Below are positions 1 to 60,505 of a stretch of DNA of 60,505 nt, in pieces. The stretch is from a virus (taxonomy: Duplodnaviria; Caudoviricetes). Where the stretch lies: IMG/VR virus record IMGVR_UViG_3300031672_000001, positions 1 through 60,505 of that record; one strand, written 5' to 3'. The position numbers and the translations under genes were made by a program. How positions within the stretch are numbered: position 1 is the stretch's first letter; every line of letters starts with the position of its first letter. The notes beneath the pieces were generated by a model. That model was not told the origin of the DNA and made no database searches. It saw only the letters and a program-made list of their open reading frames with translations.

Positions 1-86
1 CACGCCTTCTTATCAGCCTCGTTTCCTGCACCGCCGATCAACTCGAACTCGCTGAGTGCCTCCTCTATCGGGTGGACCACTGTCAT
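1..86 (-). CDS. N-terminus of a phage hypothetical protein, runs off the window edge
   Basis: ATG at 86 with GAGGAG RBS upstream; reads MTVVHPIEEALSEFELIGGAGNEADKKA to the edge. Confidence 0.6.
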   Translation of the reverse strand, partial: MTVVHPIEEALSEFELIGGAGNEADKKA

Positions 87-100
87 CTCATCTCCTCGTG

Positions 101-463
101 TTATGCCGCGCGCTCAGCGACTGGAAACAGGTCGGCGTATGAATGGCGTACTCGGGCCAGCACATCTCCCCGAGTCACGCATCCGACACCCCTCAATCCA
201 CGAAGCATCACGGCAGCCATCGCTGCTAGCGGCTCCTCCTCGATCGAGAAACCGACACGCTGAGCCCAGACTCGTGCCTCATCGAACAATGAACGTGACC
301 GGGCTTCGAGTTGGGTTGGGCGAGCAGCGCGTTCACGGTCCCGGCGTTCTTGAATCTCCAAGTTGACGATGTAGCCCGAAGCTGGCAGTGGCGGTGGCAC
401 GGCCCAAAGCTCTCTCGGTCCCTGCTTGTGCCGGAACACAAAGTTAGTTGAAGGACCACTCAC
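101..463 (-). CDS. hypothetical protein
   Basis: 120-aa ORF; GTG start overlaps the upstream TGA at 460. Confidence 0.6.
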   Translation of the reverse strand: MSGPSTNFVFRHKQGPRELWAVPPPLPASGYIVNLEIQERRDRERAARPTQLEARSRSLFDEARVWAQRVGFSIEEEPLAAMAAVMLRGLRGVGCVTRGDVLARVRHSYADLFPVAERAA

Positions 464-1006
464 CGGCTCCCCCGATCAATAGTCCGCGATGAGCGTTGCC
501 GGTTGGGTCGCGCGCACACGCCACAAGCGTTGACTTCTTGGCTAGGTAGTTGCTGTTCTGTTAACTGTCTTCTGTTAACTGTGGGGGGCGTGACGGTCAC
601 GCTTCGCGTCATAGTTGCGTCACATTTCCGACCGTGACATCTACGTGACATTTTGCGCCCGTTCTCGTGACTTGCGGGCCGCTGCTGTAGGGTCCTTTGG
701 CTGCCATGTGGACCACTTGATGAACGTGGCCGAGATTGTCTTGGCCGTGCATCCGACATCCTCTATCAGTCCGCTCTCCACGATGTCGGCGACCACGCGC
801 TTGACTAAGGGGACCTTCACAAAGGACCTCCGCGCGACCGTGGTGTATGGCACGCTCACAGTGCCTCCGTTGTTGGTGAGCTTGGCAAGTGCTATCAGCT
901 CCTCCACGACCAAGGGACCACCCGGTCCGTATTCATCTCCGAGAACCTGTATGCGGGGGTCTGCCGTGAACCCAGCATCACGAGCGAACCAGACACGCCG
1001 GCTCAT
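460..1006 (-). pseudogene. phage replication initiator-like protein, apparently frameshifted at ~651-654
   Basis: MSRRVWFARDAGFTADPRIQVLGDEYGPGG...KWSTWQPKDPTAAARKSRER resembles phage replisome-organiser N-termini; stops at 641, while a plausible C-terminus (VTVTPPTVNRRQLTEQQ) continues in another frame whose TGA is coupled to the next gene. Confidence 0.5.
556..672. repeat. iteron-like repeats inside the replication gene (candidate origin)
   Basis: TTCTGTTAACTGT at 556-568 and 570-582; several CGTGAC/GTCAC motifs at 589-672. Confidence 0.4.
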
Positions 1007-1443
1007 ATCCGGTTGCCCTTGCTCAGGTTGCAGGCGGCATGGGCGAGTTGGAGGTTGCCGAGTGCCGTCGCGCCCCCAAGTGAGACGGGATGGACGTGGT
1101 CGATGTGTACGTCGTCCTCTTGGCCTATGGCTCGCGCGCAGAGCTGGCACACGCCAAGGTCGCGCAGGATGACGGATTCCCTCAGCCATGCGGCGATTGA
1201 TCCCCGTCGCTTGAACGGATCGTGCCCCCGACGCATGTGCCACTCCCACCACGCGCGCGATGGAATCTGAGCCAGCTCTAGGTTGAGCCACTGGGGCGGC
1301 GGGGTCGGACCGTCGGCTAGTCCGTTGATGCGTGCCTGCATCTCTGTGGGGAACGAGCTGAGCGGCGCGACGGATTGTCCGATCTCCCAAGGACTGCGAA
1401 GGTAGCCCTCCCATCTGTCGGCGATATCGGTGCATGGCATCAC
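1003..1443 (-). CDS. HNH endonuclease
   Basis: RDLGVCQLC...HIDHVHPVSLGG...NLQLAHAACNLSKG. Confidence 0.9.
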   Translation of the reverse strand: MMPCTDIADRWEGYLRSPWEIGQSVAPLSSFPTEMQARINGLADGPTPPPQWLNLELAQIPSRAWWEWHMRRGHDPFKRRGSIAAWLRESVILRDLGVCQLCARAIGQEDDVHIDHVHPVSLGGATALGNLQLAHAACNLSKGNRI

Positions 1444-1811
1444 GCCGCCTCCGACATCGGGTCATAAGCCGACAATGGAGCCAACTCGAACAGGCGAGGC
1501 TCGACGCTCAGCGAGCGGGTGGCAGCCTCTAGAGCCGCCGCATGGGTCTGTGAGACTGCGGCACCCCCACCAGCTCGCTCAACGTCGGGGCCTTCGACAA
1601 GTCGATAAATCTTCGTTCCGCTCCGCCAGCCGATGTCCTCAAAGAGGCAGTTTCGCTTCGTCTCCAAATCCTCGATACGTGCGGCTAGGCGAGTGATTGG
1701 CTTGCCGCCATCCACTACGTCTGGGCCAAGTAAGTCGGCTTGGCAGACGCCTCGGTAGGATCGGGAGGCCAGTAGGACGCGGTCCATCTGAGTGGGTTTA
1801 CGGGGCGTCAC
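1440..1811 (-). CDS. helix-turn-helix protein (HTH_39-like)
   Basis: TQMDRVL...ITRLAARIEDL motif; coupled start and stop. Confidence 0.55.
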   Translation of the reverse strand: MTPRKPTQMDRVLLASRSYRGVCQADLLGPDVVDGGKPITRLAARIEDLETKRNCLFEDIGWRSGTKIYRLVEGPDVERAGGGAAVSQTHAAALEAATRSLSVEPRLFELAPLSAYDPMSEAA

Positions 1812-2041
1812 CGACGCCTCCCGACGCGCTCGCCTACAGCGCGCTCGATAGCGAACCGCGCACCCGGGCCAGCCGCCTGCGCGACTGCAACCTCAATGTC
1901 CGCCTCGGTTCGGACGAGGGTCATCGTGTAGCCGTGGCACTTCTCCCAGCCATGCGCCATCGAGGAAGCGAAACTCGTGGTGCTCCTCCGCCCGCAGACC
2001 TCGCAGCGCAGGTGGGAGTCGCTTTGACCCGGAGGCGTCAT
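1808..2041 (-). CDS. small hypothetical protein with CxxC
   Basis: coupled ORF in the early operon. Confidence 0.55.
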   Translation of the reverse strand: MTPPGQSDSHLRCEVCGRRSTTSFASSMAHGWEKCHGYTMTLVRTEADIEVAVAQAAGPGARFAIERAVGERVGRRR

Positions 2042-2310
2042 TCGCTCGCGATTTCCCCTCGGATCGGGAGAATGACAGGCGCCGATGAGATCTCCTCACA
2101 CTTGATCGCCACCCAGTCGCCTGCCGGCTCCGTGATTTCTCCGGGCCACCGCGCGATGGCGGTGGCCACTGCGGCATACGAGTGATCGGCGTCCACCACC
2201 CCGACGAACTCGAGCGACGACGACATCTCGCCCCCGAAGTCCACCGCACCAGTGGGCTCACCGTCGGTGTCGAGTGCCCTCCAGATTGTGTATCGCATCA
2301 GTTCCTCCAT
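2038..2310 (-). CDS. hypothetical protein
   Basis: coupled ORF. Confidence 0.55.
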   Translation of the reverse strand: MEELMRYTIWRALDTDGEPTGAVDFGGEMSSSLEFVGVVDADHSYAAVATAIARWPGEITEPAGDWVAIKCEEISSAPVILPIRGEIASE

Positions 2311-2472
2311 TCGGTGTTGGTTTCGTCCCTAAGCGTCATCGTCCTGCGGCACGGCGGTCAGTAGGAACAGCGCGTCGAGCGCGTCGGCGGCCATGCCCAG
2401 CTCGTTCAAACGGTCCGTCCTCGCCTTCCCATTGCTCCACGGCGACGATCAGGTTTGCGCGGGTGTCGTCCA

Positions 2473-2961
2473 TTACGCTGCTGCCTCCTCGACTGGTTGC
2501 CATCTACGGTTCGTGATCCTGCGTAAAGCGGGGAACAATCCGACCGCTTCGACAGACCAGGCAATCGACTCACGCCAGTGGGGCTCCAAGTAGGGCGAGA
2601 GATCGAGCAGACCGTCATCGAACTCCCTGTGGTGAGTAGCTCGGCAGAGGGGGACGACAGCGCGGGGATCGTCGCCCGCTGCCGACGCGAGACTCCGGTC
2701 CACAAGATGTGCAGGATCACACGGCTGGCCGCCGCAAACGACACAAGCTCGATCCTTCACGAGCGCTCTCTGCTCAGACGTGGCGGGTGAGATCGCACGC
2801 CTAGCGGCTCGAGGCGGAACACGTTTGCTCCGCTTCGCTCCCCGCCGTTCAGCTTTACGTTGCTCTCGACGTTCACGGTCTTCGCGTAGGGAAGTCTTAA
2901 AGCGGTTCTGCGCCTCGCTTGCGGACGGTGGCACGTCGGGCTCGTCCTCTTGAAAGGTCAC
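2473..2961 (-). CDS. HNH-like nuclease (Ref/DUF968-like)
   Basis: CVVCG...DPAHL...VVPLCRATHHREFD; GTG start overlaps the upstream stop. Confidence 0.7.
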   Translation of the reverse strand: MTFQEDEPDVPPSASEAQNRFKTSLREDRERREQRKAERRGAKRSKRVPPRAARRAISPATSEQRALVKDRACVVCGGQPCDPAHLVDRSLASAAGDDPRAVVPLCRATHHREFDDGLLDLSPYLEPHWRESIAWSVEAVGLFPALRRITNRRWQPVEEAAA

Positions 2962-3380
2962 GACACACCCCGCTTTGCGGGAGCGATGATGGCGAGCAGC
3001 TTGCCCCGGCGAACCTTGGCAGCGAAGTGATGTGACTGAGCGGGGACCGACCCCATACGCCAACCACCCGGGCCGTGCATCTCGTCAGCTAGGGCGACAA
3101 GCTCGACGGAAACGCCGAAGTCGTCGGTCAGCGGATGGATCAGTGACGCGGACCCGTTATATCCGCTTTGCACGGGCTTACGAAGCCTAAGTGTCGGCCA
3201 GTCTAAGCACGACGCCATGGCCTGATCGATGGTTTCTTTCACCCTAATCTTCCCGGCGGGAGGCTTCCTGCGATGCCCGAGTTTGATCCTCCCTCGGATC
3301 AACGCGTAGGCTTGGATCGTGTCCCAGCCTGGAGCGACTTCCCACACGTCTAGAGAGCGGAGTAGAGATGAGCGCTTCAC
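2958..3380 (-). CDS. hypothetical protein
   Basis: coupled 140-aa ORF. Confidence 0.55.
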   Translation of the reverse strand: MKRSSLLRSLDVWEVAPGWDTIQAYALIRGRIKLGHRRKPPAGKIRVKETIDQAMASCLDWPTLRLRKPVQSGYNGSASLIHPLTDDFGVSVELVALADEMHGPGGWRMGSVPAQSHHFAAKVRRGKLLAIIAPAKRGVS

Positions 3381-3955
3381 GCTGCCCTCCTAAGTCCGGC
3401 GCCGGAGGCTTCGGCTTCGACACGCTGCGATTTGTAGCGGCGAGTGCGTTCCTTATTACATGTCCGGCATGCCTTTTTGCCATTGGGTTCGACGTAGGTG
3501 TTAGTCGCGTCGAACGGGTGGCCGTGCTTGCAGTGGGTCAGACTTGCCGCTCGCTCTACGAGCGTGCGCCTACCACGCGCGCGGTCCTCATCCGTGAAGC
3601 CATAGGCCGTGCCCATCTCGCGATGGACTCGCGCATGCTCTGCATGCCCGCTGAGCACTTCTAGGTTCTCGGGCCGATCGTCGCCGCAATCCAAGTTGAG
3701 ATGGTGGGCTATCTCAGATGGCAGCAGCTCGCGCCCAATCTCATTCCATGCGACGATCCGAGACCAAAGGTGGTAGCTACCATCGCGGCATCTAACCCCC
3801 CAACGCCCCGCACCGCATTGGAACCAAACCCCCCTAGGGCCGGGCTGGGCATGACTGATCGCCGCCCGGTGCGCATCCGAGAGCGGCCTTCCCCTCCGTG
3901 CCGCGCTGATCTTCGCTTTCGCCTCGGCACTTAGCGGTACGCCCCTCGGAGGCAT
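3377..3955 (-). CDS. NUMOD3/HNH homing endonuclease
   Basis: LSAEAKAKISAARRG (NUMOD3), AHHLNLDCGDDRPENLEV (HNH), THCKHGHPF...CRTC tail. Confidence 0.85.
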   Translation of the reverse strand: MPPRGVPLSAEAKAKISAARRGRPLSDAHRAAISHAQPGPRGVWFQCGAGRWGVRCRDGSYHLWSRIVAWNEIGRELLPSEIAHHLNLDCGDDRPENLEVLSGHAEHARVHREMGTAYGFTDEDRARGRRTLVERAASLTHCKHGHPFDATNTYVEPNGKKACRTCNKERTRRYKSQRVEAEASGAGLRRAA

Positions 3956-4377
3956 TACGCAGCGCTCCTTAGGCTAGCTCCCGATCCTTCACACTCAAGC
4001 TTGTAGGCGCTGAGCAGACTGCGTTGCGCCTCCATCTCGGCCTTCAGGGTGCTCACACGTTTTTCAAGGCGTTTGCGCTTGGATGAGAGCATCCGCTGTG
4101 CGCCGAGCATCTCCGGTGGCATCGCACGACGACCGAGACGCTCACGCATCGGCTCGGATGGCAGCTTGCTCCCAGCCTCACTCGCGTCCCACAAGCCGAC
4201 CTCGAACTCGTCCATCCAATCGTCGTAGAGCTGCTGGACTCCCTTGACTTCGGTCCCGTCACGGTCCCTGTAACCGTCGAGCTCGCGCGCAACCGTGTTG
4301 GCTTCCTTGGAGCGGGTATCCAACTCGGCGGCTATCTCGTCGAGACGCGCCATGCAAGTGGTCGCATCGGACATCAC
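3955..4377 (-). CDS. coiled-coil hypothetical protein
   Basis: coupled ORF. Confidence 0.6.
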   Translation of the reverse strand: MMSDATTCMARLDEIAAELDTRSKEANTVARELDGYRDRDGTEVKGVQQLYDDWMDEFEVGLWDASEAGSKLPSEPMRERLGRRAMPPEMLGAQRMLSSKRKRLEKRVSTLKAEMEAQRSLLSAYKLECEGSGASLRSAA

Positions 4378-4991
4378 TCGCCTCCCTTCAGCTTGACCGT
4401 GACGCGACGCTTGCCCTGCGGCTGCTCACGCTTCGCGGCATCCAAAGCATCGCTCGTGCCAGGCACCTTGCGAAGCGCAGCGATCGCCGAGGCGACCGGA
4501 GTGATCTTTGCGTCCGCGCGCTCGACCGTGACTGTCACGCCTGCAACCTCGATGGAGAGTGCCTGCTTGACCTTGCGAGCGATCTCACGCGGGTCAGCGT
4601 CCCACGGGACACTCAGCTCCAACACGACACGACGGTTGAGTGCTTTAGCTGCCGCGTCCGAACTGATCGTGGCAGCATCAACGAGGCCCTGTAGCTCCAC
4701 TTCGAGCAGATCCTCAGGGTAAGACGTGGTGCCGGCTGTCGGGCTCGCAGCTTTGATCTCCCAACGCGTCTCGCCGTCGTCAACATGTGCTGTCCAGCAA
4801 GCATCACGATCCAATCGAGAGACCAGCTCGTCGCTGACCACGCTCTCGGCTTCGGAGAGTTCCTGTCTGATGCCGTGAAGGTCCGTGACGAAGGCGGCGA
4901 GGCGTGCTGTCTCGGCAGTCCTCGGGTCCAGTACCTCGCCCGAGACCCGATTGACGACAGTCAGCTCCTGGCCTGTTGGCTCAGTGCTCAT
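4374..4991 (-). CDS. hypothetical protein
   Basis: coupled 205-aa ORF. Confidence 0.65.
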   Translation of the reverse strand: MSTEPTGQELTVVNRVSGEVLDPRTAETARLAAFVTDLHGIRQELSEAESVVSDELVSRLDRDACWTAHVDDGETRWEIKAASPTAGTTSYPEDLLEVELQGLVDAATISSDAAAKALNRRVVLELSVPWDADPREIARKVKQALSIEVAGVTVTVERADAKITPVASAIAALRKVPGTSDALDAAKREQPQGKRRVTVKLKGGE

Positions 4992-5914
4992 CGTCCCCTC
5001 CTTTCCCGCTCGTCGTCCAGACCATCGCTTGCGTCAGGTCGCTCCTCCAGGGGCTTGGTGAACTCCTCGGCTAGGGGATCGTCTTCAGCGGCGATCCGTT
5101 CGGCTTCCGCGACCCTTTCCCCCTCGTCGCCCTCCTCGTCACGCAGTGCGTCACGAACAGCCTTCGCTTGCTTCGCGGTATGTCCGATACCACGCGTCAC
5201 AGAGGCAGGGAGATACCCTCCCGCGTCCCTAGCGACCCATTGCAACACGTCATTGACACGCGCATCATCCGGATTGTTCAAGTCGAGTAGGAAACTGATC
5301 GCACGGCGTGCCTGAGCTACCTGCTCATCGAGCGCCGCAGGACCATACGGCGGTCCGGTCTGCTCTCGGGCGCCCGTATCGACCTCCTCGGCAGACACGG
5401 CGCCCATCCCGACAAGGCCGCTGATCGCACGGTTCATTGCGCGGGTAGTCGCCGTGGCGCGAAGATCGTTCTCTAGCTTCTGCCGTCCTTTCGGGTTCGC
5501 GAAGCGTTTCTCGCCAACGGAGCAGTAACCATCACCATCCATCAACCGACCGGATGGTGCGATCGCGCGAGCCCACACTTCCGCCCTGACTGGCTCGCCA
5601 TTCTCGTCGCGCTCCACATTGCTGCGGACGAGCTGTACATCGAGGTCGAACGCTGTCGCGATCTTGCGCCAGCCGCTCTTCTTGACGAACTTGTCTTTGC
5701 CGTCGGACTGATAGTCGCTCTCGTGCAAGAGCCGGGGTAGCAGTGCCTGGTACGCCTTGAAGCTCTCCACGAGTTCGCCCGCATCTAGGGGCTTGATGAC
5801 CTCGCTACGGCGCTCTCGCCGCACGAGTTGTGTGGACGCCTCAACGGGACTGACGATATCCACGCCGTCGTCCTCGGGCACGAGCTCCGCGTCAACGATG
5901 GGCTCGTCGCTCAT
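4988..5914 (-). CDS. putative single-strand annealing/recombination protein
   Basis: FVKKSGWRKIATAF...ATATTRAMNRAISGLVGMGAVSAEE resembles the phage SSAP core; acidic tail; early-operon position. Confidence 0.5.
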   Translation of the reverse strand: MSDEPIVDAELVPEDDGVDIVSPVEASTQLVRRERRSEVIKPLDAGELVESFKAYQALLPRLLHESDYQSDGKDKFVKKSGWRKIATAFDLDVQLVRSNVERDENGEPVRAEVWARAIAPSGRLMDGDGYCSVGEKRFANPKGRQKLENDLRATATTRAMNRAISGLVGMGAVSAEEVDTGAREQTGPPYGPAALDEQVAQARRAISFLLDLNNPDDARVNDVLQWVARDAGGYLPASVTRGIGHTAKQAKAVRDALRDEEGDEGERVAEAERIAAEDDPLAEEFTKPLEERPDASDGLDDERERRGR

Positions 5915-8844
5915 GCTCTGCTCCGCTGCTCACGACGTTGACGTTCAGACGCGAACTCGGATAGCTCGATCTCCTCGGCGAACGTGTCGGCCTCGGGTGA
6001 GAGGAGAGACTCAGGGCAGCGCCACTCAGTTAGCTCGACCGTCTCGACACGCTTGATCTTCGGCAATGCCGCGACAGCCTCAGGGTCAGGCCCCTCGATC
6101 ACGCGCTCTTCCGTGCCGACGACGACACGCTCACACACCTTCTCGCGTGGTGCGTACAGGGTGTGCTCGATCGTCGTACCCTCAGTGCCCCACTTGCGCG
6201 TCAACTCGAAGTCGTGCCCGTTGGTCCCCTTGATCCACTTGCCGCCAAACGCTCGCGCCGTATCTGCCAACTCCTCGGCTTCTACGCTCTGATGCGAACA
6301 GATGAAGCTGGGAATGCGCGTCTCGGGATGCGCTTCCAACCAGTCGAAATAGGCGCGGAACAAAGCGATTTTCGCTGCACGGCTCGTCGAGGGTGATAGA
6401 TTGGTCTGGCTCATTGAGGGCTCCTCTCCTCATGGGTCAAGCGCCCGGACGTTTGCTCGTCGCGGGCGCTACTTGATTTGTAAGTCGGTGCCAGTCCGAG
6501 CGCGCCGGCCATCACGAGCAGCTTCAGGCTCGGCCGTCGCCAGCTTGGGCGCTGCTCGATCCGCACTTCGTCCTCACTCATCCCGACACGCGGTCGAGCC
6601 AAGTTCGTCAAGACGGCCTTGCGTCGGAGTTTCATGACGACTCCTCCGGGGACGGGCGGTCGTACTCGCCGGGACCGATATCTTCAGTTGGAGCGTCGCC
6701 CATGAGCACCCGTGCTCTCATTGCGGCAAGCATCGCTACACCGAACGGGTGCGTCTCGTGATAGCCGCATCCACAGACTGCGGCATGATCCACGGAGAGA
6801 TCACCTGCGAGTTGCCTCTCGTCCAAAAGCTCCAGCTTGCCGCAGCCTGGCACTTGAAGCAGGACCGATCTCCCGTCACCTCGCCGGACAAGATGCAGCC
6901 GTCCCAGGTCGGTTTGTACGCTCGTGCTCATCGCTCACCCTTGGGTAGACGGTCCCGGAGATCCAATGCACGTTGCGCTAGCTCCGCCGTGTTGATACGT
7001 CGGCCGTCCCTCACGCCAAGTTGGTACGCATAGGCTGGGCAGCCCGGCAGATGCTCACCGCGTTCGGTAGGCATCGTCGGAGTGGTTGAAGCACAAGAAC
7101 AAGAAATCATGTCTCCTCCTTGGGTAGACGGTCGTGCTCATGGAGGAGGGCCTCGACATCGAGCAGGGCTTGATCCCGCTCAGGTTCGGGTCCCCATTCG
7201 CAGACCGGAGCCACTTCCAACACCTCTCGTAGTAGATCGTCACTGGCGTATACCTCTTCACGGGCAGCGAGAGCGGCCCGGTAGCCAGCCTCAATATGTG
7301 TGTACGGATCGCCAATCTTGGCGTAGGCGGAGTCGAGCGCCTTCATGTCGGCTGCCGTTAGCTCAGTAGACATAGAAATCCCCCGCGTGCCCGTTCTCAC
7401 GGCACTGTTTGCAGAAGAAGCCGCGCCGAGTGCGAACCATCACGTCTGGTTCGTAGTCGAAGTAGACGCCACAGCCTCTGCACCGAATAGGATCGCCGGC
7501 CGATGGTTCATCGAACTCACGGTCGATCATGTCCTCAGTGATCGGGATCACTGCTCAGCCACTCCACACGCTGCGAACGTTGGGTCTACCGTCTCGGACA
7601 CGACTGCCTGAACGTGTGCGTCGCATACGTAGCGATGACCCTTCAACCCGAGATCTACTAGAGCTGTCCATCTCTCTCGACACAAGCCGTATTCGCACAT
7701 GGCGGCCGTCCGCTCAGGCACGATGATCGCGGAATCAGCGCGTTTCGCTGCGACGCACAACGCTAAGACCTGCACGTAGACCATGAGCACTACAAGGCCG
7801 CTGATAGCCCAGATGATCCAGGTCATCGTGTATCCCACGGGTCAGCGATCACGAACCACAAGGCGGTAACGACGAGAGGGACAGCACCAGCTTCGATCGT
7901 TAGCGTCACGAGAGTAGGGATCAGGTCAAGCATCGTTCACCCTCCGCAGTGAGTAGGACAGTCCTGACTTTCGGCACAGTGATCGGGCCGAGCTCGATGA
8001 GGTGCATCCCTCGCAGGCGGCGGAGCACGTCCGTGCGCACCGTGTACTTGTCTGGATAGACATGCGACTGACCCCAACCACCCAAAGGCCACCACCAGAC
8101 ACGGTTGAGAGCGACCGCTTCAAGACCACGCTTCTGCGCTGGCGTCAACTTCACGGTGGAGGTCATGCCGACCCCTGTTCCACAACATCCAGCGCGGCGA
8201 GAGCAAGCTCGTACGGTGTGTCGTGACCGTGCAGCATGGACTCTTGACTGTGAGGATCGCCTAGCCAGTTCTCCCGGTTTGCCAAGTAGGCGAGCGCTCG
8301 TCTGTACCGATCACGCTCAGTTTCGAGGCGATGCAGTTCTTTCAGCACATCGCTGACGCCCATCACGCGGCCCTCGTCTCAGGGTGAGGGCCGACAACAA
8401 CATCGCCATCGAACGCGACAAGGATGGCTCCTCGCTCGACCTGGCCTTCGAGCAGGGCCATGGCTGCCGCGCGATCCGACGCATACGCCTCGAAGTCGCA
8501 TCCGTCGCCGCCGCCTTTGGAGCGCGGGTAGTAGGCGCTTACCCGGATCATGTCGCCCTCCGCTCAGCCATTCGCCTGAGCCTCTCTCCCGCCGACCGAC
8601 GGGTGGAATACAGGATCGGGTGATAGGAACCGTCAGGGAACCTTGCTTGCCACTTCGAGCCGAGCTTGCCTACTTGGCCGATCGGCATCACGACGACGCC
8701 CCGCCAATACACGTCGTAGCCCGCACCGTTGTTGATGTACGTGAGCACCGGCACTCTGCGGATCGCTCGTGCTGCTGGTGCTCGATGGCGTGTAGGTACG
8801 CGCACACCACTTGCGCCGATATGCGTTGAGCCTGTAGCGCTCAC
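5911..8844 (-). other. run of about 12 small translationally coupled early hypothetical genes (5911-6414, 6411-6635, 6632-6931, 6928-7110, 7107-7373, 7363-7551, 7548-7838, 7921-8166, 8163-8366, 8363-8551, 8548-8844)
   Basis: head-to-tail ORFs with 4-nt start/stop overlaps. Confidence 0.65.
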
Positions 8845-9071
8845 GCCGCCGCCCTTTCCGCATCTGGCCACAACTCGGCCGGTTCGACTCCTAGTACGCG
8901 AGCTATCTGCTCCCGTCGCTCCGGATTGGGGACATGATCCCCCCGCACCCACATGCCCACCTGTCGCCGGTCACAGTTGAGTGAGCGGGCCAACGAGGAC
9001 TGGCTGATCCCATAACGCCCCAGGGCTTCCCGGAGCGGGGTGAGGACTTCGCCTGCGAGTCGTGGGGGCAC
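8841..9071 (-). CDS. Cro-like XRE HTH regulator
   Basis: LREALGRYGISQSSLARSLNCDRRQVGMWVRGDHVP...IARVLGV. Confidence 0.85.
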   Translation of the reverse strand: MPPRLAGEVLTPLREALGRYGISQSSLARSLNCDRRQVGMWVRGDHVPNPERREQIARVLGVEPAELWPDAERAAA

Positions 9072-9161
9072 TGGACATCCTTCCGATAATTGCTTTGCCC
9101 TTCGTCCGATAACCGCCGTTCACGAACGAGTTCCTGCCGGGCCAGGGCATCTGACGAGAGG

Positions 9162-9191
9162 ACTATACTACATCCTTCCCACCCCCGTCAA
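9162..9191 (-). promoter_or_regulatory. sigma-70-type early promoter
   Basis: TTGACG-N18-TATAGT upstream of the cro-like gene. Confidence 0.6.
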
Positions 9192-9450
9192 GGGCGTTGG
9201 CAAGTCTGCGGGTTTCTACGGATAGACGGCTCGTGTATCCCGTTGCGAAAGCGCGAGTAGACGACGCCGAGCCCATCGACAATCGCGGCGGAGAGGCGTG
9301 CATCTGCGCCGCAAACCGCTCCCGAAGCTCCGCTGACGTTTCGCCGTAGCACAGCCCACGCACACTCGCGGCAAGCTCGTCAAGCCCCGGTCGCTCCACA
9401 TACACCGAAGCGGTCGTCTGTACGCTCGCATGGCCCATGAGGGCCTCCCC
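9163..9450 (-). pseudogene. C-terminal remnant of a tyrosine recombinase/integrase
   Basis: EALMGHASVQTTASVY matches box II (LGH...T..Y); the upstream R and HxxR motifs are absent. Confidence 0.7.
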
Positions 9451-9461
9451 GGAACGACAAA

Positions 9462-9491
9462 CAGGCCCTCCGCCGTGAAGCGAAGGGCCTG
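9462..9491 (-). terminator. intrinsic terminator after the RlpA-like gene
   Basis: CAGGCCCTTCGC-ttcacg-GCGGAGGGCCTG followed by TTTGTCGTT on the minus strand. Confidence 0.6.
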
Positions 9492-9564
9492 CTGAGCCTG
9501 CTGAGTGTGCGCCCAGGAGGCGAGGATGAAGCGGACGGGGAGCCGTACCCCGCACTCTGGGAGT

Positions 9565-10110
9565 CTACCCGACGCTCACCCAGACGGGTCCGACTCCGCG
9601 CGCAAGGAACCCGATCGCCCTCGCGGTAGCGACGGTGAGATCGTAGGAGCGACCGGCCACGTATGGTCCACGATCGACTACGGGCACGTCGATGCACGGT
9701 CCTCCATGTTCTTCGAGGCAGACCCGGACCATCGTGCCGCACGGCAATGTCTTGTTGGCGACGCCGAGGGTTGAACTCGTCAAGTCACCGCCACCACAGG
9801 CGAGCGGACCGCCGCTATCTGCGACGCCATACCAGGATGCGATGACCTGTTCGCGGGGAGCGTGATCTAACCGTTCTCGCGCGAGCTTTTCGTGCCAGTG
9901 CTGGACTCGAACGAAACAGGCTCTCGTCTCGCAACCCGTCCGTTTCCGGTGACGCCTATGCCGGTGTTTAGTCCGTGGTGTTGATTTAGCCTTCGGTCTA
10001 AACGATGCTTGATCTACACCGGGAGCACGAGCTCCCGCCGCAACAGTCGAGAACGACGCCAAGCACGCCAGCGTCGCGAGGATGAGTATGCGTAGACGAC
10101 GGATACCAAT
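9565..10110 (-). CDS. secreted RlpA-like (double-psi beta-barrel) lytic transglycosylase
   Basis: signal peptide; ASWYG...GVANKTLPCGT...VVDRGPY...YDLT; start uncertain (ATT/ATC after AGGAGG). Confidence 0.85.
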   Translation of the reverse strand: MGIRRLRILILATLACLASFSTVAAGARAPGVDQASFRPKAKSTPRTKHRHRRHRKRTGCETRACFVRVQHWHEKLARERLDHAPREQVIASWYGVADSGGPLACGGGDLTSSTLGVANKTLPCGTMVRVCLEEHGGPCIDVPVVDRGPYVAGRSYDLTVATARAIGFLARGVGPVWVSVG

Positions 10111-10228
10111 TGGCCTCCTGTCTCGTTGAGGCTCGGCTGCTTGCCGGCCCTTGCTCGATCGCCGGCACAGCACGATCCTTCCGCGTCGTCCTGACCGCAG
10201 GCAAGCTCTATACCGCCGGATGGCGAGG

Positions 10229-10234
10229 TACACT
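10229..10234 (+). promoter_or_regulatory. -10 box for a leaderless transcript
   Basis: TACACT 7 nt before GTG 10242. Confidence 0.5.
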
Positions 10235-10241
10235 GCAAGAC

Positions 10242-10580
10242 GTGTCCGAGAGGCAGAAAATCGTCCGGGTCACGATCAAGGACTGCGAGGTTCAGACGTT
10301 CCGGTCGGGCGGCAAGGGCGGCCAGAACCAGAACAAGCGCGACACCGGCGTCCGAGTGATCCACGCTCCGTCAGGCGCACGAGGCGAGAGCCGCGAGGAG
10401 CGCACACAGCTCCTGAATAAGCGCGCAGCCTTCGGGCGCATGGCTCGCTCAAGCGAGTTCACACGCTGGATCAACATGGAGACCGCGCGTGCCCTTGGCG
10501 AGATGGAGCGCCAGGTCGATGATGAGATGCGACCCGAGAACCTGCTCGTCGAGCACGGACCGTTCGCTGAGGCTGCGTAG
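10242..10580 (+). CDS. class I release factor GGQ-domain protein (peptidyl-tRNA hydrolase-like)
   Basis: FRSGGKGGQNQNKRDTGVRVIHAPSG...REERTQLLNKRAAF. Confidence 0.9.
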   Translation: MSERQKIVRVTIKDCEVQTFRSGGKGGQNQNKRDTGVRVIHAPSGARGESREERTQLLNKRAAFGRMARSSEFTRWINMETARALGEMERQVDDEMRPENLLVEHGPFAEAA

Positions 10581-10606
10581 CGCCCCCGCCGCTCACAGGG
10601 AGCGGG

Positions 10607-11055
10607 CTAGCTCCAGAGCTCGCGCAGTTCCCGACGGAGCCGATCCAGCGAGGTCGAAGACGGGGCGAGCAGCTTCCAGAACGGCCAGATGGCGATCAGC
10701 ACCGCCGATTTGATGAACTTGCGAGCGAATGGCATTCAGTCCCCCAGACCTTTGATCGCCCAAACGATCCCGGCGATCCCAGCAGCACCACCGAAGCCCG
10801 TCACGAGCATGATGAACGCGATGTCCTCTAGCTGTTTCCATAGCTCGTGCGGCCAGCCGGAGATCGTCTGCACATCCATACCGGCCACTAGCAGGCATAC
10901 TGCTACTCCGCACAGCGCGGTGAATGACCGTTCGATCATGCGTCGAGCCCGGTACGCGGACACCATCGGCACGAGCATCCGATGCCGGGGTCATCCTCGC
11001 GCCAGTCATGCCAGCCGAGGCGACAGAGGATTTGTGTGTGGAGTAGTCGCTTCAT
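10607..11055 (-). other. three small genes, two with hydrophobic segments (10607-10735, 10736-10939, 10936-11055)
   Basis: coupled ORFs: MPFARKFIKSAVLIAIWPFW..., MIERSFTALCGVAVCLLV..., MKRLLHTQILCRLGWHDW... Confidence 0.5.
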
Positions 11056-11582
11056 GACGGTGGCCCTCCCGGATGTGCGTCCCCGTTCGCCATCAGCGCC
11101 GTGTGCGCCCTCGGGACTGCGTGCTGGTCGATGAACGAGAACTCCGGGCCTTCGTAGCGCTGTAGGAGCCACGCCGGGTAGGTGATCTCGTGGATGCCCG
11201 TGTACTTGCCTCGATGGTGAGCAGCGCAGAGCACGAGCATGTTGCCCTCCCCGTCAACCCAGTCGGCGAGCTTCTGCCGGTCGGTGAGGTCGGGGAAGTC
11301 CGCCTCGACTTTGGTTAGATCAAGCCCGAACTGCGAGGCCCACTCGAAGCGGTAGTGGTGAGTCTCCATCGCGCCGCCTGTCGAATGACGGATGCCGCAT
11401 ATCCAGCACGGCGCGTCCATGTCGTAGACGAGGTGGTGGTGCGTCTTGACGTAGATCTCGCTCTCTGTGCGTGGCGGGTGAGGCGGATAGGCGACGCTCT
11501 CGTCGAGCTGCCGCGCGAGGATATGGCTACCTGGGGGGTTCGTCTGAAGCGTCTGTGTTGGGTCTGCGGCTGTAGTGGTCAT
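11052..11582 (-). CDS. HNH-like metal-binding protein
   Basis: CWICG...ETHH...NMLVLCAAHHRG...GIH. Confidence 0.65.
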   Translation of the reverse strand: MTTTAADPTQTLQTNPPGSHILARQLDESVAYPPHPPRTESEIYVKTHHHLVYDMDAPCWICGIRHSTGGAMETHHYRFEWASQFGLDLTKVEADFPDLTDRQKLADWVDGEGNMLVLCAAHHRGKYTGIHEITYPAWLLQRYEGPEFSFIDQHAVPRAHTALMANGDAHPGGPPS

Positions 11583-12418
11583 GCGACCAACTGCCTGAAG
11601 TCAGACGAGCCGCCGATCGCTACCAGCGTGGAGAGGTGCATCCGGAACGACCCAGCATCCCCCCAACTCGATCCCCAACTATTTCTAACGCGGATCACCG
11701 TGTTGAACGGGTCCACCTGGCCAGTCGGGAGGATCGTCAGCTTCTCGATCGCCGACTGGAAGGTCTCATGACCGCCAGCGACCCCCGACGCGATCGACGC
11801 TTCTATCGCCGAGACCGATCCGTCGCCGTCAACGAACCCATGAGCGTCAGGCTGCTCCCATGCGTAGAAGAACGGTGTCCCCTGAAGGATGCCGCCCGTC
11901 TGTAGCAATGAGACGATGCTCTGCGCGCCCGAAGCGATCTGTGCGCCCGAAGCGAGCTTGAGGCGCTGAAGCTCCGACACGATGTACGGCCCCGAGGACC
12001 CGCAGTCGGTCGGTGGCCACTCTTCCGACGGCTGGCCGGTCTGATCTGTGGATTCGTGGTAGAAGCGGATCGCCGCTTCCTCTGCGCACTTCGCCTGCGA
12101 GTAGACGTCCGCTTCGGCCTTCCAGCCACCGCTGCCGGCGGGCAGGATGAACTGTCCGAAATCGGCTTCGCTCAGCAGGTTCGACAGTGCCGAGACGGTC
12201 GCGTTAGCCGTACACGATCCGAGCGCGTCCACCTTCAGCGCGCCCGGAATCAAGACAGACGTGTCTATGCCTTGGGCTATCAGGTCCGACTGGTCAATCA
12301 CCCCGATCTTTGGCTCGTGATCGACCTCTTTGAGTGGGCCTCCCTGGTGGAAGTGGAGGCTCCGCGATGCGGACGGCGCCTCAGCCACATGGTAACGCCC
12401 ATAGGCCGGATAGCTCAT
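11579..12418 (-). CDS. papain-like (C1) cysteine peptidase
   Basis: LGSCTANA (Cys), GGHE (His), RNSWGSSWGDAG (Asn). Confidence 0.85.
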   Translation of the reverse strand: MSYPAYGRYHVAEAPSASRSLHFHQGGPLKEVDHEPKIGVIDQSDLIAQGIDTSVLIPGALKVDALGSCTANATVSALSNLLSEADFGQFILPAGSGGWKAEADVYSQAKCAEEAAIRFYHESTDQTGQPSEEWPPTDCGSSGPYIVSELQRLKLASGAQIASGAQSIVSLLQTGGILQGTPFFYAWEQPDAHGFVDGDGSVSAIEASIASGVAGGHETFQSAIEKLTILPTGQVDPFNTVIRVRNSWGSSWGDAGSFRMHLSTLVAIGGSSDFRQLVA

Positions 12419-12816
12419 GCGGGGACTGCCTTCGAGAGAAGTGCATGCGCGATGACAACAGCAGCGCCAACCACCGCAGTCGTGAGCGAGACGACCGTCC
12501 CCGCTGTCGTGTTCGAGATCAAGGCGAACGACACGACCAGAGAAACAGCCTGGCCGACGCCTGCGAGTATCCCCGTGGTCAACGCGGACGGTTCAATGCT
12601 TCCCGTGTGGACCGCATTGGCGATCAGGGTTGCGACGGCAATACCACTCGTGGTGGTGGCGATAATCAAACCCTCCTGGACGCTCGATATGAGGCCCAGA
12701 CCGACGATCATGCCCGTGAGGGCCGTGACGACCGTCAAGATCGTCGCGTTCAGACTAGACGCCTGTACTTTCAACTTCAGAGCCAGCTTCGTGTCGGCGG
12801 CCTTCAGAGTAGCCAT
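12415..12816 (-). CDS. 4-TM membrane protein, holin candidate
   Basis: four hydrophobic segments, lysis-region position. Confidence 0.6.
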   Translation of the reverse strand: MATLKAADTKLALKLKVQASSLNATILTVVTALTGMIVGLGLISSVQEGLIIATTTSGIAVATLIANAVHTGSIEPSALTTGILAGVGQAVSLVVSFALISNTTAGTVVSLTTAVVGAAVVIAHALLSKAVPA

Positions 12817-12828
12817 TTTCTTCCCTTT

Positions 12829-13062
12829 CTAACGCAACCGTTTCAGGAGCCGCGATGCGGCCCCACCAATATCTCCCGCGAGTATCGGCTCGCGAGCAGT
12901 GACCTTCTTGTCCTTCAAGTTGCAGACCGTCAATTCGTGGAGGTCCCGGTACTCACGGCCTCGCTTGCCTCGCACCATGCTCCCGACGGTGAGCCCGAGG
13001 AAACAGTGCTTTCGGGATGCTGTCTCAGAGAGGGATACGTACTCGACGCTTGCCTCAGCCAC
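12829..13062 (-). CDS. hypothetical protein
   Basis: ORF with AAGGAG RBS. Confidence 0.45.
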   Translation of the reverse strand: MAEASVEYVSLSETASRKHCFLGLTVGSMVRGKRGREYRDLHELTVCNLKDKKVTAREPILAGDIGGAASRLLKRLR

Positions 13063-13257
13063 TGGACCGCGCTCCTTAGACGTTTTCGATAGGACGTGTG
13101 GCAGGACGCGGGAAGTCCCACGGCTGCAACACGGGTTGATTGATCGGCGCTTGGGTCGTCGTCACTTCGGGGTGGACGACTTTGGGATACAGGCATTTCC
13201 ATTCGCCGTGATCCCGTCGCCCACACTCATGGCAGCGACCGCAGCAGGGACACGCGC

Positions 13258-14121
13258 TCACCGTAGGCTCCTAATCCCGCGCGCCCACAAAGCACACAGG
13301 CGGTTGTAGTGAGCGGAGGGATAGGCGTGTTTATAGGGCGGGTGCGCGCAGTTATGTCCATGCGGGTTGCGCTTGCTGTATGCGCCCAAGAGCCTCCCCA
13401 GTTCCACACGCCGCCGGCTCGGAGAGGGCTTCGGCTTAGGCTTGGGCTTAGGCTTCGGTGTGGGCTTGGGGCGCGGCTTGGGAGCAGGCACGAGCGCCGG
13501 ATGCGCGATCGACAAGAACGCTCGCGTCACACGCGACTCGTCTAGGTTGCGCCCGTACGCCCTGTCGGTCCACTGTGTCCCGTCAAACCCAGGATCAATG
13601 TGCGGCGCGCCGTTGTAAAACGCGTCCCACTCCCACACCTGAGAACGCGTGATCCGTGCCCGCTCAAGAATGGGACGGATCTGCGACGTCCACTCTGACC
13701 AGTCGGAATACACGCACGGCTTGCGCCATCCCGCTTTGATCTCTGAGTGGACCCAGCCGGGAACCTCGGATGGTGTCGCGTCGCCCGGCTCCACGTCTAG
13801 ACAGTCCGCGTGGTACCGGGCACTGATCGCGATGCTTACCGTGTGCGCTGAAGGAAAGGCTTTACGCAGTGGGATGAATGTCGGCCAATGTCCTGCCGTG
13901 TAGCCGGCGAGAGCGAACGGGTCGCGTGGTACCGTCGAGACCTCGATCGAGTCGAACATCGCCACGGTCGAAACCGGCGCAAGACCAAACGACGGCGGAG
14001 GACCAACCGTCGCCCATCCCGCAGGACGCGCACTACCCGTGGCGGACTGTGAAGGGCCGTGACCGCACCCCGCAACGATGAGCGCGGTGACGAGGGCCGC
14101 AAGAATAGTTACGCGTCTCAT
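13258..14121 (-). CDS. endolysin, GH25-like glycoside hydrolase with lipoprotein signal
   Basis: LIVAGC lipobox; LDVEPGD, PCVY, GTQW...DES motifs; Pro-Lys linker. Confidence 0.75.
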   Translation of the reverse strand: MRRVTILAALVTALIVAGCGHGPSQSATGSARPAGWATVGPPPSFGLAPVSTVAMFDSIEVSTVPRDPFALAGYTAGHWPTFIPLRKAFPSAHTVSIAISARYHADCLDVEPGDATPSEVPGWVHSEIKAGWRKPCVYSDWSEWTSQIRPILERARITRSQVWEWDAFYNGAPHIDPGFDGTQWTDRAYGRNLDESRVTRAFLSIAHPALVPAPKPRPKPTPKPKPKPKPKPSPSRRRVELGRLLGAYSKRNPHGHNCAHPPYKHAYPSAHYNRLCALWARGIRSLR

Positions 14122-14633
14122 TTGGTCGCCTTTCTTGAGCGGACAGCTTTCGGCTTCGGTGACGGCTCGATAAGCGCCCTGACTTCCTGGGTGAGCGCGT
14201 GGACCTGTTCTGTGAGATCCGTATTCGCGCGCAAGAGCTTCGTTTGTTCGTCGGCAAGCTCCTGACGGTGGTTCGCATCAGCAACTTCCCTAGCCTGGTC
14301 ACGCTTGCTTTGCGCCTTCTGGGCGATAATGACGAGCGACCCCGTGTAGAAGGCCACGCCCGAAAATATGAGGTTCAGGAGCACCCAAGGCACGGGATCG
14401 AACGACTTGCCGTGCTCCAGGTGTCTGACCGTTTCTTCGGCGTAGGGGATGGCGTTGTTGATGAGCACCCACGCGAGAATCAGCAACGATCCCATAACCA
14501 CGAACGCGGATGTTCCCATTGCGTTCGCGACTCCCTGGGCTACGCGCTCCATAAAGCTATCGCCGAAGACGTTCTTGCTCTGGTGCGCACGATGGTGGCG
14601 CATCGCGTCGCGGTTATGAGCGTGCTGGGTCAT
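14118..14633 (-). CDS. DUF1003-like membrane protein
   Basis: ERVAQGVANAMGT...AWVLIN...FDPVPWVLLNLIFS...IIAQ. Confidence 0.8.
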   Translation of the reverse strand: MTQHAHNRDAMRHHRAHQSKNVFGDSFMERVAQGVANAMGTSAFVVMGSLLILAWVLINNAIPYAEETVRHLEHGKSFDPVPWVLLNLIFSGVAFYTGSLVIIAQKAQSKRDQAREVADANHRQELADEQTKLLRANTDLTEQVHALTQEVRALIEPSPKPKAVRSRKATK

Positions 14634-14674
14634 ATGAAACTATCCGTCCTCCCTAGCGTTACAATGAAACGATC

Positions 14675-14953
14675 ATGGTTGCGCTCGCAACTAACATGGA
14701 TATGGAAGTGGAGTGTGTCCCCGGCGTCCTACGACGGCTCCGTGACTGCACCGTCGCTGACCTCGACCTTGCGCGCGAGATGGAAGGTCGAAGGGCGATG
14801 CTCAGGGTCGAGGCGGAGATCCTTGTCGGACGAGCAGCCGAGGGCGATATAGAACTGCCCGATGAGCTGCGTGAAGCGCTCTCCAATTGGAGCGGTTTAC
14901 TCCCCGAACTCGAAGCGCTCGTGAGCGAACTGCACGCAACCGTTAGAACGTAA
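14675..14953 (+). CDS. hypothetical protein on the opposite strand
   Basis: fills the gap between minus-strand genes; TACAAT at 14660-14665. Confidence 0.5.
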   Translation: MVALATNMDMEVECVPGVLRRLRDCTVADLDLAREMEGRRAMLRVEAEILVGRAAEGDIELPDELREALSNWSGLLPELEALVSELHATVRT

Positions 14954-15275
14954 CGCTACCCGTGGTCAAGTAGACGACAAATAGTCCGAGGCTCGCGACA
15001 ACCGCCCCTGTGGCAGCGAAAACGATCCCCTGCTTCCATGTCATGCGTCGATCCCTCTTGTTCGATTCAGCCTTGGTCTTAGCGGCTAGGATCTTGGCTA
15101 CTTGGGATTGGACCTCGTGGATGACTGCGATCTCCACATCGTGATTGTTCACCCTGCCGTTTGTGAGCGTGACTTGCGCCTTGATGGATTCGAGATCCTT
15201 GTCCTGGCGCGAAAGCCGGTCGTACAAGCCGACCAGGAGGTCACGGAATGACGGGGTGTACGTGTCGGTACTCAT
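14943..15275 (-). CDS. coiled-coil protein with C-terminal TM helix (holin-accessory-like)
   Basis: TLTNGRV motif; C-terminal hydrophobic helix. Confidence 0.65.
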   Translation of the reverse strand: MSTDTYTPSFRDLLVGLYDRLSRQDKDLESIKAQVTLTNGRVNNHDVEIAVIHEVQSQVAKILAAKTKAESNKRDRRMTWKQGIVFAATGAVVASLGLFVVYLTTGSVTF

Positions 15276-15308
15276 CGTGTCATCGGGCTCCCTGGTCGGT
15301 GAGTAGGA

Positions 15309-15482
15309 TCATTGTCTCGCTGCTCTGAAAGCCGCTTCGTCCTGATAGGCGAGGATCGCTTCCGTCATCGGACAGGAGTTGAGATCAGGAGACCACGCTT
15401 CCGTTTCGACAGGCTTCATGGAGCGTCGGTGCAGCTCACAAGCAGCTAGGAAACCCAGGGCTACGGCTAGAAGGGTGCGCAT
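15309..15482 (-). CDS. small putative exported peptide
   Basis: GGAGG RBS; MRTLLAVALGFLAAC. Confidence 0.45.
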   Translation of the reverse strand: MRTLLAVALGFLAACELHRRSMKPVETEAWSPDLNSCPMTEAILAYQDEAAFRAARQ

Positions 15483-15497
15483 CGTGTCCTCCCGTGG

Positions 15498-15526
15498 TTG
15501 CAATGGCTCGAACTTGGTGCTACGGT
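15498..15526 (+). promoter_or_regulatory. promoter for the plus-strand secreted-protein pair
   Basis: TTGCAA-N17-TACGGT with extended TG. Confidence 0.55.
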
Positions 15527-15592
15527 CCCCACGAAAGCGGCCGGGCAGCGCATAGAACGCCCCCGGCCCGGTCAAGCCCCAGGAGGCTCAAC

Positions 15593-16024
15593 ATGACCAG
15601 AGTAGCCACCATCCCCGTCATCTTCACGGCCCTCGTGTTCGCGGCCCCAGCCGTAGCGGCCCATCATCCCGGCCCCGAACTTACTAGGGGTCAGGCCCGC
15701 TATTACTCGGAAGTGGCGCTCCTGCGCTACTTCAAGGGTGGCTTTGACGCTGGGGGGTCACGTCCTTGCTCTGATTGCCAATTTGAACACCAGTTCAACC
15801 CCAACTGCACTAAGCGCCTCTCGCGCGTGCGGATTCGATGCGCGGTTGGGTGGTATCTGGGCGACTGGGCATTCAGCGGTCATACCACGATCTGGCTTAC
15901 TCCGGCATCGGGCGGTGGGATCGAATGGAACTATGCTTTTAGTATCAACCGGCTAGACACGTACTGCTCGGAAGTCGAACATCGTCCCGAATCGGTTTGT
16001 ACCAAGCAGTACCGGGTCAGGTGA
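15593..16024 (+). CDS. secreted Cys-rich protein (moron-like)
   Basis: AGGAGG RBS; signal peptide ending AVAA; six Cys. Confidence 0.75.
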   Translation: MTRVATIPVIFTALVFAAPAVAAHHPGPELTRGQARYYSEVALLRYFKGGFDAGGSRPCSDCQFEHQFNPNCTKRLSRVRIRCAVGWYLGDWAFSGHTTIWLTPASGGGIEWNYAFSINRLDTYCSEVEHRPESVCTKQYRVR

Positions 16025-16028
16025 CTCC

Positions 16029-16793
16029 ATGATGCTCAGGCGCATGGCTACCGCCGGTCTTGCTGTCCTTGCGTTGCTCACCATCCCAGCGATAGCCCAT
16101 GCCGAAGACCCGTTCTCGGGATGCGCCCTGGAAGAGCCAATAGTGTGCGCGGCAGAACGCAAGGAAGCCGCCGAAGAATCCTCGAAGAAGACCGAAGAAC
16201 AGGCACCCGCGACGCTCCTCAACGTGACGGTGCGCTCACATCATGGCTCTTTCTACGGCGACCCTGGCCACACTGATATCACCGTCACGACATCGCCCTA
16301 TGCTCGCGTAACGGTAACTGTAGGCACGGGACACGTTCGTTGGCGGCAGATGCCCAACGGCACGATTGTAACCCCAGACGAAGAACGGGTCGCAACCCCA
16401 GACTACGAAGGGACCGAACCTGGACCAGGATTCGTCGCGGTCTCATGGAGGTGCCGCGACCGGGGACAAACCGTCCATTTCTCTGTACAGGCACAAGGCG
16501 GCTCTGGACCACCACTCATGCGCACCGGACACTTCAAGATCCCCCTGACCGCCCGGTGGTGCGCCGCCGCCAAGCACAAGGAACAAACCGAGATAGCTCG
16601 CCATCATGTCGAAGAACGCAAGAAAGCGGCCGAACACGCACGGCGCGAACGCGAAAAGTACCAGCACGAAGTCGAACGCTATGAGACGACCTGTCGAGCT
16701 ATCGGCGGAATCCCAGTAGAAATACACACCAGCGAAGGCAACCGGATCGTCTGCCACAGCAAGACGGGCGGCGTCATCACGGTGCCGCAATGA
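16029..16793 (+). CDS. secreted protein (moron-like)
   Basis: signal peptide ending AHA; paired Cys; coiled coil. Confidence 0.75.
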   Translation: MMLRRMATAGLAVLALLTIPAIAHAEDPFSGCALEEPIVCAAERKEAAEESSKKTEEQAPATLLNVTVRSHHGSFYGDPGHTDITVTTSPYARVTVTVGTGHVRWRQMPNGTIVTPDEERVATPDYEGTEPGPGFVAVSWRCRDRGQTVHFSVQAQGGSGPPLMRTGHFKIPLTARWCAAAKHKEQTEIARHHVEERKKAAEHARREREKYQHEVERYETTCRAIGGIPVEIHTSEGNRIVCHSKTGGVITVPQ

Positions 16794-16797
16794 GTAG

Positions 16798-19611
16798 CTA
16801 GGCCCGCAGTACGGTCAGGATGAGCTGAAACTCCACTTCGCTTTCTTTCGCCCCGGTCTTGAACTGGGCATACATTTTGCTGTTTGTGCTGCTGGCCGGC
16901 GCTACCGCCGAAATGCAGGGTATCTCCACTGGCGAGTGTGCCCACGGTCCGCCGACATTGGTAACTTCTTTGCCGTTGATGAACAGCACGAGGTTTTCAC
17001 CGGCTGTGTTCTCAGTGAGTCGTACTCGTGCATTGATTACGCGGTCCTGCGGAAAGAGCGGGACCGCTGAGGCCCCGCTAAAACTTTCGATACCGACTTT
17101 TCCAAATACAACGGACCCCGGCACATCTTCATAGACCCCCTGCGAAGACCGTTGAGGCAAGCTCAACGACCGCAACAATTGTCGCAGTGCGTACAGGTGA
17201 TCCTTCGGACGTGAACGGAACCCGATCTGCGTACCGATCCGGCCCTCGGGTCCGAACGTGCGCGTGACCTGCATGATCGCGCGAGGCGTCGTGTCTTCGA
17301 CTCCTACATCGGGCAGCCATACCCGAACACCGTCGCCGGCTCGCCATTTGAGCAGGGAGAGTTTGCCAGTGAGCGGGAACGTGTCGGCGAGTCTGTCCCT
17401 CGCTATCGGCTCGCCGCTGAGGTTGTCCCACGAACCCAACCGGAGAGCGAGCTGCGCTTCAGCCAACGCGGCGAGCAGTTGCGGCTCGGCCACGTTGCCT
17501 TCGCTGATGAACGCTTGAATGTCGAACAGGGCTTCTTCGACGGCTTCAGGGCTCAGCGTCTCGAACGCGACCTGCGAACCCTTCCCGTCAGCTATCCCTG
17601 ATCCAAGTGCCCGGATGCTTGTCGCCGAGTCTGTCGCGTCCAGGGTGTAGGTGTAGTTGTTGATCCCTGAGCGGCGGTCAATGTCGTCGGCTTCTATGAC
17701 CTCGTTGAAGTCTTTGCCCTGCCTGGCAAGTGGGATGAGTTGGCCGGGGAAGTTGCCGGACTCTAACTGTTCGTGCTTGAGCGCGAGCTGATAGCCGAAC
17801 TGCTTGGCCGTGTTCTGGATAATGTCGAAGTGCGACTGGCCTTGGATCGGTTCGTTGAAACAACCCAACGGGGAGAGGGACGTGGATGGGACGACGGTCG
17901 CGGTTTCCCCTGCTATCACGGTGCCGCCCGGATCGGTCCAGCCGGTGGTCGCCTTGAACTGCATGACGATCCCCGAGCTGCCCGCGCCGTTGAAATACTC
18001 AAGGATGATCGGGAACCAGCCCTTCTTTGCGCCTAGAGCTGCTGCTGTGACTTTGCCTTCGACGGTCCGGCTGCCGCCTTCTTTCCATTCGTCGATGATT
18101 TGTTCGCCGAAGAGCGTCTTACCCACCCACAAGCGTGCGCCGTCGTCAAGGTTTGCGATGGTGAATGTGACTTCCGTATTATGTTCGAGGTCGAGATACA
18201 CTGCGCCGTACCAGCGCACCGCGAAGTATGCGTTGATTTTACAGGCTGACGGTGGCGGCGTCCACGGGCCAGCACCCGCATAGCTGATCGTCGGTTCCTG
18301 CCACACTCCCGGTTCAGGGTTACGTGGATCGGGAGCCAACACGGTTTCCTGCCAGCCCGTCGCTGAACCACCGTGCGAATAGTAGTCGGCGTGCAAACCA
18401 CCATACGGGTAGGTGGCTGCTGAGCCGGGGAGAACGTAGTCACCCTTGTTCGAGCCACGGAGGAGGAAAGGCTTTGCTATGCGGAGGAAGGTCTGGCCGA
18501 CGACGGCGTACTCCTTACCAGCTTCTAATTCCGTGCCTTGGCCTATGGCGCTAAGCTCTAACTGCAATTCGGTGGCGGTAAATCCTTTGACGTACCCCAC
18601 CAGACTCCCATTGATATAGCCAAAAATCCATCGACCATCGCACACGAGTTCCAGTGTAAAATCTCCGGTAGTCGGCATACCGATTGTCACTGGAAGTATG
18701 ATCTTTTCTTGTTCTACGTCTCGGTACATCAACAACGATGCTGTGCTTGTAGTACCATGAAAAATGATACCGAGGCGTGCAAGTGGTGGAAAAGCTTCTC
18801 CACCGTTGGTCACAATCACCGCAATCTCCGATTCGCCCTTCTGCCCATTACTAGGACGCAAGAAGGTCATTTGTGCGTTCCAAGTGGGAACATTCACGCT
18901 ACCGGAGGATACCTTAGGCGCGATAAGGGTTATCGTCCCAGAGTTCGCCGCTCCGGGAACGAGTGATTCTGCTATCAGCCTCGCGCCTTCGACCGTGTAT
19001 TCGACTTTTGCAAAACCTTCTTTTGTCGCTACTTTGGATGTCCAGCCAGCTGGCGCTTTCGCTTCCAAGAACGTTGTCACCACCGGCACCACGTCCACCC
19101 GCGTGTAGCGCTCGAGCAAATCCCGTGGAGCGATGATCCCCCTGTATTCCTTCTCGTACGCCTTCTTCAACAACCAGAACCCGTCATAGCCCGAGACGAC
19201 GATCTTCTGGCGGTCCTTGACGATCTTCACGATGGTGCCGACGAACTCGACTTCGCCCTCACGGCTGATCTCGATGAACTGCTTATGACCGTCCGAGGAG
19301 AAGCGCGAGCGCCACGGCTGGCCGTCTGAGGCGTCGCGGTTGGGGAAGCCGATCGTCCAGTCCCCCGCGTCATTCAGTCGGAGAACATAGTTACCTTCGT
19401 GGAAGTCCGGGCTTGTCGGTTCGTGGCTGACCGGCAGCGGCTTGGCGTAGAGCGTCTGAGCGAGGACTGTGGTAGCTGCGCCTAACGGGTTGACGACACC
19501 GGGTTCAGTGACGCTCGCTGCCTTCGGGGCGATCAACCGAAGTCCGTACGTCCCCGGAAAGATTACCTCCCGCTCGGCGACATCGGATTGCTTTTTGACG
19601 TTTTCGGCCAT
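16798..19611 (-). CDS. minor tail/host-specificity protein with PA14 domain
   Basis: FAVRWYGAVY...LDDGARLWVG...IIDEW...IILEYFNGAG is the PA14 signature; position downstream of the TMP. Confidence 0.8.
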   Translation of the reverse strand: MAENVKKQSDVAEREVIFPGTYGLRLIAPKAASVTEPGVVNPLGAATTVLAQTLYAKPLPVSHEPTSPDFHEGNYVLRLNDAGDWTIGFPNRDASDGQPWRSRFSSDGHKQFIEISREGEVEFVGTIVKIVKDRQKIVVSGYDGFWLLKKAYEKEYRGIIAPRDLLERYTRVDVVPVVTTFLEAKAPAGWTSKVATKEGFAKVEYTVEGARLIAESLVPGAANSGTITLIAPKVSSGSVNVPTWNAQMTFLRPSNGQKGESEIAVIVTNGGEAFPPLARLGIIFHGTTSTASLLMYRDVEQEKIILPVTIGMPTTGDFTLELVCDGRWIFGYINGSLVGYVKGFTATELQLELSAIGQGTELEAGKEYAVVGQTFLRIAKPFLLRGSNKGDYVLPGSAATYPYGGLHADYYSHGGSATGWQETVLAPDPRNPEPGVWQEPTISYAGAGPWTPPPSACKINAYFAVRWYGAVYLDLEHNTEVTFTIANLDDGARLWVGKTLFGEQIIDEWKEGGSRTVEGKVTAAALGAKKGWFPIILEYFNGAGSSGIVMQFKATTGWTDPGGTVIAGETATVVPSTSLSPLGCFNEPIQGQSHFDIIQNTAKQFGYQLALKHEQLESGNFPGQLIPLARQGKDFNEVIEADDIDRRSGINNYTYTLDATDSATSIRALGSGIADGKGSQVAFETLSPEAVEEALFDIQAFISEGNVAEPQLLAALAEAQLALRLGSWDNLSGEPIARDRLADTFPLTGKLSLLKWRAGDGVRVWLPDVGVEDTTPRAIMQVTRTFGPEGRIGTQIGFRSRPKDHLYALRQLLRSLSLPQRSSQGVYEDVPGSVVFGKVGIESFSGASAVPLFPQDRVINARVRLTENTAGENLVLFINGKEVTNVGGPWAHSPVEIPCISAVAPASSTNSKMYAQFKTGAKESEVEFQLILTVLRA

Positions 19612-21584
19612 TACGTGGACCTCGTGACAATCGAAGCTATGGTTCGAGAATCGACGAGCACGCTTTGGCCCAAGTCCCTCCCGCCGTTGTAAGCTGGCAC
19701 CGTTGCCGTGCGGTCCTCAACCTTGAAGGATTCTATGCGATCCACATACAACGGCGTTGGTGTCGCAGCCGCTTTACTGAGCCACGCATGGATTTCGAGC
19801 GTCGAGTTGTTCGCCACGATATCCCCGAGGTCTAGCCACACGTAGGTACTAGAGGATGATGTCTTTGTCGCTCCCGTGGTCCCCGTCGTCTTCGCGTAGA
19901 TCGAGAGTTCCTCCCCAGCCGTCACCCTTACGTGAGCGAAGACCCTGTACTTTGCTCGCTGACCGTTTGGCCATGTGGCTTGCGTAACATGAGCGTTCGC
20001 GTCATTTATACGCGTCGCTGTCGCTGCGTGTTTTTCTGAGGCTGTCGCATCTTCCGTGTTCGACGTGCCCGAACCGAGCGTCATCGACTCGGCCTCTAGG
20101 ATCTGCTGTGCTAGCAGCGGGTAAAAGGAGAGGTCCATACTGCAATAGCCGGCTGTCGTGTTAAAGACTTCAATCCCGTTTCTCTGCACGCCATACGGGA
20201 CTGTCAAGGTGCCTCGCAGGTCCGGGCTGTTTGCGGCCTGCACCACAGCGATGCTCAGTGCGTACGCCTTACCTTGGCGCAGCACCATGATCTCGTTCTC
20301 GCCCGTGAACGTGCTTGCACCGAGTCCTTCTCCGGCGGGCCAGAAGCCGGTGTGCCCCGTCCCCATCGCTGTCGAGAGCACCGCACCTATGGATGTGGCG
20401 TCGATCTTCGCGGCTGAGATATTTGTGTCGGTGCCGAACACGAAGAAGCCGATCCGACATTCAGCCTGTACTTCGCCATTCGGAGCCGGGTACACCTCAA
20501 CCGTCGGTCCGGTACACCCGCGCTCCAACGTGATGAAGACAACCTCGTGGCTGGACGCTTCGCCATTGGAGAGCACGCACATCATCACCGCGCGGGTTTC
20601 CGAGTACTCGACTAGCTGGGCTGAAATGAGGATGGTGTCCACGTTGAAGTCAATGCTTATCCGCTGTATGGTGATCTTTCCCTGCTCCAACCATTCCGTG
20701 CCGTTCCACACGTCAACAGACCAGCCGGGGATTGTTCCTTCGCGGTTGTACCGCACTCGACACAACCCGTTCGTCAACACGGGCGTGTCGAGTGCGCCGC
20801 CTTCAATCCAGTTATACGGGTAGTCGGGACCGTACATCTCCTCCCAGCCCGCCCCGACTTCCTTCGCCGGAGCCGTGAACGTCCCCCGACGATCGTACGC
20901 GATGACCTGGCCGAGATTTCGGTTGGCTGCTGTCTGCTCGAAGCTCACACGCAGGCTGTCCACCAGACCGACCGCGAGCTGGCACGCACCGCCATCGAAG
21001 CCGGTGGGAAGTGCGTAGAGCGTAACTGCGCTGCCGATGGCAGCACTCGACACGTCCGTCGCACCCGGCGGCAAGTAGGTGAGGTTCAGCGCGGTGAGTG
21101 TTGAGAAGTCTGTCGAGAAGATCTGTTTGCGGTAGTCCCTAGCGAACAGTCCCGTGCGCAGATCCTTCAAGTAGACCCACATCGCGCGCCTATGGGTTCT
21201 CCGATGTCCGATCTTGAACCACACAAACTGCGCCATCTTGAACCAACCCGTCGCCACACCGCTCGAACCCGCACCGTCTTCAAGCTGGCCCTGGTCAGGC
21301 ATGTACCACCCGCTTTGCTCCTCGTCTACCGACCAGTCCAGAAACAGGCCCGAGAGCTTGAACGGCGTGTTGTTCATCAACGAACGGAGTTGCCGGCGCA
21401 CCCTCAGGCGTTCGGCTACCGTATCGTTTTCCGCCGGGCCGAACGTAAAGATCGCGGCTTGGTGACGCAAAGCGGTGCGGATCGCAGGGACCGGAGCGCC
21501 ACCCGTGTTCGTGATTTGATCGCCCATAGCCTCCCGCCAGGTCTCTGGATCGGATAACGCCAAGCGATATATGGTGAAGCTCAT
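19611..21584 (-). CDS. minor tail protein
   Basis: 657 aa, directly after the TMP; C-terminal EAE-initiated carbohydrate-binding-like module. Confidence 0.7.
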   Translation of the reverse strand: MSFTIYRLALSDPETWREAMGDQITNTGGAPVPAIRTALRHQAAIFTFGPAENDTVAERLRVRRQLRSLMNNTPFKLSGLFLDWSVDEEQSGWYMPDQGQLEDGAGSSGVATGWFKMAQFVWFKIGHRRTHRRAMWVYLKDLRTGLFARDYRKQIFSTDFSTLTALNLTYLPPGATDVSSAAIGSAVTLYALPTGFDGGACQLAVGLVDSLRVSFEQTAANRNLGQVIAYDRRGTFTAPAKEVGAGWEEMYGPDYPYNWIEGGALDTPVLTNGLCRVRYNREGTIPGWSVDVWNGTEWLEQGKITIQRISIDFNVDTILISAQLVEYSETRAVMMCVLSNGEASSHEVVFITLERGCTGPTVEVYPAPNGEVQAECRIGFFVFGTDTNISAAKIDATSIGAVLSTAMGTGHTGFWPAGEGLGASTFTGENEIMVLRQGKAYALSIAVVQAANSPDLRGTLTVPYGVQRNGIEVFNTTAGYCSMDLSFYPLLAQQILEAESMTLGSGTSNTEDATASEKHAATATRINDANAHVTQATWPNGQRAKYRVFAHVRVTAGEELSIYAKTTGTTGATKTSSSSTYVWLDLGDIVANNSTLEIHAWLSKAAATPTPLYVDRIESFKVEDRTATVPAYNGGRDLGQSVLVDSRTIASIVTRST

Positions 21585-24500
21585 ATCCCAACCGCTATGT
21601 CTGCCGCGCTGTTAGACGACTGGCTCGCGCTCGCCCCGGCGACGTACTGTTGTCCCTGATATGTGAAGCCCACGCTGCCTCCCAAGACCTTCGTGTTTTC
21701 CTTTGTAGCTTCGGTCAGCTTTTCGGTGGACTTGCCCTGATCGTAGATCTGAGTCTGCAACCCGTTGATGGATAGGCTGAGCCCTTCGATCGTCCGTTCC
21801 ATGCTCGTACGGTCTTCGCCGGAGAGGCCGGGCAACGATTCAATGTCGTGCTGGCGCTGTTCTTCATCGACTTTGATCTGTTCTTCGTGGTGAGTCTTGT
21901 ACGCGGCGTAGTCGGATTTCGCCTGGGCTATCTGCGCTGGGGTGAGGACGCCTTCCTGCTTGGTCTTATCTTCTTCAAGGCCGGAGAAGTCCTTGCCTTC
22001 ACGATGCAAAGAGCCTTCTTCGAGTGTTTCGCCGGTCTGGATTTTCGAGACGTGCGCTTGAAGGCCCGCGTCTACTTCCGCGATGCCCCTCTTGAACGCT
22101 TCATAGACCGCCTTCTGATATTCGATCTGGAGATTACCGACATCGACCTTCGCGCCAGTGATCGCATCGTCCACTTCGCCCATTTGCACTCGGAGAGCCG
22201 CTACCAGTTTCTTGTTATGGGCGTGATGCGCCTTGACTTCGGCAGCCTTCAAAGCCTTGTGCTCCGCTGTCAGTTCGACGATCTCGCCTTCCTTGGCCGC
22301 CTTCTGTGCCGCGAGATATGAAGGATCGGTCGCGGCAGTCGGGAGTGTCGAGCCGATGCCTTTGCTCTGGATCGCGGCTAGGGACTCGTTGACGATCTTC
22401 AGGTTCTCGTGAACGGTCAAATGCGCTTCGCGCTTAGAGAGCTTGGAGACGATGTCCTTCTGCCAGTTCTGCGCAACCTTCAACAGGTCGCCGATCAGCG
22501 TGTCCGTGAGCGCCTTGGAGCCCTTCGCTGTCGCGCTCGACATCAGCTTCCGAAGTCCAGCGATAGCCTGCTTGTCAGCGGCTGGCGCTTCGGTCGGGTT
22601 TTCCAGGGCGAGCTTCTCGATCATCCCGCCCGTGTGCTTAGCCCACCCTTCGATGTCGCCCTTCAACTTGACAGCGAGGGCCTTCGAGTGAAGCTTGTGG
22701 GCCTCCGCGAGAAGCTTCTTCAAGGTCCCTGTGGTCTGGGTTCCGACACGCTCGACTCCGGCGATGTCCGTACCAGGCCGTGCTTTAGCGATACCCAACG
22801 ATTCGCGGATGTCGGCTTCAAGCTCCTTTTCCGGGCTGAGTGGCTTCTTAGCCTTCGGGTGGGTATGGGCGTAGTACGTGTGCTGGACACGCATCGTGTG
22901 CCATTCTTCACTCGTGTGGTATTCGGGCTTGTCGGTGTACGGATTGTTGCCGTAGACCCGCTTACCCGTTGAGGCATGAGGAAGGAAGACGGCGGTCTCC
23001 GTGCCTTTCTCACCGAACAAGGCCATCGTTGGCGAGGATGCTGTGACTGTGCCGCCTTGACCGAAAGAGCCGGCGAAGCCGACGCGGCCGCCGAGAGCAT
23101 GACCCGTCCCGGAGAGATGCCCGTCGTCGCGGAAGCCGATGGGCTTCAGCAGCTTCGAGCCCGTGTAGCCGGCGGTCGCGGCGAGGAAGGCTTCGCGGTT
23201 CGCCAGACCAGCGGGATCGACTTCGCCACCGAAGTCCACGGCACCGCCAGGGTAGATGTCCAAGGCGTGCATCGAGCCGCCGGGGGCTTTCGGATCAGCG
23301 CCGGGACGGTAGCCGGACGTGATGTGTCCAGCCCACCCGTGGGCGCGAGCATAGGAGAGCTCAGGGATGATCCAATCGGCCACGGTGAGCCCGTCGAACG
23401 TACCGAGTTGCGACGGCGTGAAGCCTCCGCCCGTAGGAGCCGCTCCGGCTGCCGTGCCGAGTCCACTGGCACCCGACGATGGATGGACACTGGCGAGCTT
23501 CGCATTGGCCGCAGCAGCAACCCTGTGCAGCACGGCACGTCCTATCTGACCGATGGTCCCGCCCGGTCCCGTCCACTTCGGCGCTTTGATCGAGCCGAAG
23601 ACGCCGTGACCGCCCACGGCAGTCCCACCCGCACCGAAGACGGCTTCGCCGATGGCGTCCGTCGGGAATGATCCGTAGGACATACCCAGTGCCGAGACGC
23701 CAGCACCCGTCACGTCGATCAGCCGAGGCCCGTGCGATCCGATCGCGGACGGTCCCTTGTCGATGACTCGAAGATTCGCGGAGTGTCCACCGATGCTCAC
23801 GCGCGCGACCTTCATCGCCAAGCTTTGAGCTAGCGCATCGTTCCAGTTCCCGCCACCGTGCGGGTTCACGGCGATCCCGGCTTCTGAGCTTGACTTCCCG
23901 TAGGCTGTTCCGCCCGCAGCCTCTCCGGGAGGGCCGAACGTACTCACCGGACCACGTATCCGCAGACCTGTCGCTGCGCTGTGCGGCGTGTGCTCCCCGG
24001 CAACCTCGCGACCAAGACTCGTACCGTACGGGGCAAGCATCTGATCCACTCGCGCCTCTGTGTGACGATTGCCGATCAGGATCTCTCCGCCGCCGACCCT
24101 CGCAGCAGGCCGACCGGACGGGTCGATGAGCGTCCAATTGTCGGGGCCTACGCCACCGGGGACGCGACCGCCGGTAGCAAGTTTGAGGCCGCCGTGACCT
24201 CCTTCTTTCGGACCCGATTCACCCGTTTCTGCGTATTTCAGATAGCTGCCAGCATCCCCAGCAGAGATTATCGGTTCGAGGTCTTTCGCCGTTGGGCCGC
24301 CCTTGACACCCATCATGCTCAACGCACTGGCGAGCAGCTTTGCTATGGCCGAGACACCCTGAGCGGTTGAGATCGTGCCTTCGCGCATCTTTTGCTGGAT
24401 GATGCCCTCGGCAATCTGAAAGTTCTGCCCTAGCGCGTCCGTTCCAGCGCGCGTTCCTCCCAGCGCCCTGTTGATCTGTCCCGCATCGTTCTGCGCTATC

Positions 24501-26863
24501 AGGACGATGTCCCCGAGCTTTTCGTGCGACGCCTTGCGGGTTGTATCCAACCAGACCTGCACGTTTTCGAGTCCGATCCGTACCGGGTTGAATGCCTTGG
24601 CAACGCCTTCAAGCTGCGGCTTCCACTTCGAGAACTGCGGATCGTCCGCCATCTTGACGGCTTCGTCGTGAATCTTCGTCAGCTCGCCTTGCGAGAGTTC
24701 CTGCAAGTGCGGCTGGAGCTTGGTGATCTCGTCACCAAACGCTCGCACATGGTCATTAGCCCCTTCCCCGAAGCCCAGGAAGTTCGCAAAGTCTTTGGTA
24801 GCACCCCCGACTTTTAGTTTGAACAGGTCACTGATGCTCTTGTTAAGGTCTTCCACTTGGTTGTGGAACTGACCCGTGAGGCTGTTCTGACCCGTCGGCA
24901 GGCCCATCGTCGTTCGGTTGCCGGGCACTATTTCGTTACCGACCTCAAACGCGAGGCCCACAGCCCCCGCCATCTTGCCGCCTGACTTCAGGAGCGAGAG
25001 TACGCGCGAGCCACCCGATGCGCCAGCCGCGACTGCTGCGTCGCGCTCGGCCGCAGAGCTGGCCCCGCCTACGCCGGGAATGGACGATCCCCCCTTCCCG
25101 CCCTCCATGCGCACCATGACTGGGTTGGTGAGCGAGCCGGGCCGGATCGGTCCCGTGACGCCCCAGCTACCCGAACCTGTCGGCGAGAGGAAGCTCCCAA
25201 CGGGTCCCGGTATCTTCGATGTGAGTCCACCCAACGGCGTGTGACGCGAGGCCAGCGTCAGAGCTGCCCCGCCCATCAACCCGCCGCCGAGAATGTCCGC
25301 AAGCTGTTTGTGGTCCTTGATGAGTTCCTCGACGGGCGAGAGCATCGCCTCGAAGACGTGCAGCGTCTCGTTCAGAACCGGCAGTAGGCCCGTGCCGAGA
25401 CCGATCTCAAGGTCATGGACCTCTTTCTTGAAGATCGCCCACTGAGCCGCTGGGCCTTCCTCCATCTTCTTGCCGGCCGTTTCAACGGTACCCGTAGAGG
25501 TCTTGAGCACCGATTCCATCGAAGAGAGCGAGACCTTGCCCTGGTCGAGTGCCCTTGCGAAGGCAGGACCCGCCCTGCCACCGAAGATCGCTATGGCCTC
25601 GTTCATCCGTTCCGCTGGGTTCCTGGCTTCCTCCATCGCCTTGAACTCGGACTGAATGACCTTCGCCACCGTGGCATGGACGCCGCCGGCCTTGCTCAAT
25701 GTGGTGTTGAGCGTCTCGTACTTTTCAGTAGCCGTGACGACGGCGGCCTTGGCGGCCAGCAGGGTCGCGTTGTGCGTCGCCTGAGCCGCTGCCGTCTTGG
25801 GCGACTGGGACTCCAGGGCTGCCAGCCTGGCCTTGGTGGCATCCAACCTCATCTTATATTCACCCAAGACGTGCCCAGCCTGTCCCACTCCCTGAGAGGT
25901 GACGACACCAATCTCCTTGGAAGCGGTCTGCACGGCGCGCATGAGCCCACGCGAGACCATCCCGGTCGAGATGCCGGCCTCCTGGAACGCGCCGAACAGC
26001 GCGAGAGAGGACTGGAAGCCGAAGCCCATCGCCTGAAGCGCGGGGCCGAACCGCTGGAGAGTGGACTCAAGCTCTGAAGCGGGCTGTTGGGTCTTCTGCG
26101 CGACCGCGAGGAACTCGTCCATGACCTTGTTCACTTCAGTGCCCGGCACACGGTAGGCGATCATGGCGTTAGCCAGAGTGTCGATCGCCGACTTGGCTTC
26201 CTGGCCGGTCGCCTTGGCGAAGAACAGCATGTCCTTCGTGGACTGGCCGAGCACCGGACCCGTCTCGTTGAAGCGCTTGCGCAAGATCTGCGCAGCAGCA
26301 GCGGTTTCTTCTAATGAGAACTCCGTCGTACGCGCGACTTCGCGCACCGTGCCCATGAAACTCTGAAGGCTCTTGCCGGAGAGTCCGGTTGAGGCCGCCA
26401 CGGACCTTTCGAGCTTGTCGAAAGCAACCGCCGCCTTCACGCTCATCACCACGAACGTGGTGCCAACCCCGAGTATCCCGGCGGCCGCCATGTCCGTCGC
26501 CTTGCGCAACCGTACGTGAGAACCTTCGGTGAGCGCCATCTCGCGTTGTAGTGACTTGTGCTGCTGAGTCAACACGCCCATTTCCGCCGCTTGCAGCTTC
26601 GTGGCCGCACCCGACGCAGTGGTCGCCTTGGTCAGCTTCGCCATCTGCTCCTCAGTCCGTGCGATTTCCACGGCCTGTTGAGCCTTCACGAACTCCAACG
26701 GCTTATGGGAAGACAGCGAGTTCATGTTCTTCGAGAGGCCGGAGAGTCCGGTGTTGCCGAGGTTCGCCAGCTTCGTGATCTCAGCGCCCACACCACGGAA
26801 GACCGCCGATGCCTTGTCATCTGCGCTGACGACGTAGCTGAGCGTCTGCTGTGCATTGCCCAC
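21581..26863 (-). CDS. tape measure protein with embedded peptidoglycan-hydrolase-like domains
   Basis: 1760 aa, Ala/Gly-rich, TP901-type N-terminal region; follows the tail chaperones. Confidence 0.92.
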   Translation of the reverse strand: MGNAQQTLSYVVSADDKASAVFRGVGAEITKLANLGNTGLSGLSKNMNSLSSHKPLEFVKAQQAVEIARTEEQMAKLTKATTASGAATKLQAAEMGVLTQQHKSLQREMALTEGSHVRLRKATDMAAAGILGVGTTFVVMSVKAAVAFDKLERSVAASTGLSGKSLQSFMGTVREVARTTEFSLEETAAAAQILRKRFNETGPVLGQSTKDMLFFAKATGQEAKSAIDTLANAMIAYRVPGTEVNKVMDEFLAVAQKTQQPASELESTLQRFGPALQAMGFGFQSSLALFGAFQEAGISTGMVSRGLMRAVQTASKEIGVVTSQGVGQAGHVLGEYKMRLDATKARLAALESQSPKTAAAQATHNATLLAAKAAVVTATEKYETLNTTLSKAGGVHATVAKVIQSEFKAMEEARNPAERMNEAIAIFGGRAGPAFARALDQGKVSLSSMESVLKTSTGTVETAGKKMEEGPAAQWAIFKKEVHDLEIGLGTGLLPVLNETLHVFEAMLSPVEELIKDHKQLADILGGGLMGGAALTLASRHTPLGGLTSKIPGPVGSFLSPTGSGSWGVTGPIRPGSLTNPVMVRMEGGKGGSSIPGVGGASSAAERDAAVAAGASGGSRVLSLLKSGGKMAGAVGLAFEVGNEIVPGNRTTMGLPTGQNSLTGQFHNQVEDLNKSISDLFKLKVGGATKDFANFLGFGEGANDHVRAFGDEITKLQPHLQELSQGELTKIHDEAVKMADDPQFSKWKPQLEGVAKAFNPVRIGLENVQVWLDTTRKASHEKLGDIVLIAQNDAGQINRALGGTRAGTDALGQNFQIAEGIIQQKMREGTISTAQGVSAIAKLLASALSMMGVKGGPTAKDLEPIISAGDAGSYLKYAETGESGPKEGGHGGLKLATGGRVPGGVGPDNWTLIDPSGRPAARVGGGEILIGNRHTEARVDQMLAPYGTSLGREVAGEHTPHSAATGLRIRGPVSTFGPPGEAAGGTAYGKSSSEAGIAVNPHGGGNWNDALAQSLAMKVARVSIGGHSANLRVIDKGPSAIGSHGPRLIDVTGAGVSALGMSYGSFPTDAIGEAVFGAGGTAVGGHGVFGSIKAPKWTGPGGTIGQIGRAVLHRVAAAANAKLASVHPSSGASGLGTAAGAAPTGGGFTPSQLGTFDGLTVADWIIPELSYARAHGWAGHITSGYRPGADPKAPGGSMHALDIYPGGAVDFGGEVDPAGLANREAFLAATAGYTGSKLLKPIGFRDDGHLSGTGHALGGRVGFAGSFGQGGTVTASSPTMALFGEKGTETAVFLPHASTGKRVYGNNPYTDKPEYHTSEEWHTMRVQHTYYAHTHPKAKKPLSPEKELEADIRESLGIAKARPGTDIAGVERVGTQTTGTLKKLLAEAHKLHSKALAVKLKGDIEGWAKHTGGMIEKLALENPTEAPAADKQAIAGLRKLMSSATAKGSKALTDTLIGDLLKVAQNWQKDIVSKLSKREAHLTVHENLKIVNESLAAIQSKGIGSTLPTAATDPSYLAAQKAAKEGEIVELTAEHKALKAAEVKAHHAHNKKLVAALRVQMGEVDDAITGAKVDVGNLQIEYQKAVYEAFKRGIAEVDAGLQAHVSKIQTGETLEEGSLHREGKDFSGLEEDKTKQEGVLTPAQIAQAKSDYAAYKTHHEEQIKVDEEQRQHDIESLPGLSGEDRTSMERTIEGLSLSINGLQTQIYDQGKSTEKLTEATKENTKVLGGSVGFTYQGQQYVAGASASQSSNSAADIAVGI

Positions 26864-26925
26864 GGCGGTACCTCCTTTCTCGCACGAACAGCCGCGAACC
26901 CTCGCTCAGATTCGCGGCTGTCGTC

Positions 26926-27165
26926 TCATCCTTTCGCCCGACTTTCACCGCGCATAAAAGCGCGGAAAATGGCGTCCAAGCCAGCGGGAAGCTCCTGCTG
27001 TTCAAGCCAAGAGCATTGGCGACCCATGAGCACCCATTCGCCCCAAAGACCGACGACGGTCCGGTCGTCGTCGTCTAGTCGGTGGACGGCTGGGCGTCCC
27101 CCGCTACAGACGAGCCGCGCCCACTCTTCGGCCGGGCCCCCTTCACGGGCGAGCTCTCTTTTCCC
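26926..27165 (-). CDS. tail assembly chaperone, -1 frameshift extension (GT)
   Basis: ORF entered through the slippery G GGA AAA at 27159-27165. Confidence 0.8.
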   Translation of the reverse strand, partial: GKRELAREGGPAEEWARLVCSGGRPAVHRLDDDDRTVVGLWGEWVLMGRQCSWLEQQELPAGLDAIFRAFMRGESRAKG

Positions 27166-27533
27166 ACTGCCTCGCCCCGCGCGGTTTCGACAGCCACGCT
27201 GAGGCATTCGTCGATCCATGCGGCGTCCAGAGCATCGAGGGCTTCGTAATCCTCGACCTTCGGCGTGCCACCCTCGAGCGACCAGCCGACGGCGAGCAGC
27301 TCGAAGACCTTCGGGTCTCCACCCAAGGACTTACCGCGTAGGATCACGCCCTCCGGCGCGACAATCCGCTCGACGCCCGTCGAGTCGTTGATCTGTGCGT
27401 CCTCACGCTTCGAGAGCGCGACCCTCAGCTCGATCCACGCATCGTCAGCGTCGCGTTTGACTCGACCCTCGCCGAGATCCTCGCCGCGCGTGAATCGCCT
27501 CGTCCTTGTTGCATCGACTCGTTTCAGTGACAC
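27075..27533 (-). CDS. tail assembly chaperone (G)
   Basis: lies between the major tail gene and the TMP; contains GGGAAAA encoding GK. Confidence 0.8.
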   Translation of the reverse strand: MSLKRVDATRTRRFTRGEDLGEGRVKRDADDAWIELRVALSKREDAQINDSTGVERIVAPEGVILRGKSLGGDPKVFELLAVGWSLEGGTPKVEDYEALDALDAAWIDECLSVAVETARGEAVGKESSPVKGARPKSGRGSSVAGDAQPSTD

Positions 27534-27555
27534 TTTGCCTGCCCACCTTTCGTCG

Positions 27556-28374
27556 TTATGGGACGCGCCGCCAGATGTGCCTGGTGACGATCATGCTCAC
27601 AAGCCCATGCGAGACACCGAAGGCTCTCGCCAACTCCGTCTGTATCGCTGGCGTATCGCGGTAAAGTCGGCGCAGCTCGATCACATCAGCCTCCGCGAGC
27701 TTTGCGCTGTGATGTGTCTCTCCACGAGAGCGATTGACTCCCGCGTGGTGACCCCAGAAATCCCCGCGATCCTTCGCCACCATGTCGTCCACGTTGACCT
27801 TCTGCGTCCCGAGGAACAGATGGGATGGACCGTGCTCATCCGCGAAAGCCTTGACGCATGGACGATTGTCACAGTGGTGAAGGGCATTGAGGCCATCGGG
27901 AATAGGCCCGTGCTCCAGCTCCCATGCGAGCCGATGCGCGGGCACGTGGCCACCGTCTCGGCAGGCCGAGCCATAGCCACCGCCAGCCGTACCGCCCGTC
28001 CACACCCAGCACGGTCCTAGCTCCGGTCGGTGCGCCGGGATCGGGCCGTCCTTGTTCACCTTGGGCCAGAAGCTCGCCCCTGGTCCGGGCGGTACGTAGG
28101 CAGCGATAGCGGCATGCACCGCCGGCCACCGCTTAGGCCGCACTCGTTGGATGCCCTTTTCCCAATTGCAGAGCAGGGCGCGCGAGATACCCAAGGTGTC
28201 CGCCAGCACGAAGGGCGGCATCCCCGCTGCTTCGCGCTCCACACGCAGGATCGCCCCATCGGGCAGCGGGTCGGCACGCCTTTCCTTCGTGACCGCCGCC
28301 TTGTAGTGGGTCGCGCATAGACCGCGACCAACGGTGGAACTAGAACACCCTTGATAGCTACATGTCGCGGTCAC
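27556..28374 (-). CDS. HTH plus HNH homing endonuclease
   Basis: XRE HTH; FWPKVNK...CWVWTG...AHRLAW...LHHCDNRPCV...HLFLGTQKVN. Confidence 0.88.
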   Translation of the reverse strand: MTATCSYQGCSSSTVGRGLCATHYKAAVTKERRADPLPDGAILRVEREAAGMPPFVLADTLGISRALLCNWEKGIQRVRPKRWPAVHAAIAAYVPPGPGASFWPKVNKDGPIPAHRPELGPCWVWTGGTAGGGYGSACRDGGHVPAHRLAWELEHGPIPDGLNALHHCDNRPCVKAFADEHGPSHLFLGTQKVNVDDMVAKDRGDFWGHHAGVNRSRGETHHSAKLAEADVIELRRLYRDTPAIQTELARAFGVSHGLVSMIVTRHIWRRVP

Positions 28375-28410
28375 GCGGCCATGTTAGCACACATCCGACG
28401 TTAGCGTTAG

Positions 28411-29406
28411 CTAACAGTAACTTCCCACATCTCCGTTGACCCATTCGCTCGACAGCTCGTTTGAACCTTCGACTGTCGCTGAGAACGTCATCGACTGTTC
28501 GATCACGTCCGAAGCGGCCGGGTCATCCCAAACGCCCATCGGGCGCAAGCCGGGGATCGTGAACTTGACGCTGTAAGGGACATTCGATCCACCGATGAGT
28601 GCCGCTGTCGTCATAGTGATGACGATGCCGCTCGTGAGCTTTTTGTTCTTCGCTTCGATCCAGTCGTTGTAGAACGTGGTGGAAAGAAAGTCCAGGTTCG
28701 TCGTGAGCGTCACTTCACGCCGTGTCGGAACCAGACGAGCAGCGGTCAGTAGACCGTTCGACGAGAACACACGCACCGTTTTGTTGAGTAGCGCGATAGT
28801 CGTGTCCTTGAGTTCCGTGTTGGACAGTCCCTTGTAGCTGAACGCCAGCGTCGAGAAGTCAAACGGCTGGATCGTCGAGTAGGTCGGTACCAAGTCTCCC
28901 GCCGAGGGAGCGCCAGGCGTCGCAGGGGTCGCCTCCTTCTGGAGGATAAGCAGCGCCTCAGCTTCGATCAATGTCTGGTTAGTCGCCTTGATCTGGAAAC
29001 GATCGACGATACCCCCAGAGAACTGGCGGGCCAGAACCTGCTCGCCGGGGATGATGTCGTCATCGAGCTCAACGCTGCACGACGGGCACTGCGCCTGCGG
29101 AGTCAAAGCGTGGTGCGCCGCGCCGGCACTCGACGTGTAGGCGTCAGAGCCCGACCCGAACGCGTACGCGCAGAGGTTCGACCAGACGACTGGGATCAGC
29201 GGCCCGGTCAGGGTGACTTCCGTCTCAAATTTGACGGGCACGTCAGCCCTCTGACCACGATACCCGACGGACTCTTCGGGGCGCGTGACCGCGAGGTTAC
29301 TGTTTGGCTTGGCGATACACGGTACGAATAGGGTTGGTGCGACGAAGGTGCCGAAGACGGCCTCCTTGGCCACCCCAACCACTCTCTCGCTCTGGATCGG
29401 GCTCAT
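28411..29406 (-). CDS. major tail (tube) protein
   Basis: VGVAKEAVFGTFVAPT N-terminus; synteny. Confidence 0.8.
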   Translation of the reverse strand: MSPIQSERVVGVAKEAVFGTFVAPTLFVPCIAKPNSNLAVTRPEESVGYRGQRADVPVKFETEVTLTGPLIPVVWSNLCAYAFGSGSDAYTSSAGAAHHALTPQAQCPSCSVELDDDIIPGEQVLARQFSGGIVDRFQIKATNQTLIEAEALLILQKEATPATPGAPSAGDLVPTYSTIQPFDFSTLAFSYKGLSNTELKDTTIALLNKTVRVFSSNGLLTAARLVPTRREVTLTTNLDFLSTTFYNDWIEAKNKKLTSGIVITMTTAALIGGSNVPYSVKFTIPGLRPMGVWDDPAASDVIEQSMTFSATVEGSNELSSEWVNGDVGSYC

Positions 29407-29410
29407 AGCT

Positions 29411-29602
29411 CTAAGCCTTTCTGTCGGTTTTTGGTCGCCCGGAGGCGTCGGGTTTGTTCTTCTCAACCGGCTCCCAGTCCCTTGCGCGCGCATACTGCGG
29501 CACGAGATGGTCTGGGACGGGGTAGGAGCCGCCCGGTTCGACGTCCCCGACATGAGGACTGAACGCAGGGGCACTCCCTGTGTAGCGGAACTTCACGGAC
29601 AT
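29411..29602 (-). CDS. small neck/tail-associated protein
   Basis: AAAGGA RBS; typical small gene before a major tail gene. Confidence 0.6.
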   Translation of the reverse strand: MSVKFRYTGSAPAFSPHVGDVEPGGSYPVPDHLVPQYARARDWEPVEKNKPDASGRPKTDRKA

Positions 29603-29616
29603 GGGAGTCCTTTCTG

Positions 29617-30177
29617 TTAGCGGCGGCGGCGCTGCTGTGCTTGGAGAGTGATGCGCAATGCCCTATAGACATCGCTTTCGATCGTCTGGAGCACGTAGGT
29701 CGTCTCGACGATCGTGGTCGTTATGACCTCGCCCCCGAGGGTGATGTTTTCTCGCAGCGCTATTCTGATCCGGTCCTGTAGCTCCATCGCCGCTCTGTAG
29801 CCCGGCTGCTCAAAGTAGGGTGGTTGAGTCCCGAGCGAATGCTTGGAGAGTGGAGAAGATTCCGGCGGAGCGGCTTCGATCGGCTGAAGGTGAGCGTGGG
29901 GTTGTACAGCGACAGTAATCGGTACGAGCATCGCGTGATCGTCGAGTCCATGCGATCCGCCAGGCAAGCCGCCCGTCGATCCCTGAGCCGTCATCCAAGG
30001 GATATTGTCGTTGCGTGGCGCGATGTAGCCGAACGGAGTCTGTTGTGGTGCGCCCATCCCAACATCCCCGATGATCCATGCCACTTCGCTCGTGTGTTCG
30101 TTCGTGGCGAGCATGTACGCCAGCATGTCGAGAAACTCTTCGAAGCTCGGCGTGCCCGAAGGTGCGGGTAGGGTCAT
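29617..30177 (-). CDS. tail terminator-like protein
   Basis: synteny; IALRENITLGG motif. Confidence 0.55.
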   Translation of the reverse strand: MTLPAPSGTPSFEEFLDMLAYMLATNEHTSEVAWIIGDVGMGAPQQTPFGYIAPRNDNIPWMTAQGSTGGLPGGSHGLDDHAMLVPITVAVQPHAHLQPIEAAPPESSPLSKHSLGTQPPYFEQPGYRAAMELQDRIRIALRENITLGGEVITTTIVETTYVLQTIESDVYRALRITLQAQQRRRR

Positions 30178-30743
30178 TACAGGCCTTTCATCAAGATCTG
30201 GCCCACTGCATGCACCATCTCCTCAGCCGGCGGCCAGATAGGCCGGCCCGGTAGATGCTCGCTGCCTTCGGAAAGCACTACTGGGATCTGCCAGCCATCG
30301 TTCTCCCAGTCCACGAGCATCACGACCTGGTGGTAGTTCCCCGAACCACCGACAGCGATCGCTGTAGATTTCATCGGTGGAATCGGCCCGCTCACACCAG
30401 CAGTACCGATCGTAGGGTTGCCGATCATCGGATGTGTGGCGGCATGTACGAACAAGCGCTCGGAATAAGGGCCGTTCGGGGACGTGGCGGACTCGTAAAG
30501 GTTGCCTTCGGCGTAGAGCACGCGGGCTGCTTCGGGGTACCCCTGTGATTCCTTCTTGGCGACCGTGGACTCAGAAAGCGCTGGCCAGGACCCATCGCCC
30601 TCGGTATCGAAACGATGCGCGGTCTGCATGTAGATGTAATCCGATGCTTGCTCCAGTCGGACGTCGATCTGCTCTATGTGCCTAGCGTGCAGCTCGAGGG
30701 CGGCAACCATCTGAGTAGCGCCCGTGCTCTTGAGTCCGAACAT
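30177..30743 (-). CDS. virion morphogenesis/tail completion protein
   Basis: RFDTEG..WPALSEST..KK...LPGRPI. Confidence 0.75.
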   Translation of the reverse strand: MFGLKSTGATQMVAALELHARHIEQIDVRLEQASDYIYMQTAHRFDTEGDGSWPALSESTVAKKESQGYPEAARVLYAEGNLYESATSPNGPYSERLFVHAATHPMIGNPTIGTAGVSGPIPPMKSTAIAVGGSGNYHQVVMLVDWENDGWQIPVVLSEGSEHLPGRPIWPPAEEMVHAVGQILMKGL

Positions 30744-30755
30744 GGAGACCTCCTG

Positions 30756-31091
30756 TCACTCGCGCTCACTCACGTAAAACGCACGATGTTGTAATCCGAT
30801 GGCGAATCGGCGACGTCCGTTCACGACATAGACGATGGCCGTGTTGTCACCCATCTGGTCAGTGCGAGTGCCGGTGCGCAGCTCGTCTTCCTTGAGCAGT
30901 TCCAGCCATCTCGGAACCCACACCACATGCGTGGATTCAAGGCTGAATGCTTGCATCCGGTCGAAGCTCGACACCGGCACGATCTGGCACGGGATGTCCG
31001 CGAACACCTGCTGCTTGGAGCGCACGTTGACGCCCTTGGAGGGTTCCGCAACCGAACGGTAGATCGAGGCGCGTGCGGTCAGTGGAAGCAC
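30756..31091 (-). CDS. head closure protein
   Basis: size, beta-rich pattern, synteny. Confidence 0.55.
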   Translation of the reverse strand: MLPLTARASIYRSVAEPSKGVNVRSKQQVFADIPCQIVPVSSFDRMQAFSLESTHVVWVPRWLELLKEDELRTGTRTDQMGDNTAIVYVVNGRRRFAIGLQHRAFYVSERE

Positions 31092-31093
31092 GG

Positions 31094-31390
31094 CTAGCCC
31101 ACGTTCAGCGAGGCGAGCTTGCCGGAGCGTTCAAGGAAGCCGAGGGCCGCGTTGAGGCGGTCCACGGCCCCTTCGCCCCACGTACTGTTCGCCCACTGCA
31201 CGAGAGCGTCCCGCGTGGCATAAGGGTTCGCTTGGACGTACGTGTAGAGACTGCTTGAGTCCGCGAGAATGCTGGCGGCCACATCCGGCGTCAGGCCCAA
31301 TTCGGCGAGCTGAGCATCGGTCAGGAACGCTTGTGCGCCTTCCGAACCCGGGGGGACCGGCGGCGGCTTAGGTGGCTTCTTTGCTGCCAT
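31094..31390 (-). CDS. hypothetical protein
   Basis: 98-aa ORF within the operon. Confidence 0.6.
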   Translation of the reverse strand: MAAKKPPKPPPVPPGSEGAQAFLTDAQLAELGLTPDVAASILADSSSLYTYVQANPYATRDALVQWANSTWGEGAVDRLNAALGFLERSGKLASLNVG

Positions 31391-31868
31391 TTGGCTTCCT
31401 CGCTTCCGCTAGTACGCCGCCGCCCTCGTGACTAGAGCGGATGTCGATGACCTCCAAGCCGGCAGCCTCGATGATCGGTCGCATCTCCGATAGCGTGAAC
31501 GCAGCACGGTGAACATCGGCGTGATAGGACTGTGATCCGCACAAGCGCTCCGAGCATTCGGCCCAGGTGTTCTTTCCGGATTCGTAGTCCGCCAAGATCC
31601 CGCGCACATCCGGCACAATCACCGTGAGCTTCCCTCCGGGTGTCAGGATGCGTGCCCACTCCGTCAACGTCTCGTGGGTCTTGAGGACGTGCTCTAGGAC
31701 GTTGCAGGCGTAGATCTCCTCGAAACAGTCTGCGGGTAGGCCGGTGAGGCGCATGTCGCACTGGTGCGTGGTTGGGTTCCCGCGCTCTGACCAGTCGTTG
31801 ATGTCGAGTTGCTCCCAGTCGGGGTGCGCGGGGGACGGCCCTCCGCCGATCTCTAGGCGCCTTACCAT
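31368..31868 (-). CDS. class I SAM-dependent methyltransferase (type 11-like)
   Basis: LEIGGG...NVLEHV...EWARILTPGGKLTVIVPD. Confidence 0.88.
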   Translation of the reverse strand: MVRRLEIGGGPSPAHPDWEQLDINDWSERGNPTTHQCDMRLTGLPADCFEEIYACNVLEHVLKTHETLTEWARILTPGGKLTVIVPDVRGILADYESGKNTWAECSERLCGSQSYHADVHRAAFTLSEMRPIIEAAGLEVIDIRSSHEGGGVLAEARKPNGSKEAT

Positions 31869-32443
31869 GTCGCGGGCTCGTAGCCGTAATCGTGAAGGTG
31901 CCACTCGCGGAGCTGCGCGACGCGCTGGGCGTCAGGCTCCTTCTCCTGTGCATGGACCACAAGCGAATCGTCTATGCGGGCGAAAGCGCCTCCTAGGCGC
32001 TGAACGCGCTCGGGTAGCTCGCAATCCTGAAGCCAGTGCTGGTAGCGCTCATCGTAACCGTAGCCACCGATGCGTTCGTAGCCGGCGCGCGAGAATGCGT
32101 AGCACCAGGGGTTGAGTGCCCAGTTAGTTCCTGCCGGGTCGGTAGCCGACACGACCCAGTAGTCCTTCTCCGCGTCGGCGAGCGCGCTCAGTAGGGGCGG
32201 CAGCCAGTCGCCCTGTACGACCGCATCATCGTGAAGCACGACTAGGACATTCGCCTCGGCGCTCCTGAGGCCGCGGTTGACCCCCCATGTAGACCCGCGT
32301 GATCGCGCGCCGTTGTCGATTACGAGCAGCTCGTAGTCGATGCCAACGGTATGGGCATGGACGGCTTCGAGGCACCGCGTTAGAAGGTTGAGGCGAGGCC
32401 ACGTCGGCACGACGATGGATACCTCGGGCGTGGCCTCGCCCAC
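31862..32443 (-). CDS. GT2 glycosyltransferase
   Basis: VSIVVPTW...LVIDNG...NRGL...LHDD; GGAGG before GTG 32443. Confidence 0.85.
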   Translation of the reverse strand: MGEATPEVSIVVPTWPRLNLLTRCLEAVHAHTVGIDYELLVIDNGARSRGSTWGVNRGLRSAEANVLVVLHDDAVVQGDWLPPLLSALADAEKDYWVVSATDPAGTNWALNPWCYAFSRAGYERIGGYGYDERYQHWLQDCELPERVQRLGGAFARIDDSLVVHAQEKEPDAQRVAQLREWHLHDYGYEPATW

Positions 32444-32524
32444 TCGCTCAGCCTCCAGCCACAGAGGCGATGCCAGCAAAGACGCATGGCAGGAGGACGA
32501 AGGTGGCGATGCGCTTGAGGCGAC

Positions 32525-33427
32525 TCATACGGTGATCCTTTCTCTAGGTGGATGCTGCGTAAGCACTGCGGCATATCGCTCCAGGTGCAGCTCCGCGACC
32601 CGATCCCAGGAGCACTCCTCAACGAACGGTGGCGATAGGCTTTGCACCATCGAACGCTCCAATGCCGCGATGTCCGAGAGCTTGTGGACACCGTAGCCAG
32701 ATGGGATCTCACGGAACCATGTCGTGTCGGACAGGAAGACTGGTCTGCGGGTAGCGATCGCTGTGCGCGCCGCCTGGCTCGACCCGGCGGAGTCCACGTC
32801 GTCATACCAAAGGACGATCGCGTCGGCTTCGCGGAGCCATTCGTGCAGCTCACTCTGGGTCAACCATCGTCTGTCGCCGAAGCTCGCCTCGAACTTCCAG
32901 CCGTGGCGGTCGCAGATGGCGCAGATGACATCCTCGCGGCTGCGTCCGAGGCCGAACGTGCGCACCAGCGGCGGCACGTCCTCGACACCGAACGGGATCA
33001 CATCCCCGCCGGTACCAGTGTCGGCACGGTGACGGAACTGCAAATCCCACGGGCCAGGCATGTCGGGCGGAATGCACGAGTCGTGATAGGTGATCGCCGA
33101 GACGCCACCGTGACCGTTGAGGAGCCGTTGTAGACGCTGACGGTGGTAGAGCACAACCTCGTACTGACAGTGGATCACGTCGAGGCCAAGCCCTAGGATC
33201 GCCTCAGCGTCAAGCTCGCGGTGTCCATATCGGTTCCACATCTCGACATCGAAGCACGGCAGGACTTGAAGGTCTGTCGGGTCTTCGACCACTTGGCGCT
33301 CGTCATAGTTGCGCGACGCGAGGACCGTCACGTCAGCGCCAGCGCGTGCTAGGGCGTGGGCGAGATGACGGCTATAAGTGGCGATCCCACATTGCGTATC
33401 GAACGTCGTTAGCAGCCCGATCTTCAT
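32525..33427 (-). CDS. GT-B (GT4-like) glycosyltransferase
   Basis: CGIATYSRHL...ADAIVLWY...GSSQAARTAIATRRPV...SWDRVAELH. Confidence 0.85.
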   Translation of the reverse strand: MKIGLLTTFDTQCGIATYSRHLAHALARAGADVTVLASRNYDERQVVEDPTDLQVLPCFDVEMWNRYGHRELDAEAILGLGLDVIHCQYEVVLYHRQRLQRLLNGHGGVSAITYHDSCIPPDMPGPWDLQFRHRADTGTGGDVIPFGVEDVPPLVRTFGLGRSREDVICAICDRHGWKFEASFGDRRWLTQSELHEWLREADAIVLWYDDVDSAGSSQAARTAIATRRPVFLSDTTWFREIPSGYGVHKLSDIAALERSMVQSLSPPFVEECSWDRVAELHLERYAAVLTQHPPRERITV

Positions 33428-34023
33428 GTCGCCATCCTGTGCTTATCCTCCTCCGCGCTCACCCCCCACTTCTGGCGGTAGCGCTCCAAGTCTTCCGAGC
33501 AGACAGACCCGAGCTCGGGGTGTTCGCCGGTTGTCGCGTTGAGCTCGTGGACGATCGGGACGGGCAACATGACCTTGATTGGCGGGTGCCCAGCCTCGAT
33601 GAGCCGGCGGGCAAGGTCGATGTCTGACGCCCACAAGACGAACTGCTCATCGAACCCACCCAACTCCTCGAAGGCGTCGCGGCGCAGAAGCAGGCAGTAA
33701 GGAGCGAACACCTGCGGGCCGTCCGTGTGCGTCATGTCCGGCGTGCAGGCCCAGATGCCGGCCCTCGCCTGCTCAAGCAGTGGCTCGATCCAACCTTCAG
33801 CGACCTCGATGTCATCGTTGAGGGCCAGTAGAAACTTGCCTCGGGCAGCGCGTAGGGCTTGGTTCATTGGTGTGGTGTAGCCCCTCGCCTCGCTGCCCGA
33901 GTCAACTATTACGACCTCGTAGTTCACGGGTGTGTGCGCCTCGATCGAGCGCAGCAGCCGCGTTAGACGGTCGTATCCCCGCAGAGTGGCTATTCCGATT
34001 GACAGGTCAGGCGGCGAGAGCAA
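33424..34023 (-). CDS. GT2 glycosyltransferase
   Basis: VVIVDSGS...NQALRAARG...LNDD...GGFDEQF...DIDL. Confidence 0.88.
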   Translation of the reverse strand: MLSPPDLSIGIATLRGYDRLTRLLRSIEAHTPVNYEVVIVDSGSEARGYTTPMNQALRAARGKFLLALNDDIEVAEGWIEPLLEQARAGIWACTPDMTHTDGPQVFAPYCLLLRRDAFEELGGFDEQFVLWASDIDLARRLIEAGHPPIKVMLPVPIVHELNATTGEHPELGSVCSEDLERYRQKWGVSAEEDKHRMAT

Positions 34024-36103
34024 CAGACCCACCCGACAGCACCTCATCACGGCAAATCACTAGCGGGTTCCAGTCGCAGTCGCGCTCGATCTTGGCGGCT
34101 ATCTCCTCGCGCCAGTTCCAGGCATTTATGAGGATCACGTCAGGCTGCTCGACCGACAAGTGCTCCGGCGCGAAGATCGGGATGCGTGCGCCCGGCAGAT
34201 ACTTGCCCTGCTTGGAGGGCGTAGAGTCAACGATGAACTCGATCGTCTCGGGACCGATGCCGCAGTTGTGAGTGACGATCCCATCGCCCACATAAGTATG
34301 ATCGTCAGCCACCACAAGCGAATAGATGATCCCCTCGTAGTGCTCGCGCGACACACTACACGGGGTCCAGTTCGAGTACGCCGCGCGCGTCCGTTCATCG
34401 CAATGAGAGTCTGGGAGCAACACCTGCATGCCGCTACGCAAGTTGGCTGCGGCAGTCGTAACTCTGACGTGGTGGCGACCCCACGTACGGTCAGCATTAC
34501 GAAGAAAGGGGGCATCCATAAGGAGAGCGTGCGCATCAAGGCATTCCCTCGCGCGATGGCTGTTTTCCCCGATCTCTCTCCAGAACCGATCTAGCGGCAG
34601 GCCCGTCGATCGCGAGCCATGATTGATAAAGAGGGCATCGGGGAGTCCGAATCTCGCTGCAACCAGAGCCTCCGCGACCAGCGCTTCGGCCTTTGTGGCA
34701 TGCACTGATAGAACCCAAATCTCGTCAGCCTCCTGCTGATCCAAGCGGCGCAACGGCCCGTTCCCAGTCTTACCAAGGCGCCAAAGGCACTGCCCCACGC
34801 GGTACTGGTCATTGCGTCGCATGAGATAGACGACGTACTCGCCTTCATCTAGGGACTGACCGAGGACTACAATGCACTCGTGGTTCGGCGCGTAGCGGCT
34901 GCGATACTCCCCGGCTTCGACGACCACAAGATCGCCATTGTGTGTACGCGTCTTGATGTCGTCGATAGGCTTTCCACGGAGCGTTAGACCCCGATCCTGC
35001 TCGCCCCGCACGGAAGTTTTAAGTGGACGCCACGTAACAACGCGGTCACCAACGGCCAAATCCTCGATGGCGACCTCTTGCCACTCCATCTTTGGTCGTC
35101 CGCCACGCATGCCCTTCTTGGACGGCTCCCGAGGAACCCTGACCATCGTCCCCGCTGGCTGACAGTAGGACAGGAACGTAGTCGCCTTGGCTGGCGCGCC
35201 GTAGCCTGCGATGCGCTTGCCTTCGTGGCGCAGCGCGGTCAGTAGCTCCAACATCCGCTGCTTGAGCTGCGCAGGCTTGTCGGCATAGGCATGGTGGTAG
35301 TCGAGTGTGCAACCCGTCTCGCCGACGCCTACCTGGAACTTACCCGGATGGCCCGCGTAGACGCGCCAAGAGCCACCATGGACCGGCAACGCTTCGGATT
35401 GGAAGGCGTGCAGCCCACGGCGCTGCAACGCATCACTGAGCGTGTTCAGCGTGAAGTACGAGAAGTGCTCGTGATAGATCGTGTCGAACTGGTTGTGCTC
35501 GATCAGGTTGACGAGCGACGGGACCTCGATCGACACGACACCGTCCGGTGCTAGGACCGTCTTGATCCCGTTGAGGAAGTCGTCGAGGTCCGGGACGTGC
35601 GCGAGCACGTTGTTCGCCACGATCATGTCAGCTTGGTAGCCACCGGCGACCAGTTCGTCCGCCAGCTCCGACGTGAAGAATCGGTCGATCGTCGGTAGAC
35701 CTTCCAGCAGTGCTTGACGGGCTACGTTGCGAGCCGGCTCGACGCCGCAGACCGTCACGTCCCAACGATGGAAGGCTCGCAGCATCGTCCCATCGTTTGA
35801 GGCGATCTCAAGGACTCGCTCTGGCTGGAAGCGCTGGACAGCCTTCGTGGCGAACTCGTCGCAGTGCTTGACCCACGTCTGTGACTGGCCCGAGAAGAAA
35901 GCGTAGTCGCCGAAGATCTGCTCGGGCGTCTGAAAGACAGGTAGTTGTACGAGCAAGCACTCCTCGCAGATGTACGGTCGCAGCGGATAGTGCGGTTCGG
36001 GCTCGTCGAGCTGGTCTGTACGTACGTAGGCGTTCGACAATGGCGACGTGCCGAGATCCACGAACACTCGCGTCAACTCTGCTTGACAGTTACGACACGT
36101 CAT
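34007..36103 (-). CDS. NDP-sugar C-methyltransferase (Zn-finger N-terminus) containing an intein
   Basis: CRNC...DLGTSPLSN...CEECLLVQL, LEIASNDG, NNVLAHV, FDTIYHEH, HGGS, GYGAPAK, KQGKYLPG, AWN. Confidence 0.92.
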   Translation of the reverse strand: MTCRNCQAELTRVFVDLGTSPLSNAYVRTDQLDEPEPHYPLRPYICEECLLVQLPVFQTPEQIFGDYAFFSGQSQTWVKHCDEFATKAVQRFQPERVLEIASNDGTMLRAFHRWDVTVCGVEPARNVARQALLEGLPTIDRFFTSELADELVAGGYQADMIVANNVLAHVPDLDDFLNGIKTVLAPDGVVSIEVPSLVNLIEHNQFDTIYHEHFSYFTLNTLSDALQRRGLHAFQSEALPVHGGSWRVYAGHPGKFQVGVGETGCTLDYHHAYADKPAQLKQRMLELLTALRHEGKRIAGYGAPAKATTFLSYCQPAGTMVRVPREPSKKGMRGGRPKMEWQEVAIEDLAVGDRVVTWRPLKTSVRGEQDRGLTLRGKPIDDIKTRTHNGDLVVVEAGEYRSRYAPNHECIVVLGQSLDEGEYVVYLMRRNDQYRVGQCLWRLGKTGNGPLRRLDQQEADEIWVLSVHATKAEALVAEALVAARFGLPDALFINHGSRSTGLPLDRFWREIGENSHRARECLDAHALLMDAPFLRNADRTWGRHHVRVTTAAANLRSGMQVLLPDSHCDERTRAAYSNWTPCSVSREHYEGIIYSLVVADDHTYVGDGIVTHNCGIGPETIEFIVDSTPSKQGKYLPGARIPIFAPEHLSVEQPDVILINAWNWREEIAAKIERDCDWNPLVICRDEVLSGGSVALAA
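34265..35164 (-). mobile_element. intein (300 aa)
   Basis: begins CQPAGT, ends HTYVGDGIVTHN, +1 residue is Cys; removal restores TFLSY-CGI. Confidence 0.92.
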
Positions 36104-36353
36104 CGCTATCCATCCGCGACTCGATGTTGTACGTCCCGTCCTCGGGATCGCGCTCGACCCACAGGGAAATGTCATCGCCGTTCTCGATCTCAAGCGTCAT
36201 CACTCCGACCTCCCGTAGCTCTGCGATCACCGTCTCGCGCAACTGGTCCTGTTCGGCGTAGATCTCATGCTCACGGTCCGCGAGTTTATGCAGCTCGCAG
36301 AGCAGGTCGGCGTAGCGAGCGATGTCGCCTATCGCTGCGGACCGTTCGGCCAT
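36090..36353 (-). CDS. acidic hypothetical protein
   Basis: coupled ORF MAERSAAIGD... Confidence 0.55.
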   Translation of the reverse strand: MAERSAAIGDIARYADLLCELHKLADREHEIYAEQDQLRETVIAELREVGVMTLEIENGDDISLWVERDPEDGTYNIESRMDSDDVS

Positions 36354-37690
36354 CACACGGGTGGATCGTAGGTTCCCCACTTCCCGAAATAATACTCTGC
36401 ATTCCGGATGCCTGCGGTGTCCGGTCCGGTGCGACGTGATCGGGTGCTCATTCCTTGGTGGAAGACCTGGGACCGTGGAGTGATTACAACGCGATAGCCA
36501 GCGTTGAGGACGCGCCTGTTGAAATCCCAGTCCTCCCGCCCGCCTATTTCCACGAAGCCCTCGTCGAACAGTCCGATCTCCCGTAGGACGCTCGCCCGGA
36601 CAAGGTATGCCTGCTCGTGTCCGTCAATCATCGTCTCGGGGATTGTGTCGCGCGTGTTCGCCGCGCAGACCTTCCCGACCGTCGGCCAACAGCGCAGCTC
36701 GTGCAGCAAGCCTTTGAGCCACTCGGGATCGTTGAAGCGCATGTCCGGGTGAATCCACCCGACGTACTCGCAACCGTCAGCAAGGGCCTCGCGGAACATC
36801 CGGTTGAGCGACTCCGTGAGCGACAGGGTTGGTCCCGGCGCGTTTAGTCGGTAGATGCGGAACTCGCCCCCCGTCTGCTTCAGCGTCGCCAGCATCGCCT
36901 CGACCTGCTCCTCATCGCCGGGCATCGTCAGCAGCACCAGTCCGACCTTTGGTGGCTCGGGTTCTGACTCGCCCTGCAACGCCACCGGACAGACCGGGTA
37001 GTCCTCGATCAAGTCCGCCACGGCTGGCGGATAGTCCAGCGTGAAGCGTGTGGCCACGCTCACCCGGTCGTCGATGATGTGCTCGGGGTTCTGACCCGCA
37101 TAGTGCTCGGGTTCGCCTTCGATCTCGCTGTAGCGCCGCCAACGCTCGAAGACATTGGGCTGCGGACGGAGGTAGGAGAAATGAAGATATCTGTAGTCGG
37201 CGACCACGGGATTGCGTCGAGTCGTGTGCAGCTGCTCATGGACCTTGCCGACGAACTGCGTGTCTGGGTACTTGCGGAAGACGATCTCGCGTGGGTAGAC
37301 CGCTTGCACGGCATCGCGGTAGCACACGAAGTGATGGAAGGCGGCTGTGATCGAGTCGGCACCGTTGGCTAAGTAGTAGCCACAGATGTCGCGCCACTCC
37401 GGGAAGTGGACTTCATCGCCGTCGAGAATCATCACGAAGTCGCCGTCGGGGACCCACTCCAAGCCCTTATTACGCGCTGCCGCGAAGTCAAGACCGGGCT
37501 CTGGCATCGTGCTCGTGAGCAGTTTCTTCTCAGGGACCACCGATCGTACGATCGCCATGTTGCGAGCCGAACCCTCGGTATCAGGCGCGGTCTCGACGAT
37601 CACGAAGTAGTCGCACCATCCGACGGACTTGAGTGCTGCTTCGAGGAACGGCTCATCGAGATCGCTCAGTAGGACTTGTGCGCCGATCAT
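36353..37690 (-). CDS. tandem GT2-GT2 glycosyltransferase
   Basis: domain 1 DFAAARN...LDGDE...VHE; domain 2 HPD...IGLFDEGF...EDWDF. Confidence 0.88.
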   Translation of the reverse strand: MIGAQVLLSDLDEPFLEAALKSVGWCDYFVIVETAPDTEGSARNMAIVRSVVPEKKLLTSTMPEPGLDFAAARNKGLEWVPDGDFVMILDGDEVHFPEWRDICGYYLANGADSITAAFHHFVCYRDAVQAVYPREIVFRKYPDTQFVGKVHEQLHTTRRNPVVADYRYLHFSYLRPQPNVFERWRRYSEIEGEPEHYAGQNPEHIIDDRVSVATRFTLDYPPAVADLIEDYPVCPVALQGESEPEPPKVGLVLLTMPGDEEQVEAMLATLKQTGGEFRIYRLNAPGPTLSLTESLNRMFREALADGCEYVGWIHPDMRFNDPEWLKGLLHELRCWPTVGKVCAANTRDTIPETMIDGHEQAYLVRASVLREIGLFDEGFVEIGGREDWDFNRRVLNAGYRVVITPRSQVFHQGMSTRSRRTGPDTAGIRNAEYYFGKWGTYDPPV

Positions 37691-38739
37691 GTTCCCGCCA
37701 TCCCCTCGATCACGTCCAACCACCGCCGAGCACACTTGCCCCAGTTGAACTCTTGTGCGACGAACTCAGCGCCTGCTAAGCCCCTCGCGTTCGCCGCCTG
37801 CCTATCCTCAAATACCTCGCGCATCCTGCGCCTGAGATCGGCGACGCTCGGCCGTGCGAAGTTGCCGATTGGCTGGTGCCCGGCGACGTTCGCGTCGTAG
37901 CTCGAACACGATGGTGGCGCCGGCTCCAAGCACTCAACCTCGACCGGGTAGCTGTAGGACTCGTCCGCGATCTCTTGCAGGCCGCCCCAGTCCGTCAGGA
38001 TCGTCGGGAGGCCGGTAGCCATCGCCTCGCGCGGGGTGAGACCGGACGCCTCACCACGGGACGGCGCAAGGAAACAGTCCGCCGTGCCGTAGAGTTCGCG
38101 CATCTCCTCCCGCGTGGCGTCTCCGGCGATCACTCGGATGCGGGGATCGTCGAGTCGCTCATCTCCCACGTCGAGGAAGTTCCGGCGCGTCTTGAGGATC
38201 AGCCGTACATCCTCGCTGCCGAACTCCTCACGGAAGGCTCGAACCGCGAACTCCGCACCCTTGCGGTAATGCAGCATTCCAGTCATCAAGAACGTGAACG
38301 GACCCTCGTGCTCTCGCTCCACGGGTCGGTAGAAGTCGATATCGACTCCGAGCGGCACGACCTTGACCGGCACGTCTAGCTTCGCCTGGAATGCTTCGCG
38401 GCAATGCTCTGACGGGACGATGATCCCGTTCGTCGCGTTGCAGCACGGTATCCAGAACGGTGGGATCGAATCCGTCTCGAACATGGTCGAGCCGAGCGTG
38501 ACCCGAGAGCGGAAGCGCGTAAAAGCGAAGGGAAGGAAGTGGACGATCACCGTGTCTCGGGTGATCTGCGGTGCTTGAAGATCGAGCAGCTTGGGATCGG
38601 TGTAACGCGGGTCCTGCCAATCGTGTGAGATGAACTCGACGTCTGCGCCCAACTCAGTTGCAGCGAGCACCATCCGCTCGGCGCTGACTCCGTAGCCATC
38701 GGCGGATGCGAGGGGAGCCACCACTGAGAATGGCCTCAT
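37687..38739 (-). CDS. GT4 glycosyltransferase
   Basis: TMFET, RKG, PSRGEASGLTPREAMATGLP. Confidence 0.92.
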   Translation of the reverse strand: MRPFSVVAPLASADGYGVSAERMVLAATELGADVEFISHDWQDPRYTDPKLLDLQAPQITRDTVIVHFLPFAFTRFRSRVTLGSTMFETDSIPPFWIPCCNATNGIIVPSEHCREAFQAKLDVPVKVVPLGVDIDFYRPVEREHEGPFTFLMTGMLHYRKGAEFAVRAFREEFGSEDVRLILKTRRNFLDVGDERLDDPRIRVIAGDATREEMRELYGTADCFLAPSRGEASGLTPREAMATGLPTILTDWGGLQEIADESYSYPVEVECLEPAPPSCSSYDANVAGHQPIGNFARPSVADLRRRMREVFEDRQAANARGLAGAEFVAQEFNWGKCARRWLDVIEGMAGT

Positions 38740-39509
38740 ACACAAGCCTTCAGACGACCGTCTCCGCAAGGGGCAGGATCGTTGTGCGCGGACGTGATAA
38801 GCGCCTGCTCATCCATGTAGTGAGTCGCGTACAGGTCCGTGTCCCACAGACACTCGTATCCGAGCCGATCAAGGTCCTGAGCGAACCCCATATCCTCGCC
38901 GCATTCGTGAAAGGCATACTTCGCCGTCTCGACCACTTGCCGACGCATCGCCACGGCAGCCATCGGAATGTCTATCGGGATGACGCCGTGCGCCTCCTTG
39001 GCTGTCGCGCGCCGCCAAGCTCGGTCAGGACTGCCGGGCTCTCCGCCGGCCCACCAGCCCGCATTGAAACACTCGGATGCTGCGCCAGTCGGATGGAGGT
39101 ACGTGAGCGGTGCCGCAACTGGTGCCCGCTCAAGCAGCTCAAGCAGACGCTCTATCGTGGTGGGATCTTCGAGCATCAGATCCGTGTCGAGCGAGATGAA
39201 CACGTCCGGATCGCGCTTCTGCACCATTTGGAGCAGTCGGTTACGTCGCCAAGCGAAATCGCCGTACACGAACCTCGTCTCTACACTGGCACGCTCCATC
39301 CTCGGCACGTAGCGGGTCTGGTCGATCGCGTAGGAGAGCTTCGCTTGCGGCACATGGTCATGGATGATCTGCCGTGATTGATCGTCGCCCACCTCACCGA
39401 TGACAAAGACGAACTCGTCCGGCACGCGGGTCTGAGAGTAGATGCACTGAAACCACTTTGGGAGCGACCAAGCTCGCGCCGCCACGGGTGCTCCGACGAC
39501 GACCTTCAT
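38736..39509 (-). CDS. GT-A fold glycosyltransferase
   Basis: RN...ISLDTD (DxD)...GEDMGF...THY. Confidence 0.8.
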   Translation of the reverse strand: MKVVVGAPVAARAWSLPKWFQCIYSQTRVPDEFVFVIGEVGDDQSRQIIHDHVPQAKLSYAIDQTRYVPRMERASVETRFVYGDFAWRRNRLLQMVQKRDPDVFISLDTDLMLEDPTTIERLLELLERAPVAAPLTYLHPTGAASECFNAGWWAGGEPGSPDRAWRRATAKEAHGVIPIDIPMAAVAMRRQVVETAKYAFHECGEDMGFAQDLDRLGYECLWDTDLYATHYMDEQALITSAHNDPAPCGDGRLKACV

Positions 39510-40213
39510 CAGCGGAGAGGCTCGTAACCGGCGATGTTGAGCCCTTCGGATTCCGAGACGAACGCTTCTTCCTTCTCCGCCCCGCGCGAGTAGTACGCGA
39601 GTCGGTCGGCCTCGGCTCGCGCTTCGAGTTCCTTGGCTTGCGTCGCATAGGACTTTGCGAGGTCTGAGAAGTTGATGCCCGTGTCGCCGGCCTTCTGGTC
39701 AGCGATGTTCGCGGTGCGCATCAACGCGCGTAGGGACAGGGCCGAGGCGTACCGTGTCAGAGCGCCAGTGAGACCGTCGGGAACTTCAGCGACCGCATCG
39801 AACTCTCGCAGCCACCGTCGGGATTCTTCTACGAACTGGTCGATCTCACCATCACTCAGATACTGCCATGCGTAGCTCACGAGCAGTTCTTTGACGGGCG
39901 CGTGCGCCAACGTGAAGTTGCCGTAGGCGTCCACGTCCTTGGTTGGCGATGTCGGGGTCCACGCGCCGTCTACGAACGCGACAAGCGTTGCGGGGACCGC
40001 TGTGACCGTCATGTGCTCCTGTGTCGGCACGAGGTCATAGCGGACCTGGAAGACGGTCTGCGTAGGCGTTGCCGCTATGGACACCTGATCCGTGAGCGGT
40101 TCGAGACGGACCATGTTAAACGGGACGGGTGTCGCGTCGAGCGTGCTCAGGCCGTCGCGTATCTGGTGGCGAACCGCATTGCGGGCGGTGAGGACTGTCG
40201 CGTTTTCTGGCAT
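39509..40213 (-). CDS. head-tail adaptor-like protein
   Basis: VRHQIRD...LSDGEIDQF; synteny. Confidence 0.55.
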   Translation of the reverse strand: MPENATVLTARNAVRHQIRDGLSTLDATPVPFNMVRLEPLTDQVSIAATPTQTVFQVRYDLVPTQEHMTVTAVPATLVAFVDGAWTPTSPTKDVDAYGNFTLAHAPVKELLVSYAWQYLSDGEIDQFVEESRRWLREFDAVAEVPDGLTGALTRYASALSLRALMRTANIADQKAGDTGINFSDLAKSYATQAKELEARAEADRLAYYSRGAEKEEAFVSESEGLNIAGYEPLR

Positions 40214-40292
40214 CGGCTCACCTACCTTTCACGCAAAGGGGCAGCCCCGGAGCAGCATCCTCGCGGCTCCAGCCAGATCGAGTGTGGTCGCA

Positions 40293-42194
40293 TCACAGCC
40301 ACCCGATGACGAGCATCGGAGCACCGGCTGCTTGATCGGAAAGAGTAGTGGCAAAGGTGGCCGGTAGTGTAGTTATTGAACCGATGTATTGAGATTGAGT
40401 AGCGAGGGTAAAGGCATCAGACAAGCTACCATTCGCGAGCCACGGGTTCCTTACGGTAGTTCCGTGAGCACTGATTTGTGCCGCCGTGGTGGCACTCTTA
40501 TCAAGGTAAGCGAGCCAATAGAGCCCAGGGACAAGCGCCAGCGGAGTGCTAAGTTCTCCCGTGACAATCCCGGTCGATGTATTGCTGACACTTACCGATC
40601 CCAAAAGCTTACCCGCGTTACCTAGACCATTGTCTGAGTAAATACCAAGTTCGGCGGTCCCGTTACCGACCGTCGAAACGGAAATGGACAGTGACTTGAT
40701 GCTCCCCCCATTCACCAGGGAGAAGGGTATAACGTGTGCGTCTTTTGTCGCGAAGGTGACGCCAATAAGCGCCCCCAGGGCTATCTGGCTGTACCGTCCG
40801 GAGTGGGCTGAAACTCCGTAGCCGTATCCTGTACTAGGTTGTCTTACGTCGGAGCATTCGACGAGTGTCATCCCAAGCTGGCTTAGATCGACATGAGCGC
40901 ATTTGGTCAGCACTCCGAGAGAGCCCAAGGTGCCGGCCCCATAACTCTCGTTGATACCTATTGACAGACCGTTGACTCCCGTGACGACAATAGGAGTAGT
41001 CACAGAGTTGTCGATTTGATTCCCCGCTATTATCACCCTGGAGAAGGAGCCCGCCGCACCTGCAACCACCACATTTACCCCGGCAGTTGCGCTATCGGTC
41101 CCCATCTGATTACCAATAATCTGAAGGCGCTGCAACGTACCGTTTGTGAGTTCACCGCTCTGTTTAACATTGACCGCCGCCGTGGCGAAACCCTCCAGCG
41201 AGTTATTAGAGATCAAATAATCGAGTCCTCCCACACCATCCGGCACAGCAATATCAATGCAGTAAGATCCTGTGGCATTCGCCAGCATCTTACATGAGGA
41301 GATCTTGATGCCTTGGGCTCCGCCTTCAATGCGGGTAACGGCGCCGGTAGGCACCCTAGCCGATCCGGCACCAGTGAACCCGTTCCCGAGAACCGCCCCA
41401 AGGAGGGTAAAGTCTCCGGAGTTCCCGCCTATCCGCAAACAGTTGGCGACAGCATTGACCGCAGCGGTACGGGAACTCATGGACCAGTCGCTACCATTCT
41501 GAATGTCGAAGTTTCGATAGAACCCCTTGACCGCTATGTCGTAGCGACAGCCGCTCCCCCCGGAACTGACCAGAACACCCGCCCCGGCGGTGGGGGTAGT
41601 AGCGGTGCACTCAAGAGCGAAGTCATCTAGAGTCACCCCGCTAGAGGTAATTGTGACTGGCGTCGCCGTCCCAGAAGTACAGATGACATGGGTCGGGGGA
41701 GCCGTCGCGGACCAAGCAGGATCGGGTAGGCCAGTGCCCGCGATCTTACACGGCTTGTTGATGGTGATCCCATTGGTCCAGTCGAAGGGGACCGAACCCG
41801 TTGCTGGCAGCAAGATCATCCCACCCGTCGCAGGGAGAGCAGCCAAAGCAGAGGCGAAGTTGGCACAGTCCGTGGCGGAACTACCGGAGGGGGCAGAAAT
41901 GCTGGTTATCACACCAAGCACGCTCGTGGGCTTTAGCTTCCCGCTCGATCCCTGATAGGCGAGATAGTTGCCATCGACGATGCCCGTCGAGTCGATATCC
42001 TTGGGGCTCGCGCTACTATCGCTTACCACCGAGAGCGGAACTTGCGATGCGGTCAAGTGGGATTCGCTGTCGAGACTCGCCACACCGCTCGCGGCACCCT
42101 TTTCGGATTGTGCTATGTACGGTCCAACCGGCGACGGAGGGCCGACTTGCAGCGCTGACGGTTGACTGATCGTTATGCCGAGAGGTTCGTTCAT
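40293..42194 (-). CDS. fibre/spike protein with right-handed beta-helix (depolymerase-like)
   Basis: EKGAASGVASLD fibre motif; pectate-lyase-like start (ANFASALAAL..GG.I.LP); repeated I.GN strands. Confidence 0.75.
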   Translation of the reverse strand: MNEPLGITISQPSALQVGPPSPVGPYIAQSEKGAASGVASLDSESHLTASQVPLSVVSDSSASPKDIDSTGIVDGNYLAYQGSSGKLKPTSVLGVITSISAPSGSSATDCANFASALAALPATGGMILLPATGSVPFDWTNGITINKPCKIAGTGLPDPAWSATAPPTHVICTSGTATPVTITSSGVTLDDFALECTATTPTAGAGVLVSSGGSGCRYDIAVKGFYRNFDIQNGSDWSMSSRTAAVNAVANCLRIGGNSGDFTLLGAVLGNGFTGAGSARVPTGAVTRIEGGAQGIKISSCKMLANATGSYCIDIAVPDGVGGLDYLISNNSLEGFATAAVNVKQSGELTNGTLQRLQIIGNQMGTDSATAGVNVVVAGAAGSFSRVIIAGNQIDNSVTTPIVVTGVNGLSIGINESYGAGTLGSLGVLTKCAHVDLSQLGMTLVECSDVRQPSTGYGYGVSAHSGRYSQIALGALIGVTFATKDAHVIPFSLVNGGSIKSLSISVSTVGNGTAELGIYSDNGLGNAGKLLGSVSVSNTSTGIVTGELSTPLALVPGLYWLAYLDKSATTAAQISAHGTTVRNPWLANGSLSDAFTLATQSQYIGSITTLPATFATTLSDQAAGAPMLVIGWL

Positions 42195-42517
42195 GGGAGC
42201 TTGTATTCCATCGTGCCGTCCAACGGGAACCACGTCACGCCAGTCTTCGTGATGCTCAGGAAGTAGTGCGCGTTGGTGCCGGCTTGAACTTCGGCGGTCT
42301 GCGCTGGGGTCATCGTGATTTCTATCTTGCCTTCGGCCACCGTGACTGTCAGGCCGCTGCCGCTCGTGAGCGTGAGGACGCCTTCGATCTTGAGTTCGAC
42401 CGTGTAACCCGTCAAGTTGAAATGTTTCGTGTGCGCCGCGTCTTCCCACAGTTCGATAGTGCGTTCAAACGTGCCACCGACATAGACGACGAGCGGTTCG
42501 TGTGCCGGCGTCAACAT
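42191..42517 (-). CDS. small Ig-like fibre-associated protein
   Basis: GGTF...NLTGYTV...ITMTPAQT. Confidence 0.65.
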   Translation of the reverse strand: MLTPAHEPLVVYVGGTFERTIELWEDAAHTKHFNLTGYTVELKIEGVLTLTSGSGLTVTVAEGKIEITMTPAQTAEVQAGTNAHYFLSITKTGVTWFPLDGTMEYKLP

Positions 42518-42651
42518 TTAGCGATCTCCTTGCAACGCGGACACACCGGACCACCGGAGCGGACGAGAGTCGAGCAGATCGCACCGCACAGCGCCTTCAT
42601 CCGGCCCGTAGGCTTGCCGTTCTCCAGGAGCGTGTAGCCAATGTGCTTCAA
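42511..42651 (-). CDS. DUF3039-like small Cys-rich protein (not in the ORF track)
   Basis: TTG coupled to the upstream stop; LKHIG...KALCGAIC...PVCPRCKEIAKC. Confidence 0.6.
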   Translation of the reverse strand: MKHIGYTLLENGKPTGRMKALCGAICSTLVRSGGPVCPRCKEIAKC

Positions 42652-43073
42652 GGCGACACCTTCCGGGTTCGTGGCTTGCGTACCGGCTGGCTCGCCGTGG
42701 TCCTCGGCCTAGACGCCGGCAGACGCACGGGCGCAAGTTGCGAGCGCACACCCTCATCGTCAAAGTTGGTCGGGGCAAGCACGTAGCGCAAGCCCTTCTG
42801 AGCACAGTACGCGCGCTTCAACTCGATCTCGTGCCTAAAACGCTGTGGATGCTCGATCACGTCCACCACAACGCCCTTCTCGAAGTAGTAGCGCGAGACA
42901 GTCAAACCACCACCACGCATCGAAGACTGATGTACGAGGTCCGCGCGTAGGTCTGGGAAACGGTGACGTGCCGAATACAGTGCGGAACCCACGACAGCGG
43001 AGATCGGGTCCTCGGCTTGGCGTTGTGCGATAGCGAACTCGGCTTCCGCGCGCTCCTTAGTCAACGTGTCCAT
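42648..43073 (-). CDS. hypothetical protein
   Basis: 141-aa ORF with RBS. Confidence 0.6.
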   Translation of the reverse strand: MDTLTKERAEAEFAIAQRQAEDPISAVVGSALYSARHRFPDLRADLVHQSSMRGGGLTVSRYYFEKGVVVDVIEHPQRFRHEIELKRAYCAQKGLRYVLAPTNFDDEGVRSQLAPVRLPASRPRTTASQPVRKPRTRKVSP

Positions 43074-43075
43074 GC

Positions 43076-43471
43076 CTAGCCTCCAACGATTCGAGCAGTA
43101 CCCGGATCGGGCACGGCCGTGTAATCCTGGCCTTCATGGTCAGGTGATGCTCTGAGCGCGTCTATCTGCTCGCGGTACTTCGCCAGCAAGCGTTGGAGAA
43201 CACCGATCTCGACATCGGAAAGCAGGTAGCCGTCTTGGATCGAAGCGGCGATACCTTCGATCTGCGAGTTCTCCAAGTTCGGTGTACCGTTCCCGCGCTC
43301 CTGGGCGAGCACGCTGTAGAGGTCCGTCACATCCGCGTACGTCGAAGCGTCCTCGAAGTACACCTGCGGCTGTCCGGGTGCGCCGTAAGTACCCTCGCGG
43401 ACACGGCCGAGCACACCCTGTAGATCACCCTTACACCAGTCGTCTGTAGCGCGCAGCTCGCTTAGATCCAT
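43076..43471 (-). CDS. hypothetical protein
   Basis: AGGAGG RBS. Confidence 0.65.
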   Translation of the reverse strand: MDLSELRATDDWCKGDLQGVLGRVREGTYGAPGQPQVYFEDASTYADVTDLYSVLAQERGNGTPNLENSQIEGIAASIQDGYLLSDVEIGVLQRLLAKYREQIDALRASPDHEGQDYTAVPDPGTARIVGG

Positions 43472-43487
43472 CGGGCCTCCTAACGCG

Positions 43488-43522
43488 GATGGGACCGCCA
43501 GCGCAAAGCCAGCGGCCCCATC
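43488..43522 (-). terminator. hairpin after the major capsid gene
   Basis: GATGGG.CCGC...GCGG.CCCATC inverted repeat. Confidence 0.5.
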
Positions 43523-43528
43523 GGTCTC

Positions 43529-44668
43529 TCAGTTGCCCCGCCAAGCGAAGCGACTGTCGATCATCTGCGTCGCAAAACGCCGACGAACCCTGTAGCGGTA
43601 CTCGTCCAGCTCGAACGATGTACCCGCCGTCGGGTTCTCCTGGACGATCTCCAGACCCTCACGGTCCTGGAAGACCACGCTCTTCTTGGTCTCCATCAGG
43701 AACCATGCGCCGTGGGAATCGTCGAGGCCAGGACCCTTCAGTCCTGGACCACCCAGCTTCGTGGTTGAACCCGGCAGGAAGCGCGACACCTTCGCGGTGT
43801 ACTCACCCTGCAACGGGTTGATCGTCATCGTCCAGCCCGTCCCACCCGATGAGGCGGTGTTCACGGTCTGACCAGCCGCACCGGGAACAGACGGCTGGAG
43901 CGTCGAGTTGAGCAGCTTCAGCACGTTGAACTTGTCCGAGGGCGATACGAGCACCGTGTCGGGCATGACCAGCATGAAGTTGCCGAGCGGGTCCACCATG
44001 TTCTGGAGACCCACATCGCCTTCTTCCAAGCCACTCTGAGACAGGCCACCCGGAGCCGAAGGCGTATTGCCGATGGCTGTCGTGTAGCCGGTCGTTGCGA
44101 CTTTGCCGAACGTGTCAGCCGCTTCGACGATCGCGATCATCACCTGTAGCTCTTCGATGTAGCGCATGAGCTGGCCGAGGTTCGCGGCACGCTGGGAGAT
44201 CTGTCCCGTCATGTCATCGTCCACCAGTTCCCGCTGGAAGGCCAAGAGACGACCCCACTTGCGGTTACGGACGTGGACGTCCAGTCCGACGATACGACTG
44301 TCGGGGAACGGTTCGCCCGGAAGCACTTCTTCGGGGAGCTCCGAGTTGTACAGCGGCGCGTAGAGCTCCTCGTACTTGTTCGAGCTCGTCACTCGCACCA
44401 AGTCCTGGAAGATCGTCGGCACCGTCTGGTAGGCGTCGAACATGAACTGTTGGACGCCCGCGCGCAGGAGTTGAGGGAAGCTCGACTCTGCGACGGCCTC
44501 GCGCATCTTTCCGACAAGAGACTCGCGGAGCTTCAGGACGGAGAAGTCTGGGTCCTGCCAGTCGATCTGCTCATACGGATCGACTTTGCAGGCTTTCACA
44601 CAGCTCTGTCGTGTGCTCTCGCGGACCTTCTCGATGCGCTTGGCCTGAATGGTTCTCAGGTCCATCAT
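43529..44668 (-). CDS. major capsid protein (Mu gpT-like, HK97 fold)
   Basis: KWGRLLAFQRELVDDD...PDTVLVSP...AWFL...DSRFAWRG. Confidence 0.88.
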   Translation of the reverse strand: MMDLRTIQAKRIEKVRESTRQSCVKACKVDPYEQIDWQDPDFSVLKLRESLVGKMREAVAESSFPQLLRAGVQQFMFDAYQTVPTIFQDLVRVTSSNKYEELYAPLYNSELPEEVLPGEPFPDSRIVGLDVHVRNRKWGRLLAFQRELVDDDMTGQISQRAANLGQLMRYIEELQVMIAIVEAADTFGKVATTGYTTAIGNTPSAPGGLSQSGLEEGDVGLQNMVDPLGNFMLVMPDTVLVSPSDKFNVLKLLNSTLQPSVPGAAGQTVNTASSGGTGWTMTINPLQGEYTAKVSRFLPGSTTKLGGPGLKGPGLDDSHGAWFLMETKKSVVFQDREGLEIVQENPTAGTSFELDEYRYRVRRRFATQMIDSRFAWRGN

Positions 44669-44695
44669 TAGGTTCTCACTTTCCTTTCAGGCCGT

Positions 44696-45211
44696 CTAGA
44701 CGAACTTGGACGGGAACTTGGGCTCGAGCCACACACGCGCATACGTGCCTGCGGCTCCGGTCAGCTTCTCGCCGACAGGCGTAGAGCCCGCAGCGCCTTT
44801 CGCGACCTGTGGCGGATCGGTTATGACGAACCCGATGCGGTTGGCTTCGGTCACTCCAACGAGAGTGATCGTCTGCGCGTCAGCGCCCACGGTCACTTCC
44901 TGGAAGTCGCCGTAGAACTCGCCGGCGGACGTCTTGAGCTTCACGGCACCCTTACGGGTCACGTTCAGCGCCGCGACGAACTCTTCGCCGTAGACGTTGA
45001 TCGGCGTAGTGCCCTCGCTGATACCGCAGAAGCCTTTGCCAGCTCCTGCTTCCGCGTGAGCAGGGGTGTCGAGGGACTTCAGGGTCCCGTTGACCGAGTC
45101 CCAATACACCAGGTCGCCCTGGTTGATTTTCTGATCGGTCGTGACCGGCAGCGACTTCGGGAAGCGCGGGTCCGCCACGGCCAGATCGAGATTCTGTGGT
45201 GTGGTACTCAT
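44696..45211 (-). CDS. capsid decoration/cement protein
   Basis: INQGDLVY motif; position just before the MCP. Confidence 0.65.
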   Translation of the reverse strand: MSTTPQNLDLAVADPRFPKSLPVTTDQKINQGDLVYWDSVNGTLKSLDTPAHAEAGAGKGFCGISEGTTPINVYGEEFVAALNVTRKGAVKLKTSAGEFYGDFQEVTVGADAQTITLVGVTEANRIGFVITDPPQVAKGAAGSTPVGEKLTGAAGTYARVWLEPKFPSKFV

Positions 45212-45237
45212 GTTCTATCTCCTTGGTCGAAGCGGCT

Positions 45238-46719
45238 CTACGCCGCTGCCTTCTCGGGCTTGGGGACACCAGGACCGAGATCAATGAGACCCTCGCCGGA
45301 GGAGCCGGTTGAGCCCGGCACGCCCTCCACGAAGTCCAGGCCGACGGACTCACGAACCCGTGAGACGATCCGCTCTTCGCGCTGCTTCTCGGCGTCGATG
45401 ACGACCTTCATGGCGGCCTCGTCACGGGCTCCCGACTCGCGGAACTTCGCGAGGAAGAACTCCGTGTCTTCCTCCGGCACTTTGGCCTCGCGCATGACTT
45501 TCATGCCGGAGAGCGCCATGTTCACGTCGGCCTCCTGCTTGCGGGCCTCACGCAGGTCACCCTTGAGCTTCTCGTTCTCGGTCTTCAGGGCCTCGTCGGC
45601 CTCTGCGCTCGTAGCGGGGATCTTGACTTCGGCCTTCGCGGACTCGCGGAGCGTCGCAACCAACGTCGGTGCGGACTCCTGGAGCTTCTCGACGGTCAAC
45701 TGACCGAAGTCGGGCTCGGGTGCATCAACCTCAGTCTTGGCGAGCGTGTCCAGCTCGTCGAGCCCCGCAGTGCGCTTCTCATCGGTGTCAGCCTCGCGGA
45801 GCTTCCTGGCTGACTCCATCATCTTTGCCTTCAGCTCCTTGAGCGTCATGGCACGTCCTTTCGAGTCGATATTGGTGGCTCGCCTAGCGCGAGCCGACTC
45901 CATGAGCCGGCGCACGAACTCGCCGCCAGCTCCAGCATTTGTCACGATGTCCCCACTCGTCGGTCTGACGAGGTCGGCCATCGGACCGAAACTTCCATCG
46001 GGTCGTTCACGGTCATCGCCAGCGGCAGCTCCGTACAATGAGATGCCGACTAGTGGTTTGCCGGTGCGGTTGCCCACAGCGGCCTCAGCCAATGATTCGA
46101 CCCACTCGTAACCCGGTCCCTTGACCGGCTTGAAGATCGCTCTCACCTCCGCACGTCCCGTGGCGGACTCCGCGAGCTTGACGCCCGTGTAGCTGCCTAC
46201 CATGTCGCGGATCGAACGCTCGGGTAGGAACTCTTCCTCGTCGAGGCTTGGATGATCGGCGTATGCCTGCATCCCCTCGCACACGCCGCTTGAGGCGAGC
46301 TCCTGGACAGCGTGCTTCGTGTACCAGCGGCCGTCGTCTGAGTTGCCCAGGCCCTCGCGAATCAAGACGACTTCATAGCCGCCATCCGTGGCTGTCATCG
46401 GCGCGAAGGTGCTGCCCAGTACGTCGGGTTTAGCCTCGCGTAGACGGTTGGTGGTGTCGGCGAGCAGGCCCTCCAGTTCGGAGATCCGCTCGGACTCGCG
46501 GGCCTTCGCTACCGGGATGGTCCCTGCGCCTTTGCAGGTCGGACAGGTCGTGCCGTCGGCCATCAGCCCGCTATCGCACTTGGGACAGTCCTGGGTCGCG
46601 CCATCATCGTCGTAATCGAGGTCAGCGTCGAGTTTGGGTTCGGTGCCATCACGAAGCAGCGGAGCCTCCGAGCTGACGGCGGTCGCCTCGCGCAGGCGCG
46701 ACCATCGAGGTCTGTTCAT
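45238..46719 (-). CDS. prohead protease-scaffold fusion
   Basis: VVLIREG..N..Y, YADHP, GISL, DIVT.AGAGG; coiled-coil C-terminus. Confidence 0.82.
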   Translation of the reverse strand: MNRPRWSRLREATAVSSEAPLLRDGTEPKLDADLDYDDDGATQDCPKCDSGLMADGTTCPTCKGAGTIPVAKARESERISELEGLLADTTNRLREAKPDVLGSTFAPMTATDGGYEVVLIREGLGNSDDGRWYTKHAVQELASSGVCEGMQAYADHPSLDEEEFLPERSIRDMVGSYTGVKLAESATGRAEVRAIFKPVKGPGYEWVESLAEAAVGNRTGKPLVGISLYGAAAGDDRERPDGSFGPMADLVRPTSGDIVTNAGAGGEFVRRLMESARARRATNIDSKGRAMTLKELKAKMMESARKLREADTDEKRTAGLDELDTLAKTEVDAPEPDFGQLTVEKLQESAPTLVATLRESAKAEVKIPATSAEADEALKTENEKLKGDLREARKQEADVNMALSGMKVMREAKVPEEDTEFFLAKFRESGARDEAAMKVVIDAEKQREERIVSRVRESVGLDFVEGVPGSTGSSGEGLIDLGPGVPKPEKAAA

Positions 46720-46745
46720 GTCGTCCTTTCGGATGAGGGTTCTGC

Positions 46746-46875
46746 GGCGCTCAGCCGCCCGCAGGGGGAACTGCGGACGGCGAGCGCCAGCACCGCCGAC
46801 GGCTTACGCGGTCCTCTGTGGGTCCGCTGCGTACGTCGGCTCTCGCGCTGCGAGGCAGGCGGAGCAGCGCGGAGA
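46746..46875. ncRNA. candidate structured RNA (three adjacent hairpins)
   Basis: stems at 46746-46788, 46795-46840 and 46841-46875. Confidence 0.45.
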
Positions 46876-46895
46876 GATCAGGTAGGATTCAGGCT

Positions 46896-47084
46896 ATGGC
46901 TGGCGGCTCGGTACAGGTCAGGATCACGGGTAGCGTGGACTGGGACTCATTCAACCGCTACCAACTACGCCTGCTCGACGAGGTGTACGCGGTGCTCGAC
47001 CGGGAGGGCATAGAGCCAGACGGCGTCTCGCCAGAGGTCCAGCACGAGCAGTTCCTCGGCCGCCACCGCCTCCGCGAGTCGTAG
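46896..47084 (+). CDS. small leaderless gene on the opposite strand
   Basis: TAGGAT 7 nt before the ATG; MAGGSVQVRITG... Confidence 0.5.
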   Translation: MAGGSVQVRITGSVDWDSFNRYQLRLLDEVYAVLDREGIEPDGVSPEVQHEQFLGRHRLRES

Positions 47085-47086
47085 TC

Positions 47087-47563
47087 CTACGGGTTCTCAC
47101 CGTCGAAGAATCCGATCTGCCACGCTCCATCCCGCCCCTTAGCGTCAGGCAGTAGCCGTGTGGCCTCCCATCCGCGCTCGGCGAGCAGTTTCTCGGCGTG
47201 GAGCACGATCCGTTCGACCAAGTCCATGACCTCCGGGATGCGCAGCAACTCCTCCTTACGCTTCTGGCGATCAAGGACCCATTCGCGTCTACGCCCACCA
47301 CCCGTAGGCGAGGACACGAATAGCTTGATGCCGTCCGCTAGGAAGATTGCAGACGCGCTCAGATAGCGCCTGCGTTCCTCGAAGCTCCGTAGACCGAAGC
47401 GCATGACGCATTCCCGGTCGATGATCGTCAGGATCGCCGTCACGAGACGCGCCATGTTGCCCGGTTGGGTTGCTGCTGCGAGCTTCGGCCGATCAGCTTC
47501 CAACCGGCCTAGAGCATTGCCTACTTCCTGGCGGACCTGAGTCGATCCAGCAAGACTAGGCAT
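47087..47563 (-). CDS. hypothetical protein
   Basis: overlapping ORF in the head operon. Confidence 0.6.
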   Translation of the reverse strand: MPSLAGSTQVRQEVGNALGRLEADRPKLAAATQPGNMARLVTAILTIIDRECVMRFGLRSFEERRRYLSASAIFLADGIKLFVSSPTGGGRRREWVLDRQKRKEELLRIPEVMDLVERIVLHAEKLLAERGWEATRLLPDAKGRDGAWQIGFFDGENP

Positions 47564-47960
47564 CTACCTGCGCTGACTCGGCGAGTACAGCCTTGCCTTC
47601 CTTGCGCAGCGTGAGTGCCTGCTTAGCGACCCGTGTCGCTGGTCCGAGCCAGAGCTGCTTGTCGCCGATTTCCTCCCGATCTTTCGCGACGAGCTTCGCG
47701 ATGTGCTCCGCCTGCTCGTCGATCAGATCGTCTTCGATGACCGTCAGTCTTGCTACGGCACCACAGACTTCGGAAACGACCTGCTTGGCGCTCTGTGACG
47801 CTGGTAGACCTACAGCCTCGCGTACCCGCTCGCAGTAGACCGCGAATGGATGAGTGGTTCGTTTCTGCTGAGCGTCCATCGCCTGCTCATCTATGGCCGC
47901 GCCGACCATGCCGCTGTCAGCGCCGGACTCGTCAACCTGCGTGATTGTTGCTGGGCTCAT
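47556..47960 (-). CDS. hypothetical protein
   Basis: ORF with RBS in the head operon. Confidence 0.65.
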   Translation of the reverse strand: MSPATITQVDESGADSGMVGAAIDEQAMDAQQKRTTHPFAVYCERVREAVGLPASQSAKQVVSEVCGAVARLTVIEDDLIDEQAEHIAKLVAKDREEIGDKQLWLGPATRVAKQALTLRKEGKAVLAESAQVDA

Positions 47961-47983
47961 TACTGCCTGCCTTTCGTTGTGGT

Positions 47984-48778
47984 TCAGCCCGTCATTGCGA
48001 AGCTCGGAGCGAGCTTGTCCATGCGTTCTTGCGCTTGACCAGTGACCTTTTCGAGCGTCGCATTGTCTTCTTCTGAGAGTGGTGCGAGTTCGTCATTCGG
48101 TAGCGCTTCGACCGAGACGGCCTCAAGGCTGCACCGGCAACCCACATCACATTCGGTCGCGCCTTCGCCCGGCATCGCGGGAAAGTCTTCGAGAGGCATT
48201 GGTCCCATCGCGTCCAATGCGTCGCAGTCGCCACATACATGGTCATCACCCTCATCGACCCAGCTCAAGAGCTGACCATCAGTGCTTGCAGCCTCGGCGT
48301 AGCCTGCCTGCTCGCCGGCCCAAGCGACGCTCGCACCCGAGTCGAGACGGTAGGCGTTGGATTCGGCCCATTCGGCTACAGCGCTGGCGAGAGCAGCTGC
48401 TGTCAGGCCCTCAGCGGCAAGCTTGCCAGCATCGACTTCGGCTTGTGCTTCCGCGAAGTGTTCGGGTGTCGGCGAGAGCTGGGCGAGTTCGCCCGTCATC
48501 CGTTCCGTGCTCTTCAGGGCACCGGCTAGGGCCTGCTGGCGTCTTGCAGGATCAGGTGCTGTGGGAGGCTGGTAGACGCGCTGCGATCGAGCCTTGAGCA
48601 GTAGAAGCCCGCTCAGACTCGCCTCCTCACCCGCATGGAGATGTTCGGGTGTTGGGTCTTCAGGATCGGCGTCTGGTTCGTAGCCTTCGACGCCCTGTTG
48701 CCATGCCTTGTCGTAGCTGCTGTGGACTAGACCACGCTGCTGCTCAGCGAACCGTCGGATGGCCTCTGGCGAGATCAC
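47984..48778 (-). CDS. minor head morphogenesis protein (MuF-like)
   Basis: W...DDHVCGDC...PG...CDVGCRCSL. Confidence 0.75.
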   Translation of the reverse strand: MISPEAIRRFAEQQRGLVHSSYDKAWQQGVEGYEPDADPEDPTPEHLHAGEEASLSGLLLLKARSQRVYQPPTAPDPARRQQALAGALKSTERMTGELAQLSPTPEHFAEAQAEVDAGKLAAEGLTAAALASAVAEWAESNAYRLDSGASVAWAGEQAGYAEAASTDGQLLSWVDEGDDHVCGDCDALDAMGPMPLEDFPAMPGEGATECDVGCRCSLEAVSVEALPNDELAPLSEEDNATLEKVTGQAQERMDKLAPSFAMTG

Positions 48779-50925
48779 TTCGACGCGGCCTTGACCAACT
48801 CCCCAAGGTTCGCCGCCGACTCCCGCTTGAAATCCTCAGCGGCCTTCTGGAAAGAGGGATCGTCGGGCCGACGCCGTGGTGCGCGCGCCTCGCGCATCAA
48901 CGTCGCCAACTGCTCGGGCGTCAGCGTGATTGCGCTCTCCTTGACCTTCATGTCCTGCTTGATCGCTTTCGCACCTTCGCTGGTCGCAGGGTTCGCCTTG
49001 GCGGGGAAGCCGCCGCGTGTCGCCGGTTCGTCTTCCTGTTCGCCTTCGCCCGGCACTGGTGCCGAACCGTTTGTCGGCACGAGCAGACCGGGTGGCTCAT
49101 CCTCGCTCGACGGGGACTTCGTGATATCCAACTTGCCCGTCTGACGCTTCGTCGCCATGATGACCGAACGGCGTGGCTTACCGTCACCCTTCTTAGGCTT
49201 GTCCATCGGTTCGCCCGTGACAGGGTTCGTGCCCGGTTCTGTTTCAGCCTCTGGGAACTCCTTAGCGATCAGCTCCTGCTCAGACTCGAAGTTGTAGTTC
49301 TCGATGTCGAGCTCCTTCGCGGCGATCGTCGCGGCGGTCTGCTTGCTGATCCACCCCATGCCCTCAGCAGTACCCAAGTCTTCGAGCTTCGCTGTGCGGT
49401 CCTCAGAAGCGATCGACGGGAACGTGAACTCGATCTCCGCATCAGTGATCCCGGCCTGCTTGAAGAACCGTTCAGCGATGTTCTCTAGGATCGTACGGAG
49501 CTGTTCTTGGGCGTCCTGGAAACGCTTGGACGCAGGCTCAGTAGCGACCAGGGCATTCGCTCGCGTCGCTCTGCCTGTGACACCCAGATACTCCTTGGGT
49601 ACACCGATCCCGACAGCGATGATGTTGACGAGCGCTTCAAACGTCGCGTCGCCCGAGAGTCCTGTGGCTGCCTGTTGGAAGTTCAGTGCGGTCAGCTTCG
49701 CCTTCGAGGAGTGACCGAACACGTTGCCTGGTGCTGGTGGACGGTTGCCGGGGAAGAGCTGCGCCCTGATCGCTGCGAGATCTTTCGGGTTGCCTTCGAC
49801 CTCGAGGTCATACGCGTAGCGGGAGTGCATGTCGGCTTGGACGACGCGACTCGTCATGTAGTCGCGCATCCGCTTGATCCAACCCAAGACGGGATAGAGA
49901 TCTGAGCGTCCCCTACGCTCAGAGTTGCCTACGTTGATCCGGTAGTGGTCGATCTCGCGGTAGTCGATCTGGCGGATGATGTAGCGCGTTATCGCGCCTG
50001 GAATGGTCGCCCCAGTCGGTGCTGGCGGCGCACCCAACGGTTTGGTTCCCTGAGGCGCGTAGAGCTGGTAGGGAGCTTGAAACTGCTGGTGGTAGAAGAA
50101 GACCGTCTCGAAATCCTCGGGGTCGGTCACGATGTCGTAGATCGACGCTGGGTCGAGCGAACGGATCAACAAGCCCTTCGGATTGCCGGGCTGCTGGAAG
50201 TAGCGGATGAACTGCTCGCCGTAGATCGAGAGGTCCCGGCAGATCTTCGCTAGCCGGTCATCCATCTTGTTCGTCTTCCAGAACGCATCCCACGCTGCTT
50301 GAGCCGTGTCGTGCGTCTGGCCCTTGCCGGTGCCCGTGCTCTTCGTGACCTTCGCCTTCAGACCAGCTCCGAGAGCGAACTGCTCGACCAGGTGTACGGC
50401 GCGCCATGACATCGGGTCGTGGTTGTACGCCTCGAAGCTCTTGGCGCTCATCTCGAAGTAGGACTGCCAGTAGAGCTGGCGAGTCAACGGGCCGGGGATC
50501 AATGGCAGGAACTGTTGGGTTAGGCTTGATCCACCGATCAGCGATGGGACGCCTTCCGCGCCATACGCGAACCCGTTGCCTTCACCCCACGCCTCGCGCA
50601 TCTGCTCTCTGCGCCGCTTTCCCGCGCCCTCAAGCACCTGGTCGCAGTAGCCGTCGAGCGCGGCCTTGTTCGCGAAGATGCCGCGCTTAGACTCCCTGAG
50701 AACGGTACGGCCCGTCGCACGCTGTTGGGAGAACTTGCCGAGCCATAGCCGCGCATCAACCTCGAACTCGCTTGGGATCTGGTCCGGACACGGGCCTGTT
50801 GATAGGTCCAAGTCCCAATCGTCGTAACCCATTGATGGGCCTGGGATGACGAAACCGGAGGCTGTCGGGAGATCGTCTTCTAGCTCGTCCTCGGCTATGA
50901 AGCCGTTGTGCTCCGCAACAGTCAT
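48775..50925 (-). CDS. portal protein
   Basis: follows TerL; DLSIYGEQF, RGRSDL, IGVPKEYLG, EFTFPSI. Confidence 0.88.
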   Translation of the reverse strand: MTVAEHNGFIAEDELEDDLPTASGFVIPGPSMGYDDWDLDLSTGPCPDQIPSEFEVDARLWLGKFSQQRATGRTVLRESKRGIFANKAALDGYCDQVLEGAGKRRREQMREAWGEGNGFAYGAEGVPSLIGGSSLTQQFLPLIPGPLTRQLYWQSYFEMSAKSFEAYNHDPMSWRAVHLVEQFALGAGLKAKVTKSTGTGKGQTHDTAQAAWDAFWKTNKMDDRLAKICRDLSIYGEQFIRYFQQPGNPKGLLIRSLDPASIYDIVTDPEDFETVFFYHQQFQAPYQLYAPQGTKPLGAPPAPTGATIPGAITRYIIRQIDYREIDHYRINVGNSERRGRSDLYPVLGWIKRMRDYMTSRVVQADMHSRYAYDLEVEGNPKDLAAIRAQLFPGNRPPAPGNVFGHSSKAKLTALNFQQAATGLSGDATFEALVNIIAVGIGVPKEYLGVTGRATRANALVATEPASKRFQDAQEQLRTILENIAERFFKQAGITDAEIEFTFPSIASEDRTAKLEDLGTAEGMGWISKQTAATIAAKELDIENYNFESEQELIAKEFPEAETEPGTNPVTGEPMDKPKKGDGKPRRSVIMATKRQTGKLDITKSPSSEDEPPGLLVPTNGSAPVPGEGEQEDEPATRGGFPAKANPATSEGAKAIKQDMKVKESAITLTPEQLATLMREARAPRRRPDDPSFQKAAEDFKRESAANLGELVKAASK

Positions 50926-50934
50926 GCAGCCTCC

Positions 50935-52431
50935 CTAGCCGAACTGACTTGACGAGTAGTACCCGGGCGTCCACGGACCCTCAGACGACGCCGACTCGAT
51001 CGCCACCACATTCCCCTCTGGCGGGAAGATGCGGATCAACGCCTCACCCAAAGCATCTAAATGGTGGTCCCACTTGCCGTCCTTTTTGTACGTCTCCTTC
51101 GGCGCGCCTTCGATGCCCGCATGCGTGTCCCATATGGCCTCTTCGATGGCTTCGATGAGATACGGACAGCCCTCTCGGCTGATGTACAGCCGGTCTTCGC
51201 GCAGAAGCTCCTTGATGACCTCGACACGCGCCTCTGGACCCCATCGCTCATCAGCCTTCTGGACGCTGATACCAGCGCGCTCCAAGACCGCTATGTCAGA
51301 CTCGCCGGTCTGGACGCTGCGACCCTTGCCAGCCGGATCAACGTATGCGGGGACATCCTCGGGGACGCCGAGCTCACGGTCGGTCGCTAGCACCTCGACG
51401 GCCAGCTCAGCCGTCGTCTGCTTCTCCGCATGTAGTTCGTGGAAGACGAAGATGCACCGCTCGCCCTGCACCTCGATCCACAAGCAGGGAGCGTGGTGGT
51501 AGCCAAAGTCGATCCCACGGTACACCGGGAACGGGCTATCGAGAGTTCGGGTGCCCTCGATGGTGTGCTTATCCCATCGGAACTCATCGAAGACCGCGCC
51601 CTCAAGCTCACCTAGCAGCTCGCCCATCAACTCCTGGCGGCCGAGTCTCGTGCCCTCATACCGCCGGCGCAGTTCCATCAGCGCCTCGGGAGACAGGTTC
51701 GCTTCATTGTCGAACGTCGTGCCCCGTACGACAACCACGGACCCGTCGGTACGACCAACCAGATCGCGCACAAGTGTCGTGCGCCGTGGAGTGGTAGTCG
51801 CCGCGATCCGTGGGCGGCCGATGCGCAAGGCTGGCAAGAGCCCTTCAGTCCACACTTGGATGTAGCGCCAGGTTGCGATCTCATCGACCCAAGCGCCAGA
51901 AAGGTTCGCCCCACGGATGCTCTCGGGCTTCTCCGCACTGTACGCGTGGATCACCGCGCCATTCTTGAGTCTGATCTCCCCCGTCGTGCGGTTATAGGCT
52001 GGCGAGTCGAGCCGAAGATCAAGCGCGCGCAGCAAGCCAGAAACGCCCTCCAAGCACACCTCGCGGCACTCCTGTGTGGTGCGCCCGATCACTGCGTAGT
52101 GCGCGCTGGGATGCTGCTGTGCTTCGCGCGCCAGCCACTCTGCTCCCGTGCGCGTCTTGCCCCAGCCACGACCAGCCATGATGAGCCAGACGAACCAGTC
52201 GCCCTCTGGTGGGACTTGTGCGTGCCGGGCGTGACGACATGACGATTCGTGTGGTCCCTCTAGTGGATGCTCGCACCAGTGGAAGCCCTCGTGTGGATCG
52301 CCTTCGCACTCTGGACGGTCGCAGTACCAGCGACCTACGGCGCGCTTCGTCTCAGCTTGCGCCCTCAACTGCTTGTAGCGCTCGATCAACTCCGGTCGAA
52401 TGCTCGGGTCCAGTTGGATCGTTGCCAGCAA
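50935..52431 (-). CDS. terL: terminase large subunit
   Basis: MAGRGWGKT (Walker A), WVDE (Walker B), ATTTP, GIDFG, DHHLDAL. Confidence 0.95.
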   Translation of the reverse strand: MLATIQLDPSIRPELIERYKQLRAQAETKRAVGRWYCDRPECEGDPHEGFHWCEHPLEGPHESSCRHARHAQVPPEGDWFVWLIMAGRGWGKTRTGAEWLAREAQQHPSAHYAVIGRTTQECREVCLEGVSGLLRALDLRLDSPAYNRTTGEIRLKNGAVIHAYSAEKPESIRGANLSGAWVDEIATWRYIQVWTEGLLPALRIGRPRIAATTTPRRTTLVRDLVGRTDGSVVVVRGTTFDNEANLSPEALMELRRRYEGTRLGRQELMGELLGELEGAVFDEFRWDKHTIEGTRTLDSPFPVYRGIDFGYHHAPCLWIEVQGERCIFVFHELHAEKQTTAELAVEVLATDRELGVPEDVPAYVDPAGKGRSVQTGESDIAVLERAGISVQKADERWGPEARVEVIKELLREDRLYISREGCPYLIEAIEEAIWDTHAGIEGAPKETYKKDGKWDHHLDALGEALIRIFPPEGNVVAIESASSEGPWTPGYYSSSQFG

Positions 52432-52888
52432 GTTCCGCCTCCAACCTCGTGATCGCCTGCGTGAGCACGTCTTCGGTGATGACCGTGACCTCGCTCGACT
52501 GCTTGGATCGGCCATAGCCACGGTCGAGTAGCTCGCGGACTGCGGTGATGCGCGTCGGATGATCGGTCACATTCTCGACAAACGCCTGTGGTCCGTTGCC
52601 GACGACGACTGCACGCTCGGCGGTCAGCGCATCCCATAGCGGCTTGAGCACCTTGTCGATGTCCTGCTCGATGCGTTCCTTGAGCACGTCTACCGCTCTT
52701 GGAGTGCGTGGCCGACCAGCCCCAGGCTGACGCCCCTGGATTCGAGCGCTATCCGGCAGATTCGGGTCGTGTGTTCTGCACCAATCGCCCGTGACTGTGA
52801 TGCTCTCGATGATCGTGCCCGGCTTCAGCGGGTTGGCTTTGCAGGGCTTGCCCTTGATGGTCTTGGCGTGGCAGGTGCGCTTGCTCAC
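52352..52888 (-). CDS. terS: terminase small subunit
   Basis: CHAKTIKGKPC..., GAGRP, ELLDRGYGR; overlaps TerL. Confidence 0.75.
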   Translation of the reverse strand: MSKRTCHAKTIKGKPCKANPLKPGTIIESITVTGDWCRTHDPNLPDSARIQGRQPGAGRPRTPRAVDVLKERIEQDIDKVLKPLWDALTAERAVVVGNGPQAFVENVTDHPTRITAVRELLDRGYGRSKQSSEVTVITEDVLTQAITRLEAELAGNDPTGPEHSTGVDRALQAVEGAS

Positions 52889-53215
52889 CGCTTCCCTCGC
52901 TTCTGAGTAGCCCTGCCGCTAATCGTCATCTCCGAAGATCTCCGTTCCGCTGGGTGAACCATCGATCGTCCAGGCTTGTTCAGTGAGCCACCCTAGATAG
53001 CGGTGTGCCGGACACGGAAGCAGCGACCCATCCACATCCACCACGTTGAGAACATGGGCGTCCACTCCGACTTGTCGTCACCTTGCGTGCGATAGCCGGT
53101 GGCGAACTTGGTCGGGATGAGCTGGCGAATACGACGAATGCGGTTCATATGATCTCCCCCTCACATCGGTTGAGGTTCCAGGCGATGAATCGTCTCATGT
53201 GGTCCTCCTCCGTTT

Positions 53216-53682
53216 CTAAGTGTCCGGCTTGATTTCGTAGAATCTGAACGGCAGCCTCGCCGTGTGCTGGACGTTCTTGTCAGCGGTCCCGAGCGGGATC
53301 TTCGAGCAGTCCCAACTGCCGCCTACGCCTTCGTCGGTCCAGTGCGCCATGCCAGCACCACACGGGCAGCGAGAGATCGCTGCGTAGGGCTGTCTCGCGA
53401 ACAGCTTGCGTAGTAAACGGATCATGCGGCCTGCTTGGCTAGATGCTTTCCGCAATGTGAACACTCGTAGCCGTCGAAGCTGAGCGGCGGGTCGCACTGG
53501 CACGTCGCCGGCTTCGGACGGTTGAGGCTTTGAGCTTCGCGACGCAGACAAGCCGGGCATTGGCAACACGACTGGTAGCCCTTGCAGGCTTTCGGCTGGT
53601 CGAGGACTCGGAGCTTGCCTTCCACGCCGATGATCGCCGAGCCGAACTTGCCCTCATGCTTCTGGAGGATCTTGACGGTCAT
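53216..53682 (-). other. two small Cys-rich genes (53216-53425, 53422-53682)
   Basis: coupled ORFs with CxC/CxxC motifs. Confidence 0.55.
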
Positions 53683-53791
53683 AGAACCTCGCAGAGTCGC
53701 GGGGCGGAAGGCTGGGAATCGACCCCAGAGCGCACTAGCGCAATCTGACAATCACTTGTCGAGCGGGAGCATATCAAACGCTCGGACAGAA

Positions 53792-54316
53792 TCACGCTGC
53801 CATCTCGCTATCGCGCGGCAGCCCTCTTGGGGTCTCAGGTGAGAGCTTGGGCAACGGCGGCGCGCCACCATCCCATCTGAGTCGGACTTCGCGAATGTAT
53901 TGCCTACTGCACCCGCACTTACGAGCCATCTCAACATGACTCTCGGGGGATTCGGCTACCCATCGCCTCCAGCCCCGGTCACCCATCGCCGGGTCCCTGG
54001 CCAGCGGCTGACGCTTCCACGCGACCAACGATGCCTTAGCGTCGGCGAGCACCCTCCAGGGTCGGACCCCGCGTGCAAGCTGTTCGCGGAAGTGCTGGGC
54101 TGAGCGGAGCACTCGTTCCGGCTCGTCCTGGCGTGTCGGGCGCTCCTTCGCGTCCGGTTTATGGCGGTCTTCCCGACGATCTACTCCGCCCGGTGGACGC
54201 TTGCCCCCAATGTCTTCGCCCGAATCCCTGCTTGACGGGTCAAGGTTCACGGCGTTGATGTGGGAGCAGAGCTCTAGTTCGGCTAGGACTTGCCGGAGTT
54301 CGTGTTCGATGGTCAC
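53792..54316 (-). CDS. putative late regulator with C-terminal HTH
   Basis: SHVEMARKCGCSRQYIREVR; last early gene before the packaging genes. Confidence 0.45.
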   Translation of the reverse strand: MTIEHELRQVLAELELCSHINAVNLDPSSRDSGEDIGGKRPPGGVDRREDRHKPDAKERPTRQDEPERVLRSAQHFREQLARGVRPWRVLADAKASLVAWKRQPLARDPAMGDRGWRRWVAESPESHVEMARKCGCSRQYIREVRLRWDGGAPPLPKLSPETPRGLPRDSEMAA

Positions 54317-54444
54317 TCGCGTCCCTTCCGTCCGAGGGTCTTGTAAAGCTTCTGGGAGAGCGCGACTCGGGCAGAGGAGCGTTTGCAGAGACAGAGAGCC
54401 ACTGTGAGCAGACGGTGGCTCTCGTCGTTAAGGGGGTCACGCGG

Positions 54445-54867
54445 TCACGAGCAGTCCTTGAACGCCCTTACGAGCGCCACCGAGAGCCGATCCACGAAGT
54501 GCTCTTCCTGGTGCTCTTGCACCGTGATCGCAGCCTGGTACGCGGATTTCTTAGAGGATGGTGCCAGTAGGCAAATTGCCGACGAGCATTCCCACAGACA
54601 GAGGTGCAGCAGCTCGTGGACGATGGTCTCCTCGATCACTCGCTCAAAGCTAGTGTCCGGCGCCTTGTACCAGTCGGGCGGCGGATCACCTGTGACCACC
54701 CAGGGCTGGACGACGATACGCCCGCGATCGTAGTGCGGACTCTTGCTCGTGCGCATCGAGGTCGTGCGGGGCTTCAGCTTCTCCACGGCTACCTCGATCG
54801 TCCAATGCGAGAGGCCAAGCCGCTGCTGCCATAGCGTAAAGAGGTCGCGGATTTGCTGCTCAGTCAT
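54445..54867 (-). CDS. HEXXH zincin-like protein
   Basis: WQQRLGL..W...TIVHELLHL...EE. Confidence 0.7.
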   Translation of the reverse strand: MTEQQIRDLFTLWQQRLGLSHWTIEVAVEKLKPRTTSMRTSKSPHYDRGRIVVQPWVVTGDPPPDWYKAPDTSFERVIEETIVHELLHLCLWECSSAICLLAPSSKKSAYQAAITVQEHQEEHFVDRLSVALVRAFKDCS

Positions 54868-55324
54868 CCTGCGGAGTCTCCAGCTCGCCGCCGAGCCGCA
54901 CCACGCGGGCACGGGCACCATACTGGCTTCTCCCGCTCATGCCGTTCAACTCGAAGCCGAACCTCTTGCAAAGCATGTTCGGCCGTGTAGGCGCGCTTCC
55001 GCCAATACGCGATCTGCGCATCGCGCTCAGCTAGGACGCTCCCCAACGTCTCATCACTCGGTTGGAATGGATGCGCTAGCCCATCCGCATCGGGCAGTGG
55101 GTGTGGCCCGGGTGGTATCTCCCGGTGCACTCGATGCTCGCGTGGACGACCACAACCCTCGCGGCCACACAGCTCCCAGTCGCTCATGTTGACCTCCTGT
55201 CATCCGCGCCCACCAAGGCGCGGCCCTTAGGGCAGTCCATCTCCTCGCGGGGCTTGTACGGCCAGCCAACGCCCAGCTCGTAGGCTGCGAGTTCCCGCAA
55301 GATCGTCAAGCGCTGTTCACTCAT
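54864..55324 (-). other. two small hypothetical genes (54864-55187, 55184-55324)
   Basis: ATGA-coupled ORFs. Confidence 0.55.
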
Positions 55325-55426
55325 GCCGTCGCCTTCGCCCTCAACCGCGATGCCCAGTCCACTGTCCACAGGTCGATCTCGGCGCGTGGCCCCTTCTCGA
55401 TAGATGGGGTATCCACTTTGATGGCC

Positions 55427-56389
55427 TCACAGCATCTTCATCTGAGGCGTGAGCAGGTTCCGGTAGGGATGCGGTTCGGTCACGACGCCCTGCTCGATCA
55501 GTCGGTAGAACAGCAGCCCGCGAGAGCGGCTGGACCGGCGGTTGAAGCGGAACACGTACTCGTCCAGGTAGTAGTCCAACTGCTCGCGACTCATGCCGCC
55601 CTGGTGCGTGCCGAGAAGCCACCGCTTCAAGAGCGACGCGACGCGGTGAGCGTGCGGCATGGCGACGTGCGCGTCCGGCGACTCGGGGTCACTCATGCTC
55701 GTGATTTCGTGCCGATAGTTGAGCTTGCCGATGTCGTTGTAGCCCGCGTAGGCGTCCGTGTGGATGATCGAGCCGCGCTTGACGTTCGCCAACACGAAGT
55801 CGGTCAGCGTGTCCTTCTCGGTGTTCGGGACGCGCGCCAGTCGGACGCGGCCTGCGCCGTGCTCGTGGGCCTCGACGGCGATTACCACGATGGCCTTGCC
55901 GAACGGCGAGCGGCCCTTAGTCTTGGCCGTGGAGAGGCCACCGACGAACGTCTCATCGACCTCGACCGTCACGCCGGGACCGCCGATCATGTCGCGGTCG
56001 GGCCGCACCATCGCACGGCGCAGCTTGTGCATCCACGCCCACGCGGTTTGGTAGGAGCCGAAACCAAGCTCGCGCTTCAAGCCGAGCGCCGAGACGCCGT
56101 TCTTCTGACCGCAGACGTGCCACATGACGTGGAACCACGTCCGCATCGGGTAGCGCGTCTTGTCGAAGATCGTCCTGGACGTGATCGACGTGCGCTTGCG
56201 GCACGCCTTGCAGCGCAGCGTGCCGCCCTTCATCCGCCACGGCTCGTCAATCACTCCACAATGCGGGCACACGAAGCCGTTAGGCCAGCGGATCTGCTCG
56301 ACGTAGGCGAGGCACGCGGCCTCGCTGTCGAACCGTTCGATGAAGTCCTTGAAGGTGCGCGGGTAGTCGGCACTTGCAGCCGGGGTCAT
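55427..56389 (-). CDS. IS1595-family DDE transposase
   Basis: RWPNGFVCPHC..CKAC Zn ribbon; VEVDET, IHTD, YLDEYVFRFNRR. Confidence 0.95.
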   Translation of the reverse strand: MTPAASADYPRTFKDFIERFDSEAACLAYVEQIRWPNGFVCPHCGVIDEPWRMKGGTLRCKACRKRTSITSRTIFDKTRYPMRTWFHVMWHVCGQKNGVSALGLKRELGFGSYQTAWAWMHKLRRAMVRPDRDMIGGPGVTVEVDETFVGGLSTAKTKGRSPFGKAIVVIAVEAHEHGAGRVRLARVPNTEKDTLTDFVLANVKRGSIIHTDAYAGYNDIGKLNYRHEITSMSDPESPDAHVAMPHAHRVASLLKRWLLGTHQGGMSREQLDYYLDEYVFRFNRRSSRSRGLLFYRLIEQGVVTEPHPYRNLLTPQMKML

Positions 56390-57303
56390 TGGCCGTCCCC
56401 AAGTCTTGTGTCCGCAGATGACGGGTCCGAGCGATACTCGGGCCGGGACGGAATCGGAGTCTCCCTCACGGCCTTGGCGAGTGCCCGCGTCACGCGGAAA
56501 GCGTTGGTCGCTTTCTCCGACTGCTTCTTACCGGCGATGGCGTCCGAGCACTCAGCGGCGACAGTCCGCACGATCCACGCTTCACACTCAGTTGGATCGC
56601 CTGCGAGCGCAGCGGTGATACACACACGCGCCTGGGCGCGGTATTCGTCGGCTAGGGCAGCTTCCCACGGCTCGGCCAACAGGTCGCGCCAACGTTTGCC
56701 CTCGGGTGCGTACTCCCGCTCGAATAGGGCGGCGGCCCCAGCCTCTATGGCGTCGTCAGGAATCATTGCGGTACATCATCAAGCTGCGGTTGCATTGTGA
56801 GCAGTTTGCCTGCCTGTCCGCCCCGTTGGCGGACGAGAGGTCCTCTACAAAGGCTGGTTCAGCCTCACCTGCGACGAGGACGGCCTCGACGCACTGAAAG
56901 CACCAACGACGACCTTGGTCGTCGCGGCACCCGATCAGACGGGAGCCTTCGCCATCTCCGCTCGATGGGTAGGTACGGAAGCTCATCGGTCGGCCCACCG
57001 CTCTGTGTCGAAGCGGTCCCGCGCAGCCGCTTCGGCGGCCTCCATCTTGGCCGTCTGCTCGCGATTGACAGCGCGCTCGGCGACAAGCTTCGCCGTCTCA
57101 AGCGTCGAGTACTGGTCTACCGGCTCGTCATCTACGTAGAGATTCCAGAACGTGCCGACGTAGCCGTTGGACTCCCGGTCGTCAACGTAGTGGCGCATGA
57201 TCCGCAGGCCGGGGATGCCCTTGGCCTGGTAGCCATCGCAGTAGTCGCCGCTGGCGCTCGGGATACGGCTCCAGACGATCTTGCTTGTAGGCTTGGCTTG
57301 CAT
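56386..57303 (-). other. three IS passenger genes (56983-57303, 56756-56986, 56386-56766)
   Basis: coupled ORFs inside the TIRs, downstream of the promoter TGGTACAAT (57375-57383) and AGGAGG. Confidence 0.75.
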
Positions 57304-57766
57304 CAGGGATACCTCCTGGTGTCAGGCCCCCGGCCGTTCCAGCGGTGCGGGGGCGCTTTGCGTTCTGTAGTTGGATTGTACCACAGATCGGGCCAGCTAA
57401 GTAGATACCCCATCTCGATAGACCCATCCTTTGCGCCTACGGGGAGCTTGTGACAGCCGCTCAGGCAGACGAGTTGGGCGTCATCGTCGTAGGCTAACCC
57501 GTTGAGAGAATCGAGACAACCCTTGATTAGGTTGTCAAGATCCGATGAGGCGTGCGCCCCTTAGAACCGCATCGACGCCGCGAACGGCGCAGCTCCTAAC
57601 GATGGTCGGCCAGCCACCATCCACTCTGCTTGCACGAGCAGGCGGTAGGTCTTCGAGCGTGCCGGCAAGTAATGCTTGCCTCGCTGAGTACGGGAGCGTT
57701 GCAGTGGGACGGGCTTGCCGGGGATGATGAGTTTGATCGCCTCGGACTGCTTGAGGGTCGTGGTGC

Positions 57767-59038
57767 TCATGCGGTCCGCTCACTCGTAGAGGCCAACTCG
57801 TAAGCCATCAGTCGTTCCCCGACCCACTGGGCGACGGGGACGCTGACCGCGTTCCCGCAGGCTGCGTATCCAGGTCCGTCGGGTCGTCGGTGAGCGGCCA
57901 TAGCCAATCGTCGGGGAAGCCCTGAAGGCGCAGGCACTCGATCACCGTCAGGCGCCGCACCGACGACATAGTTGGTGTTGTGGCCTTGGCCGGTGCCTCC
58001 AGGGTCTCGTCGGAGCGCGTAGGCGATGCCTCCGACATCGTTGCTGCCGGGTCGCATGTGGGATCGGACGGTCCCGGCGATGAGAGGCGTGCCGCGGTCG
58101 GTGCCGTCTTCGCCGGCATCGAAGCCCTCGGCTCTGAGGGTATGGGTGATGAGGGCGTCGGTGGCGTCGCTGTCGGTGCCCTTCCCGTAGCGCTTGACGA
58201 TGGCTGGAGCGACTTGGAGGTGTCCGCCGGCAGCCACCTCGGCACTTGTGTCGCCAGTACGCCCGCGCCTAGCCTGGAGCGTGCTGACGATGTTCCTGTC
58301 ATCCTCTTGTCGTCGTCCCGGTGCTGAGACGCCAGGACCGCTAGAGCCTCGGCTAAGGCTCGCGGCAACTCGCAGCCCCGCTTCTCTGCGCGGCGCAAAA
58401 TCCCCGCCGCCGCTCTCGGGCTCAAGTAGAACCTCTCGGGCACTTCGTCCAACAGCACGTCGGGCAACGATGAAGACGCGTCGCCGGCGCTGGGGCACTC
58501 CGAAGTAACGGCTGTCCAACACTCTCCAGGCGAGATCGTGAAACCCGATGTCGCCCAGCGTGCGGACCACGACAGCGAAATCTCGTCCACCGGCGGAACT
58601 GAGCAGGCCGGGGACGTTCTCAAGGACGAGCCATCCGCCAGGTCGAACAAGCTCATCGGCGACGCGGGCGAACTCGAAGAACAGTCCGGAACGCGCTCCG
58701 GCGAGACCGGCGCGCTTACCAGCGACAGAGAGGTCTTGACAGGGGAACCCGCCGCAGAGCAAGTCAACACTGGCGTCCGCACGCCCGAGCGGAACTCGTG
58801 GCCGTTCAGCGTCGGGCTTACCTGCGTCTCGGTCCACTTGTCCGGGTCGGATGGTGGCCCAGCTCCGCGATGAGACTTCTCGAATGTCCTTGAAGCAGGG
58901 GATGTCGGGCCAGTGTCGGGCGAGGATGCCTCGACAGTAGGCATCGGCCTCGCATTGGGCGACGATCCCCATGCCTGCGAGCTCGAAGCCGCGATCGAGT
59001 CCGCCGATGCCGGAGAAGAGGCTGCCGACCGTGAGCAT
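57767..59038 (-). CDS. C5 cytosine DNA methyltransferase, alpha subunit
   Basis: LFSGIGG, GFPCQ, ENV, QRRRR, GNAV (motif X); motif IX is missing in this frame. Confidence 0.92.
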   Translation of the reverse strand: MLTVGSLFSGIGGLDRGFELAGMGIVAQCEADAYCRGILARHWPDIPCFKDIREVSSRSWATIRPGQVDRDAGKPDAERPRVPLGRADASVDLLCGGFPCQDLSVAGKRAGLAGARSGLFFEFARVADELVRPGGWLVLENVPGLLSSAGGRDFAVVVRTLGDIGFHDLAWRVLDSRYFGVPQRRRRVFIVARRAVGRSAREVLLEPESGGGDFAPRREAGLRVAASLSRGSSGPGVSAPGRRQEDDRNIVSTLQARRGRTGDTSAEVAAGGHLQVAPAIVKRYGKGTDSDATDALITHTLRAEGFDAGEDGTDRGTPLIAGTVRSHMRPGSNDVGGIAYALRRDPGGTGQGHNTNYVVGAAPDGDRVPAPSGLPRRLAMAAHRRPDGPGYAACGNAVSVPVAQWVGERLMAYELASTSERTA

Positions 59039-59043
59039 GTCAT
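57808..59043 (-). CDS. overlapping-frame MTase beta subunit
   Basis: 411-aa alternative frame with RFYLSPRAAAGILRRA and motif IX RRLTVIECLRLQGFPDDW; true start uncertain. Confidence 0.75.
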   Translation of the reverse strand: MTCSRSAASSPASADSIAASSSQAWGSSPNARPMPTVEASSPDTGPTSPASRTFEKSHRGAGPPSDPDKWTETQVSPTLNGHEFRSGVRTPVLTCSAAGSPVKTSLSLVSAPVSPERVPDCSSSSPASPMSLFDLADGSSLRTSPACSVPPVDEISLSWSARWATSGFTISPGECWTAVTSECPSAGDASSSLPDVLLDEVPERFYLSPRAAAGILRRAEKRGCELPRALAEALAVLASQHRDDDKRMTGTSSARSRLGAGVLATQVPRWLPADTSKSLQPSSSATGRAPTATPPTPSSPIPSEPRASMPAKTAPTAARLSSPGPSDPTCDPAATMSEASPTRSDETLEAPAKATTPTMSSVRRLTVIECLRLQGFPDDWLWPLTDDPTDLDTQPAGTRSASPSPSGSGND

Positions 59044-59243
59044 GGTTCTTCCTGGACTAAGAATCGTCGATCCGCACTGGTGCCAGAACGACAGAAGTCG
59101 TCATGCACGCAAACCCAGCCGGTATTCGTCCAGATGAGACCAGCCAATCGACGCGCCGAGCGCCCGCAACATGAGCAGTAGTACTTCGGATCGGTTGTGC
59201 AGTCACCGATGCCTCGAGGGTTCGTGCCGCTAGCGTTGTTCAT
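59040..59243 (-). CDS. small Cys-rich protein
   Basis: stop overlaps the ATG at 59043. Confidence 0.5.
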   Translation of the reverse strand: MNNASGTNPRGIGDCTTDPKYYCSCCGRSARRLAGLIWTNTGWVCVHDDFCRSGTSADRRFLVQEEP

Positions 59244-59400
59244 CGCACCCCTATCTCCCCTACCCGTGCTTGGAGCTTCGCCAAGGTCCGCTCCTCCTTC
59301 TCAGACAACTCGATTGAGCGTGCGCCATGCTGGGCTAACCTTGCGATCACTCGGGCTTGATCGGCACGTAGCCATACGCCGCGCTTGCGAAGATCGGTCC

Positions 59401-60132
59401 TCATCGCTCGGGCTCCTGCTCGGTGTCCCGGACGGGGAACGCCCTGTCGAGTGCGTCGTTGAAGTCCTTGAGCGCGATCACGTTGACACCCACGTGGGCG
59501 AGGCGTTCCTGCGTGTCGGGGTCATCGCCCAAGAGATCGCCAACGACATTGCCTTCCCTGTAGAGCGCCTGCCGCGCATCCTTGATCGCGTCAAGCGTCC
59601 GATCGCGCGCCTCGGCGAAGGTGAGCCGAGCGTCACGTTCGGCGTTGGCTCTGACGATGCGAGCTTCGAGGCCACCGACGAAGCCACTCACAACAGGATC
59701 GGCGTCCGGTCGCTCGGTGTCCTCACGGGCAACGAACCTTTCGCAACGACAGTCGGGCTTCTCCTCGCAACTGCCAGCGCCTTGTGGCACGTCGCCCTCG
59801 CGAGTCACGGCACTGTGCCAGTACGCTAGGTGGCCGCATTGACAGATCGCGTACTTCTCCGGCGGCTCCTCACGGGTAGCGGAAGCGGTCTGGACGGCAG
59901 CACGTAGCGCAGGGATACTCGCGTGCTGGGTAGCGTTGCGATCCCAGTTGTCGAGAACCCACTTGGCAGCGTCAAGCAACGCACTCTCCGGCGGCTCCTC
60001 ACGGGTAGTGAGAGCGGCCCGAGCCTTTTCGATAGCCCATCCGATCCAAGCCCAGCGCTCGTCCTCGGTTCTAAGCCCAGACGAGGACGTTGCAGCAATC
60101 TCCTTCAGCGCCTCGCGCTCTTGGTCGCTCAC
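59401..60132 (-). CDS. modular hypothetical protein with REEPPE/DTE linkers
   Basis: coupled ORF; 24-bp direct repeat at 59856-59879 and 59985-60008. Confidence 0.65.
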   Translation of the reverse strand: MSDQEREALKEIAATSSSGLRTEDERWAWIGWAIEKARAALTTREEPPESALLDAAKWVLDNWDRNATQHASIPALRAAVQTASATREEPPEKYAICQCGHLAYWHSAVTREGDVPQGAGSCEEKPDCRCERFVAREDTERPDADPVVSGFVGGLEARIVRANAERDARLTFAEARDRTLDAIKDARQALYREGNVVGDLLGDDPDTQERLAHVGVNVIALKDFNDALDRAFPVRDTEQEPER

Positions 60133-60505
60133 GATCCCTCCTTGACTTCCAACACCTCTCGTAGTCGCTCCAACAAGTCCAGCACGGGAGCCTTCTCGAT
60201 GACCTCGACACGGCGCTCGCCAGCAACGACCGGGGCATCGTCTTTGACGACTTCGATCGACAGAGACCGATTGATCTGACGCAGCGTCCAGGTGCGTGGT
60301 GTCTCAGGCATCTCCGTCTCCGTTCTCGGCGAGAGCGGCACGGGCTACTTCCCTTGCCTGTTGCTCCGCCTCGGATAGCTCGTCGGGCATTACGCCGCCA
60401 CCTTCCTCTCACCACGACACGCTTCGACGATCAAACCCTTCTGACGATCCGTCAGCTCGCGCACCAACCGCGTCTCGCTGATCTGCAACGAGACGAGCAC
60501 GCTCA
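60129..60505 (-). other. small early genes (60129-60311, 60304-60390) and the 3' end of a gene entering from the window edge (60390-60505)
   Basis: coupled ORFs; the edge frame reads SVLVSLQISETRLVRELTDRQ...KVAA*. Confidence 0.5.

Follow-up and report, generated by a model that had tools for sequence, protein, structure and literature searches.

An uncultured tailed phage with a genome of approximately 105 kb carries, within the neck module of its structural genes, a large glycan-building cassette whose best-supported role, to which we give a little better than an even chance, is to glycosylate the phage's own virion on a putative acceptor protein. The window (the whole 60,505-nt stretch of DNA analysed here) covers about 57 per cent of one genome. 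The cassette occupies positions 31368–39509, with all of its genes co-directional on the minus strand, and encodes seven soluble glycosyltransferase (GT) domains in six GT genes, two methyltransferases, and one small protein that has no family match. An earlier note on this DNA had listed six GT genes with seven domains of both GT-A and GT-B folds, as well as a type-11 methyltransferase and an NDP-sugar C-methyltransferase; Pfam, PHROG, BLAST, and ESM Atlas searches bear out the GT count, and Pfam matches (PF08241; PF08421/PF13489/PF08484) bear out the two methyltransferases.

Eleven co-directional genes are coupled upstream to a portal-adaptor gene and downstream to connector genes. Nine of the ten gene junctions overlap (as TGATG, as ATGA, or by 7–44 nt), including both borders with structural genes (adaptor/first GT and methyltransferase/98-aa gene). 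The sole exception is a gap of 45–81 nt that separates the last GT2 gene from the GT4-like gene; the tight coupling described in the earlier note is otherwise confirmed. On the minus strand between 27000 and 46900, we found no terminator-like sites and one weak promoter-like site. The cassette is flanked by the genes of the major capsid protein (43529–44668; Pfam Phage_capsid_4, 9e-13) and the tail tube (28411–29574; Pfam Phage_tube_2, 8.7e-16), in agreement with the neck-module position proposed earlier. As known from the genes alone, the GTs and methyltransferases are arranged for expression with structural genes, as in Che8/Corndog-type systems. Three features had escaped the earlier note: a 300-aa intein in the C-methyltransferase (C-MT), a conserved ORF of 87–96 aa, and a GDP-mannose 4,6-dehydratase, hereafter GMD, in the cassettes of two relatives.

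The gene upstream of the cassette encodes a 234-aa protein (39509–40213, minus strand), and its stop codon and the start codon of the first GT gene overlap as TGATG. The protein has 35 homologues, all unnamed, and no Pfam or PHROG match. Its AF2 model (pLDDT 82.6; residues 1–232) was matched by VIA-align to phage adaptor and neck chains at Z-scores of 11.1 to 8.0, which call for caution, as do all values below approximately 13 for helical proteins; 25 of the 27 top rows are phage neck complexes, and the matches include cyanophage A4, P-SCSP1u, GP4, T4 gp13/14, SU10, T7 gp11, and PhiM1. Foldseek alone gave weak matches (best E-value 2.8e-3). The model thus supports a fold like that of portal-binding adaptors (T7 gp11/SU10 adaptor fold), backing the earlier head-tail adaptor call. 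On the downstream side, the start of a conserved 98-aa protein (31094–31390, minus strand) overlaps the methyltransferase gene by 23 nt; this protein has no Pfam or PHROG match and is 94 per cent identical to its counterpart in the relative L002. The following 111-aa protein (30756–31091, minus strand), labelled 'head closure' in the earlier note, likewise matches no Pfam or PHROG family, and none of the 16 proteins listed for it, its own entry included, is named. Its all-beta AF2 model has a low pLDDT of 54.3 (best Foldseek E-value 1.1).

Six members of the phage family have sequence downstream of the adaptor: the window, L002, L007, L167, L168, and L169. Their major capsid proteins are 67–88 per cent identical, and their GC contents range from 0.57 to 0.70, which implies different hosts. 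A core cassette of GT-A, GT4, double GT2, GT4-like, GT2, and methyltransferase genes is located at the same site in all six, after the adaptor and before the 98/111/188/186-aa genes, and is likely to be ancient within the family. The C-MT gene is present in four of the six members and is an accessory module outside of the core; together with or without GMD, it appears to be an exchangeable add-on that alters glycan make-up. The distal cassette genes are 51–69 per cent identical to those of L002, compared to 82–94 per cent for the flanking structural genes, and so have diverged faster. The complete relative G008 (105,537 bp, with terminal repeats) lacks integrases of the Tyr and Ser types as well as Tet/JBP and ThyA-like genes, and we propose that the family consists of virulent siphophages with genomes of about 105 kb. 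The cassette region is also an insertion hot spot, with a variable fibre slot, HNH genes, and the intein.

The case for virion glycosylation, put forward in the earlier note, gains strength from the position shared by six of six members and from the complete relative, which lacks Tet/JBP, ThyA-like, and integrase genes. Against it, the analysis singled out no acceptor, and the capsid and tube proteins, as judged by eye, have no Ser/Thr-rich C-terminal tails, although the acceptor may be a different protein.

The cassette opens, in every family member, with a predicted GT-A-fold, Glyco_tranf_2_4/GT25-like protein of 257 aa (38736–39509; homologues in L002, L007, L167, L168, and L169). It has no Pfam or NCBIfam match, a PHROG glycosyltransferase match at an E-value of 0.054 only, and a D-x-D-like motif judged by eye; its assignment as the sixth GT is taken from ESM Atlas alone (feature score 0.97 and structure TM 0.85 to Glyco_tranf_2_4 [PF13704] clusters). 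Next is a GT4 (GT-B) of about 350 aa (37687–38739, from ATG 38739 in ORF 37687–38769), with a confirmed start that overlaps the upstream stop as ATGA. It matches Glyco_trans_1_4 (4.4e-14), Glycos_transf_1 (2.5e-13), GT4-conflict (2.7e-11), and PHROG 2170 (1.8e-38), and is 90–91 per cent identical to the L002 and L007 versions; there are no Mycobacterium phages among 157 matching phage records. A two-domain GT2 follows (about 445 aa; 36353–37690, from ATG 37690 in ORF 36353–37735). Its N-terminal domain matches PF00535 (Glycos_transf_2; 1.3e-5), and its C-terminal domain is identified by a sub-threshold match to PF13632 (Glyco_trans_2_3; E-value 0.0035), a match to the NCBIfam MftF-GT region (1.7e-4), and BLAST similarity to the 208-aa GT2. 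The double-GT2 and C-MT genes are bridged by a small ORF of at most 96 aa (36090–36380; 87 aa from ATG 36353), which is conserved by tblastn in L002 (68 per cent identity) and L007 (76 per cent), has no family match, and was not found in L167, L168, or L169.

Beyond the C-MT gene lie a GT2 of about 200 aa (33424–34050; PF00535, 1.4e-11; PHROG 2456, 3.6e-9; identity of 69 per cent to L002 and 46–53 per cent to L168/L169) and a 300-aa GT4-like (GT-B) protein (32525–33427) that has an ATGA overlap with the upstream stop, matches PF13579 (Glyco_trans_4_4; 1.5e-7) and PF13439 (3.2e-7) in its N-terminal half, and is 59 per cent identical to L002 and 43–52 per cent to L167/L168/L169. The last GT2 (31862–32479; PF00535, 9.5e-11; 51 per cent identity to L002) likely starts at GTG 32443, just downstream of GGAGG. 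The cassette ends with a small class-I SAM methyltransferase (31368–31904, likely from ATG 31868; PF08241 [Methyltransf_11], 1.5e-6; PF13489, 3.9e-6), presumed to be a sugar O-methyltransferase, which is 42–47 per cent identical to L168/L169; L002 and L167 have a CmcI/rhamnosyl-O-methyltransferase-like gene in its place.

The nearest named families of the cassette GTs are exopolysaccharide (EpsD/EpsE-type), mycofactocin, and glycogen-type enzymes, and appear uninformative about a protein acceptor. Since the GT2 and GT4 genes match EpsD/EpsE-type and other cell-glycan families, the cassette might instead act in the cytoplasm on a host envelope glycoconjugate, such as a lipid-linked precursor, a wall teichoic-acid-like polymer, or a glycolipid, possibly to block re-adsorption of progeny to debris, exclude competing phages, or aid release. 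Soluble GTs could use host lipid-linked intermediates without phage export genes, and in a survey of 17 other phage C-MT loci, ten proved to be sugar islands outside of structural modules (the remaining seven, and also L005, are within head or packaging modules, which speaks for a virion role). We nevertheless consider a host-envelope target unlikely: the cassette has coupled structural genes at either end and keeps one fixed neck position in all six members despite their range of GC content, the complete relative without an integrase argues against a lysogenic-conversion locus, Pfam scans of the window gave no match to a priming transferase, flippase, or polymerase, and the cassette enzymes have no membrane-like segments (maximum 19-residue hydropathy ≤1.56).

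The accessory C-MT gene encodes an NDP-sugar 3-C-methyltransferase precursor of 698 aa (34007–36103, minus strand, from ATG 36103; ORF 34007–36193, 728 aa), the exteins of which sum to 398 aa. It matches PF08421 (Methyltransf_13; 3.6e-20), PF13489 (Methyltransf_23; 1.9e-19), and PF08484 (Methyltransf_14; 1.7e-33), the last in two stretches that flank the intein and are contiguous in L002 (4.8e-49). The intein-free L002 protein matches MtmC (4rv9; 1.6e-76), TcaB9 (3ndi; 1.3e-59), and 5t64 (3e-57) over its full length. Four cysteines of an N-terminal zinc ribbon and a YHEH motif that aligns with that of 4rv9 are invariant in the homologue alignment and present in the window protein; we take this Tyr-x-Glu-His to be the active-site motif, with residue roles from the TcaB9 literature. 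By its zinc ribbon, SAM domain, Methyltransf_14 domain, and YHEH motif, the predicted protein fits the NDP-hexose C-methyltransferase family (TcaB9/MtmC/TylC3).

Inside its Methyltransf_14 domain, the C-MT is split by a predicted intein of 300 aa (34265–35164, minus strand), with intein-free alleles in close relatives. The insertion is exactly in frame when compared to the L002 and L003 alleles, directly after a conserved GYGAPAK stretch, and the junctions have Cys at residue 1, His-Asn at the end, and Cys at +1. In tblastn searches, the region (residues 344–663 of the 728-aa ORF) has 27–28 per cent identity to annotated SPO1-group helicase inteins of SPO1 and CampHawk (E-value of about 1e-12). 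The Pfam Intein_splicing match is below the cut-off (E-value 0.0063; 16.8 bits), the His of the block B Thr-x-x-His motif is present with Ala at the Thr position (judged by eye), and the central domain has no family match. Among the best 120 C-MT homologues listed, the insert is unique to the window protein, and 119 of the 120 are 392–453 aa long.

Which sugar the C-MT would methylate is indicated by the relatives. L002 encodes a GMD within its cassette (PF16363, 5e-113; TIGR01472, 1e-105), and in L167, GMD directly adjoins the C-MT gene. Because these two cassettes encode GMD, the branched sugar is probably GDP-linked, and not dTDP-linked as for TcaB9/EryBIII, which points to GDP-6-deoxy-3-C-methyl-hexose as the product class. 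GMD adjacency is rare among bacterial homologues (one of 80 retrieved), and the GDP specificity is therefore drawn from two relatives. No 4-ketoreductase was found, and the phage cassette likewise yielded no epimerase or reductase gene. Profile searches confirm the earlier statement that the window has no dehydratase or epimerase gene; the accompanying idea of a host-supplied keto-sugar fits the window, but not L002 and L167, which carry their own GMD.

A C5 DNA methylase is encoded at 57767–59038 (PF00145, 4e-42), and it could provide the first step of a pathway in which the GTs assemble a glycan on 5-hydroxymethyl-pyrimidines and so hypermodify the phage's DNA, as in the MT/5mYOX/GT pathways of Pyle et al. 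According to that preprint, 5hmC can receive mono- to trisaccharides from phage enzymes of both the GT-A and GT-B types, and structural genes neighbour some of the clusters concerned (bioRxiv 10.1101/2023.12.21.572611). The same preprint describes such pathways as usually clustered (bioRxiv 10.1101/2023.12.21.572611), whereas the methylase here is about 18 kb from the cassette. Furthermore, six-frame searches found no Tet/JBP or ThyA-like gene in the window (about 57 per cent of the genome), G008 likewise lacks both, and the complete C-MT-bearing phages G004 and G005 have no Tet/JBP gene, ThyA-like gene, or C5 methylase. We regard DNA modification as very improbable, in line with the earlier note, which had held it to be less likely.

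The enzymes might also glycosylate another cytoplasmic target (a protein of the host, a phage protein that is not part of the virion, or a small molecule), or the cassette might be selfish cargo without a role in the particle. The analysis points to no particular acceptor, and the hot-spot character of the region would suit cargo. However, the core is kept, with catalytic-looking motifs intact, across capsid divergence of 67–69 per cent, and the tight coupling argues for selected co-expression with structural proteins, making this explanation improbable in our view.

Under the favoured reading of virion glycosylation, the cassette would be a late-expressed, cytoplasmic glycan-assembly unit built into the neck module. 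The C-MT precursor would splice out its 300-aa intein to yield a 398-aa enzyme, which would methylate C-3 of an NDP-4-keto-6-deoxyhexose, most probably GDP-4-keto-6-deoxy-D-mannose, which relatives would make with their own GMD and the present phage would take from its host. In the cytoplasm, the GTs would attach sugars singly, the branched sugar included, to at least one virion protein, and the small methyltransferase would O-methylate a sugar. More tentatively, and with rather less than even confidence, we suggest that the family displays a strain-variable virion hetero-oligosaccharide, in some members with a GDP-derived 6-deoxy-3-C-methyl-hexose, that evolution of the locus resembles that of O-antigen loci (the core staying constant while C-MT ± GMD and O-methyltransferases are swapped), and that intein and HNH elements spread between co-infecting glycotypes.

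To our knowledge, the demonstrated cases of phage virion glycosylation are confined to a few mycobacteriophages whose GT sets are small, and carbon-branched deoxysugars, although familiar in antibiotics, spores, and lipopolysaccharide, are not known on phage particles. The cassette described here is much larger: it has seven GT domains and is firmly retained in the neck module throughout a family of uncultured phages of about 105 kb, and its optional C-MT module predicts a carbon-branched deoxysugar. If virions do carry a GDP-derived 6-deoxy-3-C-methyl-hexose, this would be a first for a branched-chain sugar in phage particles. A virion glycan would matter for how antigenic and how stable the phage is and for how it recognises its host, and the cassette would then supply a panel of soluble GTs whose protein acceptor is defined. 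With GMD and C-MT paired, the GDP route to 3-C-methyl-6-deoxyhexoses, proposed long ago and still unproven, becomes directly testable by biochemistry. The predicted intein would place a mobile protein-splicing element in an unusual setting, an enzyme of sugar biosynthesis, and natural intein-free alleles could serve as controls.

Virion glycosylation in the mycobacteriophages Che8, Corndog, and Myrna was reportedly described by Freeman et al. in Cell Host Microbe in 2023. As far as the accessible accounts go, these systems share with the cassette phage GTs and an O-methyltransferase, and differ in having two to three GTs, compared to six GT genes and a sugar C-methyltransferase here. In Corndog, an O-methyltransferase and GTs (gp35–38) lie inside the virion structural operon, between the gene for the portal and that for the protease rather than from adaptor to connector, and are not themselves virion components (PMC4351075). 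Glycans are reported, second-hand, on mycobacteriophage capsid and tube proteins (PMC11256854, PMC12619734); Che8-type phages are described, also second-hand, as having glycan-bearing C-terminal extensions on capsid and tail-tube subunits, unlike the capsid and tube proteins here, which have no such acceptor tails.

In the DNA sugar-hypermodification clusters of Pyle et al., too, phage GTs of the GT-A and GT-B types have relatives among enzymes of cell-surface glycans and at times occur close to structural genes (bioRxiv 10.1101/2023.12.21.572611). These clusters are defined by a neighbouring 5mYOX or ThyS gene, and both the window and G008 lack such genes. The C-MT resembles MtmC (4rv9), TcaB9 (3ndi), the 5t64 enzyme, and TylC3/EryBIII in full-length homology, zinc ribbon, SAM domain, C-terminal domain, and YHEH motif; unlike MtmC, TcaB9, TylC3, and EryBIII, it is phage-encoded, interrupted by the predicted intein, and partnered with GMD and GTs instead of dTDP-sugar genes, again making a GDP-linked substrate probable. 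For Coxiella burnetii, a GDP route to virenose through GMD, a TylCIII-like C-MT, and a reductase has been proposed in silico (PMC3539893). The GMD and TylCIII-type C-MT pair of L002 and L167, and the predicted product class of 6-deoxy-3-C-methyl-hexose, parallel that proposal, whereas the Coxiella route, itself unproven, serves lipopolysaccharide and includes a reductase (PMC3539893); the phage cassette yielded no epimerase or reductase gene. Finally, the predicted intein is similar to SPO1-group helicase inteins (SPO1 gp34.33, CampHawk) over approximately 310 residues and has the same splice-junction residues, but it is situated in a sugar-biosynthesis enzyme rather than in a DNA-metabolism or packaging protein.

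The glycan cassette (31368–39509, minus strand) lies inside a set of structural genes on the minus strand of the window, which is an entire IMG/VR virus record (linear, 60,505 bp; GC ~0.62; ~57 per cent complete by estimate). The order is large terminase (50935–52521), portal (48775–50925), a protease/scaffold-like gene (45238–46719), a 171-aa decoration-like gene, major capsid protein (43529–44668; Phage_capsid_4, 9e-13), the cassette, tail tube (28411–29574; Phage_tube_2, 8.7e-16), an HNH endonuclease that also has a helix-turn-helix domain (27556–28374), a chaperone-like gene, and tape measure (21581–26863). Upstream of the tape measure gene, two overlapping minus-strand ORFs of 152 and 97 aa (26926–27533) occupy the usual site of a frameshifted tail-assembly-chaperone pair and are a candidate for one. 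On the same strand, a DPBB/RlpA-like lytic transglycosylase domain protein (9565–10233; PF03330, 1.2e-10) and a peptidase-like protein (11579–12418; PHROG 16701, 6.7e-12) probably form the lysis region.

Pfam, and in part PHROGs and NCBIfam, recognised most of the cassette as the earlier note had read it: five glycosyltransferase (GT) genes, a type-11 methyltransferase gene, and an NDP-sugar C-methyltransferase gene (C-MT; 34007–36103). In the 460-aa protein read as a double GT, the N-terminal GT2 domain is clear; the C-terminal GT-A domain falls below the Pfam cut-off, yet is similar by BLAST to the 208-aa GT2. The proposed sixth GT, of 257 aa, matches no family, and its GT-A call comes from a single source, Glyco_tranf_2_4 clusters of the ESM Atlas (features 0.97, TM 0.85). 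With start codons backed by homologues, nine of the ten junctions overlap (TGATG, ATGA, or 7–44 nt), including those with the upstream 234-aa gene and the downstream 98-aa gene, but a gap of 45–81 nt precedes the last GT2 gene, so that translational coupling, claimed for all genes, holds for all but one junction. From 27000 to 46900, the coding strand has no terminator-like site, and no cassette enzyme has a membrane-like segment. A small, previously missed ORF flanked by the double-GT2 and C-MT genes (36090–36380) is conserved in two relatives of the window's phage (L002 and L007) and is therefore a real gene. PADLOC returned nothing beyond one generic methyltransferase-domain match.

The 234-aa protein encoded immediately upstream (39509–40213) has 35 homologues, all unnamed. 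Its AF2 model (pLDDT 82.6) gave weak Foldseek rows, and in VIA-align 25 of the 27 top rows are chains of portal-binding adaptors or neck proteins from many different phages (Z 8–11); we accept its predicted role as the adaptor, with the caution that helical folds demand at such scores. For the 111-aa protein encoded next after the 98-aa gene downstream of the cassette, previously called head closure, the AF2 model is of low confidence (pLDDT 54) and without a fold match. A minus-strand slot in which GC drops to 0.573 (40293–42517) separates the connector genes from the adaptor gene. It encodes a 108-aa beta-sandwich protein (PHROG 1084, 2.3e-10; weak LtfC-like match) and a ~630-aa fibre- or tailspike-like protein (minor-tail N-terminal motif, 8.5e-4; tailspike, 0.0023). 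L002 and the more distant relative L168 have nothing in this slot, L007 has another fibre-like gene there (784 aa), and in the relatives L167, L169 and L170 it spans 3.6–8 kb; it may be a variable site for neck or head fibres.

These relatives were collected from IMG/VR with the C-MT and the adaptor alignment as queries. Structural proteins of the close relatives (L002/L006 and L007) are 72–94 per cent identical to those of the window; for L167, L168 and L169, identity is 67–69 per cent in the capsid protein and 51–55 per cent in the adaptor, and GC is 0.567, 0.659 and 0.699, respectively. All six members with post-adaptor sequence carry the cassette at the same site (L170, which ends inside the adaptor gene, was left out of this count), and GT-A, GT4, double GT2, GT4-like, GT2 and methyltransferase genes form a core common to all six. 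The C-MT gene is present in four (the window, L002, L007 and L167) and absent from L168 and L169; none occurs anywhere in the complete genome behind L169. In L002 and L167, a CmcI/rhamnosyl-O-methyltransferase-like gene takes the place of the small methyltransferase gene. Compared with L002, the distal GTs of the window are 51–69 per cent identical, and the flanking connector genes 82–94 per cent. The record behind L169 is 105,537 bp long, has terminal repeats, is rated complete, and lacks tyrosine and serine recombinases, Tet/JBP and ThyA-like genes. Given a complete relative without recombinases, the family is probably virulent, with genomes of ~105 kb, a size that agrees with the 57 per cent completeness estimate for the window.

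On this comparative sequence evidence, the most economical reading is that the cassette would be expressed late and would glycosylate some component of the virion in the cytoplasm. This reading is favored by the coupling to structural genes, by a neck position that stays fixed across long divergence and changing GC, by soluble enzymes unaccompanied by export or priming genes, and by the faster turnover of the tailoring genes. The same wiring into the structural operon, together with the absence of integrases, weakens the alternative that the cassette modifies the host envelope, which we consider unlikely. Some other cytoplasmic target, or a cassette that is selfish cargo, appears quite improbable. 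Assembly of a glycan on DNA has a real counterpart in DNA hypermodification (according to Pyle et al., bioRxiv 10.1101/2023.12.21.572611), and the window does encode a C5-cytosine DNA methylase (57767–59038, minus strand; PF00145, 4e-42). However, no Tet/JBP partner for that methylase was found in the window, and neither the window nor its complete relatives carry the hydroxylating enzymes that define such systems; in line with the earlier judgment that DNA modification is less likely, we would give it very little chance.

The assignment of a C-METHYLTRANSFERASE was likewise upheld. The L002 allele, which is free of the intein described below, matches three solved C-methyltransferases over its full length: MtmC (4rv9; 1.6e-76), TcaB9 (3ndi; 1.3e-59), and the enzyme of 5t64 (3e-57). 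The window's exteins are 77–88 per cent identical to this allele and conserve both the putative active-site motif YHEH and the four zinc cysteines. The S. argillaceus enzyme additionally has 4-ketoreductase activity (PMC3539893); speculatively, and by analogy, such dual activity could explain the absence of a separate reductase gene. The L002 cassette also encodes a 4,6-dehydratase of GDP-mannose (GMD; PF16363, 5e-113; TIGR01472, 1e-105, which is under that model's strict cut-off), and in L167 the GMD gene directly adjoins the C-MT gene; the window has none beyond a 24-residue trace at E 0.007. Among 80 loci each from bacteria and viruses, a GMD-like gene adjoins the C-MT homologue in one bacterial and eight viral cases, the latter on seven distinct contigs, and GDP use is therefore not general in the C-MT family. 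Bacterial homologues are at most ~50 per cent identical and spread across many phyla, and thus carry no host or donor signal. In the C-MT tree, the row nearest to the window's lineage is viral (L003, support 99; 52–54 per cent identical). Because the bacterial rows are the best 80 of at least 595 matches, which biases the split between viruses and bacteria, we drew no origin of the C-MT from this tree.

A C-MT relative is encoded at 79 IMG/VR loci, 17 of which were annotated (Pfam; ORFs of at least 150 aa within 10 kb), with L003, L004, L005 and the window's lineage treated separately. This survey places the gene in a head or packaging module at seven of the nine most similar loci, and in a head operon at none of the eight distant ones, which are low in GC and carry it either within sugar islands or within T4-like replication or plastic regions. 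The gene lies between terminase and portal in L008, and near terminase and a fibre gene in L013. L016, L018, L020 and L025 share the order capsid, C-MT, methyltransferase, GT2, GT9 and SU10-type adaptor; in L027, the C-MT gene is flanked by an SU10 capsid gene and an SU10 adaptor gene, and in L005, which is not one of the nine, protease and HK97-type capsid genes precede a GT/dehydrogenase/C-MT block. The remaining two of the nine, L009 (507–8753) and L012 (3217–13087), are sugar islands where the C-MT is accompanied by a CmcI-type O-methyltransferase, a nucleotidyltransferase, a dehydratase, and two or three radical-SAM enzymes of the B12-binding type; this set suggests multiply methylated sugars. 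In L003 (224–11811), genes for a transaldolase-like enzyme, GHMP kinase, SIS-domain isomerase, hexapeptide transferase, methyltransferases, GT2 and a dehydratase precede the C-MT gene, in what looks like a phage heptose-nucleotide pathway feeding the C-methyltransferase. The complete phages behind L025 and L027 lack Tet/JBP, C5 methylase, ThyA and GMD-family genes; the missing GMD makes it plausible that a phage C-MT relies on a host keto-sugar. Within another viral C-MT sugar island, L022, there are two IS605 OrfB/TnpB-like genes with a Cas12f-like TNB domain (8236–9405 and 15439–16704). The GTs of Streptomyces phage Moab, considered as a neck-module parallel, lie instead beside ribonucleotide reductase and lysin genes.

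The window's C-MT ORF (728 aa) is overlong because a 300-aa intein, also missed previously, sits within it (34265–35164). The intein is an exact in-frame insert relative to the L002 and L003 alleles, directly behind a conserved glycine-rich stretch in the C-terminal domain; it begins with Cys, ends with His-Asn, and is followed by Cys at position +1. The exteins sum to 398 aa, a normal C-MT size. Residues 344–663 of the ORF, the intein region, match annotated inteins of SPO1-group helicases (tblastn), no PDB sequence matches the intein below E 0.4, and its central domain matches no family in Pfam or PHROG. By eye, that domain has a GIY-YIG-like look and is a candidate only. Among the best 120 of 8,000 scored C-MT homologues, the window's protein alone carries the intein, and DNA identity gave no sign of a co-conversion tract around the site. 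The HNH gene at 27556–28374 is missing from L002, and its relatives (42–44 per cent identical) lie within or border the cassette in L007 (6716–7315) and L168 (16989–17447). Together, the HNH genes and the intein mark the cassette region as one that homing elements target. A 192-aa ORF elsewhere in the window (3377–3955, minus strand; NUMOD3 motif, E 5.6e-5) may be another homing-endonuclease-like gene.

As to the host, the window has no close cultured relative: megablast found no cultured-phage match to 31000–40300. No tRNA genes were found. The only capsid matches are two distant ones, to Methanoculleus virus (archaeal) records, the terminase has partial matches (34–46 per cent) in cyanophages and in Arthrobacter, Microbacterium and Gordonia phages, and 127 of the 157 phage records matching the GT4 belong to Streptomyces phages. 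From the terminase, capsid and GT4 matches, an actinobacterial host is a weak guess. One 925,329-bp contig bears homologues of the adaptor (71 per cent), the 111-aa protein (74 per cent) and the C-MT (68 per cent); it may represent a relative that was integrated or co-assembled, and could name the host.

Phage structural operons with islands of GT and methyltransferase genes have experimental precedent. For glycosylation of a virion component, mycobacteriophages supply the precedent, in the Corndog genome paper (PMC4351075) and in Freeman et al. 2023 as reported by PMC11256854 and PMC12619734. According to papers citing Freeman et al., the capsid and tube proteins of Che8-type phages have C-terminal tails, whereas those of the window lack them, which counts against the virion reading. 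Keyword searches of open-access text returned no natural intein in a C-methyltransferase or phage sugar methyltransferase, no 3-C-methyl sugar in phage virion glycosylation, and, among the papers listed, no description of a family-wide neck-module glycan cassette or a GDP-sugar C-methyl module. Relative to the known systems, what appears new here is the size of the cassette and its family-wide fixation in the neck module, an optional GDP-sugar C-methyl module in the structural operon of a tailed phage, and an intein in a sugar enzyme.

Follow-up and report, generated by a model that had tools for sequence, protein, structure and literature searches.

The passengers of published transporter insertion sequences (tIS) are mostly regulators, resistance genes or methyltransferases, found in bacterial chromosomes and plasmids, and ISNwi1+ and ISPna2+ are reportedly among the examples of the tIS subgroup given by Siguier, Gagnevin and Chandler in 2009. 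Siguier et al. reportedly also described, in 2009, ISSod11-group ends as following nnnGcnTATC and the catalytic signature of the group as DDHK with E-R(+4)-R(+7). Integron gene cassettes sit behind a fixed promoter and are served by a tyrosine-recombinase integrase and attC-type sites, whilst the MPME elements of mycobacteriophages are about 440 bp long, contain one small ORF and are not IS1595-like.

A tIS is described in the TnCentral preprint (10.1101/2021.05.26.445724) as an element with the structure of an IS whose ends also enclose passenger genes. As the IS1595 family is characterised in PMC8101967, where ISSod11 is named as one of its groups, members have a C-terminal DDE_Tnp_IS1595 catalytic domain and produce an 8-bp target-site duplication, the N-terminal zinc-finger domain Zn_Tnp_IS1595 occurs in every group but IS1016, and ISSod11 was not recovered as a single clade in the tree presented there. 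According to PMC3429520, phage genomes tolerate insertion sequences poorly and phages are unlikely to act as IS shuttles.

Here we describe an intact 2-kb IS1595-family element in soil-phage DNA, lying within a 60.5-kb stretch that was analysed as a whole (the window). Like the IS1595 tIS it combines one IS1595-type transposase with inverted ends that enclose passengers and with an 8-bp duplication; unlike the published tIS, its cargo lies between a conserved promoter/leader module and the transposase, to which it appears translationally coupled, and this cargo changes with every copy, encodes small proteins that belong to no known family and is carried mostly in phage contigs. With plain ISSod11-type members it would share ends of the type ...GGGTATC, and both have the 8-bp duplication and a zinc ribbon plus DDE transposase, whereas in those forms the transposase gene is preceded by only 45-121 nt, and a hairpin leader and passengers are absent. 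As in an integron, a fixed promoter region precedes a variable array of promoter-less genes, but the element has neither an integrase nor attC-like sites, its sole enzyme being the DDE transposase that moves it, and because the cargo genes overlap by 4-11 nt there is no room for recombination sites. An integron-like cassette array, considered as a candidate, was rejected: the ORFs overlap or abut and are not separated by spacers. The MPMEs are likewise short, have inverted ends and are dispersed through related phage genomes, but they differ from the present lineage, which has a full transposase, variable cargo and cargo-only cassettes.

Element boundaries, gene content and target

The element occupies positions 55404-57413 (2,010 bp, operon on the minus strand) and is flanked on both sides by exact copies of the 8-bp sequence CTCGATAG, at 55396-55403 and 57414-57421, a target-site duplication of the length typical of the IS1595 family that was located by direct reading and by a repeat search. 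Its 23-nt terminal inverted repeats, likewise as expected for the family, lie at 55404-55426 (transposase-proximal) and 57391-57413 (cargo-proximal) and show three mismatches when read directly, those of a relative (L002) being perfect; the arms 55402-55426 and 57391-57415 form the longest-ranked inverted repeat of the region (25 nt, 88% complementary). A 17-nt end motif matched only twice in the window, once at each end of the element, against a chance expectation of 0.07, and the element is present there as one copy. The ends read ATGGGGTATC, a direct reading that was set beside the pattern reported for ISSod11.

All four genes lie on the minus strand in one tightly overlapping operon comprising passengers c1 (57303-56983, 106 aa), c2 (56986-56756, 76 aa, with two CxxC pairs) and c3 (56766-56386, 126 aa), followed by the 320-aa transposase (56389-55427). 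The c2 start overlaps the c1 stop as ATGA, c3 and c2 overlap by 11 nt, the transposase start overlaps the c3 stop, again as ATGA, and the transposase stop codon abuts the inverted repeat. Profile searches of the transposase returned the catalytic domain PF12762 (DDE_Tnp_IS1595; 1.8e-30, profile positions 5-153 of 153), the zinc ribbon PF12760 (Zn_ribbon_IS1595; 3.6e-18, residues 22-65) and NCBIfam NF033547 (1.9e-54, 184.8 bits against a cut-off of 75). Residues H248, K255, E277, R281 and R284 were invariant in all five aligned transposases, in agreement with the signature that is said to mark ISSod11. A tblastn search of cultured phages with the transposase returned only three records, all below 34% identity, and megablast found no cultured-phage match to the element or to a 6-kb stretch. 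The first-pass annotation, drawn from the letters alone, had proposed the 2,010-bp element with these repeats and this duplication, as well as three small genes of which the last overlaps the transposase start; direct reading, the repeat search and the ORF coordinates bear this out. Its assignment to an IS1595-family transporter IS was likewise upheld by the PF12762, PF12760 and NF033547 matches and by the three ORFs lying between the cargo-proximal end and the transposase.

The insertion lies at codon 119, in the 3' part of a phage RusA-like resolvase gene on the minus strand, a target that the first-pass annotation had overlooked, with the first 119 codons at 57414-57770 (recognised by PF05866 and frame reading) and the rest of the frame, the last 24 codons and the stop, at 55321-55403, where the stop and the beginning of the following phage gene overlap. 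When the element is removed in silico the RusA frame is continuous. The target is a broken gene in two respects, being cut by the element and also carrying an in-frame TAA (57561-57563, minus strand): PF05866 matched (1.4e-10, profile positions 1-107 of 124) only when this TAA was read as X, so that a whole-domain match in one open frame is absent. Searches for the empty-site junction (55403-57422) found no joining read or contig in four sequencing runs, and the two flanking proteins had no close relatives in viral contigs. We consider it likely, with a probability of about 0.8, that the block represents an autonomous IS1595-family tIS, which transposed as one unit into codon 119 of the RusA-like gene and duplicated 8 bp.

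The leader region

Between the cargo-proximal end and c1 lies a leader on the minus strand that directly adjoins the outer end in all eight complete elements of the lineage described below. It contains an extended -10-like box, TGGTACAAT (57383-57375), of which the pattern TGnTAnnnT is invariant in the eight elements. The annotated extended -10 promoter stands only as a conserved promoter-like motif, and a -35/-10 consensus scanner found no promoter in the element region. Hairpin 1 (57354-57326) has 10 pairs, five of them with compensatory changes across the eight elements, a conserved loop and no G-U pairs; hairpin 2 (57304-57318) also covaries, and its 5' arm overlaps the AGGAGG ribosome-binding site that had been annotated, at 57317-57312, 8 nt before the c1 ATG. 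Across the eight leaders 94% of cells were paired and 9 of 15 pairs had changed on both sides, a covariation score reached by none of 500 shuffles, whilst slid controls paired at 32-56%. The annotated hairpin leader is supported by covariation but not by folding energy, which was ordinary (z-score -0.14), and in hairpin 1 a protein-bound DNA palindrome would be expected to produce the same covariation as RNA pairing.

No Rfam family matched the leader. The sole Rfam match, to Guanidine-II on the other strand inside c2, scored 20.7 bits against a gathering score of 32 and was taken as chance. A 16-nt leader word gave eight matches in viral contigs, six of which were unrelated sequences lacking the ends; several looked promoter-like.

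A single transcript from the internal box would carry c1, c2, c3 and the transposase, the last of these probably being made by translational coupling as the final and least-translated gene. No terminator-like site was found in 55200-57700, in keeping with the first-pass annotation, and for this reason transcription probably continues into phage genes downstream, which the promoter may, as proposed there, keep expressed. The leader would control expression and may be dispensable for transposition, since the leader-less cassettes described below still show target duplications.

A lineage with conserved ends and replaced cargo

In a quick-search tree of 85 distinct transposase rows, the eight cargo-carrying transposases fell on one branch (SH-aLRT 100). 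The eight complete elements of this clade come from three viral contigs, three metagenome contigs and two Solirubrobacterales MAGs, and each has an exact 8-bp duplication at a different site. The ends, the transposase, the TGnTAnnnT box and both covarying hairpins of the leader are common to all eight. At about 50% identity, the closest plain relatives are insertion sequences of about 1.03 kb, and outside the clade 22 of 23 end-resolved elements measured 1,022-1,047 bp, their transposase genes being preceded by 45-121 nt; this count covers the 23 loci resolved by the strict end and duplication test, which many loci outside the clade did not pass.

The comparison of cargo between copies that the first-pass annotation had called for was run, and the ends, leader and transposase were kept whilst the cargo differed. 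It is different in all eight elements, with just one pair sharing two genes, and in 28 pairwise comparisons similarity was confined to the ends plus leader and the transposase, except between L002 and L003. Alignment of the eight copies shows that the lineage keeps three modules, namely the ends, the transposase and a leader of about 110 nt, which comprises the box, both covarying hairpins, the ribosome-binding site and the opening codons of the first gene, and that the stretch from leader to transposase has been replaced wholesale from copy to copy. In the exceptional pair, the shared cargo genes are 99.4% and 95.5% identical at the nucleotide level (dS 0.017 and 0.07) and the transposase genes 80% (dS 0.62), values which, read as divergence, show a recent exchange of cargo modules between elements whose transposases are old relatives. 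The proposal that the element moves its cargo was substantiated by L003, in which the element and cargo have a GC content of 0.63 and the phage flanks 0.44 and 0.41; by this compositional contrast, the cargo travels with the element.

The suggestion that the IS is phage-adapted was overstated: most members of the lineage are in phage contigs, but two of the eight are in Solirubrobacterales MAG contigs (0.48 and 1.47 Mb), and around one of these two no phage marker occurs within 4 kb.

Cassettes without a transposase

Ends of the same type bracket transposase-less cassettes in six further phage contigs, showing that these ends mobilise such cassettes in phages. Four have the same ends with exact duplications, L150 (620 bp), L151 (506 bp), L153 (1,370 bp) and L149 (1,468 bp), and a 786-bp cassette (L155, L157) encodes an N6_N4 DNA methylase (PF01555 at 2.5e-28). 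Relatives of cargo families also occur free, in L147 and L148, where 5-8 kb contained neither ends nor transposase.

Nature of the passengers

The first-pass annotation had likened c1-c3 to phage early genes, a description that was not sustained, as none of the three matched Pfam or PHROGs, c2 and c3 lack relatives and the relatives of c1 share the element's first codons. Across the elements, none of the 23 cargo ORFs scanned reached the Pfam cut-off and one matched a PHROG family. The predicted c1 structure is a beta-sheet with a long helix, and Foldseek comparison of this fold with PDB and BFVD gave no match at E <= 0.001; no member of the c1 family was found in viral contigs. Look-alikes of c1 in the Atlas, which serve as leads only, were unnamed small proteins of Actinomycetota and phages, and the Atlas scores of c3 were all below 0.9. 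Derivation of the passengers from the transposase was considered and rejected, the best blastp E-value being 0.04 (for L067 c2).

One may ask whether c1-c3 are simply resident phage genes caught between IS ends, by in-place capture or between two partial copies, and never moved. Base composition in the window would allow this, the cargo GC of 0.64 equalling that of the flanks (0.62-0.64) and its GC3 (0.69-0.82) being nearer that of the phage genes (0.58-0.80) than that of the transposase (0.90). Yet the exact duplication brackets the whole block and the RusA frame closes on its removal, the leader adjoins the outer end in every element, the cargo of L003 has the GC of its element and not of its flanks, and both c1 relatives begin with the element's own conserved first codons; this explanation is largely refuted and retains hardly any credibility. 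Somewhat less remote, though improbable, is a role for the passengers in transposition itself, as regulators or cofactors of the transposase; IS1, for example, makes a small zinc-finger repressor. The co-orientation and tight coupling of cargo and transposase in all eight elements would fit such a role, as would the Cys-rich cases, with two or more CxxC pairs in 4 of 25 ORFs, and the weak, sub-threshold match of L067 c2 to the zinc ribbon of the transposase (PF12760, E 0.0049). No passenger is conserved, however, with only three related pairs among the 25 ORFs; gene number varies from 2 to 5; L004 and L066 have 90% identical transposase genes and unrelated cargo; the plain relatives transpose with no passenger at all; and the DNA methylase sits in cassettes that have no transposase.

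That the passenger ORFs are non-functional filler, tolerated solely because they space the transposase from the promoter and damp its translation, we regard as unlikely, if a little less so than a role in transposition. It would account for c2 and c3 having no relatives among 1.84 billion representatives or in word-indexed searches, for the lack of Pfam matches and for the poor model of c3 (pLDDT 57), but not for frames that are kept open in every element, with start/stop overlaps at their ends, for coding-like composition (GC2 the lowest codon position in 25 of 25 ORFs) or for dN/dS of 0.15-0.55 in three cargo pairs. It is also opposed by c1, which shares conserved blocks with two relatives at 54-65% identity and has a confidently predicted fold (pLDDT 78.8), and by the presence of some cargo families as ordinary phage genes elsewhere. 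For c2 and c3, only the frame structure and composition speak for real proteins. The likeliest role of the passengers, a predicted one, is that of small accessory proteins recruited from the pool of phage genes, and they may persist because they are neutral for the carrier or of use to it, as would be expected of the DNA methylase in the sister cassettes. Insertion itself is disruptive because the elements land inside genes, here RusA.

A tentative extension of the tIS reading is that the lineage serves soil phages as a specialised vehicle for exchanging small accessory genes, including restriction-blunting DNA methylases. Autonomous copies would bring their own promoter and structured leader as a plug-in expression site, new genes would be spliced in frame a few codons past the start, just before the transposase, and stripped-down cargo-only cassettes would be moved in trans. 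If passengers help the carrier phage, this would offer a homology-independent route for accessory genes between unrelated phages; one copy (L003) is in a phage of about 20 points lower GC. Were the vehicle reading correct, phage mosaicism would regularly arise by transposition as well as by recombination, in conflict with the general finding of poor IS tolerance in phages. In contrast to the picture given in PMC3429520, this IS1595 lineage lives largely in phage contigs, with copy-to-copy cargo change and cargo-only cassettes. The conserved leader is a compact case of an IS apparently controlling an operon that ends in its own transposase, and the 25 passengers constitute a list of small, apparently mobile proteins for screening in phage-host conflict.

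Contigs from soil sequencing runs

In some contigs from further soil runs, the match to the transposase ends at its start codon, beyond which the sequence is dissimilar; in others the match covers the leader to the first codons of c1 before likewise diverging. In RNA run X4, three contigs of 151 nt matched exactly, one within c1 (57125-57275) and the other two in neighbouring phage genes; they are no proof of transcription because DNA may be present in such libraries. Runs X5 and X6 had no cover over the cargo stretch, which is uninformative on its own. One X3 contig joins 56389 to 57292 across unknown letters.

An IS1595 element with passenger genes

Transporter insertion sequences, IS-like elements with passenger genes, are described in the TnCentral preprint (10.1101/2021.05.26.445724) as confined to two families, IS1595 and IS66. 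The window feature at 55404-57413 (2,010 bp) is a genuine element, present as one copy in a 60.5-kb viral contig of 57% estimated completeness. Its inverted ends (55404-55426 and 57391-57413) measure 23 nt and differ at 3 positions on direct reading, or 25 nt at 88% according to a repeat finder, and both flanks carry the target duplication CTCGATAG (55396-55403 and 57414-57421). In the window, a 17-nt end motif is present only at the two element ends, with 0.07 occurrences expected by chance. The genes all lie on the minus strand, with the passengers c1 (57303-56983, 106 aa), c2 (56986-56756, 76 aa) and c3 (56766-56386, 126 aa) preceding the transposase (56389-55427, 320 aa), and successive overlaps of ATGA, 11 nt and ATGA. 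The transposase contains the IS1595 zinc ribbon and DDE domain and passed the threshold of the NCBIfam IS1595 model; the end pattern and catalytic signature make the element a candidate member of the ISSod11 subgroup. The description of the element in the first-pass annotation was right in every checkable detail, and all of the family-defining features listed in PMC8101967 are present.

Searching viral contigs with the transposase gave two matches, L002 and L003 (88% and 80% amino-acid identity), whilst two Solirubrobacterales MAGs, L004 and L005, matched at 72-73% and six metagenome loci (L064 to L069) at 70% or above. L064 and L065 represent one element and were counted once among the eight complete, distinct elements, which measure 1,504, 1,827, 1,838, 1,873, 2,010, 2,133, 2,550 and 2,630 bp and all have an exact 8-bp duplication, every site being different. 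In a quick maximum-likelihood tree of 85 distinct full-length rows, with partial matches and identical copies excluded, the eight cargo-carrying transposases fell on one long branch (SH-aLRT 100). Outside this clade many short contigs gave no resolved element in the end-plus-duplication test, and 22 of the 23 loci that were resolved are plain elements, lacking passengers, of 1,022-1,047 bp; the remaining one, L031, measures 2,596 bp.

A fixed frame with changing cargo

Comparison of cargo between copies, as proposed in the first-pass annotation, revealed that ends, leader and transposase are kept and the cargo is changed: in all 28 pairwise comparisons similarity was confined to the transposase gene through to the far end and, where detected, to an initial 24-134 nt, the sole exception being L002 and L003, which also have their last two passengers in common. 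The window element and L002 are 96% identical over the first 134 nt, a stretch that reaches 8 codons into the first gene, after which the sequences are unlike until exactly the transposase ATG. The transposase genes of L004 and L066 are 90% identical and their cargo, of 3 and 2 genes respectively, is unrelated. Only three related pairs exist among the 25 passenger ORFs. Upstream of the transposase nearest to that of the window (L069, 90% over 195 residues) none of c1-c3 was found, and other soil-run contigs match either the transposase as far as its start or the leader as far as the first c1 codons, followed by unlike sequence. One contig of the soil run X3 joins 56389 (the transposase start) to 57292, a position 11 nt into c1, across a stretch of unknown letters, and may represent a sister element whose cargo is different or absent.

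The L003 element (1953-4582 of a 91-kb phage contig, 8-bp duplication intact) has a GC content of 0.63 and its cargo likewise 0.63, with flanks far lower at 0.44 and 0.41, so that the passengers came in with the element; the contrast suggests a recent move from one genome to a very different one. The passengers common to L002 and L003 are 99.4% and 95.5% identical in nucleotides (dS 0.017 and 0.07), whereas the transposase genes agree at only 80% of positions (dS 0.62); cargo modules have recently passed between long-separated elements.

A search of viral contigs with the 17-nt end word returned 10 stretches in 8 contigs, L002 and L003 included. Cassettes that lack a transposase but share the element's ends and have an exact 8-bp duplication were found at L150 (12991-13610, 620 bp), which holds a relative of L003 c3, L151 (506 bp), L153 (1,370 bp), which holds a relative of L002 c4, and L149 (3410-4877, 1,468 bp). 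The L149 cassette holds pieces of L002-type cargo, and its first gene, encoding a DPPY-motif protein, has its start codon within the inverted end. Likewise, in a 786-bp cassette at L155 (2249-3034) and L157 (1091-1876) an N6_N4 DNA methylase gene (PF01555 at 2.5e-28) starts inside the inverted end; no matching 8-bp duplication surrounds this cassette at either locus. A truncated transposase adjoins an end at L152 (1717-1973), and L154 (2801) and L156 are solo ends. At least three sites (the L150 cassette, L152 and L154) lie in one 67-kb phage contig, and the carrier phages have only distant protein similarity to the window. Upstream of the L149 cassette, 2255-3199 contains an ORF consisting mostly of repeats of a short peptide (ARDAW/ARAAW-like), with long open frames on both strands.

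The neighbours of L004 are DNA methylase genes, a serine recombinase lies close to L066, and L005 has genes for methyltransferases and glycosyltransferases around it; a scan of 4 kb to either side of L005 showed no phage marker. These contexts extend the lineage beyond phages, and it is therefore not restricted to them. The earlier proposal of an IS that moves gene modules between phages holds in so far as the copies show cargo being swapped and travelling with the element, but the lineage is not phage-only. A phage IS1595 lineage with changing cargo, its leader and its cargo-only cassettes are undescribed in the literature searched.

Nature of the passengers

None of 23 scanned passengers reached the Pfam cut-off, and one matched a PHROG family, of unknown function; the two of the 25 omitted from the scan are at least 91% identical to scanned ones. 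An NCBIfam search of c1, c2 and c3 found nothing. Two relatives of c1 (54-65% identity) share its first five residues, and its structure model is confident (pLDDT 78.8) with no match to known folds (Foldseek; PDB, BFVD; E <= 0.001). No relatives were found for c2 in a word-indexed search, nor for c3 in that search or with HMMER run in full against 1.84 billion representatives. The passenger ORFs look coding from their composition and substitution pattern, GC2 being the lowest-GC codon position in 25/25 and dN/dS 0.15-0.55 in three pairs. In GC3 the cargo (0.64-0.91) comes closer to phage genes (0.58-0.80) than to transposases (0.81-0.93). Since two cargo families are also ordinary phage-contig genes with ends and transposase absent nearby (L147, L148), phage-type small proteins are a fair guess; the 'early' of the initial label 'phage early genes' is unsupported.

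A structured leader

In an alignment of the eight cargo-proximal ends the inverted end is followed by a TGnTAnnnT box that is invariant (window 57383-57375), then by hairpin 1 (57354-57326), hairpin 2 (57318-57304, overlapping the ribosome-binding site) and the ATG. The two hairpins, predicted by RNAalifold, jointly have 94% of cells paired and both-sided changes in 9 of 15 pairs; 0/500 shuffles scored as high for covariation, and pairing in slid controls was 32-56%. Hairpin 1 has a conserved loop, and its stem comes in three or more complementary versions. The folding energy of the leader by itself is ordinary, and an Rfam search of it matched no family. Hairpin 1 might also be a DNA palindrome bound by protein, a reading compatible with its lack of G-U pairs. 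The leader is absent from the plain relatives and cargo-only cassettes and is hence dispensable for transposition; we read it as an expression-control module. Transcriptional read-out into the adjoining phage genes is plausible, given that no terminator-like site was found within or behind the element and that it has the same orientation as those genes. The 16-nt word around the -10-like (TGnTAnnnT) box recurs 5' of genes in unrelated viral contigs without inverted ends (L056, L059, L060 and L063), and looks like a common promoter-type sequence.

Insertion sites

According to PMC3429520, phages have a low tolerance for insertion sequences. In silico excision of the window element and one duplication copy gave one continuous reading frame across the site, in which the 119 codons upstream of the insertion match a RusA resolvase profile (1.4e-10, TAA read as X), with weak agreement from PHROGs. 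The in-frame TAA (57561-57563) is codon 70, and the sequence containing it is identical, with no differences, in contigs of another run. The element thus severs the final 24 codons of a RusA-like gene, which the TAA interrupts as well. The RusA frame runs open for 36 codons through the inverted end and leader (57301-57413) to a TGA sharing its A with the c1 ATG (TGATG); this overlap occurs in only 3/8 elements and is therefore probably no conserved coupling device. Elsewhere, L004 inserted inside the open frame of a DPPW-motif protein (assigned by motif only), L066 and L067 each mid-gene, and L002 in an open frame 10 codons ahead of its stop. Insertion by lineage members is disruptive, with no targeting of safe sites. 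In the orientation scored, target duplications read CTnnnnnG in 7/12 cases (window, L002-L005, L065-L067, L149-L151 and L153), a bare count that hints at a weak target preference.
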